Origin: a virus
Strand: one strand, 5' to 3'
DNA: 64,000 nucleotides
Virus record (IMG/VR): IMGVR_UViG_3300032397_000001
The number at the start of each line of letters is the position of its first letter. Positions within the stretch are counted from its first letter, which is position 1. Both the position numbers and the translations under genes were made by a program. Under the pieces are notes generated by a model. It was given only the letters and a program-made list of their open reading frames with translations, did no database searches and had not been told where the DNA came from. Of this stretch, positions 1 to 64,000 are shown one piece after another.

Positions 1-95
1 TTTCTGGTGTGATTGGTGAATCTACTGCGACTGTGAAGAAGATTCTGAAGGCTCAGTGTTCTGATGAGCGACTTGAAGATCGAGTTCGCAAGTGA
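1..95 (+). CDS. 3' end of a hypothetical protein (partial, truncated by window)
   Basis: Frame 3 open from the window start (SGVIGESTATVKKILKAQCSDERLEDRVRK) to TGA 93-95, overlapping the next GTG start (GTGA). Confidence 0.6.
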   Translation, partial: SGVIGESTATVKKILKAQCSDERLEDRVRK

Positions 96-586
96 ATAAT
101 ATATTGTTAGTTGTTTCTCTTATTTTTAACGTTGTATTGCTGCTTGCTATGGGTATTTTGTATGGGAGTTTGCGTAAGCGTAAAAGAGAATCAATGTCTT
201 GCATTAAATGTACTGAACCACAACAAGGGCATCGTCCTTTAATAGATGATACTGTATTCTATACATTAGTGCAAATGTTTTATTCAACATTATTAAATGG
301 TGCAACTGTTGAAGATTTACAGAAAGCGTCAATACTAGCACGTCTCAAGTATGAGATAAAATATTATCATACGTCTGAACTTGATCAATGTGTTCTTGTA
401 GAGACGAGATATAATATGGACCAACAATTCAAAACAATTGTTGATGGAGTCTTGCGATTACTTGACAATGCTAGTTCTACGCCTTCGGAATTACGTTGTG
501 CATTGTCTATGGCTGCGAATGAGTTTGAACAACATAGAGTAATGAGAATCATTGTTGATAAGAATGGAGAAATAAAAAGTGCATGA
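92..586 (+). CDS. Hypothetical protein with N-terminal transmembrane segment and duplicated helical domain
   Basis: Hydrophobic aa 4-25; two similar ~35-aa units (FYTLVQ...T.EDLQKA..LA..KYE / FKTIVD...TPSELRCA..MA..EFE). Confidence 0.6.
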   Translation: MNNILLVVSLIFNVVLLLAMGILYGSLRKRKRESMSCIKCTEPQQGHRPLIDDTVFYTLVQMFYSTLLNGATVEDLQKASILARLKYEIKYYHTSELDQCVLVETRYNMDQQFKTIVDGVLRLLDNASSTPSELRCALSMAANEFEQHRVMRIIVDKNGEIKSA

Positions 587-857
587 AAAAAAGATTTTTT
601 GGAGCCCATGGGACCTGATAGATTATGATCCCTCAAATATTGAACAGATTCAATCACAGTTTAAGTTTGAGTTAGTCATCGAGGGAGCTGGAGCTTATAC
701 TGTGGCAAGGTCGCGGCTCCCACTAGGGTATTTCCTTCCGTTTAGATATCTTGATTGTGCCTTTTATGACAAATGCCTTCTGTTTGCTGAGGCTAATGGA
801 TGGGAAACCTTTTTCTGTCCTGTCAAATGTATTCAATGTGAATTGAAAAAGAAATGA
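579..857 (+). CDS. Hypothetical protein
   Basis: 92-aa ORF overlapping both neighbours; no motif recognised. Confidence 0.55.
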   Translation: MHEKKIFWSPWDLIDYDPSNIEQIQSQFKFELVIEGAGAYTVARSRLPLGYFLPFRYLDCAFYDKCLLFAEANGWETFFCPVKCIQCELKKK

Positions 858-1681
858 ATTGTATTGTTGAAAGCTGTGAGCTTTGTGGTGGCTTTTGTTG
901 TAGAGCTATCACTTTAGATATGGGTATTCGAGCTCCTCAATGCTTCAAGAAGATTAATGGTCTTCAAGCGTTGGGGAAGAATCCTTTCTTGCCTTTACAT
1001 GAACTAGTTTACCTTTCGAAAGATGTTCCAGTTGAATTTTATAGTTGTGATAAACTGAAGGATGGTTTATGCTCTTGTTATGATAATAGAATGGAGATGT
1101 GTAAACGATATCCTGTTTATCAGGGAATGGATCAATTGCTGCATTTCGTTTTCGTTGTTCCTTGGTGTCATTATAGAATGTATCGACTCATTTTAGAGAA
1201 TGAAGATTATGAATTCAAGACTTTACAAGAATGCTTAGATTTCTATAGTGATCCCAGTGAAGAGAGATGGTTTTCTGGAATAAGTCCTTTAGATTGCTAT
1301 AGGTTCAATAGTTTATATAAGCAGGTAAATCATTTTCCTTTAATCACCCCTAGTTCTGTTAATGATTGGTTTCTTCAGGAAGTTTTTAATGGGTATCTGG
1401 TTCACTTTATATATAGGTTTAAGCGGGCAACAATCAAATTGAGTTCTGCTAGAAATTCGTTTCACAAGGCATCGCTATTATGTTATAAGTATGGCCTCTC
1501 TCCTGAAGCCTTTTGGAATATAGCTAGTCTATATGGGCAGGTTAACAGAGTTCCTGGGCAGTTTCCTTTTCCTACTTATATAGCAGGAGAAGCATTTGAG
1601 GAATTCGTTATCAGTAGGTTAGATAAGCTTAGAGATAGGGAGACTTTGAAACATGGCAAGACTGACGAGGGAATATTATAA
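854..1681 (+). CDS. YkgJ-like (CxxCxxCC) cysteine-cluster protein fused to an unknown C-terminal domain
   Basis: CELCGGFCC, then C..L.DGLCSCYDNR..MCKRYP, the YkgJ/FliB-type pattern. Confidence 0.7.
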   Translation: MNCIVESCELCGGFCCRAITLDMGIRAPQCFKKINGLQALGKNPFLPLHELVYLSKDVPVEFYSCDKLKDGLCSCYDNRMEMCKRYPVYQGMDQLLHFVFVVPWCHYRMYRLILENEDYEFKTLQECLDFYSDPSEERWFSGISPLDCYRFNSLYKQVNHFPLITPSSVNDWFLQEVFNGYLVHFIYRFKRATIKLSSARNSFHKASLLCYKYGLSPEAFWNIASLYGQVNRVPGQFPFPTYIAGEAFEEFVISRLDKLRDRETLKHGKTDEGIL

Positions 1682-1847
1682 TGCGATAAGAGATACGGCT
1701 CTGGGAGCTAACAAGAAATGGGTTGATGCTTTGTGTCCTAGGTGTGGTAAATGGCATAAAGCTAAAGTGTACTGGACAGGAAATACAACGCCAAAATTCT
1801 TTTGTAACTTTTGTAAGTTTATTAGAAGAGGGGTTTCTGAGTTGTGA
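1653..1847 (+). CDS. Small zinc-ribbon protein
   Basis: CPRC...FCNFC pairs. Confidence 0.6.
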   Translation: MARLTREYYNAIRDTALGANKKWVDALCPRCGKWHKAKVYWTGNTTPKFFCNFCKFIRRGVSEL

Positions 1848-2030
1848 TTTTAAACAATAGTCAAAAGAGAGCTCTTGAATATGTACGAAATACGAATGGT
1901 GGTGCATCAATAGAAAATTTCATTTGGAGAATTATGGTCTGATATCAAAGTACCTGGATGGGTAACTGTTGATAAGAACGGTAAAATTCGTCTTACTGAA
2001 GAGGGAAAAAGTCAACTTAAAAGAGGTTAA
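1844..2030 (+). pseudogene. Frameshifted small winged-helix-like protein
   Basis: GTG 1844 reads MILNNSQKRALEYVRNTNGGASIENFI; the +1 frame from 1923 reads FGELWSDIKVPGWVTVDKNGKIRLTEEGKSQLKRG* (wing motif RLTEEGK). Together they fill the gap exactly. Confidence 0.5.
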
Positions 2031-2035
2031 GTTTT

Positions 2036-2254
2036 ATGACTTTACCAAAGGAAACGATTCATACAGGTGCACCTAACAAGTGTCCAGATTGTGGTAAGAG
2101 ATTAGTAGAAGAGGTGCTTTATTCTCCTGCAGGATATTATATTGGTACACAGTGTTGTTGTGGCCCCTATAGCAGAGAGAGCTATTACTATATTTCACGA
2201 GAGACTGCTCAGAAAGACTTGGATGCGAGGACCGTTAAGTACAGAGAGTTGTAA
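2036..2254 (+). CDS. Small phage Cys-rich hypothetical protein
   Basis: CPDC...SPAGYYIGTQCCCGPYSRESYY pattern typical of a small phage family; GAGG RBS. Confidence 0.65.
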   Translation: MTLPKETIHTGAPNKCPDCGKRLVEEVLYSPAGYYIGTQCCCGPYSRESYYYISRETAQKDLDARTVKYREL

Positions 2255-2303
2255 TAGATGGAGAGTTGTCGAAGATTTTCTTGATTGATGATCCTCCACG
2301 AGG

Positions 2304-2858
2304 ATGAAGATGCCAAGAATCTTGTGGGAAGAATATTTCCTTCTGCTAGCAAAGGTGGCTGCTCTTAGGAGTGGTTGTAACTCTCGTCCTAATGGCGCGA
2401 TTATAGTTAAGAATAAACGCATTTTAACGACAGGTTATAATGGCCCAATTCCTGGTCGATGGCATTGTACTGATCAAGGTTACGGATATTGTTATCGTAG
2501 GAGTCTTGGCATCCCTGATATTGATAAGTACAATTTCTGTCCTGCAATTCATGCCGAAGCTAATGCACTTAATCAAGCAGCTAGATTTGGAATTTCTGTA
2601 GATGGATCTGAGGTTTATTGTACTCTTGCCCCGTGTTATCCCTGTCTAAAGGATTTGGTTGCAGCAGGAATTAAGCGTGTGTATTTCGAGTCTGTATATG
2701 AAAGCAAAAATTTAGAGCGTGACACATTGTGGAATAAAGCATTGAAGGAATCAGGTGTTGAATGGAATCAGATTTCATTGTCTGAGGAAACTATTGAGCT
2801 TGCCTCTTCTTGGATGCATTCAATCACTTCGGTACGTAGATTAGCTCCTACGGATTAA
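2304..2858 (+). CDS. dCMP deaminase
   Basis: RSGC, TGYNG, HAEANA and PCYPC zinc-deaminase motifs. Confidence 0.93.
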   Translation: MKMPRILWEEYFLLLAKVAALRSGCNSRPNGAIIVKNKRILTTGYNGPIPGRWHCTDQGYGYCYRRSLGIPDIDKYNFCPAIHAEANALNQAARFGISVDGSEVYCTLAPCYPCLKDLVAAGIKRVYFESVYESKNLERDTLWNKALKESGVEWNQISLSEETIELASSWMHSITSVRRLAPTD

Positions 2859-2862
2859 GTTT

Positions 2863-3183
2863 ATGGATGACACTGAATATTATCATTGGTTTCATTATAT
2901 TGTTACTTCAGGAATAGGTTGTGGCCTGATTCATCCTATTGAGTGGTGGTTGAATGCTTATCGTACTCCAGGTGGCACCTTGGATGATGGTTACTACCAA
3001 AAGATTGTGCAGGTAGCTTATCGTTACTTTAATGATATGTTCTCTTCTATTCATTTAAAGGATCCTGATGCTCAATCAGTTCGTGAATGGCTTGTTAGCT
3101 ATTATCAGGAAGATCACTTTTTCAAACGAAGTTTCGGTGCGATTTTGGTTGAGGCTTATGAAATGAAACATAATGGTTCCTAG
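2863..3183 (+). CDS. Hypothetical protein
   Basis: 106-aa ORF in operon context. Confidence 0.6.
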   Translation: MDDTEYYHWFHYIVTSGIGCGLIHPIEWWLNAYRTPGGTLDDGYYQKIVQVAYRYFNDMFSSIHLKDPDAQSVREWLVSYYQEDHFFKRSFGAILVEAYEMKHNGS

Positions 3184-4696
3184 CATTGACATCATCAGAT
3201 GCCTAAGGAATAAGCGTGCTTATAAATTCGTGGTTAGGTCAGGTGTGCCTATACCCGGTGAGGGGGGAGTCGCTGTGTTAGCTTCAGCGATTAAGAGAGC
3301 ATGGGATCAAGCACCTGAGTCGCTTTCTTTCTTGAGGAATGAATTAATAGAACCTTATCTACCTTCTGAATTGCAGCCTGATACAAGACAAAGTGTAGTT
3401 CAGTTAATGGATTTAACTCATGAGTTTTATGAGACAGAAAAGGCACTCCGAGTTGCATATACAGTTGTTTCAACTCGTAAGCTTTCAATTACAATTGAAA
3501 GGGTGTTTCAAGAGAATTCAGCTCCCCTTGAGATGGAGAAGAAACTTCGAACAGCTTTTGCTGAGTTGGCTCATCTTGAAGTATTAATGAGGAGATACTC
3601 TGAGGAAGATGATGTTGATAATAAGTTGTCTCTATCACCAATTATGGATGTAATGTCATTACGTTCTCCAGGAGGAGGAGGCAGAGTAAAAGCAGTAACA
3701 GGTGGAGATTTAGATATCTCTTTGGGAGGTGGCTTAGAAGAGGGGACATATACTATTTTATTAGGAAGTAAAGGAGAAGGTAAAACTTGGGTCACCTCTT
3801 GTGTAGCAGCACATAATGCAAGGATTGGGCGCAACGTTCTATTCTTCACGTTAGAGAATAGTAAATATTCAATAGCTCAACGAACATATCCATTATATTT
3901 ACAGTTCCCATTTTTTGTTGCTTCGTTCAGAAATTTTACTCAGACATTGGTAAGGACTGGGGCCACCATAATTACAAAGAATGTAGTTCAAAGAGTGGTA
4001 GACGCTGAGCTTGACGGCACAGGAGATTTACTTCTGAGAGAGTGGAAAAATATTTTCTTGAAACGCATTGAGGATTTTAATGGTCCATTACCTGTGTTAC
4101 AAGCAATGGATCTTCTTCAGGACCCTTTTTATGAATCCTTGGAGATTCTAAAAAAGTTTCGTGAAGAGCAATTATTGGGGCGTCTTGACATTCGTTTCTT
4201 TCCTGCTAACAGTTTGAAGATATCAGATATTGAACGTGAGATTGAAACTTCAGATGTTCATTATAGTTTGATTATTGTTGATTACTTAAATGCAGTTATG
4301 GTGCCTCCAGAGACACCTCGCCATGAATTTTTAGGGTGGTTTGCTAACGAGATTCGAAGATTATCTTCTGAGACTAGATGTGCAAGTTGGATAAACGCCC
4401 AATTGAAGAGGGGATTCAAGTTATATTCAAAAACTATTTCAAAAGGGGGAAGTGGTATAGATGAGGAAGCTTTTTATGAATTTGTAGCTGAATCATTTGC
4501 TGCTGTTTGGGGTGCTGATTATGTCGTTGTTTTGTTAATGAATCCTATCGTTCACAAACATGTGCAGACGGGGTATGTTCAACATGAACGTGCTTTACTA
4601 TTGAATAGAGCACGAGAAGTTATCTGTGGTGATTGGTTTTCGTTTAACGTAGACTTTAAGAAAGGTGTTTATGATATAAGGAAGTTGACAATATGA
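3173..4696 (+). CDS. DnaB-like (SF4) replicative helicase
   Basis: Walker A GSKGEGKT, FFTLEN, Walker B IIVDYLN, NAQL, AES...ADYV; upstream of primase. Confidence 0.85.
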   Translation: MVPSIDIIRCLRNKRAYKFVVRSGVPIPGEGGVAVLASAIKRAWDQAPESLSFLRNELIEPYLPSELQPDTRQSVVQLMDLTHEFYETEKALRVAYTVVSTRKLSITIERVFQENSAPLEMEKKLRTAFAELAHLEVLMRRYSEEDDVDNKLSLSPIMDVMSLRSPGGGGRVKAVTGGDLDISLGGGLEEGTYTILLGSKGEGKTWVTSCVAAHNARIGRNVLFFTLENSKYSIAQRTYPLYLQFPFFVASFRNFTQTLVRTGATIITKNVVQRVVDAELDGTGDLLLREWKNIFLKRIEDFNGPLPVLQAMDLLQDPFYESLEILKKFREEQLLGRLDIRFFPANSLKISDIEREIETSDVHYSLIIVDYLNAVMVPPETPRHEFLGWFANEIRRLSSETRCASWINAQLKRGFKLYSKTISKGGSGIDEEAFYEFVAESFAAVWGADYVVVLLMNPIVHKHVQTGYVQHERALLLNRAREVICGDWFSFNVDFKKGVYDIRKLTI

Positions 4697-4902
4697 AAAT
4701 AGTTACACTGTCTTGTATCGCGGGTATTGCTGGCGTTGTTGATAAGAATGGAAATTTATTTACTGAAGAGTGTGATTGTGGGATGTCTTACTGCAAGGGT
4801 TGGGTAGTACGACCACACCCTAATATCGAAGAGTTGAAAAAGGTTTTACCACATTTGAGTAAGGCTGTGCCTGATGTGATAGAGGACATTTTCAAAAAGT
4901 GA
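4693..4902 (+). CDS. Small hypothetical protein (CxCxxxxCxGW)
   Basis: CDCGMSYCKGW; ATGA/GTGA overlaps on both sides. Confidence 0.55.
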   Translation: MKIVTLSCIAGIAGVVDKNGNLFTEECDCGMSYCKGWVVRPHPNIEELKKVLPHLSKAVPDVIEDIFKK

Positions 4903-5732
4903 GTAGATTTACAACTCTATATGATTTTCCTCCTGATGTCGACTTTGTAAGGGCGAATGGTGTGCCTGTACCTGGTCGTGCTGATGAGTATAGGTTTAAT
5001 TGTCCTCACTGTGGTATGACTGATGGAAAATTATATGTTAATATTAAGAAGAAAAGGTATCAGTGTTATAGGGGGTGTGTTCGAGGTGGCTTTGGGAGTA
5101 TTGCTGTGATACCAAACACTCTTCAGATTGAGCAAATTCAATTGAAGAAAGAGAAAACAAAGGCTGTGTACTCTTTGTTTTCATTAGAACAGGAAACTTT
5201 TGAGTCTTCTATAGTTAAAGCTTATTTAAAAAGTAGAGGTATTGCTGATAATATCATTCGATCATTCAGGTTGCAAGGGGCTTTTATTTTTGGATGTTTT
5301 GCTGTTGCCTTTCCTGTTGTGACTCCCTTGATAACATATGAGGATATTGGATTTAGGTTAATCAATCATCAAGTGCTGAGGTATTATACTGCTTTCCCAA
5401 AAAAGATTTATGGGCATCCAAGTACTTTAACTGCGAAGGAATTGTTCCTTATGGAAGGACCCTTTGATGTATTGTGTTCGATACCTTTCAAAGCAATCGC
5501 CACTTTTGGTAAATCACCTACGGATGAACAGTTATCTTTTCTATCCAACTTTGTTTGTGCAAGTTTCAATATTTGTTTGGATGGATCTGTTGATGAGGGA
5601 AAGAAAATTACTTATGCGATGAAGGTGAGAATGATTACTGGAAGGGATGTATTTATAGTAGATTTACCGAAGGATAAGGATCCTGGTGATCTACGAGCAG
5701 AAGTGTTACAATGTCCGAAACACAAGATATGA
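4899..5732 (+). CDS. DNA primase (Zn finger + TOPRIM)
   Basis: FNCPHC...C.RGC zinc finger, YLKSRG, MEGPFD, CLDG and KDPGD TOPRIM motifs. Confidence 0.85.
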   Translation: MSRFTTLYDFPPDVDFVRANGVPVPGRADEYRFNCPHCGMTDGKLYVNIKKKRYQCYRGCVRGGFGSIAVIPNTLQIEQIQLKKEKTKAVYSLFSLEQETFESSIVKAYLKSRGIADNIIRSFRLQGAFIFGCFAVAFPVVTPLITYEDIGFRLINHQVLRYYTAFPKKIYGHPSTLTAKELFLMEGPFDVLCSIPFKAIATFGKSPTDEQLSFLSNFVCASFNICLDGSVDEGKKITYAMKVRMITGRDVFIVDLPKDKDPGDLRAEVLQCPKHKI

Positions 5733-5971
5733 GATGTGGTCATGATTGGAAACCAATTGAGGGTTGGGTAGGTCGCTATAGGTGTTCTTGGTGTAATATA
5801 ATTGGTTATCGTAAAATTATTATACCGCGATCAGTATTACGTGATAGTAAGGATGATCCTGGAGGGATTATCCCATATAAATGTGGTCATCCTAAGTGTA
5901 AACATTATGCTCATCGTTCTATTAGAAGAGGAGAATTCCGTTGTCTCAGTCATTCGAAAAAGACAACTTAA
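5711..5971 (+). CDS. Small Cys/His-rich hypothetical protein
   Basis: CGH...CSWC and CGHPKC...C..H. Confidence 0.55.
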   Translation: MSETQDMRCGHDWKPIEGWVGRYRCSWCNIIGYRKIIIPRSVLRDSKDDPGGIIPYKCGHPKCKHYAHRSIRRGEFRCLSHSKKTT

Positions 5972-6270
5972 TACCAAAGATTCCTTTTAATACTTGGTCT
6001 TGGGAGAGGATACACCAAGGCCGCAAATGTTGTACTTCTAGAACTAAACGGTTTATTGTTTCTGGAGTCACGAGGATTGATCATATTACGTTGGATCATG
6101 TACAATGAGAGTTTTGGAGAGAGGAAGGAGCAGACTCTCCTGAAGAGTTCGAGAAGATTTGGTGTGAAATTCATCCTATTAAGGGATTCGATCCGTTTCA
6201 GAAAGTTTATGTTCATTGGTTCACTAATCCTTATCTATGTACAGTAACACCTATTCGAGTGTTGAGGTAA
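5941..6270 (+). pseudogene. ASCH-domain protein interrupted by an in-frame TGA (6106-6108)
   Basis: TTG 5941 with GAGGAG RBS; reads KIPFNTWSWERIHQGRKCCTSRTK...LDHVQ*EFWREEGADSPEEFEKIWCEIHP...VYVHWF. GxKxxTxR and EG...EF...W...H are ASCH hallmarks. Missed by the ORF track. Confidence 0.7.
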
Positions 6271-6275
6271 CAAAA

Positions 6276-6992
6276 ATGAATGTGAAATTGGCTTTCGAGG
6301 CTCCACTAAAGAGTTTAGAGTTGTCTTCAAAGTTTGGTGACTATTTGTTTGCGATTGCTCTCTGGTTAAAGCATTCTGAGTATTCTGACTTTGTTTTAGG
6401 TCGTCCTGAAAGTATGGAATTGTATCTTGACAATGGTTGTTATGAACAGGGAGCCTCAATTGATATTAGAGAGTATGTTGGTTACATTGAAGGGTTACAA
6501 CCTGACGTCGCGGTTGTTCCAGATGTATATTTAAACTATCCTGATACAATTCGTATGGCTGGAGTTTTCTTTAAGGAACATTTACCTCAGACGACGAAGT
6601 ATATGCTTGTTCCTCAAGGTAAGACTATGAGCGAGTGGGTGTTGTGTTATCATAAATTGTTACGAATGTTTCGTCATAGATTTAGTATTGTAGGAATTCC
6701 TCGAAATATGTTTCCTCACAGGTTACAGTTAGTTCGTCATGTATACAACATTTCGAAAAAAGATATTCATATTCTGGGTTGTGTAGAGCCCAGTGAAATT
6801 GCCGGGATTTTAGCATCGAATGTACCAGTAGTATCTATAGACACTTCATGGCCAGCCCGTTATGTTTTAGGGAAATTAGGAAAAGAGGATCGCATTGATT
6901 TTGAAACCGATGAGATTGGCTTTCAAGAATTTGATGGTGCTGTGAAGGAATTCTTGAGAAGAATCACACCTGAAAGAGTAAGGGTACGTTGA
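6276..6992 (+). CDS. dpdA: DpdA-like 7-deazaguanine DNA transglycosylase (TGT fold, divergent phage type)
   Basis: LDNGCYE, VVPDV, VPQG, IHILG and SIDTS correspond to TGT-barrel motifs; queC, queD and folE2 are in the same genome. Start placed at ATG 6276 after GAGG. Confidence 0.7.
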   Translation: MNVKLAFEAPLKSLELSSKFGDYLFAIALWLKHSEYSDFVLGRPESMELYLDNGCYEQGASIDIREYVGYIEGLQPDVAVVPDVYLNYPDTIRMAGVFFKEHLPQTTKYMLVPQGKTMSEWVLCYHKLLRMFRHRFSIVGIPRNMFPHRLQLVRHVYNISKKDIHILGCVEPSEIAGILASNVPVVSIDTSWPARYVLGKLGKEDRIDFETDEIGFQEFDGAVKEFLRRITPERVRVR

Positions 6993-8260
6993 TGATCTGT
7001 GGACAAGAATTGTTAAAGGTTTTCGAGGTTACGAAGACTTTAGGAACCAACCAAAAGATTGCTCTGTTTTCACAACTTAAGAGTAATCCTATAGTATGTA
7101 ACATTTTGGTTTATGGTACTGATATTTATAGGCAGTATCATATACGTGATCTACCTCAAGTCAATTCTCCCTTTGATCATTGTCAATGGGAAACTTTATT
7201 TAAAGCATTAGATACTCTCACACAGAGTAAAGGAGCTTCCAACAAAGACAGAGAAATTTTGTCTGTGATAGCAAGTCCTTGTGAATTCTGTAGAAAGATC
7301 GTTCTTGATGTTTTACGGCATGAATTGCGTATAGGAATGGGAATTAAGAATCTTCGAGAAGCTGGATACAATATTGAATCAAGTGAGCACGTGCAACTCT
7401 GTAAAGAAGATATACTTAAGTTTCAATCCAAAGATTGTTTTCTTGCATCTGATAAACTGAATGGTTTTCGGGTTAAGTTTCATCAAGGAAATAATGGTAT
7501 TGAGTTTCTTTCGCGTAAAGGGAAGCCTTACCTAATGTTTAATCAGTTGTTTAGAAAGTATATGATTCCCTCGGGTGTAATTTTTGATGGTGAAATCATT
7601 CATAAATTAGGCAGGAAGGAAGACTTTGATTTCTTAGCTTCCGTTGCAAAAAGTGAGAAGTCAACTTATGACGATCCTCGTCAGTGTGATGTGAAGGTTG
7701 CTGTTTTTGATTGTCCTTCTCTGGGAGAGGAAAGTTTATTTTATCGTTTGAAGTTTCTTAAGGAGGAGATAAAATTACCTCAGGATGTAATGTATGTTTT
7801 ACCTCATATAGAAGTCAAGCCAACTTCAGAAAGTAACTTTGTTGAAGAAGTACTACGACTCCTTGAGGAGGCAATACCTAAGAGATATGAAGGTATTATA
7901 ATTAAGAATCCATTTGTTGAGTATGAGTTAAAGCGATCTCATAGTTGGGTTAAGGTTAAGGAAATGAAGTATTCTGATTTCCCTCTGGCTTTTGATCTTC
8001 CTGTCGTTGGGAAGATAGAGGGAAAGAGGGGTAGTAAGAATGAAGGGAGGTTGGGTTCTCTAGTAGTTGATTTTCAAGGGGTACAAGTTCGAGTGGGTTA
8101 TGGATATAGTGATCAACAGAGAATTGAGTTTTGGTCTAAGCCTCCCAAGATTATTGAAGTAAGGGCTCAACAGATTACAAAGGACGGTTCACTTCTCTTT
8201 CCCGGTTTTATGAGACCTCGTGATGACGAGAAGGATACAGGAGACTTTCAAAATGTCTGA
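6989..8260 (+). CDS. ATP-dependent DNA ligase (replicative)
   Basis: Motif I SDKLNGFR, III FDGEI, IIIa VFD, IV EGIIIK, V WVKVK, OB domain with SLLFP.F.R.R.D. Confidence 0.92.
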   Translation: MMICGQELLKVFEVTKTLGTNQKIALFSQLKSNPIVCNILVYGTDIYRQYHIRDLPQVNSPFDHCQWETLFKALDTLTQSKGASNKDREILSVIASPCEFCRKIVLDVLRHELRIGMGIKNLREAGYNIESSEHVQLCKEDILKFQSKDCFLASDKLNGFRVKFHQGNNGIEFLSRKGKPYLMFNQLFRKYMIPSGVIFDGEIIHKLGRKEDFDFLASVAKSEKSTYDDPRQCDVKVAVFDCPSLGEESLFYRLKFLKEEIKLPQDVMYVLPHIEVKPTSESNFVEEVLRLLEEAIPKRYEGIIIKNPFVEYELKRSHSWVKVKEMKYSDFPLAFDLPVVGKIEGKRGSKNEGRLGSLVVDFQGVQVRVGYGYSDQQRIEFWSKPPKIIEVRAQQITKDGSLLFPGFMRPRDDEKDTGDFQNV

Positions 8261-8591
8261 AGATCGAAGAGTTGTAATTTTCAAGTCGGTTTCAGGAGAG
8301 TTAGGAATTGGTTATCTTATTTTAGAGGGTGAGATACCACAGCGTATTGAGAAGTGTTTAGGATTGAAGTTTCCTAAACTTCCTGCTCCCCCTCTATTTG
8401 GAAGGGATCAGCAGATTGAGGTTGCTATGTATCCATTGAACCCTTTAGGTCAAGAACCTCCGACGTTTAAGATGGAGCATGTAATCTTTTATGATCAAGT
8501 TATTCCTGAGCCTGTGTATTGTAAATTTATTGAACTTGTTTCGAAAATCAAAGTTCCTGTATTGAATGTGGTAACTAAAAGAACGAACTAA
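8253..8591 (+). CDS. Hypothetical protein, possibly Sm-like fold
   Basis: VVIFKSVSGELGIG N-terminal strand pattern; AGGAG RBS before ATG 8253. Confidence 0.5.
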   Translation: MSEDRRVVIFKSVSGELGIGYLILEGEIPQRIEKCLGLKFPKLPAPPLFGRDQQIEVAMYPLNPLGQEPPTFKMEHVIFYDQVIPEPVYCKFIELVSKIKVPVLNVVTKRTN

Positions 8592-8592
8592 A

Positions 8593-8835
8593 ATGAATGA
8601 AATCGAAATCAAAGGGAAATTAACACCAGCACACATCGAGTGGATAAAAGAGAAATATTATAAACAGTATGTCGGCTGTCAAAACACGGGGTTTCCAATT
8701 ATAACTTATTCAGGGGTACTCAGTGAAGAGGTTCTTAAGAAGATTAGGTTAGAATTGGTGATTGGTTTTAAACCAGAGTCGATCGAATATTATTTGGGGC
8801 GTCCTCAGGAAATTCCAAACTTATTCAGGAGGTAA
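8593..8835 (+). CDS. Hypothetical protein
   Basis: 80-aa ORF in operon context. Confidence 0.55.
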   Translation: MNEIEIKGKLTPAHIEWIKEKYYKQYVGCQNTGFPIITYSGVLSEEVLKKIRLELVIGFKPESIEYYLGRPQEIPNLFRR

Positions 8836-8840
8836 CAGTT

Positions 8841-9578
8841 ATGGTTCCATTTACACACACAAACGTTGACATGATTGATCCTGATAACCGCAAGGTAGTG
8901 CTCTTAGCTTCAGGAGGAATAGACTCTTCCTCATTGTGTTTCTTTCTGAAGAAGCACAGTTTTAAACTGAAACTTATCACATTTGATTATGAGTCCAAAC
9001 ATAATGAGGCGGAGTATAACGCTCTTATTAGGATATGTAATTTTGGTCATATTGATATTCCTCCTCGTATTTCTCTTTCTTTTATCAACCGACTATTTGT
9101 CTCTACTCTTTTGAAGAGTGGAAGAGATACGCCTCGAGGTCATTATGAAGATGTTTCAATGAAACAAACGGTTGTGCCTGGGCGTAATAGCATTATGTTG
9201 TCTATTGCAGCAGGCTATGCTCAAAGTTTGAAGTATTCTTATGTCGCTTATGCGAATCATGCAGGCGATCATTATATTTATCCTGATACCCGTCCCGACT
9301 TCGTGGATGCAATGAATACAGCTATCTCTTTGAGTTCTGAAGGATCTGTGAGTCTTTTAGCGCCGTTCACGTATTTGACCAAAGCAGATATTGTTCAGAT
9401 TGGTGCGGAATCAGGAACGCCTCTCGAGTTGACTTGGTCCTGTTATGAAGGGCGCTGGCCTTTTAGTTGTGGGCATTGCGGAAGCTGTGTTGAAAGACAT
9501 TGGGCCTTTGGGATGGCTGGTATTCCTGACCCAACACAGTATAAGGACAATCCCGAACAATATCTGGAAGGCAAGTAA
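8841..9578 (+). CDS. queC: 7-cyano-7-deazaguanine synthase
   Basis: SGGIDS PP-loop, VVPGRN, YPDTR, TWSCY and CGHCGSCVER zinc site. Confidence 0.93.
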   Translation: MVPFTHTNVDMIDPDNRKVVLLASGGIDSSSLCFFLKKHSFKLKLITFDYESKHNEAEYNALIRICNFGHIDIPPRISLSFINRLFVSTLLKSGRDTPRGHYEDVSMKQTVVPGRNSIMLSIAAGYAQSLKYSYVAYANHAGDHYIYPDTRPDFVDAMNTAISLSSEGSVSLLAPFTYLTKADIVQIGAESGTPLELTWSCYEGRWPFSCGHCGSCVERHWAFGMAGIPDPTQYKDNPEQYLEGK

Positions 9579-9629
9579 GTCAACTACCGCTTGTCTAAAG
9601 AACAAGCGGTTTCCGAAACTGGAGATTAA

Positions 9630-10424
9630 ATGAAATTTCAACCTGTTTTCATTAATGCTACTACTATAGATGATGGGTGGCATCAGATATTGATCAATCT
9701 TAATCGATTTGGTCGGGCTTATACCATTACTGATGGATCGCATGCTGGTGAAGATCGCTTGGTGTTTGACCATGTATCTGGTTTCATTCATTATCCACAT
9801 AACCGGCCTTTAGCTGTACAAATGCCTGAAGGACTAGGTTTAGATCCTCCCACGACTGAGGAAGTTATTGAGGAGTATTTTACGGATTATCTTATGAATC
9901 CAACTCTTGGCTCTAATGAAGAGTATAAGTATGCTTCGTGGGTTATCGGAGGTAATGATATCTGTCCAACACCTCAATTAAATTGGGTAATTAGACATTT
10001 CCGAGAAGTAGGTTATGGTAATGAACATTGTACTATACGAATTGGAAATCATGACAGCAACTTAGCTTATGACAGATTCTTCTTCCGCTGTCCAAAATGT
10101 AAGTCGTATTACCCTCGAGGTTCTATTTGTGTTCTTTGTCGTATACCTACAGAACCCGATGAGACTAAAAGAGGAACTTCTCCTTGCTTAGTTGCCTTGG
10201 ATTTCCGAATGATTGAAGGGTTTCTTTCGACTCATGTAATATATAGATCGTGGGACGCTTTCGGAGGCTGGCCAACAAACATTGCGGGTTTTACTTTACT
10301 TAATGAATTTGTTGCAGGTCTGTTGGGAGTTCAACCTGGGCCATTGAGTTTTAGTTGTAAATCATTACACATTTATAGTCATCATTTGAAAATTTTATTA
10401 AGGAGGCTCCATAAAGAATCCTAA
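9630..10424 (+). CDS. thyA: Thymidylate synthase-like protein (short archaeal-type ThyA) with Zn-ribbon insertion
   Basis: SPCL catalytic Cys, YRSWD...PTN and SLHIY motifs; CPKC...CVLC insertion before the active-site loop. Confidence 0.8.
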   Translation: MKFQPVFINATTIDDGWHQILINLNRFGRAYTITDGSHAGEDRLVFDHVSGFIHYPHNRPLAVQMPEGLGLDPPTTEEVIEEYFTDYLMNPTLGSNEEYKYASWVIGGNDICPTPQLNWVIRHFREVGYGNEHCTIRIGNHDSNLAYDRFFFRCPKCKSYYPRGSICVLCRIPTEPDETKRGTSPCLVALDFRMIEGFLSTHVIYRSWDAFGGWPTNIAGFTLLNEFVAGLLGVQPGPLSFSCKSLHIYSHHLKILLRRLHKES

Positions 10425-10432
10425 ATTACCCC

Positions 10433-10461
10433 TTGAAAAAACTTAAGAAGTTTTATATAAT
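10433..10461 (+). promoter_or_regulatory. Sigma70-type promoter
   Basis: TTGAAA (10433-38), 17-nt spacer, TATAAT (10456-61) in an AT-rich intergenic gap. Confidence 0.7.
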
Positions 10462-10513
10462 AGAATAAAAAGATATTTTTGTTATTCGTTTGTGTTTCTG
10501 ATTTGGGTGCATT

Positions 10514-11560
10514 ATGCGAAGACGGAGAAAGTTTTTTTGTACCACTGGTCGAGTTCATGGAATTCAAAAGCCCAAGTTCCGCGGTGCTTCTACTATTTGG
10601 TATAGTATAATAAGGGCTTTCAAAGATAAAACACATTCAGAACTTATGACTCAAGATTTATTTGATTTCTATGTGACTCGCGAGTATTCGAAGTACAGTG
10701 TTGTCGAATTTAATTCTTATCGTTGGACAGATGATGGTTTTACCTTCTTTTGTGGTCAGTGGATTGTTTCTAGATGCTTAGTCACTGTTGTTCCTTTAGT
10801 TTTTGGTTCTAATCCCTCTCTATATGAAATCACTCCATACGTCGAAAATCAATTGCACTTCTTTGAACCTCAAAAATTTACTGTCAACGTTTTGGATCCT
10901 CTTCATCTAGATGATATACTTCGTCAGCTTGTTGTTAAGATGAACATAAATGTTTCTTATGCGAAAGCTCGTAGTACTTCTTCTTCTCGAGGCTTTGAAA
11001 CATCTTATGTATTATGTTACGGCAAATTTAGTAGTTATTATGTTATTCACCATAAGGATTTATGGGCTACTACTTTCACGAAGGATTTGACTGCCCTTGT
11101 AGGTGACATTGGTAAAACATTTAGAGTTCTAGTTGAATTAGATAATTCAGTGTTGGGGCGGTTATTGTTAGATTCGCCTTTGTTAGGATCTCAAATTAAT
11201 GATCCTCCTTGTACAGTAGTTTCTATTGGTAGTAGTACAAGGCAGTGGATGGAAGTAATTGATTCTAGTAATCGTTGTCAGAATGCTTCATGGAGTCAAG
11301 TGCAAACTGGTAAAGATAATGGACTCTTCGAAAAAGTTTTAAGAATTGCACACAGAAAATGTAAAAGTTTTCGTTTCGGTGATATAGTTAGTATTAGGCA
11401 TGCTGAAAAGTCTAGTACAGGAGGAGCAACTTATGCATATTATTTTCTGAATATCAAGTTTAAGGATTTTAGTCGCTTGTCTTTTCTTCTTCAGGTTTGT
11501 GGTTGTTATTCGAGAGTGATAAATGATATGGTTAAGGTAGTTTTGGAATACGCAGAGTAG
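10514..11560 (+). CDS. Hypothetical protein
   Basis: 348-aa ORF downstream of the promoter; no motif recognised; start uncertain. Confidence 0.6.
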   Translation: MRRRRKFFCTTGRVHGIQKPKFRGASTIWYSIIRAFKDKTHSELMTQDLFDFYVTREYSKYSVVEFNSYRWTDDGFTFFCGQWIVSRCLVTVVPLVFGSNPSLYEITPYVENQLHFFEPQKFTVNVLDPLHLDDILRQLVVKMNINVSYAKARSTSSSRGFETSYVLCYGKFSSYYVIHHKDLWATTFTKDLTALVGDIGKTFRVLVELDNSVLGRLLLDSPLLGSQINDPPCTVVSIGSSTRQWMEVIDSSNRCQNASWSQVQTGKDNGLFEKVLRIAHRKCKSFRFGDIVSIRHAEKSSTGGATYAYYFLNIKFKDFSRLSFLLQVCGCYSRVINDMVKVVLEYAE

Positions 11561-11571
11561 GGAGGTATGTT

Positions 11572-12756
11572 ATGCCTGATTCTCCAATGACAGTTTCAAA
11601 GATTAATGCAAAGCCTATTCATGAGGTTTTAGAGTATGTCGAGGCAATGATCAAACTCTGGGTAGCAGGAGCTGATGTAGCTATTCCTTATCTGGTAGGT
11701 ACTCCAGGTATAGCCAAAACATCGCTCCTGCTTCAAATGTGTCAAAGGAATGATTGGAATCTTTTACATTTGCATTTTATTCGTCCTATCGAAGAAATTT
11801 CAGGGATGCCTGACTTCAAGGATATTGAAATTAATGAGATACTTTATCGAGGGACAATGTGGAGACTCCCTGAAGTGCTAACAGAATTATATAAGATCGC
11901 TGGCAACGGAAAGACTACAGTTTGGTTCTTGGATGATTATCATTTAGCATCTCCTGCTCATCTACATCTCTCGTATGAAATGTTTTCACAAGATCGCAAG
12001 CTTCGGGGTTACGAGATTCCTAAGAATGTGGGATTCGTATTAGCAGGTAATGATAGTTCGAAAGCAGGAGCAAAGTCTCAGTTTTCAGCGGTTATGAATA
12101 GGTGTGCAAAGTTTCCAGTGACTTTAGATTTTGATTTCTGGAAGAATACTTATGCATATGAACATGGAGTTAACCAAAAGGTAGTCTCATTTCTTTCTCA
12201 TGCAAGTTACAAGCAATGGTTTTGTGGAGAAGAGAAAGTAGATCGCCCTTGGCCTTCTCCTAGAAGTTGGACTCGATTCGCTCGGATGTTGTCGATCATC
12301 GAAGCGAATCGAAAGAATCCTTCTCATGAAGAAGTTTTGTATTTAGGCAGTTCACATTTAGGTGAAGAGGGTGCAAGTGACTTTACTGGGTATTACAAGA
12401 TTTATTCAAAGATAGACATGGCTGGTGTTTATAATGGTAAGATCGATATTCTGATTCCCGATGAAATGGTCAATCGATATGTTTATGTCATCGCTGCAAC
12501 TCTGGAATTAGTAGACCGTGCTGCTAAGCAACAATCTATAGTATTGGTTGCAAGAGCATTGGATACTTATAGCCGAATTCTAGGTGAGATGACAAAGGTT
12601 AGTTCAGAGCTTGCAATTGTAGGATTAAAGGAAATTGTCATTTTGGAGAAATCACTGCAAATCAAAAAACTGTTTCAAGCAGTTATGGCTGCGATTAAGA
12701 AGATTTGTAGTGATAGTGTTTACCAGCAAATAATTGAAGATGTGAGATACACATGA
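11572..12756 (+). CDS. MoxR-like AAA+ ATPase
   Basis: Walker A GTPGIAKT, Walker B FLDD, LAGN, NR, PSPRSW; strong GGAGG RBS. Confidence 0.85.
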   Translation: MPDSPMTVSKINAKPIHEVLEYVEAMIKLWVAGADVAIPYLVGTPGIAKTSLLLQMCQRNDWNLLHLHFIRPIEEISGMPDFKDIEINEILYRGTMWRLPEVLTELYKIAGNGKTTVWFLDDYHLASPAHLHLSYEMFSQDRKLRGYEIPKNVGFVLAGNDSSKAGAKSQFSAVMNRCAKFPVTLDFDFWKNTYAYEHGVNQKVVSFLSHASYKQWFCGEEKVDRPWPSPRSWTRFARMLSIIEANRKNPSHEEVLYLGSSHLGEEGASDFTGYYKIYSKIDMAGVYNGKIDILIPDEMVNRYVYVIAATLELVDRAAKQQSIVLVARALDTYSRILGEMTKVSSELAIVGLKEIVILEKSLQIKKLFQAVMAAIKKICSDSVYQQIIEDVRYT

Positions 12757-14000
12757 TTCACGAAACGTTACGTAGATCTATCCTAAAGATTTTGACTGCT
12801 GACTCTTTACGATTCTGGGGCCTTATTCTGTACAATTTAGAATTTAAAGTGGCGGAAGATGATCCTTTAACTCCTACAATGACTATTTATTATGACCGCG
12901 GGTGGTACTGCCGATATAATCCAGATTTCGTGAATGGAAAAAGTGAAACCGAAATGGTTTATATAGTCATTCATGAATTGGTTCATATGCTTAATGGTCA
13001 TTGCTTTAGATGTAGTGAAGAATATGTTTGGTATATTTGGGCTATCGCGATAGATCATGTAGTTAATGTTGCATTAGATCATGATATGGATTGTGGGTAT
13101 TTGAAGAGTATCTCAAAACCCCAAGACAGGACGATTTTTGAGGAGATTAAAGATAAAAATTGGACAGCGGAGCAAGTTTATAAATGGTTGGTGGAGAATG
13201 CAAAGGTAATTTTTCTTCCTCCTACTATGGTTGTGGTTGAAGTAGGTGATAAGCATTATCAATTTCCGATAGATATGATTGTATGTAGTGCAACCTTGGA
13301 ATCATTGAAGGCTTTGCGTGATTTAGTTTCTCAGGCTCGGGCTCATATCAATTCAGATAGAAGTAGAGGTTTACTTAGGGGATTCCTTAGAGAATTGTTA
13401 TCTGATCTGATAGATGTGGTGATTCCTCCTGAAGTTATTTTGGAGGATGCAATTAAGAATATGTTGTCAATTTCGGATAACCGAAGTTGGCGCAGTGTAA
13501 ACAAAAGATTGTTTGCACATGGCATTCTAGCTCCTGCTGATGATACTGAACTTTTGATGGCAGACGTCGTTTGTTTAGTCGATCATTCTGGGTCAATATC
13601 TAAAGAGGAAGCAAAAGCATTTTCAGGGGCAATAAGAAATTGCGCGCATCTGTTCAAACGTTTACACATCGTCAAACATGATGCTGCAGTTGACAAAGAC
13701 GGGGGAGTTACCATCCTAGATAGGGATGAGGTTTATCGATCCGGAACTTTGTTTGAGATGATTGGTCGAGGAGGTACAAGTCATAAAGAACCTTTTGATT
13801 ATTGTCAGCAGTTATGCAATCAGGGAGAAGAGATTAGTCTGGTTCTAGTATTTACAGACTGGGCAAGTGATATTCCTGCTATTTGGGATAAGTATACTTG
13901 GCACACAGAATTTCCTGTTCTCAATATAATTCCTAAAGGTAAAAGTTGGCTTGTCCCTGATAGATTTGGAAAGAAATATGAATTGTTTAAGGGGAAATAA
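12753..14000 (+). CDS. Metallopeptidase-like + vWA domain protein (DUF2201-type), MoxR partner
   Basis: HELVH (HExxH), MIDAS DHSGS, GRGGT, VFTD. Confidence 0.85.
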   Translation: MIHETLRRSILKILTADSLRFWGLILYNLEFKVAEDDPLTPTMTIYYDRGWYCRYNPDFVNGKSETEMVYIVIHELVHMLNGHCFRCSEEYVWYIWAIAIDHVVNVALDHDMDCGYLKSISKPQDRTIFEEIKDKNWTAEQVYKWLVENAKVIFLPPTMVVVEVGDKHYQFPIDMIVCSATLESLKALRDLVSQARAHINSDRSRGLLRGFLRELLSDLIDVVIPPEVILEDAIKNMLSISDNRSWRSVNKRLFAHGILAPADDTELLMADVVCLVDHSGSISKEEAKAFSGAIRNCAHLFKRLHIVKHDAAVDKDGGVTILDRDEVYRSGTLFEMIGRGGTSHKEPFDYCQQLCNQGEEISLVLVFTDWASDIPAIWDKYTWHTEFPVLNIIPKGKSWLVPDRFGKKYELFKGK

Positions 14001-16639
14001 TGAGTGATCTTGTTCGAATATATGAGCCAATTATCAGTAGACTAGGAAAGTATTTATCTGCAAAACATTACTCTAGTGTGGATGAAATCGCGCATGCTTT
14101 GCGATGGATGTATAATGATCATCTCCCCACAAAACAGCCTGTGATGGCTTTGTTGGGAGAAGCTCCCTCAGATGATGAATTCCAATTAGGATTTCCCTTT
14201 GTAGGTCCTGCAGGAGTAGTTCTTGAGGCTGGCTTAGAGTTTTCTAATTTCCCTCGTGATAACTGTTTTATCACAAACGTTTTTCCTTTTGAAAAGCCAG
14301 ATGAGTACAGATGGAAAGTAGGGGATTCTGATGTTGTTTCGTCATATATAAGAGATAAACTAAAAGACTTTCCTGTAATTACCTGTTTAGGTAAACCCGC
14401 GGTTCGAATATATTCAGATTCTCAAGAAAGTATTATTGACGCTAGTGGTAGCTGCTTTGAAGTTAATGGGCAGAAAATTATACCCTCAATTCATCCAGCA
14501 TACGCGTTGAAGGCTTTTATTTCTGATACAGGGGGTGACGAAAGCGTTTTTTGGTATTTAGTTCTCGCACTGCGAAACGCTAAGGGTATATTAAATGGTG
14601 AAGATGTTTTCGAATCTACAACAAATCATAAGGCAGGTTTAATCCTTGATAAGAATGATATGATTTCATGGTTTGGGTCTGTTCCTGATAAAGCTTTTGT
14701 TTCTCTAGACTATGAAGCAACACATACTAATCCTTATTTATCCTCGTTGCCTTTATGTGGTGGTTTGAGTTATGATGGTGTGAATAGCGTTTCGATGGCA
14801 TTCAATCCATGGTTTCCTGATTCAAACATTTCGTTTTCTGACTTCTTAAAGGTAGTTGCGGAGTGTAATCATTTACAGTTTATAATGCACAATCTCTTGT
14901 ATGATTATTCTCTTATGTACCGCTTTGGATATCGAGGGAATCCTCCTGCTGCAGACACGATGTATTTAGCTCACCTTGGATTCGAGTTCATGCCTAAAAA
15001 TCTCAAATTCCTTTCGTCTTTCTTTTGTAAGATTAAACCTTATTCATTTTCATTCAAGAATTTGGAGCCTTTCATACGTAAAGGGCCTGAACTTTATGAG
15101 GATTACAAGTATTGGTTAATTCGTCTTTTGAAATATAATGGTGTTGATGCTATAGCAACACGTCTTTTACTTGATGCGATTCCACGTTTCTTAGGTTTAG
15201 ATTGGCCTCGTGTTCAGAAGTTGTATAATGAATATATGCATCGATTGTTATTGAAGTTAAGGAAAGTTCAAGAGAATGGAATGATTTTGAATCTCAGTGT
15301 GAGAGAGGAAATTCATGATCAATTAAAGAGTGAGATGTCTCAGTCTGAGCATGGTTTCAAATCATATATGCCTGGTGTTGACAATCTAAGATCTTCTGAT
15401 CAGGTAGCTGATGCGTTCAAAGGGATTCTAGAAGATCAGTATCCGAGTTTAATTAGAAAGACTGAGAAGGGAAATCTTTCATTAACGGCGGGAGTGCTTA
15501 AAGCTCTTGCTGAGCAAGGAATTCAGCCTGCAGATCAGTTATTACATTATAGGAAGACATGTAAGCTTTTATCAACTTATATTGATAGTTATCCTGAGTA
15601 TCTTGATTCAGAAGGTTTGATTCACACTCAATTTGCATTAACTAAAACGTCTCGCTTGCGTTCTTCAGATCCTGCCCTTCAGACTCTTCCACGACAATCC
15701 GCTGTTTTGCAATTGTTTACTGCAGATGTTGGGATACCTCCTTATGAACATGTTCTTGTAAAGGGTGATTATTCTGGAGCTGAAGCTCGAGAGTTAGCTT
15801 ATTTCTGTGGTATTCAAGAGTTATTAGACCCTACTGTTGATATTCATGTTCTTACGGCTACAATATTTTTTGAAATTTCTAAAGAGCAAGTGACGCCGGA
15901 GAAAAGGCAAACAACTAAAAACTTGACATTCGGTGTTATTTATGGTGCGTCTGCTCCTCGGGTAGCTGTGCTTGTATTTGGAAGTGCAAGTCGTGAGAAT
16001 ATATCTAAAGCTCGTGATTTGATAGAAGCTTATTTTAAGAGGTTTTATCAGATTCCACAATTTATGCGTAATAGGGAGAATGATATCGCACGACTTGGAT
16101 ATGTTGAGACACCAATGGGTCTCCGACGTCATTTCCCTGTAGAGTGTATGATATTCCAAATTACTTTAGATGAAAAGCGAATGGTTGGTGCATTAGGTAG
16201 ACGATTTGGTAATAGAATGTACTCAAAGGCAAAACGTGAAGGATATAATTGTTTCCCTCAGACTGGAGTTGCGTATACGACAAATGTTTCCTTGTGTAAC
16301 CTAGATGACGCCTTTGAGGCGAAGGAGTGGAATGATAGACCTAAACCTACTGTCAACTTACAAATACATGACGCGCTGATATCAAGAATGCATCAGTCAG
16401 TTTTTATTGATGCTTTTGAGATAAAGAAGAATGAAATGTTAAGACCAATTATAGGGGACTTGGTCATCCCCGTAGATTTTTCGATAGGGTGGGATTTGCG
16501 TAATCAGGTAAAGATTATTTCAGCTGAAGAAAGTGTTCAACCTATTGATTGGGATAAGATTTTAGGCCGTTTAAGAGATTCCAAGAGAACAGATCTTTAT
16601 GACTTTGCATTACATGCAAAGTCTTTCAAGGAGGTTTAG
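14000..16639 (+). CDS. polA: Family A DNA polymerase with N-terminal uracil-DNA-glycosylase-like domain (SPO1-like architecture)
   Basis: UDG4-like GEAP..DE...GFPFVGPAG and HPAY; exonuclease DYE/HNLLYD/YNGVD; motif A DYSGAEAR, B RQTTKNLTFGVIYG, C QIHDA. Confidence 0.92.
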   Translation: MSDLVRIYEPIISRLGKYLSAKHYSSVDEIAHALRWMYNDHLPTKQPVMALLGEAPSDDEFQLGFPFVGPAGVVLEAGLEFSNFPRDNCFITNVFPFEKPDEYRWKVGDSDVVSSYIRDKLKDFPVITCLGKPAVRIYSDSQESIIDASGSCFEVNGQKIIPSIHPAYALKAFISDTGGDESVFWYLVLALRNAKGILNGEDVFESTTNHKAGLILDKNDMISWFGSVPDKAFVSLDYEATHTNPYLSSLPLCGGLSYDGVNSVSMAFNPWFPDSNISFSDFLKVVAECNHLQFIMHNLLYDYSLMYRFGYRGNPPAADTMYLAHLGFEFMPKNLKFLSSFFCKIKPYSFSFKNLEPFIRKGPELYEDYKYWLIRLLKYNGVDAIATRLLLDAIPRFLGLDWPRVQKLYNEYMHRLLLKLRKVQENGMILNLSVREEIHDQLKSEMSQSEHGFKSYMPGVDNLRSSDQVADAFKGILEDQYPSLIRKTEKGNLSLTAGVLKALAEQGIQPADQLLHYRKTCKLLSTYIDSYPEYLDSEGLIHTQFALTKTSRLRSSDPALQTLPRQSAVLQLFTADVGIPPYEHVLVKGDYSGAEARELAYFCGIQELLDPTVDIHVLTATIFFEISKEQVTPEKRQTTKNLTFGVIYGASAPRVAVLVFGSASRENISKARDLIEAYFKRFYQIPQFMRNRENDIARLGYVETPMGLRRHFPVECMIFQITLDEKRMVGALGRRFGNRMYSKAKREGYNCFPQTGVAYTTNVSLCNLDDAFEAKEWNDRPKPTVNLQIHDALISRMHQSVFIDAFEIKKNEMLRPIIGDLVIPVDFSIGWDLRNQVKIISAEESVQPIDWDKILGRLRDSKRTDLYDFALHAKSFKEV

Positions 16640-16992
16640 TGGAAAAGAAAAGAGTTCTTGTAAGATATGGAGAGTGTTTAAGGTGTGGTCAGTGCTGTCG
16701 TTTAGTTGAACTGGTTACTGCTGATGTAATAAATAAGGAGAAAGTTCAAGGTAATCTGAATTTACAACACTTTCTTAAACAAGAAGTTGCGCAATCAGTT
16801 CATTGTGTTCATTTGTGTTTTGATCCTTCGACAAAGTTAGTATCTTGTGGGTTGTTTGATAAACCCAATCGTCCACAATTTTGTATCGATCATCCAAGTA
16901 GTCCAGCATCTCTGACGAAGAGTTGTATAGGATATAAGTTTGAGTATGAGTGGTTAACTGATGAGGAGATTGCAAAACTGAAGCCCAATTAA
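16639..16992 (+). CDS. YkgJ-like (CxxCxxCC) cysteine-cluster protein
   Basis: CLRCGQCC...CVHL...C...RPQFC.DHP. Confidence 0.75.
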   Translation: MEKKRVLVRYGECLRCGQCCRLVELVTADVINKEKVQGNLNLQHFLKQEVAQSVHCVHLCFDPSTKLVSCGLFDKPNRPQFCIDHPSSPASLTKSCIGYKFEYEWLTDEEIAKLKPN

Positions 16993-16996
16993 TATT

Positions 16997-18085
16997 ATGT
17001 CTTGGACGAAAATCAGTTTAAAAACATCTAATAGGTTAGAGGTTTGGGAGTTGCCAATGTCTAGAGTACTGGGAGTACCAGATAATCCGCATATTGTTTA
17101 TGAGTATAAAGATAAAAATGTAAGTGTGTCGTCTCCTGAATTCTTTATTGGCACTTTCAGGGGTGTATTATGTTTTGGTTGTAAGCTTGAAGGACATTTG
17201 TGGTCTGTAGATTTTTTCTTATCGGAATTTCAGTCAAGTGTGAAGAGTTTACAGAATCGTTTCCGAAGAAAGATTTGTTCAGATCTTAATAATGATAATT
17301 ATGACTTAGAGTTGAAACAAGTTTGTTGTCTTACCGATGACTTGCGATTAAGGAGCGGCAATTCAAATAATGTAATGACATTCGATCGAGCGAGAATGTC
17401 TTTATTTGTGCAGTTGACTAATCATGCAGCTCTTTTTAATTTCTTGTGTACTTTCAGGATGCATTATATATCTTGGCGTAAAATGATTGATGAGATTATG
17501 AATGTGACCGTGACAATTAGTAAGGAATTAGATAGAACTGAAGGAGCAGCTTTAAAATTCTTTCAGTTCTTTGCTTCAGGAGGTAACTGTGAATTCAAAC
17601 AGTTAGGAGGGGTTTCTCCTTGGTTTGGTTTGAGAGACGCGAAATCTCTTTTGACATTTTTGAATGTGTATTCACAAAATCGGAAATTATTTCAGGAGTA
17701 TCAGGATCTTGATCATTCCAATTTTGTCAATTCTAAGGAATTCAAGGATTGGAAAAGAATATTATCTTTAGCTCAAATAGCTCGGGTTTCAAATTATAAG
17801 TTACAAGGGATTACTGTGTCAGCTGCTCGTATGCCCCATTCGACTGTGTCAATCAATAATAATTTACCTGCTTCGACTGATTGTCATGAAAATTGGTGGT
17901 TGCAATTTAAGATTGCAGGAGCCCTTTGCATTTATATTTATTTCAAAAATGATGAATTACAACCAGAACAATTTGTTCAGCCTAGTGCTTTACGTGCGGT
18001 TTGTTTCCCGCTGTTCTACTTGAAGGTAACTCATCAGTTAGATAAATTTGTAACTTCGTTAATGTCAAGGAAGTTAACAGGATGA
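16997..18085 (+). CDS. Hypothetical protein
   Basis: 362-aa ORF; no motif recognised. Confidence 0.65.
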   Translation: MSWTKISLKTSNRLEVWELPMSRVLGVPDNPHIVYEYKDKNVSVSSPEFFIGTFRGVLCFGCKLEGHLWSVDFFLSEFQSSVKSLQNRFRRKICSDLNNDNYDLELKQVCCLTDDLRLRSGNSNNVMTFDRARMSLFVQLTNHAALFNFLCTFRMHYISWRKMIDEIMNVTVTISKELDRTEGAALKFFQFFASGGNCEFKQLGGVSPWFGLRDAKSLLTFLNVYSQNRKLFQEYQDLDHSNFVNSKEFKDWKRILSLAQIARVSNYKLQGITVSAARMPHSTVSINNNLPASTDCHENWWLQFKIAGALCIYIYFKNDELQPEQFVQPSALRAVCFPLFYLKVTHQLDKFVTSLMSRKLTG

Positions 18086-18318
18086 GTTATTTAGAGTTTG
18101 ATTTAATGTCGTACTGTTTACGTATGAAAGGTAAATGGTGGGCTAATCATTTCTTTCGTAATAGGGAAGCAAACACCTTTTATAATCATCTGCGTGTGCA
18201 GGACTTAGGTACTGTGATTGAGATTTTAGGATGTGGTTGCCCTAATTATCAAATTCATATTGATGGTTACTTTGGGTATATGTGTTCAGAACTTTACCCG
18301 CATAGGAGTATTCAATGA
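18082..18318 (+). CDS. Hypothetical protein
   Basis: ATGA overlaps on both sides. Confidence 0.55.
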   Translation: MSYLEFDLMSYCLRMKGKWWANHFFRNREANTFYNHLRVQDLGTVIEILGCGCPNYQIHIDGYFGYMCSELYPHRSIQ

Positions 18319-18872
18319 TGGGAACTTGTGTAGCAAGACATTTTAGTTTCTGTGCGAGCCATAGACTTTTTCTCTGTGTAGACAAAAATCATCCTTGTAG
18401 TCACTTGCATGGGCATAATTATGAAGGTGAAGTAATTGTGTCTGCCCGTCGTGCATATGATGGGATGTTTATTGACTTTAGTACTCTGAAAGAAAGGATT
18501 TCAAATCTTGAGCAGACTTTTGATCATTGTACTATTGTGAATGAGTCGGATCCTTTTGTAAAAGTTCTCACTGAATATAAAATGAAGAAAGTTGTTCTTC
18601 GTCATGGAGATCCTACTGTAGAGCATATGACTACAGTTTGGGCTGAAATGCTTACGAGACAAATTTTATATTACTTTATGAATGTAAACCGGCTAGATCG
18701 AATTGCTGATCTCAAATCTGTTACTGTCAAAATGGATGAGACCCGTAACTGTTGGGGTTCTTACGAACATGTTATAGAAGATTTAGTATTAATACAACCA
18801 AATAAATATAGCGATTCTCAGATTAAGGCAAGTATCTGTACAATCAACTCGAGATCGGAATTTTCAACGTGA
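18315..18872 (+). CDS. queD: 6-carboxytetrahydropterin synthase
   Basis: FCASHRL, C.HLHGHNY, IDF, FDH, PTVE and ET motifs. Confidence 0.92.
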   Translation: MMGTCVARHFSFCASHRLFLCVDKNHPCSHLHGHNYEGEVIVSARRAYDGMFIDFSTLKERISNLEQTFDHCTIVNESDPFVKVLTEYKMKKVVLRHGDPTVEHMTTVWAEMLTRQILYYFMNVNRLDRIADLKSVTVKMDETRNCWGSYEHVIEDLVLIQPNKYSDSQIKASICTINSRSEFST

Positions 18873-19396
18873 GATCATTTTTATCTATCTATTCTCAGGA
18901 AGTTCCTGTCTTGATCAAGCGCTCTGATACTAGAGTTCGGCCAAGAGTGTTAGTATTTAAGCTAGGGTATAGAATTCCTGAGGGTGAAAAGATTAAGTTG
19001 AAATGGTCTCGTCATCTGGAAACGTTTAATGATAATTTGTTTGTGGACGCAAGAGATCCTATCAAGCATAATCCTTTTGATCCGTATAAGAAGGTTGTCA
19101 AGTTGCCAGATTTTAGAGATAGTAATTGTGCTCTACATATCATCTTAACATTTGAAACTCAATTCAAGGAAGAGTTTGAGAAGCATGTGATGTTCTGTAC
19201 TGTGGAAGGTTTTGAAGAAACGTTTATGCTTCTTACGAGTACTTCAGCACGTGCAGCTGACGCATTGTTGGCGCTGCGAACTCTAGATCGAAGGACCGAA
19301 AAAGAGGTTTTGAAAGAAGCGGAATATTCAACTGAGCATACTTTAAACGTTGAGGCTGCTAAGGCGTCTCAAATAATCAAAAGAGGAAAGTCGTGA
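18869..19396 (+). CDS. Hypothetical protein
   Basis: 175-aa ORF with GTGA overlaps. Confidence 0.6.
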   Translation: MRSFLSIYSQEVPVLIKRSDTRVRPRVLVFKLGYRIPEGEKIKLKWSRHLETFNDNLFVDARDPIKHNPFDPYKKVVKLPDFRDSNCALHIILTFETQFKEEFEKHVMFCTVEGFEETFMLLTSTSARAADALLALRTLDRRTEKEVLKEAEYSTEHTLNVEAAKASQIIKRGKS

Positions 19397-20031
19397 GCAG
19401 AATAGTTTCTGTTCGTATTCATGGGACAGTTGATTATGAAGGTGAGATTCCGAAGAAGGAGATTCATGATTGGGTTAATACTTGCCCCTTTCCTTGGGTG
19501 GGTGTATCTGTGGAAATGGAAAAGCGGATGAAGCACCCAACACAAAAGGGATCTAGTTTTGAAAGACAATTTTGTAGGGCATTATCTCTGTGGGTATCTA
19601 AAGGTGTTGATGAAAATATTTATTGGAGGACTTCAGGGTCTGGGGGTTGGGCAACGCGTAAGCGTGCAAAAATTCAGTTAGGAGATATTACTTGCTACCC
19701 CGAGAAAGTAGAACTTGGGGGCTGGCTTCTAGAGTTAGCTGTTTTTGAATTGAAGTGTCGAGATATAGCAATTGGAGAGCTGTTTACCAAACCGTTTATG
19801 TTTATGGAAGAGTTAATTCACAAACTAAAATGTTCTGAGGAGGCGACAAGGATTCCATTAGTTGTTATGAAGTCGGAAGGAGCAATGCTTACGTTATCTC
19901 TTACTCGATTAGTTGAAACTCTCGGAGTTCGATTTTATAACTTCGATAATACGTTTGCTTTATTTGACTTCCGTGAGGTATTCACGAAAATTGATCCAAT
20001 GCACGCTAGAGTCGCTTGGACTCTAATATAG
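19393..20031 (+). CDS. Holliday-junction resolvase (PD-(D/E)xK, Hjc-like)
   Basis: KGSSFER...LSLW...WRTSGSGG...GDI...FELK. Confidence 0.8.
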   Translation: MSRIVSVRIHGTVDYEGEIPKKEIHDWVNTCPFPWVGVSVEMEKRMKHPTQKGSSFERQFCRALSLWVSKGVDENIYWRTSGSGGWATRKRAKIQLGDITCYPEKVELGGWLLELAVFELKCRDIAIGELFTKPFMFMEELIHKLKCSEEATRIPLVVMKSEGAMLTLSLTRLVETLGVRFYNFDNTFALFDFREVFTKIDPMHARVAWTLI

Positions 20032-20606
20032 AAAGAGCGTTAATGTTTACTCAAGTCGAAAGAGAACCTCTAATTCAAATATCAACTTTCCAGAATCAGG
20101 GGTTATACTTTCCTTTTGTTCGGGTTGATAATACTTTACACTTTACATGTGAATGTTTAAATTCAATTCCTTGTGATGAAATGCTAAAGATGTCTTTATT
20201 CCCTTTAAATGCTTTAGTTAATCCTGTATTTCGAGATCGATTCCAGAGTGAATTTGAACTTGTTATGCTTGAAACATGGGATAGCAATCATTCTATAGTA
20301 ATTCCGATCTTTGGAGAAATTCCTCAGTATATAGAGCTATTTTATTTATGGGAATTATTCTTGATGCATGTTGAGGATGTATTTTCCATCCCTTCAACAC
20401 TTGATCTGCTTAAGTTCAAGGTGAAGCTTGAGGAGTCAGAAGAGGCTGCGCCATTAATTTTACAATCGTTTCCCTCGAAGAAGAAATTTGTTTGTTGGCT
20501 TCCTTTGGTAGATTATGCTTTACGTGGGTTGAATGGAGTTCTGTCTACTTGTGAGTGTGGTAGGACGTTTGGAATAATTCAAAAGATGTTATTGCATTAC
20601 AGATGA
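20016..20606 (+). CDS. Hypothetical protein
   Basis: 196-aa ORF with two CEC motifs; ATGA overlap into gyrB. Confidence 0.55.
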   Translation: MDSNIERALMFTQVEREPLIQISTFQNQGLYFPFVRVDNTLHFTCECLNSIPCDEMLKMSLFPLNALVNPVFRDRFQSEFELVMLETWDSNHSIVIPIFGEIPQYIELFYLWELFLMHVEDVFSIPSTLDLLKFKVKLEESEEAAPLILQSFPSKKKFVCWLPLVDYALRGLNGVLSTCECGRTFGIIQKMLLHYR

Positions 20607-23600
20607 AATACGACGATAAATCAATACAGGTTTTCAAGGGCGTTGAAGCTGTTCGCAAACGTCCTATGATGTACATTACTAGTCTTGACGCTAGTGGTAT
20701 TCGTCATATGTTTCGCGAGATTTTGACAAATGCAGTAGATGAACATTTAGCAGGATATGGTAATAAATTAATAGTCAAGAAGGTTGGTTCTCAGATAATA
20801 GTACGAGATTTTGGTAGAGGCGTCCCATTCGGAATTCATCCCGAAGAGCAGATTAATACCCTCACATTAGTCGCAACTCAATTACATGCAGGCGGAAAGT
20901 TCGATGAGAACCTCTATAAAATTTCTGCGGGATTACACGGTGTGGGGTTGTCGGTTGTGAATGCTTTATCTTCTTCCCTTATAATTAAATCGTTCCGTGA
21001 TGGGAAGAGTGCACATCAATTCTTTAAGAAAGGTATTCCTGATTCTGATGTTGTGCTTGGAAGTACTTCAGAGGAAAATGGAACCCTTGTTGTATATACT
21101 CCTGATAATGAAATCTTTAATACGATAGATATATCTGTTGATTGGCTTGTTGAAGACTTATTTTTCATCTCCTGTTTGAACTCGTTGCATATTGTAGCAG
21201 ATCTCGACGGGCAAGATTTAGAGTTAAAAGATAGATCACCTTGTTCGTTAATTGAGTCAAAAGATTTGCTTCATGAAGTTATTGAGATTCCTAATGCTAC
21301 GGCTGATAATAAGGTTTATGTGCTTTTTGCGTTTTCATTATCGTATAATCCTAAAGTGTTTTGTTTCGTCAATAATGTTCCAGTGCAGAGGGGTAATTTT
21401 TTATCGTCATTTTATGATTGCTTTGCGAAGCAGTTGAATGAATCTGGGATGGGTTTTGAATCAGGTGATTTGCAGGAGTCTATTAGTTTGGTATTATCTA
21501 TTCGAGCTCCTGTAAGTGTAATTCATTTCAAAGGGCAATCTAAAGAGGTTGCTGATTTAAAGTATGATAAGATCCGCCCATTATATGAATACCTTTTTGA
21601 TAGAGTGTGGGAAGCTCGAGGGTTCAAGGCACTCCTTACAAAATATTATAAACCCTTTCTGACAGCTGTTCAACAGAGAAGAGCGAAATCGAAAGATTTA
21701 AAGAATGCTTTGAAAGAGCTTGGTGATCAAAAGACTACTACTATTATTCTTCCTGGTAAGCTTGCTGACTGTCAAGATCAAGAGGGATATGGAGAACTGT
21801 ATATAGTAGAAGGAGAGAGCGTTAGTTATGATACTATGATTCCTTTTATTGATAAGAAGGGAGTTGAAAGATTTTTACGTATTTGTGATATTAATCCTGA
21901 AGATATAGAAAGCGTTCGAAGTTTTAATCTTCATTCTGGTAAATATGAGATCAAACGAGTTATTGGTGTTATTCGTCATTTATATAATAAGAAGTATATT
22001 TTTAGAGTTAAGGTAAAAGGGGGTTTTTGGTTTGATATTACAGAAGATAATCAGAGTATTTATGTATATAGAGATTCTTCTTTACATGAGGTTGGGCTTT
22101 CAGATATCAAGATAGGAGATTTGCTTGTTTCTCCAATACAAGAGGAGTTTAATATAATATCTAGTCCAATCAATGTAATTTCAGTTTTAGTTAGAGTTGT
22201 TGGGGAATCTCGAACTCAGAAGATTAGCAACAAGTTTATTCAGTTAGATTATCAAGATTTTGATTTTGGTGTAGAAGGGCTCATTTGTAGTTTAAAAGAC
22301 GTATTTTATTGTTATGGAATGGATAGATCTACAATTTCAAGATGGACTAATATCTCTTATAATGCTTTGGAAGGGTTTGATCGTAAAAGGTATTCAATTA
22401 GTTTATTCCATTTTGGGAAGGTCAAAAAATTTATTCAGGACTTTAATGAGAAGGATTTTTTTATCAAGTTACCTTTGACAGAAGAAAATGTTAAATATTA
22501 TTCAGGCAAAAGTAGTTTTCAATTTGTTATTCAAAGAGGTTCAGGGGGCTTAGGGGATCATTTTCTTAGTCCTTTACCTCTTCAATATAAAATGTCTGTA
22601 GACTTAGCTTTTATTATAGGGCAGTATATTGGAGATGGCTATCATCGTATGCCTTGCACTCCTAAAGCACAAGTCGCTTTTTGTATTGGAGAAGATAAAC
22701 ATCTGATTAGTGATCAGTTAAGATTGTGTTCAGAACGTCTTTTTAAGTCTCACGGTACGATCACGGAATCAAAACCTGCTAATAAATGTTTTCAACTAGG
22801 TGTTCTTGAACTGAGATTGATTTTATATGCATTAGGATTGACTCATGAGATTAAATCATCAGATAAATTTATTCCTCAGTGCTTCTTTTCGGAGAGTAAG
22901 GAAGTTGTCGAAAGTCTTTTAAAAGGATTATACTTAAGTGGTGGTTATTTAACTACTGATACAGATTATTTTAAGTTAGGTTTCGAGACTTCATCTAGAA
23001 GATTGGCTTTTGAATTATGTAGGTTGTTATTTTTATATTTTGGTATTATTCCAGTATTTCAAAGTAAACCCTCAAAAAGATATATTATCCAAGGTATTAG
23101 TGGTATAACTAAAGAGGTTTTTTGTGTTACCATTAATAAATATAACGATCAAATACGGTTGAAGTTTATATGCAAATTATTTGAGAGTTTCAATTCTGAT
23201 AAAAATATATCTGATCGGCCGCAATATTTTTGTCAAGGAGATTTTAGGTATATTCCAGTTGTTAAGATTGAGAGAGTTCCTTACAATAATCCATATGTTT
23301 ACGATTTAAGTATTAAGGATAATGAGAATTTTCATGTTGGAGCAATCCCTTTATTAGTTCATAATAGTGCTTCAGGTACTGCAAAGCAGGCTCGTGACCG
23401 TCGATTCCAGGCAATATTACCAATCCGAGGAAAAACTCTAAACACTTTAAAAGCAACACTTTCTAAAACAGTTGAGAGTGATGTGATTAAAGATATCTTC
23501 GCTGCGGTTGGCGTTGATATCTCGGGAAAGCAGATTACGATTAGACCTCGCTATTCGAAGATCATCATTGCCAGTGATGCCGACAGTGTTAGTGCTGAAA

Positions 23601-25516
23601 CAAAAATTCCTTTTATTAATAAAGATGGTTTTATTCGATTTGATCGTATTGATTCTGTGGTATTGGATAAGATTCATTCAGTTCTATCATTGAACGTAAA
23701 TTCTAGAGAGAGTGAAAATAAAAAGGTTCTCAGGATCATTAGTCACAAATATAATAAAAAGAAGATGTATAGAATCACGACGAAGGGCTATTCTGAAGAT
23801 GTAACTAAAGACCATATGGTTTATACCTTTAATTGTTTAACTGATGAGATTTGTCGGAAAGGCCCTCTTGAAATTAATACCAAACGTGATTTCTTAATTA
23901 TTAGTAACTCACTACCTGTTGTCAATAGAGAAATCACTTTAGATTTAAGAGAATCCCTTATTGAGGTACAGAAGAGCGAGAATAGCCTCTTCATAAGAGT
24001 CCTTGCTAAAGATTTCGATTGGAAAGTTGATGGCACTGTTAAATTAACAAAAGGAAACATTCAATTTACTAGAGAGCTTTCTAGATATAAGGTTGAGCGT
24101 CTTTTAGGATTTTCGAAGAATATGCTGCAAACATATGATGAGGGCAAAGGAAGAATTCCTTTAGATGTTTTTCAGAGAATTCGAGAGATTGTTCCTGTCG
24201 ATCTCAGTACTGTTTATGTATATGTAAAGTATTCAAAAGAGAATTTTCATTATTTAGATATTCTAGGTAGTTGTATTATTGATTGCAAAAGGAATATTAT
24301 TGATTGGAATGTTACATTAGATAGTGAAATAGCTTATCTAGTTGGTCTATATATTGGTGATGGATCATGGGGTACTGGTCCTGCGTATGCAATTGAGTTC
24401 GCGACTGGATTAAACTTGTATGAAGACTTTATTAGGAATTGTTCTAAAAAGTTGGGATATCATTTTAAAGAATATTTTAGAATCGAGAATTGTGCAAAGG
24501 CAGTTATCTGTTCTATTCAGTTTCAGGCTATTCTCTACGAGCTAGGATTACGGAAAAGTGTTAATCATTCGGTTAAATTTATTCCAGAGATTTTCTTTTC
24601 GGCAACAGAGTCTACTCGAAAAGCTTTATTGTTGGGGCTATATCATAGTGATGGCAGTTTTTATTATGCCTTAGGTTATTCTCCTTGCCTTGATTTTCGT
24701 ACTACATCAGAGAGTTTAAGAGATGGATTAACATTCTTATTACGTCAGTTTGGGGTATTTCCATCATTGCGTACTCGTCCTCCAAACAAGAAATTGAAAG
24801 AGCAGTGGGGCCGTTCTACTATTATTGACAGGAAACCTATTTTTGTTGTTACATGTAATCAGCAGCGTGACATTGTTAGTTTAGACTTTATTTGTAGGAT
24901 GTTTAACTTAGAGAATCTATCTAAATATAAAACACCTGTTGTTGATTTTATGGCACGTACTAGAGATTTTATTCCACTAACTGAAACGGTGTCTGCGGTT
25001 AGAATTCGGAGGATCGAAGAAGTAAGTTATGCTTATGATAGAGTTTACGACTTGGAAGTTGAAGAGCATCATAATTTCGGAATTGGCATGACAGGAATGA
25101 TACTCCGAAATAGTGACGGAAAACATATAACTTGCTTACTTTTAACATTCTTTTTGCAATGGATGAGACCTTTGATTGAGCAAGGGTATATTTATATTGC
25201 TAGATCTCCTCTCTATCGAATTGTAGAAAAGACAAAGATTCAGTTTGCATATTCTGATATTGAGTTATCTAAAATACAGAAATCTCCAGGCGCGATTATT
25301 ACTCGCTTTAAAGGGTTAGGTGAATTGAATCCAAATGAATTGGCTAAGGCAATATTTGATCCTTTAACTAGGCATTTGAGTTGTGTTTCGTTAAATGATC
25401 TTACGCAGGCAGCTACAGTTACTTATTGTTTAATGGGGCCTGATCGTGAGATGCGTTGGGATTTCATAAATGAATTTATGTCACAGATTGATTATGAATG
25501 GAAAGGGGAAGTATAA
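20603..25516 (+). CDS. gyrB: Type IIA topoisomerase B subunit (GyrB/ParE) precursor with two inteins; extein about 612 aa
   Basis: VRKRPMMY, EILTNAVDE, DFGRG, HAGGKF, GLHGVG, KLADC, VEGE|SA, PIRGK, DAD|SDGKHI, RFKGLGE. Confidence 0.93.
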   Translation: MKYDDKSIQVFKGVEAVRKRPMMYITSLDASGIRHMFREILTNAVDEHLAGYGNKLIVKKVGSQIIVRDFGRGVPFGIHPEEQINTLTLVATQLHAGGKFDENLYKISAGLHGVGLSVVNALSSSLIIKSFRDGKSAHQFFKKGIPDSDVVLGSTSEENGTLVVYTPDNEIFNTIDISVDWLVEDLFFISCLNSLHIVADLDGQDLELKDRSPCSLIESKDLLHEVIEIPNATADNKVYVLFAFSLSYNPKVFCFVNNVPVQRGNFLSSFYDCFAKQLNESGMGFESGDLQESISLVLSIRAPVSVIHFKGQSKEVADLKYDKIRPLYEYLFDRVWEARGFKALLTKYYKPFLTAVQQRRAKSKDLKNALKELGDQKTTTIILPGKLADCQDQEGYGELYIVEGESVSYDTMIPFIDKKGVERFLRICDINPEDIESVRSFNLHSGKYEIKRVIGVIRHLYNKKYIFRVKVKGGFWFDITEDNQSIYVYRDSSLHEVGLSDIKIGDLLVSPIQEEFNIISSPINVISVLVRVVGESRTQKISNKFIQLDYQDFDFGVEGLICSLKDVFYCYGMDRSTISRWTNISYNALEGFDRKRYSISLFHFGKVKKFIQDFNEKDFFIKLPLTEENVKYYSGKSSFQFVIQRGSGGLGDHFLSPLPLQYKMSVDLAFIIGQYIGDGYHRMPCTPKAQVAFCIGEDKHLISDQLRLCSERLFKSHGTITESKPANKCFQLGVLELRLILYALGLTHEIKSSDKFIPQCFFSESKEVVESLLKGLYLSGGYLTTDTDYFKLGFETSSRRLAFELCRLLFLYFGIIPVFQSKPSKRYIIQGISGITKEVFCVTINKYNDQIRLKFICKLFESFNSDKNISDRPQYFCQGDFRYIPVVKIERVPYNNPYVYDLSIKDNENFHVGAIPLLVHNSASGTAKQARDRRFQAILPIRGKTLNTLKATLSKTVESDVIKDIFAAVGVDISGKQITIRPRYSKIIIASDADSVSAETKIPFINKDGFIRFDRIDSVVLDKIHSVLSLNVNSRESENKKVLRIISHKYNKKKMYRITTKGYSEDVTKDHMVYTFNCLTDEICRKGPLEINTKRDFLIISNSLPVVNREITLDLRESLIEVQKSENSLFIRVLAKDFDWKVDGTVKLTKGNIQFTRELSRYKVERLLGFSKNMLQTYDEGKGRIPLDVFQRIREIVPVDLSTVYVYVKYSKENFHYLDILGSCIIDCKRNIIDWNVTLDSEIAYLVGLYIGDGSWGTGPAYAIEFATGLNLYEDFIRNCSKKLGYHFKEYFRIENCAKAVICSIQFQAILYELGLRKSVNHSVKFIPEIFFSATESTRKALLLGLYHSDGSFYYALGYSPCLDFRTTSESLRDGLTFLLRQFGVFPSLRTRPPNKKLKEQWGRSTIIDRKPIFVVTCNQQRDIVSLDFICRMFNLENLSKYKTPVVDFMARTRDFIPLTETVSAVRIRRIEEVSYAYDRVYDLEVEEHHNFGIGMTGMILRNSDGKHITCLLLTFFLQWMRPLIEQGYIYIARSPLYRIVEKTKIQFAYSDIELSKIQKSPGAIITRFKGLGELNPNELAKAIFDPLTRHLSCVSLNDLTQAATVTYCLMGPDREMRWDFINEFMSQIDYEWKGEV
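21818..23365 (+). mobile_element. Intein 1 in GyrB (516 aa, Ser1, LAGLIDADG-type)
   Basis: Begins SVSYDT after VEGE and ends VYDLSI...VHN before SASGT; GQYIGDG block. Confidence 0.9.
23585..25111 (+). mobile_element. Intein 2 in GyrB (509 aa, Ser1, LAGLIDADG-type)
   Basis: Begins SVSAET after DAD, has TKDH block B, GLYIGDG and GLYHSDG, and ends VYDLEV...LRN before SDGKHI. Confidence 0.9.
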
Positions 25517-25870
25517 ATGTCAGTATCAGCTTATGAGACAAAGTTGAATAAGACGCTCGATGATCTTCAAAGTTTAAAAGAGGTGCTTCAAGAATTACAG
25601 CGACTAAAAGATAAAAATTTGTCATTGGCCTACTTCGTAGAAGTCTTGCAACGTGATAATAAACTACTTCTATCACGTGTAAAGAAGATAGATGAGGATA
25701 TTGTGAAAGGTGCAACTGAACAGGAAGCGTTACTTTTGGATAAGATTCGGCAATTACAAAGCGACTTTTCTGATATGTATGATGCTCATCGAACTACATT
25801 TAGGCGTTGTGTAAAGTGTAACCATTTACGAGAGCAAGGATTAATTTGTCCAAGTTGCGGAAATAATTAA
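25517..25870 (+). CDS. Coiled-coil protein with C-terminal zinc ribbon
   Basis: Heptad-rich N-terminus; CVKC...CPSC. Confidence 0.6.
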   Translation: MSVSAYETKLNKTLDDLQSLKEVLQELQRLKDKNLSLAYFVEVLQRDNKLLLSRVKKIDEDIVKGATEQEALLLDKIRQLQSDFSDMYDAHRTTFRRCVKCNHLREQGLICPSCGNN

Positions 25871-25977
25871 GGTGGAAGAGCAATTTATCACCTACAGATT
25901 CTGCAGAGATGTAATATTGGTTGAAATTCCAGAAAAGAATTGGACTTGATCGTCGTTAGAATTAAGGAAGGAATATT

Positions 25978-26301
25978 ATGACTGAAAAAGAAGTGTGGTG
26001 GAATACGGTTGAGAAATACTGGGAGCATCTTTTCGCAATCATAATAAAATTTCTTCCTAATGTGACATTCATTGGTTGTGAGGGTAACATAATTTCTCAT
26101 GATACGTTGATGGAAATCACTTTACTAAAAGAATGTAAAGATCCTCGACTGTGTCGTTATCTTTTTATGGTATGGGATGCAGCACTTGATGATCCATCAA
26201 TTCATAGTATTTCTGGTTGGAGAATTTTATGTGACCTTCTTTCTGAAGAGTACATCTTCAATGAAGGGGAGGACAATGGGAATCTTGGTAAAGATGATTA
26301 G
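25978..26301 (+). CDS. Hypothetical protein
   Basis: 107-aa ORF with AAGGA RBS. Confidence 0.6.
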   Translation: MTEKEVWWNTVEKYWEHLFAIIIKFLPNVTFIGCEGNIISHDTLMEITLLKECKDPRLCRYLFMVWDAALDDPSIHSISGWRILCDLLSEEYIFNEGEDNGNLGKDD

Positions 26302-26464
26302 AGAGCTTATTGCTCGTGGAGAACCCCCTACACGCATTAAGTTTTTGCTAGGAATACCAAAGGAGTTCTTCGATACTTTTTATTCGACTGCAATTTATCA
26401 ACATCAAAAGAAGGTTTTGTCAAAACGAGGGTATTATGTTAAGGTCAGTGAAACTATGTGCTGA
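26276..26464 (+). CDS. Small hypothetical protein, possibly HTH-like
   Basis: GGAGG RBS before ATG 26276; IRELIARGEPPTRIKFLLGIP. Confidence 0.5.
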   Translation: MGILVKMIRELIARGEPPTRIKFLLGIPKEFFDTFYSTAIYQHQKKVLSKRGYYVKVSETMC

Positions 26465-26526
26465 GTAGTGTAGTGGTGAGCACCAGTCCTGCACCCCTAA
26501 GCTGGCCTTTTTGGGAAAGGGATATT

Positions 26527-27510
26527 ATGTCAATTTTAATCACGTCTGATTTGCATTTCGATGAAAAGATTGTTAATGATGGGTATCATGAAAAGCTTTC
26601 AGGGTTTCTGAGAGAACAGCAGACCGCTCACAGGGCAAATATGCTTTTCATTTTAGGTGATTTCTTTAGTGAGCATTTAGACCCTCATCGGCGTATTGCT
26701 TTCAAAGTACTTGATGCGATCGCAGATTTTTTCCATTCATTGGACTTCGAAAAGATTGTCATTTTGAAAGGTAATCATGACGAGTCGTTTATCGGTCATC
26801 ATAATCTGAAGATTCTCTCGTTGGATTTCCGTGTACAAATAATCGATACACCTACAATAGTTAAGATTAACAACATAAAATTCCTCTTCATTCCTTTCTG
26901 CAAGGATAAAGATCTTTTTTATTCGATTATTGATCAGGCTGAAGGTGGTGAGAATGTGATCGCTTTGATTCATCAACCGATAGTTGGATTTCGAGTAAGT
27001 GCAAAACATGCTTGCACGAATGGGATTGATTCTAACAAACTGCATAAGTTTGCTTTAGTTGTTGCAGGTGATTTTCACGATTATCAGAGTCAAGGTAATG
27101 TGGTATTTATTGGATCACCATATCAGGTACGGCGTGACGAAGATCTCAAAAAGTTCATGATGTCAATATCTGATGATCGTGTGTCGCTTATAGAGTTACC
27201 TGTAGCTTTGTCTCAAAGGTTCATTTTTGTGGAGAATGCTACACAGATTGATCAGTTGGGGGACTTGCGAGGGAAAATTGTAGTTGTATCTGAAGATGTT
27301 GATATTGATAAAATTAACCAGCTTAGAGATAAAGGAGTTAAGATTGTTTCTTCAAAGGCATTAATGAAGGAAAGTGCTCCTGTTGTTGAAGTGGATTTGT
27401 CATCCTTTTCGGTTAATCTTTTGAAATCAGCTGTTGAAAGAATGACTGATCCTTATATGAAGGCTGTAGGCCAAGATTTATTAGAAAGGATTGGTTATGG
27501 CTCATCGTAA
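26527..27510 (+). CDS. sbcD: SbcD/Mre11-like metallophosphoesterase nuclease
   Basis: SDLH, LGD, GNHD, HQ, GDFH and GSPYQ motifs. Confidence 0.88.
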   Translation: MSILITSDLHFDEKIVNDGYHEKLSGFLREQQTAHRANMLFILGDFFSEHLDPHRRIAFKVLDAIADFFHSLDFEKIVILKGNHDESFIGHHNLKILSLDFRVQIIDTPTIVKINNIKFLFIPFCKDKDLFYSIIDQAEGGENVIALIHQPIVGFRVSAKHACTNGIDSNKLHKFALVVAGDFHDYQSQGNVVFIGSPYQVRRDEDLKKFMMSISDDRVSLIELPVALSQRFIFVENATQIDQLGDLRGKIVVVSEDVDIDKINQLRDKGVKIVSSKALMKESAPVVEVDLSSFSVNLLKSAVERMTDPYMKAVGQDLLERIGYGSS

Positions 27511-27718
27511 ATATCCGAGGTTGGGTAGCCAATATAAAACTCAGGTTACAGGGGAAGAAGGCTTCTTAAAGTGTGATCAGTGCCAGACGTATTTGGTGAA
27601 GGGTGAAACAGTTGTGAAGCAGGATATTCAGCTTGACTGGTTTCGTGAGGATGATGACGTGAAGAATTTATGTAAAAAGTGTGTACAGATTCTAGATTTG
27701 TCGAAGTTGTCGAAGTGA
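27497..27718 (+). CDS. Small zinc-finger protein
   Basis: CDQC...WFR.DD...CKKC. Confidence 0.6.
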   Translation: MAHRKYPRLGSQYKTQVTGEEGFLKCDQCQTYLVKGETVVKQDIQLDWFREDDDVKNLCKKCVQILDLSKLSK

Positions 27719-28057
27719 TTGAAGGAGTCTGTTATTCGGTGTATGAATTGTGGCTATTGTTGTATCTATTATGATGTTATAATTTTAAAGCCTGGAATTA
27801 ACCTTTCCAAGTTACGGGCTGTAAAAACTGAAGATGTTATTCAACACAAAAGAGGGGGTGAATGTTGCCCTCATTTAGAATGGCTTGCTGATGGCAAAGC
27901 GAATTGTAAGATTCATCACTTCAAGATTTATAAGAAGACACCTTGTTTTTCTCATAGTCAGATAGAGCGGAATTTTGAATGTAATTGTCGAATGGGTGAA
28001 TATATTTGGAAGCAAGGACGTGCTAAGGAAATCAGGAAGGAATTTGAGGGAAGGTAA
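27719..28057 (+). CDS. YkgJ-like (CxxCxxCC) cysteine-cluster protein
   Basis: CMNCGYCC...CPHL...CKIH...PC. Confidence 0.7.
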   Translation: MKESVIRCMNCGYCCIYYDVIILKPGINLSKLRAVKTEDVIQHKRGGECCPHLEWLADGKANCKIHHFKIYKKTPCFSHSQIERNFECNCRMGEYIWKQGRAKEIRKEFEGR

Positions 28058-28058
28058 A

Positions 28059-29909
28059 ATGGAAGTAGTTTTTGAAAGTATGAAGCTCAAGAATTTTCGA
28101 TCTTTCGTTGAGGCTGATGTTACGTTTGTTCCTGGAGTTCATTTAGTGCTGGGTAGAAATGAGAAGGAAAGCAGTGCGGATTCCAATGGTGCAGGTAAGT
28201 CAACCATTTTTTCATATGCTCCGCCATACATAATATTTGGCCGTTTCAAATCACCCAACGGCAAAATAGTTCGAACTGGTATGGAACGACGCAACGCAGA
28301 TGATAATTGTTTTGGTGAGATGAATTTACGTGTTTCGAATCAACCTATAGTTATTACTCGGGGTCGATCGAAAGGGAAACCTTTCTTGAAGTTGTCAGGT
28401 ACTAAAACTCCTGTAAAGGCTGATCAAGAGTTGTCTTTTCTTGTTGGGTGTGACTTTGATGCCTTTTCTTCCTTGCAGGTTTTAACAAGATCGTCGTTTG
28501 AGTCGGGATTGTTTTATGGGACAGACACCCAGCGTAAAGATTTCTTTTTATCAGTAGCTGGGATAGATAAACTAATTGAGCAATCTCTAGAAGTACTAAA
28601 AAGTGATAAAGTAGACTATTCACTGAAGGCGTTAGAGATGAGAACGATGTATAACGCTGAGGAGTCTGCGAATACATTAGCTTTTCGTATGAGTGAGATT
28701 AATCAAGAAGTCTTGCGGCTTGAGTCAAATATTTCGAGTGCGGATTTATTGATCGCGAATTATCAAAGTGAATTAATGAAGCGGACAGATGAGCTGGTAG
28801 CTACACAGGGTGTATTGAAGGAGAAGGAGCGAAAGGTTTTAGAACTATCTGAAGTTTCTGGTGAGTTTAAGCGTCTTCATAAAATGTATGAGGAAAAGGG
28901 AGAACTACAAGGAAAGGTTAATAGTCTTAAGGACGCAATCTCTGAGAGATCGAAATACTGTGCTCGTTTGCAATCCTTGTCAGGGGCTGAATGTCTTAAT
29001 TGTGGTCAATTGGTTAGAGAGGATTACGTCCGTAAAATCTTAACGAATATGCAGGAGATTATTCAGTCTTCGAAAACTGCTTTAAAGGAAGCAGAGTCAA
29101 CCTTTGACAAGACATCTTCTTCGATATCCGAGATGGAAGAACTCAAGCGTCAGGTGGATAATCTTGATCGTACATTGCAAGCTGGACTTAGGACATTGCG
29201 CGACGAAATCAATAGGTTGCAATCTGATATTCGGGTTATGACGAGTCAGTATGAGCAAGCACTTCAAAATTTACAGCAATATAAGGATGCTCGTGAAGCG
29301 CATACTTGTGCTCTAGAAGAGTTGAGGAGACGAGAACATTTTATATTGCGTAGATTGGGCGCTATTAGAGATGATGCTCTTTGTTTTGGAAATCTAGAAA
29401 GTGCATGTCTTAAATGGGTTGATTTCTTCAAAAATCAATTACCAGCGCAAGCATTAACTGATATCACAAAGTTTTTGGGAAACTTCTCTGAACAGTGTCT
29501 TCGCACTTTGTGGGACATGAAGGTATCTATGCAGGTATACTTTGATCCTGCTACACAGAAACCTATTATCGATGTGAAGGATTCGGATGGTGATTTGGTT
29601 AATATCGATTCTTTAAGTGGAGGAGAGCAAGCTCGGGTTTATTTGTCTCTTACACTGGGTTCTATTCTTGCGACAAGAAGTTTTCGTGGTTGGAGTTCGA
29701 ATTTGTTTGTGCTTGATGAAGTGTTTGATGGGTGTCTCGACAGAACTGGCCGAGAAATCATTCTTTCGCTTTTGCATGAGATGGCTTTGAAATTCAATTT
29801 ATGTGTTTATGTTATTTCGCATCATTTAGATTACGCAAGAGAGAGTGTACCAGGTAGCATCTATACGTCGGTAAAAACTGTTGAAGGTAGTTATTTAGAG
29901 GTTTCATGA
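28059..29909 (+). CDS. sbcC: SbcC/Rad50-like SMC ATPase
   Basis: KNFRSF, Walker A SNGAGKST, CLNC zinc hook, coiled coils, LSGGE signature, LDEVFD, ISH. Confidence 0.9.
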   Translation: MEVVFESMKLKNFRSFVEADVTFVPGVHLVLGRNEKESSADSNGAGKSTIFSYAPPYIIFGRFKSPNGKIVRTGMERRNADDNCFGEMNLRVSNQPIVITRGRSKGKPFLKLSGTKTPVKADQELSFLVGCDFDAFSSLQVLTRSSFESGLFYGTDTQRKDFFLSVAGIDKLIEQSLEVLKSDKVDYSLKALEMRTMYNAEESANTLAFRMSEINQEVLRLESNISSADLLIANYQSELMKRTDELVATQGVLKEKERKVLELSEVSGEFKRLHKMYEEKGELQGKVNSLKDAISERSKYCARLQSLSGAECLNCGQLVREDYVRKILTNMQEIIQSSKTALKEAESTFDKTSSSISEMEELKRQVDNLDRTLQAGLRTLRDEINRLQSDIRVMTSQYEQALQNLQQYKDAREAHTCALEELRRREHFILRRLGAIRDDALCFGNLESACLKWVDFFKNQLPAQALTDITKFLGNFSEQCLRTLWDMKVSMQVYFDPATQKPIIDVKDSDGDLVNIDSLSGGEQARVYLSLTLGSILATRSFRGWSSNLFVLDEVFDGCLDRTGREIILSLLHEMALKFNLCVYVISHHLDYARESVPGSIYTSVKTVEGSYLEVS

Positions 29910-29918
29910 AAGTGCCCC

Positions 29919-29947
29919 GTGAAAAATAAATTGAGTTTTTGTATAAT
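29919..29947 (+). promoter_or_regulatory. Sigma70-type promoter upstream of folE2
   Basis: GTGAAA, 17-nt spacer, TATAAT; shares CCCCKTGAAAAA...AGTTTT..TATAAT with the 10433 promoter. Confidence 0.55.
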
Positions 29948-29970
29948 CTCATAATGAAGAGGAGTGCGCT

Positions 29971-30858
29971 GTGTTAACGGTTCATGATTTACAGCCAGAT
30001 GTTCAGTTAAAGATTCAGAAAGTTGGTATTCGTAAGATTTCGGTTCCTGTTCAGTTTTCGTTAGATAGCTTTTTATATGGAGGTTTTCAATCTGATGTTT
30101 CTGTTCAGTCTTTGTTAGCTGATGCTTCGTGTTACGCTGAATTGAATCAAGATCAGAAAGGAGCACATCTTAGTCGGTTTGCAGAAATTTTACGCAAATG
30201 GTCTCCTATAACGCTTTATGAGGGTCTACCGCTTCGCTTGATTCAGGATCTTGCGAATCGTCATGAGTCGCATTGTGTATATCTTAAATTGAGATTTGTA
30301 CCTCTCTTCGAAGGAATATTTACAGTTACATATCAGAAGAAAGCTGAGCCCTTTCTTGTAGACGATACTTTTATTCGTCATCCCGTCAATGTCAGTTTTC
30401 CGTTTCAAATGATTGTTCCTATGATTTTTGAATATTCTGCATATCGAGATGGAAAGGTTAAGTTTTTTGTAACCTTCGAATTAATAGGTTTCAATGTTTG
30501 TCCTTGTGCGCTGAAGGAGTGTGATGGCCTTGCTTCACACTCCCAACGCGCACTGTTACGTGTGAGTTTAGATCTCAGTTCGGTGAAGGCAAGTGTAATT
30601 ACGTGGGATGAGTTGTTTCATGGTTTGATAAATACAACGTTCGCTGCACCTGCTGGCACGGTATTAAAGCGTGATCAAGAGTTAGCAGTCATCCAAACGG
30701 GCTTTCAGAACCCTCGATTCGTAGAAGATAGTGTTCGATTTGCAGCTTCTTATCTAACTGAACTCTTACCAGGTGTTCCTTATTCATTGGTATGCGATTC
30801 TGATGAAAGTATTCATTATCATAATGCAGTTGCAGTGATTCTAAATGGTATGCCATGA
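29971..30858 (+). CDS. folE2: GTP cyclohydrolase IB
   Basis: IQKVGI, KGAHLSRF, CPCA...HSQR, LKR..E, NPRFVED, ESIH.HNA. Confidence 0.92.
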   Translation: MLTVHDLQPDVQLKIQKVGIRKISVPVQFSLDSFLYGGFQSDVSVQSLLADASCYAELNQDQKGAHLSRFAEILRKWSPITLYEGLPLRLIQDLANRHESHCVYLKLRFVPLFEGIFTVTYQKKAEPFLVDDTFIRHPVNVSFPFQMIVPMIFEYSAYRDGKVKFFVTFELIGFNVCPCALKECDGLASHSQRALLRVSLDLSSVKASVITWDELFHGLINTTFAAPAGTVLKRDQELAVIQTGFQNPRFVEDSVRFAASYLTELLPGVPYSLVCDSDESIHYHNAVAVILNGMP

Positions 30859-30900
30859 TTGATGAAGGCGCTTTAGAGTTTAAGATAAAATTCTTTGAAG
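30851..30900 (+). repeat. Exact 50-bp direct repeat, copy 1
   Basis: tgccatgattgatgaaggcgctttagagtttaagataaaattctttgaag is identical to 31764-31813. Confidence 0.95.
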
Positions 30901-31211
30901 TTATTGGGGATGAGTTTACAGCAGCTAATTTACGAGTCGAGCTTTCATTACAACGCCTTCACATTGCAATGTGGAGCGTATCACTTACGGCTCAGCAAAC
31001 TGCAGATGCATTTAAAGTGTTTACTGATAAGGTAAAAAAAGCAACTCTGGAGACATTTACATTTATGCTTTCTCTTAATCTCATTGGTAAGGTTAATGAG
31101 TATTATGGTTTTCCCCCTCTTACTGCTTTTTATGGAGTGGACTATGGGAAAAAGAAAGTTGCTTCCGCTATTTTTAGTAGTGCTACTCGTAGGATGTTCA
31201 AGCTTCGTTAA
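30855..31211 (+). CDS. Hypothetical protein (chimeric; N-terminus shared with the 31675 ORF)
   Basis: Starts MIDEGALEFKIKFFE, identical to an internal part of 31675..31905. Confidence 0.45.
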   Translation: MIDEGALEFKIKFFEVIGDEFTAANLRVELSLQRLHIAMWSVSLTAQQTADAFKVFTDKVKKATLETFTFMLSLNLIGKVNEYYGFPPLTAFYGVDYGKKKVASAIFSSATRRMFKLR

Positions 31212-31485
31212 GGATGCCTACAAAACGATTGACGATACAGGAACCGTGTATCAGGAGTCTGTTAATCTGTACAACAACAAAACCCTTATTATAGATTTAC
31301 AGGGCCACGCCGCAGTTCGCGCTGCAGCAACTAAGGTGTATACTGATTACAAGGGTGCAATAGATACTCTTGAGAGATACAAGTTGAACAAGACTGATCA
31401 AAATAAAGCGTCAGTTAGTGACGCGTTGGTCAAATTATCTAATTCAAGAGTTGAGTTAGAGAGGTTAATCCAAAAATATTATTAG
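31144..31485 (+). CDS. Putative lipoprotein
   Basis: MGKRKLLPLFLVVLLVGC: basic n-region, hydrophobic h-region, LVGC lipobox; GGAG RBS. Confidence 0.75.
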   Translation: MGKRKLLPLFLVVLLVGCSSFVKDAYKTIDDTGTVYQESVNLYNNKTLIIDLQGHAAVRAAATKVYTDYKGAIDTLERYKLNKTDQNKASVSDALVKLSNSRVELERLIQKYY

Positions 31486-31496
31486 GAGGTTCTGTT

Positions 31497-31682
31497 ATGG
31501 GAAAAAATTCAGTTAATTCAGCACAAGCCGAATTTTTGTCACTGTTGATACGGATGGGAATTGAACAAGGTATTCCTGCTATCATTCAACTCTGTAAGAA
31601 TTTGAGTGATGAGCCCTCGCTCGAGGAAATTCGAGCATTGCGAAAGAAGGTTCTTCCTCCTGAAGAAGCTTTTCATGACTGA
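31497..31682 (+). CDS. Small amphipathic protein following the lipoprotein
   Basis: Strong AGGAGG RBS; 61 aa. Confidence 0.65.
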   Translation: MGKNSVNSAQAEFLSLLIRMGIEQGIPAIIQLCKNLSDEPSLEEIRALRKKVLPPEEAFHD

Positions 31683-31905
31683 AGAGGAAAAGTTTGGTGC
31701 AATGGCAAGCTTGTGGCCATTAAATGTAATAAGTGTAAGTGAGGCACGTAAGTTATTGAGTTTTGCCATGATTGATGAAGGCGCTTTAGAGTTTAAGATA
31801 AAATTCTTTGAAGCTATCGGTGACTCCGAGACGACTGAGAAGTATCGTGCAGAAGGGTTATGGTTACACTTTACACAACGCCTAATGGTATACACTTTGG
31901 TCTAA
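31675..31905 (+). CDS. Hypothetical protein
   Basis: ATGACTGA overlap with the previous gene; contains repeat copy 2. Confidence 0.5.
   Translation: MTEEEKFGAMASLWPLNVISVSEARKLLSFAMIDEGALEFKIKFFEAIGDSETTEKYRAEGLWLHFTQRLMVYTLV
31764..31813 (+). repeat. Exact 50-bp direct repeat, copy 2
   Basis: Identical to 30851-30900. Confidence 0.95.
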
Positions 31906-31994
31906 TATAACTTATATCTCTAATCCTAAAAGTTTTGATTTTCGTCAACAGTATCAGGGAGATTGATCATTTTTAAAGAAGAAAGGGGGTGAAG

Positions 31995-32087
31995 ATGAAA
32001 AAAGATTGTTGGCATCCAGAAGACGTTCCTCTGTGGAGAAAGGTATGGTTGTTAATCCGTTACGCAATCAAATACCATAGGAGGTAA
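31995..32087 (+). CDS. 30-aa small protein
   Basis: AGGGGGTG RBS; MKKDCWHPEDVPLWRKVWLLIRYAIKYHRR*; below the ORF-track cutoff. Confidence 0.45.
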   Translation: MKKDCWHPEDVPLWRKVWLLIRYAIKYHRR

Positions 32088-32092
32088 CAAGC

Positions 32093-32524
32093 TTGCTCCA
32101 GTTTAGTGTAGAGTCCATCGAAGACATTTCAAAGTGTTTAGATTGGATTCTTAGTGTTTCGTCTGTCGTTGAGTCTCAATCAATTTCTGATTATTCGGAT
32201 AGAGCATTAGGCTGGATGGGCTCGTTAGGTAGATTGCAAGCAATTTCTGATGCTAAACTGCTGGAAGTTGAAGTGAATATGAATACGCAATCTGCGAGAC
32301 TCATAGTGAAGAAGGCTGATGTTTTACCGGAACTGAAGTATCGACTTATTGATATGTTGTGTGCTACCGATGAAGAATATCTCAAACTTGTCAATTTGAA
32401 GAAGAAGTTGAAGGAGCTCAACACGATTGCTTCGTCATTATGGAGAGTTTTAGAGTTGTCAGTTCGTACAACGCATAGGTTACTGGACATTCGTAAGCGG
32501 GATGATATGGCACCGCCTACGTAG
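32093..32524 (+). CDS. UvsY-like recombination mediator (putative)
   Basis: ~140-aa helical protein with TDEEY, directly upstream of SSB and RecA. Confidence 0.5.
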   Translation: MLQFSVESIEDISKCLDWILSVSSVVESQSISDYSDRALGWMGSLGRLQAISDAKLLEVEVNMNTQSARLIVKKADVLPELKYRLIDMLCATDEEYLKLVNLKKKLKELNTIASSLWRVLELSVRTTHRLLDIRKRDDMAPPT

Positions 32525-32542
32525 TTCGAAAGGAGAATTGTC

Positions 32543-33484
32543 ATGGCAGAAAGTATGCAGGATTTCTCGTTTCAGGCTGCTCTGGATTACTTCAAAGATA
32601 AAGGTGCCCCTGAAGCGGGTATAATGCAACGTCAGCCTCTTCAGTATCTCAAGGCGAAGGAAGCTCATAAGCTTCGTATTCTTCCAGGAGTTTTGGTTCC
32701 TGTTGAGTGGTTTGTCGCTTGCAGGCGCCACTACTTAGGGAACCCTCCAGTTCAGGTTATTCGTAGAGCTGGTCTTCGATTCAACGCGTTCATCTGTCCT
32801 CAGAGTGTTGGAAAAGGGCCTTGCTGGGGGTGTCACGCACGGAGTTACCTGGAGGCTCTATCTTCTCAGCTGTCTCAGGAATTCTTTGCCCGTGAAGCGG
32901 CAATTGTGAATGCATATAGGCCCAATCTTGCTGAGCCCACTACTCAGTCTTATCTTTTGACTAAGACTGTTCTGGATCAGCTTATAACCAAGTGGCGTGA
33001 GGGGTATGTCTTTTTTCATCCCACGGAAGGATGTACCGTTGAATTAGCTCCTGTGGCAAATATGAACGTTTTTGCAGTTCAGTTAGACTTGATGAAGAAG
33101 GTGCCTGTTCCACCTCCAATCATGAGTCAGGCAAAACCTTTAAGTGAAGTTATTGACATTCTGATGATTGATTCGAAGATTATCAAGAATTGGTTTATTG
33201 AAGCCTTCGTGCAGAATGTTGATCATTTCATTCAGACAGGTGAAGCGAGACCTATCGATCTGACAAAGTTGTTAACTCCACTTTCTACAGCCCCTCCTCC
33301 TTCTACGGGAGAGGTTTCTGCAGCTCCGTCAGTCGCTGTGGGGGAACCAACAGATATGGGTATGCATACGCCCCTTCCAACCCCTGTTGATCAACCTCTT
33401 CCCACTCCTCCCCCTGCAGCAGCCGCTGGGCAACCTAGCTTTCTTTCTGATCTGAAAGATAGGGTTGCGAAGCTAGGTTCTTAA
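32543..33484 (+). CDS. Single-stranded DNA-binding protein (gp32-like)
   Basis: KLRILP, H...CP...CWGC zinc site, Pro-rich flexible tail; followed by a terminator and recA. Confidence 0.7.
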   Translation: MAESMQDFSFQAALDYFKDKGAPEAGIMQRQPLQYLKAKEAHKLRILPGVLVPVEWFVACRRHYLGNPPVQVIRRAGLRFNAFICPQSVGKGPCWGCHARSYLEALSSQLSQEFFAREAAIVNAYRPNLAEPTTQSYLLTKTVLDQLITKWREGYVFFHPTEGCTVELAPVANMNVFAVQLDLMKKVPVPPPIMSQAKPLSEVIDILMIDSKIIKNWFIEAFVQNVDHFIQTGEARPIDLTKLLTPLSTAPPPSTGEVSAAPSVAVGEPTDMGMHTPLPTPVDQPLPTPPPAAAAGQPSFLSDLKDRVAKLGS

Positions 33485-33489
33485 CTCCA

Positions 33490-33538
33490 AGAGAACCCGA
33501 GGATCCTTCATCGGTCTTTGGGTTCTCTCTCTTTTTTT
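33490..33538 (+). terminator. Rho-independent terminator
   Basis: GAGAACCCGAGGATC/GGTCTTTGGGTTCTC stem followed by a T-run. Confidence 0.75.
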
Positions 33539-33548
33539 GAGGTTCGTC

Positions 33549-34601
33549 ATGGAATTGGATTCAATAGGTATAATTCGTAAGGCGTTATCAGTAAGTGATG
33601 CACAATTCAGGATCCCTACTATACCTACAGGCCTTTTAACTCTCGACTTAATGGTTGGGGGTGGCTTTCCGTTAGGACGCACTACTAGTATAGCGGGCTT
33701 GGGGGGGTGTGGAAAGACAACATTAGTATGGACTTTTTTAGATAACGTCGCAAAATTAGGTGGAGTACCTGTTCTGATTGATACAGAATATTATTATACA
33801 GAGCAGAGGGTACAAGAATTAGGTTTAACTCATCTCGCCGAGAGAATAATTTTAAAGCATGAATTAACCACTGGTACTCTATTCACACAATTTAAGGAAA
33901 TCCTTGAGACGATTGCAAGTGTTAAGGGATATCGTTTTGGATTTATCGTAATTGATTCGTGGTCTGATACTCCTTCAGTAGAAGAAATGACATCAGGTAA
34001 GCCTGGTGTAGGTATTCATGCAAAGAGTGCAAGACATTTCTTTCGAAGTGCGTTACATTGGATGGTTAGGTTCAATATAGGTGTAATCTTTGTTTGTCAA
34101 TCTACAAAAAGAATTTCAACGATGCCGGGTTTTAAGGGAGGTTCTACATATCTTTCTCATGATGCGATATTTGCCAACTCTTTTTTAGAGATTCAAATGG
34201 CGCGCATCAAGAATATGAAAAAAGGTGGGGCTACTGTTGGCTTTCAGACAAAAGTTGATATTAAGAAAAATAAGTTGGCTCCTCCTTTTCAAGAATTAAC
34301 GTTAGACTATTATTTTCATTTAGGATATGACAGGGCTCGTAGTGTTCTGAATGCGTTAGTCAATTTAGGGTTGTCTTCTCATAGTAAAGGTTGGTATGCA
34401 ATTCCAGGGACTGAGGAAAAGATTCAAGCAGCGCAGCTGAGAAATAATCTCAAATTGTTTGATGCCCTTGAAACCTTAGCATATGAAGAAGGAATGAAAG
34501 CTTCTACAGTCGAGATTAAGGATGTGATTGATGGTGAGGATTTGAGTGCTCCTGATGCAGATATTGAAGTAGAGGACTACACACCTGAAGAAGGTGTATA
34601 A
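33549..34601 (+). CDS. recA: RecA/UvsX-like recombinase
   Basis: IPTG...LD...GGGFPLGR, Walker A GLGGCGKTT, IDTE, VIDS, KNKLAPPF. Confidence 0.9.
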   Translation: MELDSIGIIRKALSVSDAQFRIPTIPTGLLTLDLMVGGGFPLGRTTSIAGLGGCGKTTLVWTFLDNVAKLGGVPVLIDTEYYYTEQRVQELGLTHLAERIILKHELTTGTLFTQFKEILETIASVKGYRFGFIVIDSWSDTPSVEEMTSGKPGVGIHAKSARHFFRSALHWMVRFNIGVIFVCQSTKRISTMPGFKGGSTYLSHDAIFANSFLEIQMARIKNMKKGGATVGFQTKVDIKKNKLAPPFQELTLDYYFHLGYDRARSVLNALVNLGLSSHSKGWYAIPGTEEKIQAAQLRNNLKLFDALETLAYEEGMKASTVEIKDVIDGEDLSAPDADIEVEDYTPEEGV

Positions 34602-35311
34602 TGGCTCTAGATGTTCAGTTACATAAAGAAGCGTATCTATGTCATAGACAAGGTATGCGATTAGCTGAAATGGCTGACAAGATAAAAGTTTCAATAGCTA
34701 CATTACATAGATGGTCTTCTGATGACCCGTCATGTGATTGTTCTTGGCATAAATGGAGTGCTCTCAAATTACTTGATTCAGATGAGAATCATAGTCGAGC
34801 TTTAGGATTACGAGGATCAGGGCATAATGTTGAACAAATCAGTATTGGATTAGGTGTGCCTCTTGATATAGTTCAGTCTTGGGGGGATAAAAATTATCCT
34901 TGTATGTGTGGAAGTCATGGATGGCTTACTGGACTTACTGAAATAGTAGTTGCAGAAAAGCTTTCTCTTCCATCATTAGTAGTCATTTCTGACAGTGGAA
35001 CTATTAACAGTTCTCATACAACAGCTCTAATAACTGTTTTGGACTCTCTTTCACAGGCAGTTCAAAAAGGAGAAGTTGCGCTACGATCATGGCGTGATGT
35101 TTTAGATACACTGAAAATCTGCTCTGAAGTCATTGAAAAGTTAGGGTCTTTACCAAACGATAAAAAGCCATCTGTTGCAAGAATAAAGGAGTCGAGGACT
35201 GTAGAGTTCCCAATGAAGGAAGGTACCTCTGCAGATCTCACACGCAAAGCTAGTAGTCTGTCAGAGGAGTTAATGGCAACTGCAAGGGACTTTCGAGAGT
35301 CTAAACGGTGA
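34601..35311 (+). CDS. Terminase small subunit (putative) with tandem HTH-CxCxxH units
   Basis: Directly upstream of TerL; two HTH-like units each followed by W...CxC..H.W. Confidence 0.6.
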   Translation: MALDVQLHKEAYLCHRQGMRLAEMADKIKVSIATLHRWSSDDPSCDCSWHKWSALKLLDSDENHSRALGLRGSGHNVEQISIGLGVPLDIVQSWGDKNYPCMCGSHGWLTGLTEIVVAEKLSLPSLVVISDSGTINSSHTTALITVLDSLSQAVQKGEVALRSWRDVLDTLKICSEVIEKLGSLPNDKKPSVARIKESRTVEFPMKEGTSADLTRKASSLSEELMATARDFRESKR

Positions 35312-35514
35312 CGCTTCCTCTAAGTAAGACCACTGAAATCTTGCCTTTGTACCACTCTGGTACTTCGATTATTCTTCTCACTAGACATTCCGAAGTATGA
35401 AAGGGGCACAACATTCGTTTCTCATTCCCAAGTCTTGAGTCTATATCACCTTATCTGTTCGGTAGAACGGAATACGATCTTCGAGATCCTGAGATTCGTG
35501 ATGAAGTTCGAAGG

Positions 35515-37668
35515 TTGACTCTCAATGATGAGGATTTTTATTTTCGTGTTGTCCTCAACTGTGATTTCTATCAGGAATTTCACCGTGATTGGTTTCGCTT
35601 TGGAGCTCAAAATTCAAGAACCCTCCTTTTAGGTCCTCGTGATTCTTTAAAGTGTGCTCACCCGTTAACTCTTATCCCTTCTGATGATTCTGTCTCCTAT
35701 CTTTTTTCTTTGAAACGTAATCAAGAGATTTCTTCAGTCTTTAAGAGCTTATCTTCACGTGTTCAGGTTAGAGGTGAACGAGATGTCAAAAGAGTTTTTC
35801 GTGTAAAGGTTGGGCCTCCTTTTGACTTTTGGGTCTATCTTTCCCCTGAACATAAAGTTTTTTGTTATGATGTGGTTCAGGATTCCTTTGACGTTGTTGA
35901 GACGCAAAAGTTAAGTAAAACATCTCATCTTGTATTCCTCGCTCGACCCCCTATATTCAATCCTTTATTATCTGTTAAATCAAAAGAAAAGTTGAAGCTT
36001 ATTCTTGCGAACACATTTTCGTCGAAGAAGATTCTAGATGAGAACGTTCTAAAGATGAATACCAAATCTTTTTCTAGGCTTCTTGCTGTTATCGACGATC
36101 ATTATAAGCATGATGAATTAAAAGAAGCTCATTCATTTCTTTATAATAAATTACAAGTAATGAAATTTTATCATGGTCTTATTAAACCAGATTCAACTTC
36201 CGCGTTAACCCTTATGAAGGGGTCTTGTCTAAGAAATCGATCAAAGCTTGATCGGGATAAGATTGCCTTCTTGGTGGATGAACAGACAGATTTTGCACCT
36301 TCACCTGTTCAAGTTAATTCGGATTTTTGCTGCTTTGCATGTATTGAGGAGATAAAGGAAGTTCTTCTAGATGGGCCTGTTACATTTTTTGATTGTAATG
36401 TCACCAATTCACATTATATTGCAAATGGATTTGTAACTCATAATTCGACCTTTCATACTGTAGGCCGAGTCCTTCATGATGCTTTAGAGAACCCTGAGAA
36501 ACGTTATGCTATTATTTCAGCAACGAGTAAGTTAGCTGCGGGTCAAGTTTCAAGAATTCAGCGTATATGTCAAAGTAGTCCTGTTGTTAGGTATTGTTTT
36601 AGTGATGTAATTAATCCTAGAGAGATTCGTCGTTGGTCGGGTGAATCATTAGAATTTATTCGTAAGTCGATATATCCCGAACCTACTATTTGGGCTTTAG
36701 GTGTTGGAACGGATTTTACGGGTTTTCACTTTGAGGAGGCTTACTTCGACGATTTAGTTACAATACGACATAGGAAATCTGCCACTTTACGGACACAGAC
36801 ATGGGATTGGTTTCGTTTAACGGCTATCCCTGCATTAGACAAGTTGAGAGGTCGTGGTCACGTTATTGGTACTCGATATCATTGGGATGATATGTATGGA
36901 AAATTGTATGAGATCGCTCAATCATCTGGTGGGTGGAAAATTTCAAGAACTCCTGCCCTAGATGAGGAATTACTTTCACAGGATATTGCAAGGTCTTTTT
37001 GGCCTGAGAGATTTCCGGAAGAGGATTTACTTCAAATAAGATCAGATTATGGTGAAGATGTTTTTCAGTTGCAGTATCAATGCGCAGCAGGCATTGTATT
37101 AGCCGAACAAAATAAACAGTATATAGCTAAACTCCGAGACTCAATAGTACCCATGTCAATAAAAGATAAGGTGGTTGATATTGTGTTAGGTGTCGACTTA
37201 GCCTCTAGAGGAAGCGGTACATTACCTGATGCGAAAAAAGCTTCCTTCAGTATAAGTGCTACTGGAAAGCATATGGAGACAGGTAAGTTTATTACTCTTG
37301 AGGTCATTAAGATCAAACACCCCACTCTCAATGACAAGAAAGAGTGGGTTAAAACTATGCATAATAGATATAATCCGTTGCTTGTTGCGGTTGAAGCTCA
37401 TTCACAGCAGTCGGATTTTTTAGAATATTTAGCCGAGGATGATTTTCCATATTCAGTTAAACCCGTTAAGAGTTTTGAGTCTAAAGAAGCCCGATTTGAT
37501 TATGTATTAAACCTCATTGGTTCTGGATCTTTGTTTTTTGTGGAGGGAATGTGTCAACCTCTATTAGAAGAAATGTATATATTTCCAGAGACTACAGGAG
37601 ACGCTATTGATTCTGAGTTTTACTCGTTAAGAGCTTCTTATCGTGAGCCTAATATAAGATTCATGTAA
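35515..37668 (+). CDS. terL: Terminase large subunit with intein (true start probably further upstream)
   Basis: Walker A GPRDSLK|ST, TGFHF...YFDDL Walker B, IGTRYH.DD, nuclease GVDLA...VE...DAID. Confidence 0.9.
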   Translation: MTLNDEDFYFRVVLNCDFYQEFHRDWFRFGAQNSRTLLLGPRDSLKCAHPLTLIPSDDSVSYLFSLKRNQEISSVFKSLSSRVQVRGERDVKRVFRVKVGPPFDFWVYLSPEHKVFCYDVVQDSFDVVETQKLSKTSHLVFLARPPIFNPLLSVKSKEKLKLILANTFSSKKILDENVLKMNTKSFSRLLAVIDDHYKHDELKEAHSFLYNKLQVMKFYHGLIKPDSTSALTLMKGSCLRNRSKLDRDKIAFLVDEQTDFAPSPVQVNSDFCCFACIEEIKEVLLDGPVTFFDCNVTNSHYIANGFVTHNSTFHTVGRVLHDALENPEKRYAIISATSKLAAGQVSRIQRICQSSPVVRYCFSDVINPREIRRWSGESLEFIRKSIYPEPTIWALGVGTDFTGFHFEEAYFDDLVTIRHRKSATLRTQTWDWFRLTAIPALDKLRGRGHVIGTRYHWDDMYGKLYEIAQSSGGWKISRTPALDEELLSQDIARSFWPERFPEEDLLQIRSDYGEDVFQLQYQCAAGIVLAEQNKQYIAKLRDSIVPMSIKDKVVDIVLGVDLASRGSGTLPDAKKASFSISATGKHMETGKFITLEVIKIKHPTLNDKKEWVKTMHNRYNPLLVAVEAHSQQSDFLEYLAEDDFPYSVKPVKSFESKEARFDYVLNLIGSGSLFFVEGMCQPLLEEMYIFPETTGDAIDSEFYSLRASYREPNIRFM
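35653..36444 (+). mobile_element. Intein in TerL Walker A (264 aa, endonuclease degenerate or absent)
   Basis: Starts CAHPLT after LK, has SPEHK block B, and ends FDCNV...YIANGFVTHN before ST. Confidence 0.88.
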
Positions 37669-37678
37669 GGAGTCATTT

Positions 37679-37987
37679 ATGAAGTCTGTCACAATGTGTA
37701 TCTTTACTGATGAGAAACATCTTGGTGATGTGAAAAACTTAGTTTTGCCTGTAGATTCTACTCTTTACGTATTAGGTTTAAACAAGAAGGAACATAAGAC
37801 TTGTATACAGGTTGCGAAGAAGCATAGAGCGTTCAATTTATTAGAGGAGCATGGTATTGTGATGGTTATCATCGAAGCTGGTAACCGTCTTATAAAAGTC
37901 GCAGGGGCGGAAGCGATTGATCAATTTCTCTCCATGTATTTCGCTCAAACCCCTCAGAAGCCTGAAATAAATTTGGAGCGCTTGTAA
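37679..37987 (+). CDS. Hypothetical protein
   Basis: AAGGAG RBS; lies between TerL and portal. Confidence 0.6.
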   Translation: MKSVTMCIFTDEKHLGDVKNLVLPVDSTLYVLGLNKKEHKTCIQVAKKHRAFNLLEEHGIVMVIIEAGNRLIKVAGAEAIDQFLSMYFAQTPQKPEINLERL

Positions 37988-39315
37988 TGTCGAATACTGT
38001 TACGAAGGTTTGGCAGAGTACTCTTGGTAAGCTAGTTGAAGTAAAATTCTTTCCACGACGTACTCCTGAACAGATTCCACAAAGTAAAATCATCAAGGAA
38101 ACTTTGTCTGATTATCCTTCACCGGCTCAATTCCCCAATCTTTTTACTTTGTATAAGAGAAATTCCTGGATCTTTTCTTCTGTTAACATGATTGTGCAGT
38201 CTTGTGTTGCTGTGCCTTTACGTGTTCGTGATCGATCAACTAAACGTATTATTTCTCCTACTGAGACTACTGAAGTAGGAATAGTTTTAAAGTATCCTAA
38301 TCCATTTATGACTCAGATGGAATTGATGGAGCGTCTTTTTTTACATTTAGAGATTGTAGGGAATGCATTTTGGGAAATGGTAGTCCAGGGAAATAAACTT
38401 CTCGCGATTTATCCTCTTGATCCTACCTCGATGACGATTATACCTGATGCACGCAATCTTGTCAAGGAATATGTTTATTCGGTAAATGGGAAAGATACTC
38501 ACTTTGCGCCCAATGAGATTATACACTTTAAGTATGTTGATCCTCAGAGTGAATTTTGGGGCTGGGCTCCAGTAATGGTGATGATGCGTCAAGCCAGATT
38601 AGAAGACAAACTGAAAACATATGGTGAAAAATTCTTTGATAATGATGCTACCCCTAGTGTTGTTTTGAAGACAGACCGTATTCTTTCTGATCCTACTTAT
38701 GAACGTTTACGTAAACGGTGGCTGGAGCGGCATCAAGGCGCTGCGAATAAATTTTCTGTTGCAATTCTCGAAGATGGGATGTCTTTTGAAAAAGCTGGCA
38801 CAATAATGTCCGAGTTAGATTATTCTGCCATCGAGGATAAGGTTCGCGATGAAATTACAGTGTCGTCAGGAGTTCCTCCTACGTTGTTAGGGATTCCGGG
38901 AGTTGCAAATTATGCCTCCGCTCGAGTAGCTCAGTCGATGTTCTTTGATTCGATCATTGCACCTCGTTTACGTAAAATTGCAATGACTGTTGACAAAGAT
39001 ATAATGAATCGATTTGATCGTGATCGTGAAGCCGTCTTTGACACTTCGGTTGCACCCATAAATATTGTGAAGCTTAGTGCGAATTCTCGAGTGGTGGCTA
39101 GATTATATACGCTAGATCTTATGACTTTGGATGAAGCTCGAAATTTGTTAGGTTTAACTCCAGATGATAAAATAGGTGACAAATATAAGAGTGAAGTAGA
39201 TGCGGAGAGAAGAAAAAGGGCTGCTGCTAGTGAGGGAGGAGATTCTAGTACAGGAGCAGACGCAGGCAGCGCTGCTGAAGGGACTCAGCAGGACCCTGGT
39301 GATATAGGAGATTAA
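37987..39315 (+). CDS. Portal protein (HK97 family)
   Basis: PNPFMT, GNAFW, EIIHFK, FFDNDATP, ILEDGM, GVPP.LLG, MTLDEARNLLGL. Confidence 0.93.
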   Translation: MSNTVTKVWQSTLGKLVEVKFFPRRTPEQIPQSKIIKETLSDYPSPAQFPNLFTLYKRNSWIFSSVNMIVQSCVAVPLRVRDRSTKRIISPTETTEVGIVLKYPNPFMTQMELMERLFLHLEIVGNAFWEMVVQGNKLLAIYPLDPTSMTIIPDARNLVKEYVYSVNGKDTHFAPNEIIHFKYVDPQSEFWGWAPVMVMMRQARLEDKLKTYGEKFFDNDATPSVVLKTDRILSDPTYERLRKRWLERHQGAANKFSVAILEDGMSFEKAGTIMSELDYSAIEDKVRDEITVSSGVPPTLLGIPGVANYASARVAQSMFFDSIIAPRLRKIAMTVDKDIMNRFDRDREAVFDTSVAPINIVKLSANSRVVARLYTLDLMTLDEARNLLGLTPDDKIGDKYKSEVDAERRKRAAASEGGDSSTGADAGSAAEGTQQDPGDIGD

Positions 39316-39322
39316 TATAAAG

Positions 39323-40345
39323 ATGACTTTAGATGATCTTTTGAATGCAGCCTTAGGTAAGGTTAGTGATAAAGAACTTCTGGAAGGGCACCTCCGTTTA
39401 CATCAATGGTTTATGAATGCGCCAAAAGAGGATGTTAATGCTCGTCAGGATTTGTTAAGAGCCCATCAAAAAGTATACTTGGAATTCATTAGAAGGGGGC
39501 TGCATCATTCTCCTGGTGAGGGTATTGATAGAATTGATTTAGCATATCCTAAAATTGAAAGTTCAATGTATTCTGATTACTCTAATGCTGAAGCAATATT
39601 GGGCCAGAGTATTCCTAATACAAATGTGGGGTGGCATGCTTCATTGCATGACATTTGGATTGCGGTTAAAATGAGGATGGGTTTGACGAAACCTGAGGAA
39701 CAGTTGATTAATACTCATGACATTGTTACTAATAAAATGGGCCATCATCCTATTTGGGATGAATTGGATGCTGATTGGGTATCTCAGTTTAAAAGCTTTT
39801 CTATGATGGTAGATGAGGATCCTGAGTTTATTTCTCTAGAGAAGGTCCTTCAAGGTTTTCCTGATAAGATTACTCTTGTTTCAGGTGCGGTTACTTTTAA
39901 GAAAGGATCTATTTATATTGTAAAAGGAATTATGGGCTCTTTGCGTGTTGCGATTTTAGTCAAGTTGCTTCGGAGAACAACAGGTTCTGAGTTGCCCGAT
40001 CTGCCAGAAGATCCTGATAGTGTTTTTGATCTTGATTTGGTTAATCATAGAGTAGTTGATTCATTGATATTGTCTTATACTGATTCAGCTTTTCCTCCTT
40101 TATATTGGATTAGCCGACCATTTGTTTATCTGGTTGGAGGTGTTGTTGAAAGCAGGATTTCATTAGTAGATGCAGATATTTTGATTCGTAGTGGCCTTCC
40201 TGATTGGTTTTATCAACATGTAGTATCTACTCTGACTCTAGAACACCCAGAGGGGCATAATTTACATTTTTCGGCTGATATAGGTTTAGGGCCTTTATCA
40301 CATAATATTCCTCTGTATGATTTAGTGTTGGAGTTAGCCGTTTGA
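39323..40345 (+). CDS. Head-module protein: two His-rich helical repeats + Pol-beta-type nucleotidyltransferase domain
   Basis: HLRLHQW...H..V..E..RRG..H and HASLH...H..V...M.HH; C-terminal LVGG-x9-DAD signature and PLYDLVL. Confidence 0.6.
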   Translation: MTLDDLLNAALGKVSDKELLEGHLRLHQWFMNAPKEDVNARQDLLRAHQKVYLEFIRRGLHHSPGEGIDRIDLAYPKIESSMYSDYSNAEAILGQSIPNTNVGWHASLHDIWIAVKMRMGLTKPEEQLINTHDIVTNKMGHHPIWDELDADWVSQFKSFSMMVDEDPEFISLEKVLQGFPDKITLVSGAVTFKKGSIYIVKGIMGSLRVAILVKLLRRTTGSELPDLPEDPDSVFDLDLVNHRVVDSLILSYTDSAFPPLYWISRPFVYLVGGVVESRISLVDADILIRSGLPDWFYQHVVSTLTLEHPEGHNLHFSADIGLGPLSHNIPLYDLVLELAV

Positions 40346-40896
40346 TACTTCAAATTGGGCCTGCTAAAGTAGAGATTTCGATTGATGATGGTGCCACCTT
40401 CTCTGAAGCTTTCGCGTCATCAGAAGCTAATATTACTCTCAATTTTCAGTATCGTGATCGTGTCAATGATGGTGTAGTAGTTGAATCTGCATATGAATCA
40501 GCTACTTTAACATTTGAATTGAACGCTACAGAATGGTCAATAGATGTTCTGAAGGCATTGTTCCCTTTTAGTTATTCTTATACTGATGCACCTACAGGAG
40601 TTCCCCGCACTACTAGAAGTCATCTTTTTGATTTGGGGGGTTTGACAGAAGAAGTTGAGACTAGTAATTATACACAATGTATTGTGTTTAAGAATGTACC
40701 TACCTGCTGGATAAAGTTTACACCTAATGTTACAGGCAAGGCAATAGGAGCTGAAATTCCAAAGGCAAGATTTGCTGAGGAGTTATCCATTCCGTTTGCA
40801 CCTTCACAGGAAGTAATACCTATTAAAGGAATAGGAATGAAATCACCTAATCAAAGTTTATTACTTATTTGGATGAATCAATGTATAATTCTATGA
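40342..40896 (+). CDS. Tail-tube-like protein (paralogue of 52268..53416)
   Basis: IGPAKV...ESATLTFELNATEWSIDVLKALF aligns by eye with IGPCVV...ETATLKFESIEWNLANLAKALG. Confidence 0.6.
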   Translation: MILQIGPAKVEISIDDGATFSEAFASSEANITLNFQYRDRVNDGVVVESAYESATLTFELNATEWSIDVLKALFPFSYSYTDAPTGVPRTTRSHLFDLGGLTEEVETSNYTQCIVFKNVPTCWIKFTPNVTGKAIGAEIPKARFAEELSIPFAPSQEVIPIKGIGMKSPNQSLLLIWMNQCIIL

Positions 40897-41038
40897 TAGG
40901 CAAAAAAATTTGGCATCAGAGTCGCCAGGTTATAATACGTAAGATTGTAAGATCGTGTTGTGGCAAGACAAGATTTCTTGTCGAAGACTCCAAGACAGGA
41001 AAACAAGAAATGATTATCGGCCGCCTTCCAGGTCAAAG

Positions 41039-41494
41039 ATGACTCCTCAAGTCTTAGAATTTGTACAAAAACTAAATTTACAAGGCCGAACACTTGATGT
41101 TGGAAGTATGGATGTCAATGGAAGTGTTCGTGATTTTTTTATAAACTATATTGGTCTTGACATGCGCCTTGGGAAAAATGTTGATATAGTTGCGAAGGCA
41201 AATCATCTTCCTTTCGTTAGTAATTTATTCGATAATGTGACATGCCTAGAAATGCTGGAGCACGATGATTGTTTCTGGGAAAGCATTCCTGAAATGATAA
41301 GAGTGTTAAAGATAGGTGGTTCTTTCGTTTTAACTGCTAGAGGAATTCATTTTGAGAAGCATGAATATCCTCATGATTATTGGCGCTTTACAAAAGAATC
41401 TTTTGAATTACTATGTAAAGGTTTAGCGAATATTGTTTGTATTGATGAAACCGGTGAAAGTGGTGTGTTCTTATGTGGAGTGAAGGGTGCCTAA
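41039..41494 (+). CDS. Class I SAM-dependent methyltransferase (type 11-like)
   Basis: TLDVGS.DVNG, GLD...G.NVD, LEH, LKIGG, YPHDYWRFT. Confidence 0.85.
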   Translation: MTPQVLEFVQKLNLQGRTLDVGSMDVNGSVRDFFINYIGLDMRLGKNVDIVAKANHLPFVSNLFDNVTCLEMLEHDDCFWESIPEMIRVLKIGGSFVLTARGIHFEKHEYPHDYWRFTKESFELLCKGLANIVCIDETGESGVFLCGVKGA

Positions 41495-43073
41495 ACTTTC
41501 TGTTTCTGTTGCAGTAATGAATCAGAAGGAGATCACTCAAACTTTTTTTGAGTCGTTGTATGCATTTACTATAGACTTTGAATTGATTATAACAGATAAT
41601 GGATCAGGCGATGAGACAGCTCAATTTCTAAGTGAGTTTGTTCAGGCTCACGAGAATGCGGTTCTCATTAGACACAAGTTGAATGTAGGATTTGGTAAAG
41701 CACACAATATAGCTTCACGTCGTGCTCAAGGCCAGTTTTTTGCTGTTTTAAATAACGACATTGAATTTTTTGAATTCTGGGCTGAAAAACTGTATCCTCT
41801 GTTCGATGAATCTAATGTTGCATTAGTAGGGCCATCAAATGGAGTTTGTAATTCGTTAACACCAGATGCACAAGGAGTATTCAACCCCGAGAAAGTAAAT
41901 GATCCTGATTACTGTGAAGGGTCATGTTTAATGATGCGAACTAAGCTAGCGCGTAAGTTTGGTCCATTCGACGAGGCTTATAGACTAGGATATTATGAAG
42001 ACTCAGACTTAGGAATTCGAATAAGGAAGGCAGGCTTCAAGTTAAAGACTGTACCTCTTGATTGGGTTCACTATCGTGCAAAGACTTCTTCTGCTGTAGC
42101 TGAAACACTTGATATACCAGGAATCCATTTTGTTAATGAGCAGATCTTTCGACGTCGATGGACAAGTTATCTTCTCCGTAAAAGGTTTGGTAAAACGTAT
42201 ATTATACAACGCAAAGGATCTCATGGAGATGTTCTCTTAACTACTCCAATTATTGAAGCAATTAAGAAAAGAGAGCCTGAATCAGTAATTTGTTTTTCTA
42301 CACAATGTCCTGAGACTATAGCAAGAAATTCTCAGATTGATTATCTAATCCCTCCTGATCTTCCATTTCAATGTGATGAGTTCATTAATCTGGACAGTTC
42401 TTATGAGAGGAGATTTAATGAGCATATTATTGATGTGTATGCTCGTGTAGCAAAAGTAAAAGTATTAAGGAAGAGAGCAAAGGTTACTTTGTTGAAAGAC
42501 GACTTCAAATTTATTGAGAGGTATCTTCCCCCCAAATTTAACTCTTATATAGTAGTTGATGTTAGTGATACATGGCAAGGAAAACAGTGGACTATTGAGA
42601 ATTGGGCTGGAGTTACTGAAGAATTAAGGAAACACAACATCACAGTTGTGTCTGTAGGCATTTCTAAAACACGCAATCTGAAAGGGATTGCACAAATAGA
42701 TCTTATCAATAAATTAAGCATATCGCAAACGTCTGCTGTGATTTGTCGTGCTGCAGGATTCATAGGAGCTGAAGGATTAACCGCTCATGTATCTCAGGCT
42801 GTTGACACCCCCTGTTTAGTTCTATATGGATGCACTTCTCCTCAATATGTTAGTTGTTCAGATGCAATGATTGAGCATGTAATTTCATCTGTTGCATGTC
42901 AAGGTTGTAGACATGTTTCATACCCTTCTGGAGTTACAGTTATTTGTAAACGTGATTATGAATGCATGAAGCGCATAACGGTTCAACACGTAATAGATCA
43001 GTTTGCTGTGTTAATGCAAAAATATGGCAAATTAGAAAAGGTAGTCCATTTGAAGGACGTTCCTAATGCGTAA
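41487..43073 (+). CDS. Fused GT2 + GT9 (heptosyltransferase-like) glycosyltransferase
   Basis: GT2: DNGSGD, NVGFGKAHN, LNND, YYEDSD. GT9: GDVLLTTP, KQW..ENW, HV..AV.TP...LYG, C..C...C...CM. Confidence 0.85.
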   Translation: MPKLSVSVAVMNQKEITQTFFESLYAFTIDFELIITDNGSGDETAQFLSEFVQAHENAVLIRHKLNVGFGKAHNIASRRAQGQFFAVLNNDIEFFEFWAEKLYPLFDESNVALVGPSNGVCNSLTPDAQGVFNPEKVNDPDYCEGSCLMMRTKLARKFGPFDEAYRLGYYEDSDLGIRIRKAGFKLKTVPLDWVHYRAKTSSAVAETLDIPGIHFVNEQIFRRRWTSYLLRKRFGKTYIIQRKGSHGDVLLTTPIIEAIKKREPESVICFSTQCPETIARNSQIDYLIPPDLPFQCDEFINLDSSYERRFNEHIIDVYARVAKVKVLRKRAKVTLLKDDFKFIERYLPPKFNSYIVVDVSDTWQGKQWTIENWAGVTEELRKHNITVVSVGISKTRNLKGIAQIDLINKLSISQTSAVICRAAGFIGAEGLTAHVSQAVDTPCLVLYGCTSPQYVSCSDAMIEHVISSVACQGCRHVSYPSGVTVICKRDYECMKRITVQHVIDQFAVLMQKYGKLEKVVHLKDVPNA

Positions 43074-44070
43074 ATTGAAGGTATGTTTCTTATCCGCAGA
43101 TACTGGAGGATCTGGGTATTATCGTACAAAGTTGCCTGCGAAGTATTTACAACAGAGTCGATATGATGATCTTGAAGTTATGCACTATGATGATTTCAGG
43201 TTGATTAAAGATCCCTTCGATGTTTTAATAATACAACGTCAATGGAGAGATCATATTCTTGTTTGGTGTCTACAGTTAAAAAAGCAGGGTACGAGAATCA
43301 TTTTTGAATTAGATGACAATTTATGGTCTATTCCATCAACTATAGATTCTCATAAAATATATCAACTTGACACGCTACATAAAATAGAAAACTTTATTCG
43401 TATGAGTAATGCTGTAATTACCACTTCTGATCCTCTTAGAGTAATCTTATCGCAATTCAATTCAAATGTATGTGTTATTCCTAATTTTGTAGAGATTCCT
43501 GAAATCATTCCGCAGTTGCCGAAGCGTAGAATAAAAATCGGGTTTTGTGGAAGTGTATCTCATGTTGAGCATCTTAAGATTTTAACTCCTATTTTAATTC
43601 GATTGAATGCGATCTGCCCCAAGATTGAATTAATTGTTATGGGATTACCGTGCCCAGAATTGAGTTTGTACGCAACAACGATTTTACCGGCTTCTCCTGA
43701 GTCTTTTATCAATGCATTGGCTTCTCTTGAGCTTGATATCGGTCTCGCATATGTATTTGACAATATTTTCGATAAATGTAGAAGTTGGTTGAAGTTTTTA
43801 GAGTATTCTATCACGGGTGCTGTGACGGTGGCTCCGAATCTTGAACCATATTCAAATATTATTACAAATGGTGAAAATGGTATTTTAATAAATAAGGATT
43901 CAGATTGGCTCTCCACTTTAACTGAGCTTGTGAAAAGTGGAGATTACAAATCGATGGCAAGAGTCGCTTATCAAGAAACTTTGAATTCTTGGTTAATACA
44001 AAATAATGTTTATCGGTGGTATAATGTTATTCAGGAGACTGTAGATGGACAAAGAGAACAATGTGCGTGA
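43066..44070 (+). CDS. Glycosyltransferase (GT4-like, phage type)
   Basis: GGSGYYR..LP, IQR, ELDD, IPN, IGFCGS..H, LDIGLA...F..C.S..K.LEY. Confidence 0.8.
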   Translation: MRKLKVCFLSADTGGSGYYRTKLPAKYLQQSRYDDLEVMHYDDFRLIKDPFDVLIIQRQWRDHILVWCLQLKKQGTRIIFELDDNLWSIPSTIDSHKIYQLDTLHKIENFIRMSNAVITTSDPLRVILSQFNSNVCVIPNFVEIPEIIPQLPKRRIKIGFCGSVSHVEHLKILTPILIRLNAICPKIELIVMGLPCPELSLYATTILPASPESFINALASLELDIGLAYVFDNIFDKCRSWLKFLEYSITGAVTVAPNLEPYSNIITNGENGILINKDSDWLSTLTELVKSGDYKSMARVAYQETLNSWLIQNNVYRWYNVIQETVDGQREQCA

Positions 44071-46603
44071 AGCTGACGCGCAAGCTAAAACCAATGAACT
44101 TTTAGGTCCTGGACACTTCTTCTGGGTTCCAAAGACATCAGTTTCTATAGTTAGTTATCGAGAGGCTGAAGTATATTCAGTCACACAACTTATGGAATAT
44201 GTTGATCTTCTTGAAAGAAAGTATCATACATTTCCTGAGATAGCTATTCAAAAGAAGTATGATGGTGATAATATCGAGTTTCACCGGGATACTCATGGGA
44301 AGTTTACAATTTTTACGGATAATGGATCTACGGTTACGAATCGTGTACCTGGCCTCATTAAGCTTTCAGAGAAACTTTTTTCTGATAAGTCATATATTCT
44401 AATTGGTGAATTGGAAGGATGGTCTCATGGTGTTCATTCTGGTCGTGAACAAGTCTCAGGATATTTGAATGCACAAACTCCTCCTAATGATTCTACGTTG
44501 TGTATAAGCTTTTTCGATTGTGTGTGGTTTGATGGAAAGGATTTGCATGGTGAGCCGTATAATGTGAGATATGGGCTTCTCGAGAAAGAGTTCAAGATTT
44601 CTCAATCACTCATAACCAATTTGCAACCCGGTTTCAATCTTGCGCCAACCTTCATAGTTAAAGCGAAAGCTGCTTTACAGAGTGCAGTGCAACAGGTAGT
44701 ACGACCAAGAGAAAGCGAGGGCGCCGTTCTTAAGATTTGGAATGGGTTTAAATTTTCCCTAAACAAGAGTGCCAATGAGATGATTAAGTTTAAGAAATGG
44801 GCAGAAGCTCATTTTGTTGTATTACAGAAACGTCAAATTGCAGGGTCAAAACAAACGTTTCAGTATTGGATAGGTATTAAGGTTTTGGTGTCTGAGCGTG
44901 ATACTGTTGTTCAGAATAAGGTTGAGGAATATGGTGGACAGAATTACTTGCGTTGTGCCAAGACATTTAACACGAATGTCCAAGCAAAGGTAGGTGATAT
45001 AATTACAGTTAGATTTAGCAATGTTTTTGTATATCATGAACAGGATAAAATCTATTTTGGTATTTATGCGCCCAATGTTTATGAGAATAGAACTGTGCAA
45101 CAGCATGATGAGGAACCTGATACTGTTTCTACATTGTTAAGGATAGGGGAAGAGTCTGGACTGATTGTGCAGAAAGGTATAGGAGTTTTCATTTCTAAGG
45201 CTACTGATGCTTTCATGCAATATCCTCCAGAAGCAAAACCTTGCAAGTATGTTATGCAAGAACATTTCAGAGGGAAGACTGCTCATATTGATTTCCGTAT
45301 CCAGTCTATTTCAGATACTTTGATTGGTTATACTATCATGAATCAGGTTGAGGGAAAGATTAAGACCCCAATTCTAAATGTAGCACAAGGGCGTAAAGTT
45401 TTAAAACAGTCTGATAATTGGAAGTTTGATGCTATCAAAGGTATTTTTCAACGACGTCGAATTGCAGGTGGAGAGATTCGATTTGCCAGTCTTCAGGTTG
45501 CACTCAAACAATCGGAGCCAGAAAATTGGCTTTCAGTAGAGGGCGTTTCCGAAGTTGGTGGGACGGGAGCCACTTCAAAATGGCCTGGAGTATTTGTCAT
45601 TGCATCGCAAGGACAGTTAGCATATGGCTATCGAGAAGTTTACTTTCACGAGTATTTTGTGTATAATGATAAATGGCCTGATGGGGGTCTCCGAATGTTG
45701 TTTAGACTTCTCTCAGGTCCTGAATTACAGCAAGCATCAATTCCGATATCGAATTTGTTAGAACCTTTCACTGATGAACCTGACAAGTTTACTGTTGAGA
45801 ATAACGAAATTATTTTTGATAATGGAACGATTTCTATGCATGACTTCGAAGTAGATCGTCTTGGCAAATCTCTGCATAAGATACTTCCTCCTTCGGAGGA
45901 GCCTGGGCGTGAAATGCCTTTTGTTTGGCTTCTAGTTAAACCAAAAACGAATGAACCATATATATTATCTGCGCGGGCAAGGCTGAAAAAGAAATATTCT
46001 CCTGTAGGAGTATCGACTTTACCTGCTTCGGTCAAGAAACAAATCCCTGCTTCCTTGAGATATTGGGAAGCATCCTCTTCACAGAAGATGCAAGCTATGC
46101 TTGATGAGCTGAGAGATAAAATTAAAGGACATGAAGTCGAGTTGGACTATAGTGATAAGGTTGTTTTCAAACGTGCAAGTAGCTTTGTTTTGGAAAAGGC
46201 AGCTGAGTCAAGTTATATCTTGAAGCGACGCTGGTGGCGGGGGCCCATAGTTATCAGATTGGGATCATCTGCGGAATTTTATGATTTGTATTTCCAAAAA
46301 GATCAGGAATGGGATCAGTTTATTTTAACGCAGAATCCTGTTAACTATGATTCATTCGCAGGATGGTTACGAATTAATATTACCCAAGATGAAGTTAATT
46401 TTGAGGGAACTTTGCCCCCTGGTCATGAGCTCAATCCAAATAAAAAGTTAGCAGCCGAGACGAAGATTGTTGGATCAGGTACTTTTAGTTTGAATGAGAT
46501 ATCCCGTGATGTTTGGCAATTAGAATTTAAAGATGGAACTTTGAAGGATAGATCTTTTACAGCGACGCGTGATGCTGGTATATGGAAGTTTAGTTTGGGT
46601 TGA
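44045..46603 (+). CDS. Second ATP-dependent DNA ligase fused to LigD phosphoesterase-like domain(s), in head module
   Basis: KKYDG, IGELE, FFD, SEGAVLK, IKFKK plus OB fold; then YVMQEHFRGKTAHIDFRI (LigD PE-like) and a degenerate copy YILKRRWWRG...FYDLYF. Confidence 0.8.
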   Translation: MDKENNVREADAQAKTNELLGPGHFFWVPKTSVSIVSYREAEVYSVTQLMEYVDLLERKYHTFPEIAIQKKYDGDNIEFHRDTHGKFTIFTDNGSTVTNRVPGLIKLSEKLFSDKSYILIGELEGWSHGVHSGREQVSGYLNAQTPPNDSTLCISFFDCVWFDGKDLHGEPYNVRYGLLEKEFKISQSLITNLQPGFNLAPTFIVKAKAALQSAVQQVVRPRESEGAVLKIWNGFKFSLNKSANEMIKFKKWAEAHFVVLQKRQIAGSKQTFQYWIGIKVLVSERDTVVQNKVEEYGGQNYLRCAKTFNTNVQAKVGDIITVRFSNVFVYHEQDKIYFGIYAPNVYENRTVQQHDEEPDTVSTLLRIGEESGLIVQKGIGVFISKATDAFMQYPPEAKPCKYVMQEHFRGKTAHIDFRIQSISDTLIGYTIMNQVEGKIKTPILNVAQGRKVLKQSDNWKFDAIKGIFQRRRIAGGEIRFASLQVALKQSEPENWLSVEGVSEVGGTGATSKWPGVFVIASQGQLAYGYREVYFHEYFVYNDKWPDGGLRMLFRLLSGPELQQASIPISNLLEPFTDEPDKFTVENNEIIFDNGTISMHDFEVDRLGKSLHKILPPSEEPGREMPFVWLLVKPKTNEPYILSARARLKKKYSPVGVSTLPASVKKQIPASLRYWEASSSQKMQAMLDELRDKIKGHEVELDYSDKVVFKRASSFVLEKAAESSYILKRRWWRGPIVIRLGSSAEFYDLYFQKDQEWDQFILTQNPVNYDSFAGWLRINITQDEVNFEGTLPPGHELNPNKKLAAETKIVGSGTFSLNEISRDVWQLEFKDGTLKDRSFTATRDAGIWKFSLG

Positions 46604-46667
46604 TTTGAGTGCCTGTGCGTTTTATCTGATTTAGGATCAATATTTCTTAAAGAGAGGAGACCTGTAG

Positions 46668-46699
46668 AGGTTCTGCGTGCTTGTGACGTAGAACCTTTT
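46668..46699 (+). terminator. Hairpin / possible terminator inside a structured intergenic region
   Basis: AGGTTCTGCGT-gcttgtg-ACGTAGAACCT followed by TTT. Confidence 0.55.
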
Positions 46700-46753
46700 A
46701 TGCATGATGTCTCATAGTTTTCATTTGGTTGGCATTTAAGGAGGACTTTCATT

Positions 46754-47401
46754 ATGCCTACTTACAAAAACAACAGGTCCGAACGTTTGGTTGTTATGGG
46801 GATTGCCTTTCTTCCGGGTCAACAGAAGACGACTGACAAGATCTTGATGGAAACCACTCTTGAGGTTTCTGCAATATCAACCGCTTTCCAGGTAGGTGAA
46901 ACTGTCAGTGCTGGATCTCCTACAGCGACTGGGAAGATTTTGAGAGTTAGGACAAATCCTGATCTCTTGGATCTTGTTGGTCGCAATAGCAACGATTTCG
47001 TGACAGGTACTACCCTTACGGGTGGAACTTCGAGCTGTTTTGCGAGCGTTGAACGAATCAGTGAGTTGGTAACAGCCATCTCGGCCGAGCCGTATTACAA
47101 TCCCAAGACAACTGCTCATACGGTGACTGCTAGTGGGGCTGAAGTTGAAGTGATGTATCTCTCCGACTTTTTCAATACCAGATATCTCAAGATTTCGGAT
47201 GTGTCGGGGGGTATCACCATTGATATTTATTTCCGTAGTGAGTCTAACACACCTGCGGTCGTTGACGGAATGGGAAACATCGATGATCCCATTATTCTCG
47301 CTGTTAATCAGAATGTGGAGTGCCTAGCAATTGATTTCTCCGGAGCGGGAACCTGTATCGTGGAGGAATTCACAACTCTTGAAGCCGCGGAGATTGGATA
47401 A
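46754..47401 (+). CDS. Probable virion structural or decoration protein
   Basis: AAGGAGG RBS; T/S/G/V-rich beta sequence (FQVGETV...ATG); directly before the protease. Confidence 0.5.
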   Translation: MPTYKNNRSERLVVMGIAFLPGQQKTTDKILMETTLEVSAISTAFQVGETVSAGSPTATGKILRVRTNPDLLDLVGRNSNDFVTGTTLTGGTSSCFASVERISELVTAISAEPYYNPKTTAHTVTASGAEVEVMYLSDFFNTRYLKISDVSGGITIDIYFRSESNTPAVVDGMGNIDDPIILAVNQNVECLAIDFSGAGTCIVEEFTTLEAAEIG

Positions 47402-47420
47402 CTCCAACAGGGGGTAAATT

Positions 47421-48440
47421 ATGCCTAAAGTACAACTCAAGAAGCTCTTGAAGCCTGTCAAGTTTGAGGCAAGCCTTCATATCGAGAAGATTCAGGAAGT
47501 TCCTGAGTCTGATCAAAGCAATGCTGAAATCAAACGCATTGTTGAAGGTTATGCAATTGTTGCAGGTAACGTTGACGAGCAGAGAGATCGTATTGAACCC
47601 AGTGCTCTAGCGAAAGCAGTAGAGTACCTTAAGAGCTATACTACTGTTCTGTTTAATCATGATCCGAATCGACCCATTGGCAAGATTCTCGACATTGCAG
47701 TGCGCGAAGCCAAAATCTGGGTGAAGGTGCTCATCAGTAATTCCGAAGATGAAATCTGGGGTAAGGTTGTAGAGAAGATTATTAACAGTTTCTCTATCAG
47801 TGGAGAAATCGATGAATTCGCTTATGAATATGACAAGGCTCTACAATCTCAGGTTCGGGTCATAAAGAGTTTTAGGGTGTATGAAATTTCTTTGGTTTCA
47901 GTACCCGCAAATTCTGAGGCTAAGACTTTTAACGCGTATATTTCCAAATCGCTTCAGGACGCAGGGTACAGTTTTGAGTCTACGAATGAGGACCAATCGA
48001 ATGTATCGGAAATGCTTGAGTTCCTTAACATTGGCATGGAGGTCGTGAAAGCTATGGACTGGAAAGAAAAACTCACAAAGGCAATCAAGGCGTTGGGTGA
48101 TGTGGCCGCAAAGATCGAAGATGCGCAGGTTCGGGATACTCTCAAAGAGATCCAGAAACTGTTGACAGATGTGGCCGCAGAGGTTCCCCAGAATTATCCC
48201 GCTGCCAACAAGGATCTCCAGGACGCGCTCGACAAAATCAAGGGCTTGGAAGGCAAGATTGGTAGTGTCGAGAAGACTCTTGCAGATCGTCTTGAAAAGG
48301 TGGAAAAGGATCTGGGGAGTGTCGATGAGATCCTCGGTGGTATGACCGAAATGCTCAAGTCCTCGGGCGAGACTGACGCAGCAGCTGCGGCGAAAGCTGC
48401 TGCGGCGGCGGCGAAAGGCACTCATATCAGCGCTGACTAA
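47421..48440 (+). CDS. HK97-family prohead protease with C-terminal coiled coil
   Basis: VEGYA, VD...D.I, LFNHD...PIG, SFSISG, YEISLVSVPAN. Confidence 0.92.
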   Translation: MPKVQLKKLLKPVKFEASLHIEKIQEVPESDQSNAEIKRIVEGYAIVAGNVDEQRDRIEPSALAKAVEYLKSYTTVLFNHDPNRPIGKILDIAVREAKIWVKVLISNSEDEIWGKVVEKIINSFSISGEIDEFAYEYDKALQSQVRVIKSFRVYEISLVSVPANSEAKTFNAYISKSLQDAGYSFESTNEDQSNVSEMLEFLNIGMEVVKAMDWKEKLTKAIKALGDVAAKIEDAQVRDTLKEIQKLLTDVAAEVPQNYPAANKDLQDALDKIKGLEGKIGSVEKTLADRLEKVEKDLGSVDEILGGMTEMLKSSGETDAAAAAKAAAAAAKGTHISAD

Positions 48441-48504
48441 CGACTTAAAGGGCCGAGAGCCATACTGGAACATGTAACGGTTTAACACAAAGGAGATAAG
48501 GCCC

Positions 48505-49866
48505 ATGAAAAATTTGGAGATAGCCAAGAAATTGATCCATGACGCAGCTCTGCTTCGTAAGACGCAGGCTGACCAGTCACAGGTCAATGAATTGGTCAAA
48601 ACGGCTATTGAGCAACAGATGAAGGCTCTCGGCGGTCAGCCCTCTCTGCGTAAAGGACAATTCAATCTCAGTATGGCGAATGCAGTTGCCGTCGGTGGCG
48701 CCAAGGGACAGCCTCTGCAGAAGGCTCTTCTGAGTCCGGCGGGTAAGGCTGATGATGCGCGCGAGTTCCAGAAGATGAGTGATACCGTATATATCACTTC
48801 GGTACTCGTCGGGTGCCATCCGACCGATCTTGAGTGTTACAAGATGCTCAGGAGCAACAAGCTGTTCAAGGACGCGTACTCGTCAGGCGATTTCGACGCT
48901 ACGTGGTGGTGGCCGGACACTCTTTCTCGTGACATGATCGAAGAGGTCGAGAAGGAGTTGAAGGTTGCGGCTCTCCACAGAACGATTCAGATGCCTACCA
49001 ACCCGTACAAGATCCCTGCGAAATCGGGTAGGACGAAAACTTATCTGGTTGGGGAGTCAACTGACGACGCGGGGACCAAGCCGTCTTCCAGCAAGGGGCC
49101 AACTCCTGGTACCGGTATCACCTTCGATGCAAAGAAGCTGATGGCGTATTCCATTGTGTCGGAGGAAACCAGCGAGGATATGGTCCTCCCCATCATTGAT
49201 CTCATCAAGGAAGATGTCGGGAAGTCCATGGCCGAGGCTATCGAGACTGCTGTTCTCAACGGTCAGATCGTTGCAGAGACCATCGATACCGCGGCAGCTT
49301 ATGCTGCGAACGATTCTGTTCGCGCATGGAATGGATATCGAGTGCACGCTCTTGGTGGTGGATGGACAGTTGACTTCTCAGGGTGGACCAAGTCAACGGC
49401 AGTTGACTTGATGAGGAAACTCAGGGCGACCATGGGAAGGTATGCTGTCGGAATCGACAAGCTGGCGTGGTTGGTATCCATCAATGGGTACAATCATCTG
49501 CTCAACACTGAAGAGATGTTGACCCTTGACAAGTACGGCGCCAATGCGACTCTGCTCAAAGGTGAGCTCGGAAGGTTTGATAACATTCCGATCATCATCA
49601 CTGAGTTCCTTCCTGAGAATCTGAATGCATCAGGGGCTTACACTTCGGATGTCGACAACGACAATACTTGTGTTCTCTTGGTGTACAAGGATGGTTGGGT
49701 TCACGGTGAACGAGCAAGCTTTACTGTGAAACAGGGCGAGGAGATCAAGACGGACCAGAAGTATTTGATCTCTCGCGCTCGTAGGGATTTTCAGCCCCTT
49801 TATATGGGGACCTCGTATTCTCAGTCTATCGTTGCAGCTGGTTATGGCTTGCCCAATACCCTGTAG
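48505..49866 (+). CDS. Major capsid protein (HK97 fold)
   Basis: Follows the protease; P..LS..MIE, YLVGE, ITFDAKKL, SEE..ED, AIE.A.LNG, G.F.NIPII.TE.LP. Confidence 0.92.
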   Translation: MKNLEIAKKLIHDAALLRKTQADQSQVNELVKTAIEQQMKALGGQPSLRKGQFNLSMANAVAVGGAKGQPLQKALLSPAGKADDAREFQKMSDTVYITSVLVGCHPTDLECYKMLRSNKLFKDAYSSGDFDATWWWPDTLSRDMIEEVEKELKVAALHRTIQMPTNPYKIPAKSGRTKTYLVGESTDDAGTKPSSSKGPTPGTGITFDAKKLMAYSIVSEETSEDMVLPIIDLIKEDVGKSMAEAIETAVLNGQIVAETIDTAAAYAANDSVRAWNGYRVHALGGGWTVDFSGWTKSTAVDLMRKLRATMGRYAVGIDKLAWLVSINGYNHLLNTEEMLTLDKYGANATLLKGELGRFDNIPIIITEFLPENLNASGAYTSDVDNDNTCVLLVYKDGWVHGERASFTVKQGEEIKTDQKYLISRARRDFQPLYMGTSYSQSIVAAGYGLPNTL

Positions 49867-49902
49867 TTGATAGTCTGGGAAGTTCATAGATGTGTACAAT
49901 GA

Positions 49903-49934
49903 AGAGAAGCAGGTAGGGCCCTACCTGCTTCTCT
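49903..49934. terminator. Perfect 32-bp palindrome after the capsid gene (terminator or regulatory hairpin)
   Basis: AGAGAAGCAGGTAGGG|CCCTACCTGCTTCTCT. Confidence 0.7.
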
Positions 49935-49953
49935 GTTCTGAGCAGGTAGACTG

Positions 49954-50562
49954 ATGATCGGTGATGCAAATGAGTTTGCGACATATCTGGGAATTTCTCC
50001 TTTAGAGGATACTGTCACCGGTTCCGCCCGCGCAAATTTATCTCTTGAACTCGCCCAAGGTTTTATCGAATTCATTATCAGTTACCCTCTTGAGCTTGCA
50101 GATCGATCTGTGGTACTTGATGGCACAGGCACTTCTAATATCTTTCTTCCTAATTTTCCAGTTACTTCAATAACATCCGCACAGTATTTTGATGAGAGTG
50201 ACCAAGAATGGAAAGATTACACCGTTTCCAAGATTAGATGCAATGGTCAGACAGGAGAAGTCTATTGTGGCAATGATGATAATATAACTAAGTGGCCTAT
50301 TGGATTCCAGAATATAAGGATTAATTACAGGCAGGGATTCGATTTCTCTGCAAGTCCATTAGATTCAATGGCTGCAAGTTTGAAATTTGCTTTGTACGAG
50401 ATTGCGGGGTTGCTATTTAACAATTCAGGCATCCTCTCTTTCCTTTCTGTTGATGATGGAATGAATCGACAACGATTTTTCAATCAAAATGTGATGCATA
50501 TGATTAGTCCAGAAATTACCCTTATTTTAACTTCAGCTGGAAAACGGGGTGATGCACGATAA
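49954..50562 (+). CDS. Head-tail connector (adaptor) protein
   Basis: YLGI, LDG.G...IFLPNFPV..I, WP.G.QNI.I.Y..GF; position after the capsid gene. Confidence 0.75.
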   Translation: MIGDANEFATYLGISPLEDTVTGSARANLSLELAQGFIEFIISYPLELADRSVVLDGTGTSNIFLPNFPVTSITSAQYFDESDQEWKDYTVSKIRCNGQTGEVYCGNDDNITKWPIGFQNIRINYRQGFDFSASPLDSMAASLKFALYEIAGLLFNNSGILSFLSVDDGMNRQRFFNQNVMHMISPEITLILTSAGKRGDAR

Positions 50563-51111
50563 ATGGGACTTAGTGATGCATACTTTTATAAGCGTACTGA
50601 GTTTCTATTCGATGGAGTTTTAGTGGGTGTTCGATTCATCGATATAGATGTTTCTCCTTGGGGTTTCATTCGAGTTTCAGGTGATAGCGTAGTTCAAGTT
50701 GAAGGGCAAATGGAAGGTGAATCAGTTTCAGAAGATGTAGGGAAAATTTCTTCATACCGTTTTGATCGTGTGTTAACTATCACTCCAAAAGAATTAAGTT
50801 TTACTGGCAGAGTATTTGTAGTAGACTCGAATGGTGTTAAGGTACCTACAAATAGATTCCTATTCAAAATACCAGTATATGTAAATTACCCTTTTCTTCG
50901 ACAAAGTGCAGCAGTAAGAACTCAACAAGAACCCGGTATAATTTCTGTTGATGACGTAATACAATTATCAGTGATTCATTTGGGACTTGAGAATGTAGAA
51001 GTTGGAGATTTGGTCAAGATAGATAATAAGATATTTACAGTACGTAACATCAAGCGCGTGCTCAACAGATGGATGATTCAAGCAGTAATACAAGATGCCC
51101 CTCCAATTTAG
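50563..51111 (+). CDS. Putative head-closure protein
   Basis: Position; C-terminal VEVGDLVKID..IFTV pattern. Confidence 0.5.
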   Translation: MGLSDAYFYKRTEFLFDGVLVGVRFIDIDVSPWGFIRVSGDSVVQVEGQMEGESVSEDVGKISSYRFDRVLTITPKELSFTGRVFVVDSNGVKVPTNRFLFKIPVYVNYPFLRQSAAVRTQQEPGIISVDDVIQLSVIHLGLENVEVGDLVKIDNKIFTVRNIKRVLNRWMIQAVIQDAPPI

Positions 51112-51475
51112 GACTATAAAGAGACCCGAACTTTCTTTCGACAAAATTGAAAAGGCAAAACAGCTTGCATTAGAACAAATTGGTAATCTTATTTTTCAGG
51201 AGCTGTTCGTTTTAACATCAGGGCGTGTAGGTGGTGACAAAGATGCGGTAGGAGCCAAAACAGGAACTCTCAGACGAAGTTTGAGAATGGATTTTATCGG
51301 TGACGAAGTTCACGTTTACTTTAATCCTTCTGAAGCAGTACACGCTGGCTTTGTAATTGAAGGAACGCGATTCATTACAGGAAGGAACATAATAAATACA
51401 GCGTTGAATCGTGTTTCTGATAGTCAGGAGTTTCAACAGGTCAAGAAAGATTTTTTCAAAAATGCGTTTGGGTGA
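51095..51475 (+). CDS. HK97 gp10-like neck / tail-completion protein
   Basis: KTGTLRRS, HA.FVIEGT...GRN. Confidence 0.7.
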   Translation: MPLQFRTIKRPELSFDKIEKAKQLALEQIGNLIFQELFVLTSGRVGGDKDAVGAKTGTLRRSLRMDFIGDEVHVYFNPSEAVHAGFVIEGTRFITGRNIINTALNRVSDSQEFQQVKKDFFKNAFG

Positions 51476-51478
51476 CAA

Positions 51479-51883
51479 GTGAATTTAGACGTTGTTGCGA
51501 AATCTGTTATTGGCTTAATATTGTCTTTTGATAATGAGTCTGTTTTAAGTGGTGTTTATCATGCAGAAGATCCTGACCAAGTTCCATCGCAAGTTCCAGT
51601 ATGCACCTTCGCCTTTGTACCTGCGCCCTACAGCAAAATTTTCGATGAATTTTACATGGAATGGACATTCTGGTTTAATAACCCCTTCTTCAGTAATGTT
51701 TCTGATATAGTGAATCGTATTGAGGAAAATTCAGACGAGTGGGTAGATTGTGTACAAGATGGAAAAGTTTTAGGTAGGGTATGGTTTCTTTTGAATCGGT
51801 CTCCTCAAACAGGTGGGCGTAACAATTTAAAGTATATTACCTTATTCATTAAGGTGCGTGCAACGTTTAATGAAATATGCTGA
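51479..51883 (+). CDS. Putative tail terminator
   Basis: Size and position before the tail tube; VY...P...VPV.TF pattern. Confidence 0.5.
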   Translation: MNLDVVAKSVIGLILSFDNESVLSGVYHAEDPDQVPSQVPVCTFAFVPAPYSKIFDEFYMEWTFWFNNPFFSNVSDIVNRIEENSDEWVDCVQDGKVLGRVWFLLNRSPQTGGRNNLKYITLFIKVRATFNEIC

Positions 51884-51901
51884 AGAGCCCTTAGAGCTTT
51901 T

Positions 51902-52186
51902 ATGGAGAGCATTATGAATGAGGGTAGCAAGTGGAAAGATGAAAAATGGAAGGACAAACCTTGGAAGTGTACAAACTGCTCTTTCTTGTTAGGGGTGCTA
52001 TCACAGGACTTAACTACATTAAGGATTAAGTGGCGTGATTTGTTTGTGACTGTGATCGAGGCTCAACAGGTGAAAGTGATTTGTCGGCGGTGTGGCCGCG
52101 AGAATGTCTTAATGGGTGGAACTCCAAAGGAAGTTGGCTCTAAACCTGGTGAAAATGGTCAATCATCTGTTAAGGCCAGTATATAA
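51902..52186 (+). CDS. Com-like zinc-ribbon protein (putative translational regulator)
   Basis: WKCTNCSFLLG...ICRRCGREN matches the Mu Com-type CxxCxxLL...CxRCxxxN layout; start may be ATG 51914. Confidence 0.65.
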   Translation: MESIMNEGSKWKDEKWKDKPWKCTNCSFLLGVLSQDLTTLRIKWRDLFVTVIEAQQVKVICRRCGRENVLMGGTPKEVGSKPGENGQSSVKASI

Positions 52187-52267
52187 TTTCAAAGCGAGAG
52201 CGTCTGGAATGCCCTGCTGGTGTAACACAAGGAGAATTGATAACAAATCAGTAGGGAGGAACTAGCA

Positions 52268-53416
52268 ATGCCATTCAATTTGCCAAAGTACAACACTTCC
52301 AGGTTCAGTATTGGTCCTTGCGTTGTCTATATGGCGCCCTTCTGTACTACCGGTACGGCGTGTATTCCCAGTACAGATGTGGGGGCTGTAAATGCAGGAG
52401 CAACTCTGACGACAACTCGTGAGAAGACGGAAATCTTTCAGGGATTTCCCAAAACGTTGGTTGATCAGCTCGCGACCCAGGAAACTGCAACTCTCAAGTT
52501 TGAATCGATTGAATGGAATCTTGCCAACTTGGCTAAGGCGCTCGGTACGGGAATTCTGGATGTTGGGTCGGACGCCGTTGGATCGACGCCCTCGCCCATA
52601 AGCCTTACCGGTATTGGGACAGGTCCTTACGTTGGGACGATCACCATCGCGGCTGGTTTGGCAATTGTTCCTGGTTCCGTTCAGATCTTGGATGGTACCT
52701 TAGTTGAAGAGAGCGACGATGGCAACGAAAGCTTCGCGGTTGGTACGGGAACCGTTGATTATGGGACAGGAGCTGTCGAGTATACCTTCGATGTCTCACC
52801 AACGGGGACAGTCATGGCTAGCTGTCAACTCGGCGAGCTCGTTTGTGCTGCTGGAGCGATCGATCTGATGACTCTGTTTCTCAAGTGGCCTTATGTCACC
52901 CCAGATTCTGTAACCATTACCGCTCAGCATGCTGCTGGTGCGCTGGTGGTCACAGATGATGGATCTGGCGGTTTGTCTGGTGACACCGCGGTACCTGGAT
53001 CCGGAGAAGCTGCGAACTCAATCGAGTATGAAACGGGGAAGATTTCGGTCAAGTTCAGTTCAGCGCTAGTAGCTGGCGCTGTGGTTGTGGCAACCTACAA
53101 TGGTACCATGACTGAAACCCTGAGTTTCGGTGGTGAGATCTCCTTCCAGGAGGTGGCAATCAAGCTCGTTCACCAAACGCCGAAGGGGATGACCATCACA
53201 GTCAAGATCTGGAAGGCACAAGGGTCCGGTGCGGTTGAGATGAACTTTGGAAATGATCCTCACGCTTTCCCGATGGAGTTCAGTGGAATGGTGCCCTTCG
53301 ATCCTTGCCTCAAGCAGATTGTGGACTGGGAGGGTAACCTTCTCGTACCTGGTAAACAGCTGTTTGAGGTCACGATCACCAAGGCGGCTAACACCTGCGC
53401 AAGTCAGTGTAGCTAA
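52268..53416 (+). CDS. Major tail tube protein with internal duplicated beta-domain insertion
   Basis: Strong RBS, GC-rich codons, terminator downstream, followed by chaperones and tape measure. Confidence 0.75.
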   Translation: MPFNLPKYNTSRFSIGPCVVYMAPFCTTGTACIPSTDVGAVNAGATLTTTREKTEIFQGFPKTLVDQLATQETATLKFESIEWNLANLAKALGTGILDVGSDAVGSTPSPISLTGIGTGPYVGTITIAAGLAIVPGSVQILDGTLVEESDDGNESFAVGTGTVDYGTGAVEYTFDVSPTGTVMASCQLGELVCAAGAIDLMTLFLKWPYVTPDSVTITAQHAAGALVVTDDGSGGLSGDTAVPGSGEAANSIEYETGKISVKFSSALVAGAVVVATYNGTMTETLSFGGEISFQEVAIKLVHQTPKGMTITVKIWKAQGSGAVEMNFGNDPHAFPMEFSGMVPFDPCLKQIVDWEGNLLVPGKQLFEVTITKAANTCASQCS

Positions 53417-53431
53417 AGGGCCTCACTTTCA

Positions 53432-53472
53432 GGAGGTGGAAAGAGTTTAGGTTCTTTCCACCTCCGCTCTTT
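53432..53472 (+). terminator. Hairpin terminator after the tail tube gene
   Basis: GGAGGTGGAAAGA-gtttaggt-TCTTTCCACCTCC. Confidence 0.7.
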
Positions 53473-53495
53473 CTCGATGAAGGGAGGTGCGAACA

Positions 53496-53693
53496 ATGGC
53501 AATCGACTATGGAAACACGGATGTGAAAACCCAACCTCGAGTTTCGGGACCCAAGGTTACTTCTGGGTCAAAGGAAGTCAGAGTTGCCCTACCTGGAATT
53601 TCCCCTCAGCCCAATGTGGGGAATCAGAGGGCGAAGGGTACCCTCGGCGTGGTGAAGCCGCCTAGCCCCAAGGCCGGTGCGGGTGGTGGTTAA
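53496..53693 (+). CDS. Small Gly/Pro/Lys-rich protein
   Basis: GGGAGGTG RBS before ATG 53496; low-complexity basic 65 aa. Confidence 0.6.
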   Translation: MAIDYGNTDVKTQPRVSGPKVTSGSKEVRVALPGISPQPNVGNQRAKGTLGVVKPPSPKAGAGGG

Positions 53694-53732
53694 CCCGAGT
53701 CTCAGGACGGTGTATCGGAAACCCTCCTTGAT

Positions 53733-53761
53733 GGGGCGGCATTAAGACCGCCCCCGTTTTT
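53733..53761 (+). terminator. Rho-independent terminator
   Basis: GGGGCGG-cattaaga-CCGCCCC followed by CGTTTTT. Confidence 0.75.
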
Positions 53762-53801
53762 CTACTTTCTAATTTCCTTAGAGGAATAGAGGAGAAAGAA
53801 A

Positions 53802-54344
53802 ATGACAGAGTCTACGTCGGTTGATTCCAAGGTGATTATCCCTGAACTTATTATTCCCCTCAAGTTCACACTCTCCAAGGTTAATGGTGATCCCGTTGAC
53901 ATTCCTTCAGTTCTATCTTGGGGAAAAGAGAAAAAGGTTTTGGCTATTGTTGGCCAGGCTTTCAAAAAGCTTATGCCTGACAGTAAGGATAAGAAATCTT
54001 CCTTTGACGCAAATGATTTTCTTGACTTCCTGAATACTCTTCCTGAATTCTCTCAGAATGAGGAACTCAAAAGAACTGTCTCTTCCGCGGTCACCAAGTA
54101 TAATCTCACCCAAACGGCTTTTGGTCGAATTGATGCGGCTGCTCTATTGCAGTTTTTCTCTTCTGAAGCTCCCACCTTGATTACCGATCTAGTTTCAATT
54201 GTTACGGCTACTCCGGCGAGCGATGTAGACGAAAACTTTGATGGCACCTCAGTTCTAGGATTCGCAATCCCTTACATTCTTCATGCAATGAGAAAGTACG
54301 CCGGATCTTTTGCAGCTGCGACGCCAATATCTCCTCTCGAGTGA
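53802..54344 (+). CDS. Tail assembly chaperone (putative)
   Basis: Between the tail tube and tape measure; GAGGAG RBS. Confidence 0.6.
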   Translation: MTESTSVDSKVIIPELIIPLKFTLSKVNGDPVDIPSVLSWGKEKKVLAIVGQAFKKLMPDSKDKKSSFDANDFLDFLNTLPEFSQNEELKRTVSSAVTKYNLTQTAFGRIDAAALLQFFSSEAPTLITDLVSIVTATPASDVDENFDGTSVLGFAIPYILHAMRKYAGSFAAATPISPLE

Positions 54345-54357
54345 GATTGTCTAGTGA

Positions 54358-54975
54358 ATGTACAAAACTCGATGGGTGAAGAGCCTTTCAGGGAAGTGGT
54401 ATAAGTTTAGGACTCCTGTCTCATTGGAGTTGGAATTAAATCTGGTCTCCCTGCTGCAGTCTTCATTAGATCCCTTGTCTGTGATTTCAGATGCTGTTTC
54501 TGAAATTCTTGATCTTTCCCCTGTTGTAGTTGACGCAGAATTTACTGGTGATCAAATACTTAATGTTTTTAACTTAGCCTTTCCCAAGGTAAATCCTGAA
54601 GAGTCCTCTCAAAAGCTTGAAGAGGTTCAAATTAATTTAGAGAAGGAGGGTGGATCGCTTATTGATTCGTTATCGAAGATGTTAACTTTTTTGACGTTCT
54701 ATGGGCGATTTCAACCTTCTGAAATTCTGAGATTGCCTAGAGCAACCGTTGAAGAAATTCTTAGAGAAACTACCGGGCTACTTGAGGCCGATAAGAAGTT
54801 TCAGTTTGAACTCTCTGTAGTTCATGCTTTAGGTATGATCTTCGGAGAGGGCAAATCGTCAGGCTCAAGTAGCTCTTCGTTTAATAAGGATACTGTAGAT
54901 CTTTCGAATATAGGTGAAGAGGATCTCGGTAAAATTCCTCCTGATATGAGGAGTTTTATAAAGGTAGTCAAGTAA
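54358..54975 (+). CDS. Second tail assembly chaperone (putative; N-half paralogous to the previous gene)
   Basis: VISDAVSEILDL...VDAEFTG resembles LITDLVSIVTAT...VDENFDG; C-half has a T-protein-like PSEILRLP. Confidence 0.55.
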   Translation: MYKTRWVKSLSGKWYKFRTPVSLELELNLVSLLQSSLDPLSVISDAVSEILDLSPVVVDAEFTGDQILNVFNLAFPKVNPEESSQKLEEVQINLEKEGGSLIDSLSKMLTFLTFYGRFQPSEILRLPRATVEEILRETTGLLEADKKFQFELSVVHALGMIFGEGKSSGSSSSSFNKDTVDLSNIGEEDLGKIPPDMRSFIKVVK

Positions 54976-57900
54976 TGGAACAGCTTGGCATTGTTGGTTC
55001 TCTTGACATAAGTCAAATAAAAAGCCAAGTTGATGAACTTAACCGCGTGTTAGGAACCCTCGAAAACTCCTTCCGAAAAGTTGAAAACGTTTTCTCGTCT
55101 GTAGAATCCTCATTAGGAAAAGTTCAGGGTGCATCTAAAGGTCTGTCTGATACGTTAGCTGGTGTTCGTACAAGTTTATCTGGAATGGGAAATATTACAC
55201 AAGTTGCAACTCAAGTACAAAAGAGTGTTCAGGAAATTCAAAAAACTGCAACTGGTATAAAATTAGACTTTAAGATTAGTGATCCTGGTAAGTCAATTAA
55301 ACCTTGGATTGATGAATTGCAATTGGTTGAAAAACAGGTTAGGTCTGTTACTGAAAAGATTAATAAAGAAACACAACAGACTCGATCTCGGTTCTCGGAT
55401 AGTGCGGATGAGATTTCTAACTTTAGAGGTGCAATGGTTGCGACCGGAAAGGGTCAAATACCTATATGGAATGAAGCTCGTACTAATCTTCAATCAATGG
55501 TTGACGTCCTGGGAAGTTATGTTGTAAACTTGGAAAAGGCAAATCAGAGGGGAAAATTATTAGGGAAGAAATCTCTACGCACCGAAATGATAACTGGGCC
55601 ATTTCAGCAAGCTCAGGATATGCTGTTCTCCTTTACTGATATGGTAAAGGGCACCCCCGTATCTGAATTATTTGCTGACTGGGAAGATCCGCTGCGTTCG
55701 TTTTCTACATCGATGGAGAAAACGTTTGGTTCTACAAAGTGGCTTACTTTATTTCAGAAGAACTTTGAACCTTTCCGGGGAACTCTTGCAGAATTAGCTG
55801 CTGTACCAGCACAGCAGATGTCAACAGCTTTTACGTCTTTAATTCCTGAGAGCAAGGCAATGGGTGCGCTCTTTATGGATATTTTTACTGCGAAAGGTCC
55901 TCAGGAACTTGAAGCAAGTTTACGTAGTCTAAGAGCCAATTTAGCAATGTTGATGCCTGAGTCAGCAGGTGCAAAAGCTCTCTTTATGAATTTTCAAGAG
56001 TTAGCTACACTGTTGAGAACTCGATTCCTTGCCACTTCATTTATAGATTTCGAACCTGTTATCACTCAAGCTCTCTTTCGTGTCGGTCAGTTAACCGAAG
56101 AATTTATACAAGCTAAGGCTGCTGGAAGAGATACTTCACAGATTGTAATCGGTCTTGCTGCCGCGGCAAGAGAGTTGGCTTCTGAAGCACAAAGAGTAGG
56201 AGTTGGGATTCAAGGATTTATGGCGCGGGCACCTGGGGCGGGGATGGAAACTTCTATTACTCGACTTGAATCAGCTTTTCAAGAGGAAGGATTGGTTGCT
56301 CAGGAGACTGGTAACCGTGCACAAGAATTCTTTAATATAATTCGAGCAGGCCAAACTAGTCTTAAACAAACTGCAAATGAGATAGAAAAGACTGCTGCCG
56401 CTACTGGAAAATGGGGTGAGTTAGCCCGAAGCACTTATGTAGATCTTAGACGAATTGTGTCTACCTATCAATCTTTTGGCCGCCCCACAGTTATTTCAGG
56501 CATTCCAGAGTCGGCGTCAACAAGTGCAGAGAAACTCTCTTCGACTGCTGCAATTCCTCGAGATTTGAAACGCCAAGTTGATTCATTAGCTGGGGCTTAT
56601 GGACTTTGGGCCACAGCTGATATTACTGCTCGACAAAGTTTTCAGAGAACTGGCTATATCACTTTGGATATTCTTAGACAATTATATAAAGGGTTTGGAG
56701 AGGTTGCGGCTCGACCAATGATGCCTGCTGCGCGTGTTCAGGAGTTGCAACGTGTACGTGGAGCGCTTGAAAAGTTGCTGCCGCCAATGGAATTGTCTAA
56801 AACTGTTTCTACGACTGCGTACAATTCGTTTCAATTTTTAGCTCGAGGCGCAACTCAGTTCTCAAATCTCATCCCTAAGATAGTTGAACGTCTTAACGCT
56901 TCGATTCTTAAAACTCGGGTTGATATTGTAGATCCCACTGCCGCTACTAAGGCAATTCAACCCTTCGAAGCACTTAAAAAGGTTTTAGTGGGTTTACAAG
57001 GAGATCTTCAAGTAATCGCTCAAGAAATTACTTTGCTATATGCTAAGGGAGCGCCTAGCATTGAGGCTATTGCTCAGGCCTTTATGAAAATACGCCCAGA
57101 GACCTTGGAACGTGCTTTTCAAGCAGTAACAGAATTGCAGGGTGCTGGTCGAATGTTGGGAGCTCGTGCTGTTACTGGACCTTTGGATGTTGCTCTTGCA
57201 CAAGTGAAAGCTATCGGTCAAATTCCTCCAGCATTTGAACAGGCCTTCGCTAAAATTCAACCTATGACCACTGGCTTTCTGGACCCTGAAGTAGCTAAGC
57301 GGTCAATGAAAGTTTTCGCGGCTGATCTTGCAGGAATGTTTGGGGGTATAGATGTTGTTCGGTCCGCTCGTAAGAACGGTGAGCAATGGGCTGTCAATTT
57401 CACTCAGGCAGTGAATCAAGGTGTAAAGCCTATCTCTCAATTTATTAAAGAGCAACCAGGTGCACCTATACCTCCTGAGATGGTTCAAAAGTTACAGTCT
57501 CAGATGGCTCAGGCATTCTTTAGTGCTAAGTTACCTCAACTGTTTAGTGGTATTGAGGAAAGTCTTTTTACTTCTGTAGGTATTCTCAATAGAATGGGCC
57601 CGGCAGCTGAGAAGTTCAGAGCGCCATTACAGCAGGCGCAGTTAGATACACAACGTTTAGTTGAGCTTTTCTTGAAGATCAAGTTTCCTGATCTTCGTGC
57701 TGGTGAAGATGTTGGGGTTCTGGAAAGAGATTTTAGTAAACTCTCGAGCAAGATTTCTACTGACTTAAAAGCTTCTTTTGGTGGTGTAGGTGAAACTATA
57801 ATGGGTCAGTTAGCCCAAGCTTACAAGAGCTTGGGAAAACTACCAATGGGGGCTCAATTATTTGGACTTGCTGGTAATACAGATCAAATGTTGCGTCAAG

Positions 57901-60900
57901 TATTTGGTGTATTCTCTCGATTGTTACCTACACTGAAGACTGAAATGCTTCAGACGTTTGATATGCCTTTGGAAATGGCTACAGAATTCTTCGGTAAACT
58001 CCAACAGGATGCTATTCAATTCAGGGCTCTTGTTTCTCAGTCAGCACAACCTTTGATTAGTATGAAGGACGCCTTAGCTGGTACTGCAAACGTGTTCGAG
58101 CGTTTAAATATGGCTCGACGTTTGGGGGCGCCCGCAGAGGTTGTTGAAAGCATCAGAGCTGAGGCAGATGCCTTCATGAAAGATAAGGAACAAGCTCGTC
58201 AGTTAAGTAAACAGAAGGAAGAACTTGGTGCTGCTGAATCAAACGTTGGGCGATTAACAGAACTTGCAATTACATTCTTAGAACGAGAAACTAAATCATT
58301 TAGCAATTTGGGCCAGGCTGCAAATATCTCTTTAGGTGCTCTGACAAGTGTAATTTCAAAACAGGCGGGGCTCTTCAAAGGTTTGACTCGTGATATGGGA
58401 ATCAAAGACTTGTTAACCTTTGAAGGTGTTGTTCCTACAGGTATTACCCCAGAAGTATCGAAATATCTCCAAGCATTTTATAATAATGTTGGTACCAATT
58501 TAGATAAGTTACGCCAGGTTACGGATCAAAAGATCGGGGTATGGTCTGTTGGTTTCGGAAAAGGAATGAACAACTTTGCTTCAGTCGTCAAACAGAATGC
58601 CTTCCGACTTCGTGGAGTAATGGAAACAGTTCAAAGTTCTGCTGCAACTGGTGCACAATTTCGCTGGGAAGGCCTTTTTGATGAACCTACTGTTTTAGCT
58701 CTTCAGAAATCTTCAGGACGTATCTCTTCTGTACTAAAAAGATTCCAAGAAGATCTTATGAAGTTTGGGCAGGGTACAGCTCGTCGAGTGGAATTTGGCC
58801 CTGTTACACAAAGTTTACAACAAGAACTTGCTTTCGTTTTAAACCTTGCTGAGTCTGTACGGCAAAAAATTGCTGTAGGCGAAGTAGGTACTGAACAGTT
58901 ACCGGCGGTTAATCGTTTGTTTCAATATGCAATTCAACTTGATGGTGCGATTACTGCTCTCGAACGTCCTTACCAAAGAATGAGTGAAGTTGCCTCCAAG
59001 GGGAAAGCTTCATTCACCCAGTTAGGCAGAACTTTTGGTTCTGAGCTTTATAAAGCAACCCAGGAGATGGGAAGGTCTGTTACAGGACTTAAACAGCCTA
59101 TTGGTTTAATCGTTCAGAAGATGTTCGGAGAAATCTTCGTTCCTGAGAATCTGGAGAGGATTACAGAGTTTCGTGGGATTACAGAGTTCCTTGGAGAACG
59201 GTTTCCCTCACAAGTTCAGTTTGCTTTGAATGTAGCTGCGAAGAGAGGAATTCCTGTACAAAAACTTCTTCAGCAAATGATTCCAGTTAATGCAGCTACT
59301 CTTGAGGAAGCTTTTCGTAATGCACCTGATGTACCTCGCGTACTTTTGGAAAAAATGTTTAGACCAGAATCTTCACTCAAGTTTCAGCAAACAGCAAAAG
59401 GTGTGGTTGAACAAATCATTCGAGCACCTATGAAAGAAGGATTGCAGCGTGCATCTGAATTAATGAGTGTTGATGCTTTGAAGAGTTTTTCTCAATTCAG
59501 TCTCGCGGATTCTATTCTTCAACCAGCACGTCGTGATTTATCCAAGTTACGTCAAGTAGGTCCTGAGTATGCTAGTCAGTTGAATCAAGTAATAAATTAT
59601 ATTAGTGCAGTTCTTAAAACAGTACCTACAGGAAGACGGATGGGTGGTATCCTGGAACAAGCAGGATTTGACTACTCTCAAATACAAGCGTTACAAGCTT
59701 TTGTACGTGGCGCACAAGGGCCTTTATATCAGTTAAGAAATATTCTTACACAAGCCGCTGATCCTCTAAAGGGGATCTCACCTGAGAAGATGAAGCTTGA
59801 TTTGGGCCTTGATCGTACTGTTATGGGTAACCTGCAGAGAGCGGCAGGTGATGAAGAAAAACTTGGTAAAATGACTCAGTTCTTGAGTACTATGTATGAT
59901 CAAGCTGGGGCCTCTTTAATTGAGTTTGTAGCTCGTCAAGAGACGTGGTCTAGTAAATCAATTCAAGATCTTACCGAGTTGATGTCCTTCTGGAAAGGCC
60001 TGGGTGAGATAATACGCCTGATCACCCAGGAATTACCCAAGATGGGAACAGCTCAGGGCTTAATGGGGTTTGAATTCAAAGCTAGTGATTTACTCACACG
60101 AGGAGCTGAAGCTGGGTCAAGCTTTCGTCAAGGCTTAATGCAATCTATGGATCTTGCTGCCATTGGAGGTGGCATCGGCAAGATGCTCGCGGCTATTATT
60201 GCTAAAGATCCTGAAATGATCTTTGAGATTATGAGAACGGGGTCTATCAGACTGAGAGAAGAATTGCGTCGATTAGGTTATGAAGGAAAAGGTAGTATTG
60301 GTGCGCTTGCAAGTTCTATTGAAAAACTTCTTCCAGGAACTACTTTAGGGCCTCAGTTCTTTGGTGCTTACTTTGAAGCTAATGAACGTTTCTTCTTGGA
60401 GAGTGATAAGACTACTCTTGCTATAATGAATATAGTGCAAGGCTTTGAACAGATAAGGCCAACTGCTGCTGCTAACCTAGTAGCTACCCTTGAGAGAGCC
60501 TCTGCTGCATTGCATGAGGCAGATATTTCTTTTAGAGGTTTTGGTGAGGGTTTAGGAGCTCATACAGTAGAGTTTAAAGCCTTCTCTGATAAGCAGCGTA
60601 CTTTGATTCAACAGTATGCGTCTGGAATGGCTGGTGCAATTAAAAGTCAAGCTGCCTTGTATCAGGCAGATCCTTTTGAGCGTAGCTTTGTAAGATTGAT
60701 ACGTAGTGAAGATACACTCTTTGATCAGTTACGTAATGTTATTCAAACACGCGGTAATGAAATTAAGCAAGTTAATGAGCAAGCTTATAAGGGCTTAACC
60801 GAATTTATTTCGAAACCTATCTCTACTCGTACGGTTGCTGACATTGCAAAAGTTTCTCAGATGCCTGGCTTGGAACAGTTTACAGATATAGGTGGTCTGC

Positions 60901-63900
60901 TAACTAAGCTAGCAGGTGTGAGGAGACTGTTTGAGAATGTAGGACAATCTGTTAAGTCATTACAAGGAATGAAACCCTTTGAAGGTTATGTACGAGATGC
61001 TGCTAGCCTTGAAGTGAACATGTTAAAGGTAATGAGAACGATTACTTCAAGCCTTGATCGTATTAGTCAAGGCAAAGGTATGCAATTAAATGTAAAGGAG
61101 TCCCTTGTCGAGTTAGGTTCCTTGCGAGAACGTTTGAGCGTCATCACTTCGGAGATGCAGGGCTGGGCTCAAGCATCTGCTGCTGGTGGGGCACAATTGC
61201 CTTATTCCTTCGAGTTGACTGCAAACTCCGTTGCAAAGATGGGCCGAGTATTAGAGAATGTAATTTCTGTGCTGCGTGCACTCCCTGCGTCTGGAAGAGT
61301 AACTGAACAAAGTCTTCAAAGATTGAATGACTTGTCAAAGGATTTATGGGGAAGTTTGAAAGCTGTTGACCAAATCACTTTAAAAGATTTAGGGGCACAG
61401 ATTGAAGCTATCTTTTCGAAAGCCTTTGGTGAGAAGATGGGTCCTTGGCTTTATCAAGGATTTGCTAAAGTTCCTGCAGGAGCGCGAACCTTCTTTGGAA
61501 ACTTTCAGAAACAGTTGCAAACGGAAGGATCAAATGTTAATGTTTTACTACAAACTATGTCTACCGAATTTCAAAGTATCTTCGCAAAGTTTGGTGGCAG
61601 ACCTCAGTTGATGTTACAGTACTTTGAAAAAGCAACTCCGCAAATGCGATTGCTTCTGTCTCAGTTTTTCGAGCAAGCAGGTCTTTTGACTGGAGCGGGT
61701 TTCCAAAGTTGGATTACTCAATGGTCGCAATATATGGGTGAAATGAACATTGAGGAAAAGAAAGGTCTTGAGAAACTTCAGAAGCAAATGCTAGAAGGCC
61801 TTTCTACTTTCCGTGAAACAAAATTCTTTCCAGAGCCGAAGGTTCCTACCACATTGTTTGATGTAGCTAAAGCTTTACGTCAAGTGGGGATGAGCTTACA
61901 AGAGATTCGTCAGATTAGTGATTTGGGGTTCATCAAGTTATGGGGTGAAGCTCTTACTCAGCCTTTCAAAATGATTATTGGTCAAGCTGGTGAGGTTAGT
62001 GTTGGCTTGGGTGGAGTCTTTTCAATTATTGGCAATAAGATGGCTGTCTTTGCTAATTCTCTTGACGCTGTGCGTCAAGCTTTCCTTGGGTTAAGACAAG
62101 ATAGTGTACAAGTGCAAGAAGGATTTGTGGCTTTTATTACCTTAATAGAGAAATTGTCTGCAGCCTTCAGAGAATCAAAAGTTGTAGGGTCTCAATGGGG
62201 TGTAGAAATTGTTTCTCAGTTGAGTGTCTTAGGAACTGTTGGCAAGAGTCTTAGTGATTTCACTAAAGGTGCAGCAGGTATAGCCGACTTTCCAAGAATC
62301 TTGCGTGAGATTGATTTTGGTGGTCTTGGTCAACAGTTAACTACATTTATGACAGGTATGGGAGGTGCAGCTGCACAAACGCAAGTTCCTGAACAGTTTA
62401 TGGCACCTTTGAAATCATTCCTTGGAATGGCGAAGCAGTTGAATCAGTTTGCGTTTGCTGCAGAAAATATTCTTAAGTTAACTCAAGCCTTTTCAACGTT
62501 ACAAGCACAACTTGGTTCTAGTCAAGCAGTGTTTCAAAGCTTTGAAGGTACATTTCAGATTTTCAGAAAAATGTTTGAACTACTTCCTACTCTCTCGATA
62601 CCTATGGGTCCTGCAGTCCCTGCTGGAGCTATAGAGAGTGCACGAAACTTTGCACAAGTAATTGCACCTTTAGCTAGTGCAATTCGTAGTGTACAAGACA
62701 TTAACTTTGATGCTGCTATCAATAATATTAATCGTGCAGCCACTGAATTCAAAGCTGCTCTTGAGAAATTGTTTCTAGCTTTAGAACAAGTACCTATCTC
62801 TTCGCAAACTCAGAAGGTGATTTCATTTTTATCAAGACTTGCTACAGCTTTCTCTAAGATTGATTGGACAGTTAATCCTCAAGTGATTACTCAGCAGTTT
62901 GTAAGTACTGCAAGAGCAATTGAAAAAGGCCAGCAAATTGTAGAAGGTCAAGTTCAGGAAGGTGCTGCACAAATTGCATCAGCTGCAGAGAAGGCTGGAG
63001 ATCAAATAAAACGTTCTGGGCTAGGTAGCCTAGGTGATTTAGTTGAGCCTAGTTTAATTTCTCTCTTTGGTGCTGGTGAAGAACCAGTTCCTGAGTACTT
63101 GCGAACCACTTCTCAAGCATACACCCAAACATTGCAGGGAATTGGTGAACGTACTCGAATGTTGGTTACTGAATTCGCTCAGGCTTCCGGTCAAGCTAAT
63201 ATTTTTGGTGAAACATTAATGCAAATGGCACGAGGAGGGCCGTCTGCAGCATTCCGTCAAATGGTTGATGACCTTATTATGTTAGGCCCTGCTATTACTC
63301 AGGACACTACAAAGTTTAATGAGATGCGCCAGTCGTTAGAACGTTTCCTTACTGATGTATCTCAAATGAAGGGTGTAGGAGCTCAGTTTACCGAATTGTC
63401 TGCTCGTATTGGAACGCCAGCTATGATGGGGCCTTCTGGCTTGGTACAAACATTGTCTGATACGGCGCGGGCTATAGATAAGGTTCAAAAGGCAGGGGCA
63501 GAAACTACATTCTTGGATATGATGATCAAGAGTCGGTCGAAAGCTCAAGAACTGCATATTCAGGTTGGAGGCCTTTTGAATTATATGCAGTCTATGGGCC
63601 CACGCTTAAGAGAATCTCTTACTACGGGATTTGCCAGACGAGAATTTTATTCGCAGATTTCTGATATTCGTCGTGCGCTTGAACAAGCAATGACTCCTTT
63701 GCGAGGCTTTGTCGGCTTCCCTCAGATTCGTGTAGACATGGAAAAGATGTCATCGGACCTCTCAAGAATGTCGTCAATGTCTACGGGGATACTTACAGTA
63801 TGGGATAGATTCTCAGGTGTAATTCGAAGTGCTCGTGATAGTTTCCTGAACTTGATTGCTTATCAAACACGATGGTATTTATCTATGCAGATTTTCTGGG

Positions 63901-64000
63901 CAGTGTTTGGTCAGATGGATCAAGTTATAATGAATTTTGGAAAACTAGATACTGAGGTGAGACGCGCAACTCGTACAATTCGTGATTTGAACTTTGCAGT
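54975..64000 (+). CDS. Giant tail tape-measure protein (more than 3,008 aa, runs off the window)
   Basis: ATG 54975 overlaps the TAA of the chaperone (MEQLGIVGSLDISQIKSQVDEL...). The frame is open to the end (...FGKLDTEVRRATRTIRDLNFA), so the ORF track omits it. A/Q/G/L/F-rich helical composition. Confidence 0.85.
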   Translation, partial: MEQLGIVGSLDISQIKSQVDELNRVLGTLENSFRKVENVFSSVESSLGKVQGASKGLSDTLAGVRTSLSGMGNITQVATQVQKSVQEIQKTATGIKLDFKISDPGKSIKPWIDELQLVEKQVRSVTEKINKETQQTRSRFSDSADEISNFRGAMVATGKGQIPIWNEARTNLQSMVDVLGSYVVNLEKANQRGKLLGKKSLRTEMITGPFQQAQDMLFSFTDMVKGTPVSELFADWEDPLRSFSTSMEKTFGSTKWLTLFQKNFEPFRGTLAELAAVPAQQMSTAFTSLIPESKAMGALFMDIFTAKGPQELEASLRSLRANLAMLMPESAGAKALFMNFQELATLLRTRFLATSFIDFEPVITQALFRVGQLTEEFIQAKAAGRDTSQIVIGLAAAARELASEAQRVGVGIQGFMARAPGAGMETSITRLESAFQEEGLVAQETGNRAQEFFNIIRAGQTSLKQTANEIEKTAAATGKWGELARSTYVDLRRIVSTYQSFGRPTVISGIPESASTSAEKLSSTAAIPRDLKRQVDSLAGAYGLWATADITARQSFQRTGYITLDILRQLYKGFGEVAARPMMPAARVQELQRVRGALEKLLPPMELSKTVSTTAYNSFQFLARGATQFSNLIPKIVERLNASILKTRVDIVDPTAATKAIQPFEALKKVLVGLQGDLQVIAQEITLLYAKGAPSIEAIAQAFMKIRPETLERAFQAVTELQGAGRMLGARAVTGPLDVALAQVKAIGQIPPAFEQAFAKIQPMTTGFLDPEVAKRSMKVFAADLAGMFGGIDVVRSARKNGEQWAVNFTQAVNQGVKPISQFIKEQPGAPIPPEMVQKLQSQMAQAFFSAKLPQLFSGIEESLFTSVGILNRMGPAAEKFRAPLQQAQLDTQRLVELFLKIKFPDLRAGEDVGVLERDFSKLSSKISTDLKASFGGVGETIMGQLAQAYKSLGKLPMGAQLFGLAGNTDQMLRQVFGVFSRLLPTLKTEMLQTFDMPLEMATEFFGKLQQDAIQFRALVSQSAQPLISMKDALAGTANVFERLNMARRLGAPAEVVESIRAEADAFMKDKEQARQLSKQKEELGAAESNVGRLTELAITFLERETKSFSNLGQAANISLGALTSVISKQAGLFKGLTRDMGIKDLLTFEGVVPTGITPEVSKYLQAFYNNVGTNLDKLRQVTDQKIGVWSVGFGKGMNNFASVVKQNAFRLRGVMETVQSSAATGAQFRWEGLFDEPTVLALQKSSGRISSVLKRFQEDLMKFGQGTARRVEFGPVTQSLQQELAFVLNLAESVRQKIAVGEVGTEQLPAVNRLFQYAIQLDGAITALERPYQRMSEVASKGKASFTQLGRTFGSELYKATQEMGRSVTGLKQPIGLIVQKMFGEIFVPENLERITEFRGITEFLGERFPSQVQFALNVAAKRGIPVQKLLQQMIPVNAATLEEAFRNAPDVPRVLLEKMFRPESSLKFQQTAKGVVEQIIRAPMKEGLQRASELMSVDALKSFSQFSLADSILQPARRDLSKLRQVGPEYASQLNQVINYISAVLKTVPTGRRMGGILEQAGFDYSQIQALQAFVRGAQGPLYQLRNILTQAADPLKGISPEKMKLDLGLDRTVMGNLQRAAGDEEKLGKMTQFLSTMYDQAGASLIEFVARQETWSSKSIQDLTELMSFWKGLGEIIRLITQELPKMGTAQGLMGFEFKASDLLTRGAEAGSSFRQGLMQSMDLAAIGGGIGKMLAAIIAKDPEMIFEIMRTGSIRLREELRRLGYEGKGSIGALASSIEKLLPGTTLGPQFFGAYFEANERFFLESDKTTLAIMNIVQGFEQIRPTAAANLVATLERASAALHEADISFRGFGEGLGAHTVEFKAFSDKQRTLIQQYASGMAGAIKSQAALYQADPFERSFVRLIRSEDTLFDQLRNVIQTRGNEIKQVNEQAYKGLTEFISKPISTRTVADIAKVSQMPGLEQFTDIGGLLTKLAGVRRLFENVGQSVKSLQGMKPFEGYVRDAASLEVNMLKVMRTITSSLDRISQGKGMQLNVKESLVELGSLRERLSVITSEMQGWAQASAAGGAQLPYSFELTANSVAKMGRVLENVISVLRALPASGRVTEQSLQRLNDLSKDLWGSLKAVDQITLKDLGAQIEAIFSKAFGEKMGPWLYQGFAKVPAGARTFFGNFQKQLQTEGSNVNVLLQTMSTEFQSIFAKFGGRPQLMLQYFEKATPQMRLLLSQFFEQAGLLTGAGFQSWITQWSQYMGEMNIEEKKGLEKLQKQMLEGLSTFRETKFFPEPKVPTTLFDVAKALRQVGMSLQEIRQISDLGFIKLWGEALTQPFKMIIGQAGEVSVGLGGVFSIIGNKMAVFANSLDAVRQAFLGLRQDSVQVQEGFVAFITLIEKLSAAFRESKVVGSQWGVEIVSQLSVLGTVGKSLSDFTKGAAGIADFPRILREIDFGGLGQQLTTFMTGMGGAAAQTQVPEQFMAPLKSFLGMAKQLNQFAFAAENILKLTQAFSTLQAQLGSSQAVFQSFEGTFQIFRKMFELLPTLSIPMGPAVPAGAIESARNFAQVIAPLASAIRSVQDINFDAAINNINRAATEFKAALEKLFLALEQVPISSQTQKVISFLSRLATAFSKIDWTVNPQVITQQFVSTARAIEKGQQIVEGQVQEGAAQIASAAEKAGDQIKRSGLGSLGDLVEPSLISLFGAGEEPVPEYLRTTSQAYTQTLQGIGERTRMLVTEFAQASGQANIFGETLMQMARGGPSAAFRQMVDDLIMLGPAITQDTTKFNEMRQSLERFLTDVSQMKGVGAQFTELSARIGTPAMMGPSGLVQTLSDTARAIDKVQKAGAETTFLDMMIKSRSKAQELHIQVGGLLNYMQSMGPRLRESLTTGFARREFYSQISDIRRALEQAMTPLRGFVGFPQIRVDMEKMSSDLSRMSSMSTGILTVWDRFSGVIRSARDSFLNLIAYQTRWYLSMQIFWAVFGQMDQVIMNFGKLDTEVRRATRTIRDLNFA

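Follow-up and report, generated by a model that had tools for sequence, protein, structure and literature searches.

A linked ligase, phosphoesterase and nucleotidyltransferase set in a viral head module: a candidate packaged kit for healing and sealing phage DNA

Between its portal and prohead protease genes, the DNA of the uncultured phage analyzed here (the window, a stretch of 64,000 nucleotides from IMG/VR record IMGVR_UViG_3300032397_000001) encodes a linked set of enzymes in two proteins, i.e., P0002, with two His-rich helical hairpins and a putative minimal nucleotidyltransferase (NTase) domain, and P0001, with an ATP-dependent DNA ligase core, a putative LigD-type 3'-phosphoesterase (PE) domain termed PE1, a conserved middle segment and a second PE-fold domain termed PE2. 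These data give good support to a linked DNA module for healing and sealing, and we consider it somewhat probable that the set is packaged in the virion and represents, in split form, a kit conserved in viral head modules that heals and seals phage DNA.

All open reading frames (ORFs) were found at the coordinates given in the original prediction, every one on the + strand (Table 1). The slot between portal and protease does contain the two proteins that had been named for it, but it also holds genes for a methyltransferase and two glycosyltransferases as well as two ORFs without assigned function. The methyltransferase and glycosyltransferase genes are a lineage-specific insert (40955-44070), missing in all of the 12 syntenic relatives; there, the ligase gene directly follows the P0002 homologue. 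The two function-unassigned ORFs had no match in Pfam or PHROG and, among the syntenic relatives, were present (by tblastn) in the closest one only. From the portal through the ligase-PE gene, neighboring genes overlap or nearly abut; a gap of 150 nt separates the ligase-PE gene from the next ORF, and no terminator-like intergenic sites were found between the portal and capsid genes. This gene layout predicts co-transcription of the kit genes with the head genes.

Table 1. Features of the portal-to-capsid region and the separate ligase gene (positions in the window).
Feature	Coordinates	Strand	Basis
Separate canonical ATP-dependent DNA ligase, replication region	6989-8260	+	PF01068 E 6.6e-22, PF14743 OB domain
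Portal protein, upstream boundary of slot	37987-39315	+	PF04860 E 3.7e-53; phrog_2662
P0002, 340 aa	39323-40345	+	ORF
His-rich helical hairpin (N-motif), P0002 residues 1-76	39323-39550	+	Invariant residues, AF2 model
Second hairpin copy, P0002 residues ~98-140	39614-39742	+	
Putative minimal Pol-beta-type NTase domain, P0002 residues 257-338	40091-40336	+	Motif, model
184-aa ORF, no assigned function	40342-40896	+	tblastn match in L013 only
Class-I methyltransferase, within lineage-specific insert	40955-41494	+	Pfam and PHROG matches
GT2+GT9 fusion, within lineage-specific insert	41487-43073	+	Pfam and PHROG matches
Glycosyltransferase, within lineage-specific insert	43066-44070	+	Pfam and PHROG matches
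P0001 (ligase-PE protein), 852 aa	44045-46603	+	ORF
Ligase core (nucleotidyltransferase and OB domain), P0001 residues 40-371	44162-45157	+	PF01068, fold match, motifs
PE1, putative variant LigD-type 3'-phosphoesterase domain, P0001 residues 390-557	45212-45715	+	Metal-site motif
Middle segment, conserved, no assigned fold, P0001 residues 563-712	45731-46180	+	Invariant residues
PE2, predicted PE-fold domain without His/His metal site, P0001 residues 717-850	46193-46594	+	Fold match
215-aa ORF, no assigned function	46754-47401	+	tblastn match in L013 only
Prohead serine protease with coiled-coil tail, downstream boundary of slot	47421-48440	+	PF04586 E 4e-14; phrog_80
Major capsid protein	48505-49866	+	

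The gene order portal, P0002, ligase-PE, protease, capsid was kept in all 12 of the 12 syntenic viral contigs, and at least 10 metagenomic polyproteins join the same domains in matching order, which agrees with the predicted linkage of ligase, LigD-type PE and Pol-beta-type NTase. The N-motif and/or the NTase occur with ligase and PE in one chain in L016/L017, P0019, P0029, P0031, P0035, P0037 and P0042; domain order in these fusions is that of the genes in the window except in L016/L017, where PE1 and PE2 come before the ligase. The polyproteins also hold UDG, Pyr_excise, NUDIX, Dam, N6/N4 methylase, MBL and 2H domains (UDG, methylases, MBL or 2H and, at the C-terminus, an XkdF prohead protease being frequent additions), and the UDG, pyrimidine-dimer glycosylase, NUDIX and DNA methylase domains fit protection and the repair of base damage at least as well as double-strand-break joining. 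No homologue was found among the cultured phages of the collection; ANMV-1 alone had one (23% identity).

The N-terminal part of P0001 is an ATP-dependent DNA ligase core with all catalytic motifs, complete as had been predicted. It matches PF01068 at residues 62-250 (E 5e-16, Pfam), and motifs I, III, IV and V, as well as residues K71, D73, G74, E122, E225, G226, K230, K248 and K251, are invariant across 16 homologues; motif I is without the Arg usual in DNA ligases. The ligase model matched an archaeal DNA ligase (3gde) with VIA Z 25.8, the African swine fever virus (ASFV) ligase (6imk) with Z 19.3 and the ligase of M. tuberculosis LigD (1vs0) with VIA Z 18.5, and human LIG1 was matched by Foldseek (E 6e-16). 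Overall, DNA ligases scored Z 18-26, capping enzymes approx. 15 and RNA ligases 12 or less. The separate ligase predicted in the replication region is also present, and this second enzyme may point to a specialized role for P0001.

These scores bear on whether the set could be an RNA repair kit like T4 Pnkp/Rnl or bacterial Pnkp/Hen1, which would heal and rejoin host tRNAs or phage RNAs after cleavage by anticodon nucleases or other defensive RNases. Ligase modules of Pnkp/Hen1 do align to the P0001 model (Z 10.9-12.4), the missing motif I Arg is compatible with such a role, PE enzymes take off 3'-ribonucleotides as well as 3'-phosphates (PMC3082917), and among relatives P0029 has a 2H phosphoesterase and P0035 a class-I methyltransferase. 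However, DNA ligases are far ahead in the fold comparison, an OB domain is present, the Pfam family is that of DNA ligases, and domains co-fused in relatives (UDG, Dam, N6/N4 DNA methylases, pyrimidine-dimer glycosylase) are DNA-specific; RNA repair consequently appears improbable to us.

Close to the position (~45250) from which a domain with a LigD-like motif had been predicted, PE1 carries QEHFRGKTAHIDFR (residues 405-418, nt 45257-45298), which follows the pattern Q405-x-H407-x6-H414-x-D416-x-R418 and marks PE1, at the level of sequence, as a putative variant LigD-type 3'-phosphoesterase. Six residues are essential in PE enzymes, and a His-to-Ala mutant was inactive in both CkoPE and MbaPE (PMC3082917). 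PE1 retains four of these six, as E491 and W495 occupy the positions of CkoPE H51 and Y55 (PMC3082917); since Glu and Trp replace an essential His and Tyr, its chemistry may differ from that of PE enzymes. The metal triad and Arg are invariant across homologues (23-55% identity), PF13298 gave sub-threshold matches in two relatives, and the PDB matches of the relative P0020 are LigD PE structures only, while the PE1 profile itself matched no PE structure. In P0009, an intein is inserted within the PE1 motif; inteins favor functionally critical sites.

The middle segment, which occurs together with PE1 and PE2 in relatives, shows invariant W628, P638, Y639, R644, A645, P653, G655, S657, P660, P668 and W674. 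PE2 corresponds to the degenerate second copy predicted from ~46215. Its model aligned to 3p4h with VIA Z 14.1 (115/118 residues aligned, rmsd 2.4) and to 3n9b with VIA Z 11.5, and the top PDB matches of its profile were 3p43 (E 0.013) and 3p4h (E 0.023). PE2 has separate invariant motifs (WRGPxVxRxGxS, LNPN) and is, judging from the model, a degenerate and probably non-catalytic PE fold that lacks the His/His metal site.

In P0002, the N-motif shows invariant H23, H27, H48, E54 and R58 and helices at residues 16-32 and 38-58 (AF2 model); many ligase polyproteins carry this motif at their N-terminus, and it gave weak but repeated matches to PF03013 (Pyr_excise). The C-terminus reads LVGG-x9-DADILI, which confirms the GG-x9-DxD signature of the original prediction, and G272, D283, D285, D319, G321 and P324 are invariant in 14 family members with 23-40% identity, indicating that the motif is a conserved feature rather than a chance occurrence. 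The model has the topology beta-GG-alpha-beta(DxD)-alpha-beta(D)-beta. Outside the N-terminal helices, the only structure matches of P0002 were MNT antitoxins, with modest to weak scores (8xeh_E, Z 4.9, 86 residues aligned; 8xeo_B, Z 4.8); a Catovirus Pol-beta NTase was matched in BFVD (probability 0.6), and Foldseek gave no significant match for the NTase domain. We assign this domain as a candidate minimal Pol-beta-type nucleotidyltransferase with a modest fold match. By pattern, the NTase motif was not found in the ligase-PE proteins of ANMV-1, L014, P0018 and P0039, and a profile search covering P0018 and P0039 found none in these two. The domain has approx. 85 residues, without the additional domains that a templated polymerase has, and we know of no minimal NTase that is a gap-filling polymerase. 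The "fill" role in the proposed LigD-like fill/heal/seal set is therefore an analogy, while linked heal-and-seal domains are present.

The lost metal site of PE2, the two canonical residues absent from PE1 and the location among structural genes would fit ligase and PE folds exapted as catalytically irrelevant head proteins, i.e., internal, scaffolding or DNA-binding parts of the capsid. Conversely, at 23-55% identity, no change is seen in any catalytic residue of the ligase, in the metal triad and Arg of PE1 or in the carboxylates of the NTase, and the PE1 motif is an intein target; we find such exaptation very hard to credit.

A survey of co-occurrence and fusion with portal and protease genes, as proposed initially, revealed both. 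The ligase-PE gene comes after the portal gene in phages with PF04860, PF06074 or PF06381 portals (three unrelated families); in L016, it comes after a MuF-like gene. In P0018, P0029, P0035, P0039 and L014, the chain ends in a fused XkdF prohead protease. As the fused XkdF domain is a prohead protease (47% identical to head-maturation proteases from cultured phages), encapsidation is plausible. Gene position and these protease fusions are the two observations that suggest capsid loading, and the enzyme set is probably tied to the virus head. In the window, P0001 and P0002 are not fused to the protease, and no signal for targeting to the capsid was identified in its enzymes.

The set might instead consist of late, unpackaged cytoplasmic enzymes for DNA maturation or repair, which would be expressed with the head genes and would heal and seal nicks, gaps and damaged ends of replicated concatemers just before or during packaging; protease fusions of relatives would then serve only co-expression or release by cleavage. 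Virion carriage is something we infer, the window proteins are not joined to the protease, co-transcription with terminase, portal and capsid genes is predicted, and a second ligase beside the replicative one fits a packaging-linked task. On the other hand, a domain fused to a prohead protease goes into the procapsid by construction, the position after three unrelated portals and a MuF-like gene is typical of packaged head proteins (PMC5512222), and the DNA methylase and UDG domains of the polyproteins suit early protection better. We regard action outside the virion as possible, if rather unlikely.

If the set is packaged, as we favor, the His/His/Asp metal site of PE1 would unblock 3' ends of broken phage DNA, the NTase might add one or a few nucleotides or adenylylate a partner (the weakest step), and the ligase, given its intact motifs, would seal the break via a Lys71-AMP intermediate; more speculatively, PE2 and the helical hairpins could bind DNA or its ends. 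By analogy with the protease-ended polyproteins of relatives, the enzymes would probably be assembled into the procapsid and, together with the DNA, be delivered to the cell, where they would mend damage or defense-inflicted breaks ahead of phage gene expression. Circularization of the genome and resealing of restriction or CRISPR breaks, both put forward originally, may be among such tasks.

Like LigD, the phage set fuses a two-domain ATP-dependent ligase core to PE-fold domains, appears to combine end healing with sealing and varies in domain order among relatives; the Q-x-H...H-x-D-x-R metal-binding motif is shared with LigD and with stand-alone archaeal PE proteins (3n9b, 3p43, 3p4h; PMC3082917). 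Unlike LigD, it is encoded in a virus head module rather than a cellular repair locus, has a separate minimal Pol-beta-type NTase in place of the AEP-type POL domain, and has two PE domains in tandem, one without a metal site; PE1 further differs in its H-x6-H spacing, a Glu for the phosphate-binding His and a Trp for Tyr. In agreement with the original prediction, no Ku was found in this phage record, which is 63% complete. Mycobacteriophages Corndog and Omega use Ku homologues to recruit host LigD for NHEJ-type joining of their own genomes; they supply Ku and rely on the ligase of the host, whereas this phage brings ligase and PE. The ASFV base-excision repair set (Pol X, ligase, AP endonuclease) likewise combines a minimal Pol-beta-family NTase of its own, an ATP-dependent ligase and a 3'-end cleaner for genome repair, but it belongs to a eukaryotic virus, its Pol X is a true templated polymerase, its end cleaner is an AP endonuclease rather than a PE, and its genes lie outside a head-morphogenesis operon.

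Magroviruses, archaeal viruses whose replication genes include PolB and MCM and which we compared by description, have an ATP-dependent ligase in the structural module (Philosof et al. 2017, PMC5434244); in the passages on this ligase, neither PE domains nor an NTase partner nor protease fusions are mentioned. Packaging and injection have been predicted for the polyvalent proteins found in phages and conjugative elements (Iyer et al. 2017, PMC5512222). Relatives of the set resemble them in being multidomain, lying beside portal/MuF genes and carrying a peptidase together with enzymes such as DNA methylases, NTases and 2H, but the set in the window consists of separate genes rather than one chain. 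A term search of that paper gave no LigD, XkdF, ATP-dependent DNA ligase or PE-type phosphoesterase, and the ligase mentions it returned concern ATP-grasp RNA ligases only. Finally, the P0002 C-terminus resembles the MNT minimal NTases (HEPN-MNT antitoxins, 8xeh, 8xeo) in size, beta-alpha-beta topology and the G[GS]/DxD/third-Asp signature; it differs from them in that the structural match is weak and no HEPN partner was found, and in that the P0002 NTase shares its chain with His-rich helical hairpins and has a ligase as its linked partner.

The initial observation that a nucleotidyltransferase (NTase) protein and a protein joining a ligase to phosphoesterase (PE) domains are encoded between the portal and prohead protease genes was confirmed, and the conclusion that P0002 (340 aa; helical hairpins and NTase) and P0001 (852 aa; ligase and PE domains) form a linked module for healing and sealing DNA that is associated with the phage head is well supported. 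The window spans positions 10296-74295 of an IMG/VR virus record of 98.5 kb (estimated completeness 63%), which carries every gene on the + strand. Replication genes are bacterial-phage-like in type and, as initially observed, include a ligase separate from P0001. The terminase large subunit contains an intein-like insertion (weak PF14890 match at residues 108-310), with terminase homology found again from approx. residue 325.

Features of the window and of three related loci (positions in the window unless another genome is named)
Feature	Position	Strand	Remarks
Canonical ATP-dependent ligase with OB domain	6989-8260	+	Replication gene
Family A polymerase with N-terminal UDG-superfamily domain	14000-16639	+	Replication gene; PF03167, E 4e-12
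DnaB-type helicase		+	Replication gene
SbcC/Rad50-like ATPase		+	Replication gene
RecA-type recombinase		+	Replication gene
Terminase large subunit with intein	35515-37668	+	
Portal	37987-39315	+	PF04860
P0002	39323-40345	+	
Two His-rich hairpins of P0002	39323-39742	+	Residues 1-140
184-aa ORF	40342-40896	+	No family match; kept only in L013
Class-I methyltransferase, GT2-GT9 fusion, further glycosyltransferase	40955-44070	+	Between P0002 and P0001
P0001	44045-46603	+	
C-terminal PE-fold domain of P0001 (PE2)	46193-46594	+	Residues 717-850
215-aa ORF	46754-47401	+	No family match; kept only in L013
S78 prohead protease	47421-48440	+	
Major capsid protein	48505-49866	+	
Portal of archaeal virus ANMV-1 (L001, KP703175)	1913-3193		PF06381, E 3e-22; labelled "MutT-like phage hydrolase"
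Gene of Lactococcus phage 56701 (L020, KX456209)	4848-5897		Labelled "DNA methyltransferase"
P0002 homologue P0022 of L013 (closest relative)	7108-8712		PF12706 domain within first hairpin

From the portal gene to the ligase-PE gene, adjacent genes overlap or are separated by gaps of ≤58 nt, and 150 nt separate the ligase-PE gene from the next ORF. A promoter/terminator scan, which showed no enrichment as compared to shuffled sequences, found no intergenic terminator-like sites up to the end of the capsid gene. Given this tight spacing and the lack of such sites, the simplest reading places the ligase-PE/NTase set within the head operon. The methyltransferase and glycosyltransferase genes are a lineage-specific insert in a variable slot, outside the core kit; they are absent from 12 of 12 syntenic relatives. 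The polyprotein P0035 carries a class-I methyltransferase domain in the same slot, with generic likeness only to the methyltransferase of the window.

An IMG/VR scan identified a ligase-PE homologue at 17 loci. An NTase unlinked in related genomes was among the outcomes set to refute the original prediction; instead, the order portal, P0002 homologue, ligase-PE, protease and capsid was found in all 12 loci sharing the head genes of the window, and single-chain fusions also link the NTase to the ligase. The P0002 homologue adjoins the ligase gene in 11 of these 12 loci, the exception being the closest relative (L013). In L016 and L017, a single ORF encodes hairpin, NTase, the first PE-like domain (PE1), PE2 and ligase, and a search with P0002 against 1.8 billion representatives yielded 25 proteins. 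Polyprotein architectures, assigned with our own profiles of six modules and Pfam, comprised hairpin-2H-NTase-ligase-PE1-Mid-PE2-XkdF protease (P0029; Mid is the segment between the PE domains), hairpin-methyltransferase-NTase-ligase-PE1-XkdF (P0035), hairpin-NTase-ligase-PE1-Mid (P0042), NTase-ligase-PE1-Mid-PE2 (P0019), UDG-ligase-PE1-Mid-PE2-XkdF (P0018), Dam-NTase-ligase (P0038) and NUDIX-Dam-N6/N4 methylase-UDG-hairpin (P0041). As the domain order of the fused chains equals the gene order of the window, save for the permuted ORF of L016 and L017 (PE1 and PE2 before the ligase), the window is the split form of a polyprotein. The accessory domains suggest a broader role of the module in DNA-damage repair and protection.

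Searching more widely for longer fusions that include the PE region turned up a single protein. No relatives were found in a prophage/host search of 185,579 species genomes; among cultured phages, the ligase-PE protein matched ANMV-1 alone, and a polyprotein query gave protease-domain matches only. Some polyproteins also contain an ASCH/PUA-like domain (P0036, residues 46-157, matching TTHA0113 [2dp9] with E 0.012; P0019, N-terminus).

The complete ATP-ligase core predicted within P0001 was borne out by both sequence and structure comparisons. Residues 62-250 belong to the ATP-dependent DNA ligase adenylation family (PF01068, E 5e-16), and motifs I (KxDG), III, IIIa, IV (EGxxxK) and V (KxK) of the adenylation domain are all present. 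Among 16 homologues (30-53% identity), K71, D73, G74, E122, E225, G226, K230, K248 and K251 (motifs I, III, IV and V) are invariant; the Arg that usually comes after ligase motif I is not conserved in this family. In an AlphaFold model built on the homologue alignment (mean pLDDT 81), residues 1-372 matched archaeal, human, ASFV, T4 and M. tuberculosis LigD ligases with VIA Z scores of 18-26 (e.g., 25.8 for 3gde and 18.5 for the LigD ligase 1vs0), as compared to approx. 15 for capping enzymes and ≤12 for RNA ligases; Foldseek gave E 6e-16 for the ligase core. As DNA ligases outscore capping enzymes and RNA ligases, residues 1-372 are, in this model, a two-domain (NTase and OB) DNA-ligase core.

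The claim of a LigD-like phosphoesterase held for the motif of PE1 and failed for its complete active site and its recognition by the family profile. PE1 (residues 390-557) bears Q405-x-H407-x6-H414-x-D416-x-R418. In archaeal PE enzymes, structures and mutagenesis identified His9, His15 and Asp17 as manganese ligands, with Arg19, His51 and Tyr55 at the phosphate (PMC3082917). All five motif residues (Gln, two His, Asp and Arg) are retained in PE1, where the His-His spacing is one residue longer than in the Candidatus Korarchaeum enzyme (CkoPE). PE1 does not, however, keep the full set of six essential residues (CkoPE H9, H15, D17, R19, H51 and Y55), as every family member has Glu (Glu491) at the position of CkoPE His51 and Trp (Trp495) at that of Tyr55. 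The PF13298 profile had no match in P0001 or anywhere in the whole record, the PE1 profile reached no PE structure among PDB sequences, and hhalign gave only a weak partial match between PE1 and PE2 (probability 3%). Two relatives, however, showed sub-threshold PF13298 matches (E 1e-4 and 1e-3) exactly over the PE1 motif, and the sole PDB matches of a further relative, P0020, were two LigD PE entries aligned on this motif. In P0009, a P0001 homologue, a LAGLIDADG intein (residues approx. 414-767) splits the motif between both metal-binding His (QEHFRG / SAHIDFR); inteins favor sites such as a metal site. Overall, these sequence data make it very probable that PE1 is an enzyme of the PE fold whose second shell is altered.

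PE2 corresponds to the degenerate second copy of the original prediction. Its model (residues 721-852) shows the eight-stranded beta-barrel of the PE fold and matched the Candidatus Korarchaeum PE 3p4h with a Z score of 14.1 (115 of 118 residues aligned, rmsd 2.4) and the Pseudomonas LigD PE 3n9b with a Z score of 11.5; the two best PDB matches of its sequence profile were 3p43 (E 0.013) and 3p4h (E 0.023). Both metal-binding His are absent from PE2, while its own motifs (WRGPxVxRxGxS and LNPN) are invariant; PE2 is thus degenerate as an enzyme yet conserved. These motifs suggest a conserved non-catalytic function, and PE2 may perhaps represent an end-binding domain.

The assignment of P0002 as a Pol-beta-type NTase draws mainly on an invariant signature and has modest support from structure; fold searches mostly yielded generic helical matches. 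The GG-x9-DxD signature predicted at the end of this protein is present in the form hG[GS]-x9-13-DhDh, and the next strand adds a third carboxylate (G271/G272, D283, D285 and D319), and G272, D283, D285, D319, G321 and P324 are invariant among 14 family members (23-40% identity). The AlphaFold model (pLDDT 81.7) begins with two hairpins of helices, continues with an alpha/beta part in the middle and ends in a C-terminal unit, which is predicted to show the topology of the Pol-beta nucleotidyltransferase core, i.e., strand-GG-helix-strand(D283, D285)-helix-strand(D319)-strand. Beyond the N-terminal helices, fold matches were limited to two MNT antitoxins (Z 4.9 and 4.8 over 86-87 residues), and weak BFVD matches were to a Pol-beta NTase (probability 0.6) and the head domain of poly(A) polymerase. 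P0002 had no match in Pfam, PHROG or PDB sequences (phmmer), and nothing significant was found with Foldseek on PDB; a wide VIA search gave generic helical matches only (Z ≤7), and ESM Atlas yielded no usable feature match, its stored model being poor. We found no indication of a templated polymerase in P0002, and the proposed role of the NTase in filling ends is conjectural.

The two hairpins of P0002 follow the pattern H-x3-H ... H-x5-E-x3-R, with H23, H27, H48, E54 and R58 invariant in the family, and hairpins occur N-terminally, once or in several copies, in many ligase polyproteins. Matches to the pyrimidine-dimer glycosylase family PF03013 at E ≤1 were found for 7 of 10 hairpin sequences (best E 0.0012), with the hairpin of P0036 exceeding the family cut-off (26.3 vs. 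23 bits); the hairpin of the window itself had no match, and a comparison of the hairpin to PDB did not retrieve T4 endonuclease V. A relationship to pyrimidine-dimer glycosylases is thus a lead from sequence profiles, and DNA-lesion binding and capsid adaptor are candidate roles. The domain inserted within the first hairpin of P0022 has a metallo-beta-lactamase fold.

Three portal families are represented among the phages in which the ligase-PE gene is located downstream of the portal gene, i.e., PF04860 (the window and L016, the latter with an intervening MuF-like gene), PF06074 (L014) and PF06381 (ANMV-1). In ANMV-1, the ligase-PE homologue directly follows the CDS labelled as a hydrolase, which is the portal. 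In the polyproteins, the protease domain at the C-terminus shares 47% identity with head-maturation proteases from cultured phages of Lactococcus, Bacillus and Enterococcus. The "DNA methyltransferase" gene of Lactococcus phage 56701 matches the XkdF prohead-protease domain and is located between a MuF-like "capsid protein" gene and the major capsid gene; it is therefore probably mis-annotated.

A domain fused to a prohead protease enters the procapsid by construction; the protease fusions in relatives therefore represent the best argument for encapsidation, which by analogy applies only indirectly to the window, whose proteins stand free. Virion carriage of the ligase-PE/NTase set appears plausible, with chances that we judge to be about even. 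The specific targets put forward in the original prediction (genome circularisation, and restriction or CRISPR breaks) are conjectural. We regard as tentative, and on balance doubtful, the more specific hypothesis that the capsid of tailed bacterial and archaeal viruses holds an injected, ready-to-act DNA first-aid kit which performs repair prior to gene expression and uses a new PE chemistry. Such a kit would combine a ligase already in adenylylated form, a variant PE for cleaning ends and a minimal NTase (in relatives also glycosylases and methylases). Its link to the prohead protease and the portal slot would bring it into the capsid, and it would be injected along with the genome. Ahead of phage gene expression, it could mend damage acquired in the free particle (by UV, deamination or strand breakage) as well as breaks due to host nucleases; the variant PE would represent a new active-site chemistry (His to Glu).

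If these enzymes ride in the capsid, they would represent a widespread, so far undescribed strategy of virus-borne DNA repair and sealing machinery, with a bearing on phage survival of sunlight and ageing and on resistance to restriction, CRISPR and nicking defences. Also of enzymological interest is a family that includes a compact ligase fused to an altered-site PE, a minimal nucleotidyltransferase and a PE-fold domain that is non-catalytic yet conserved.

Among known enzymes, LigD represents the nearest family, sharing the ligase core, the PE fold and the logic of healing followed by sealing. The set differs from LigD in that Pfam scans of P0001, P0002 and the genes around them revealed no AEP-type POL (primase-polymerase) domain, and in that the six-residue PE active site is kept in neither PE1 nor PE2. 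Ku (PF02735) has no match in the 98.5-kb record, which is an estimated 63% complete. A functional analogue is the ASFV set of Pol X, ligase and AP-endonuclease.

Philosof et al. (2017; PMC5434244) describe a ligase in the structural module of magroviruses, which is probably the same phenomenon as the head-module ligase-PE. MCM and PolB are absent from all five related records examined, and these are therefore not magroviruses. The present data offer a functional frame for this puzzling "structural-module ligase".

The nearest concept is that of polyvalent proteins (Iyer et al. 2017; PMC5512222); a term search of that paper did not find LigD, XkdF, ATP-dependent DNA ligase or PE-type phosphoesterase. 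In contrast to polyvalent proteins, the set in the window occupies two ORFs, separated by 3.7 kb, rather than forming one polypeptide. Like them, it is encoded among portal/MuF head genes in a phage of the terminase-portal type, and its relatives P0018, P0019, P0029, P0035, P0042 and the L016 ORF are multi-domain single chains.
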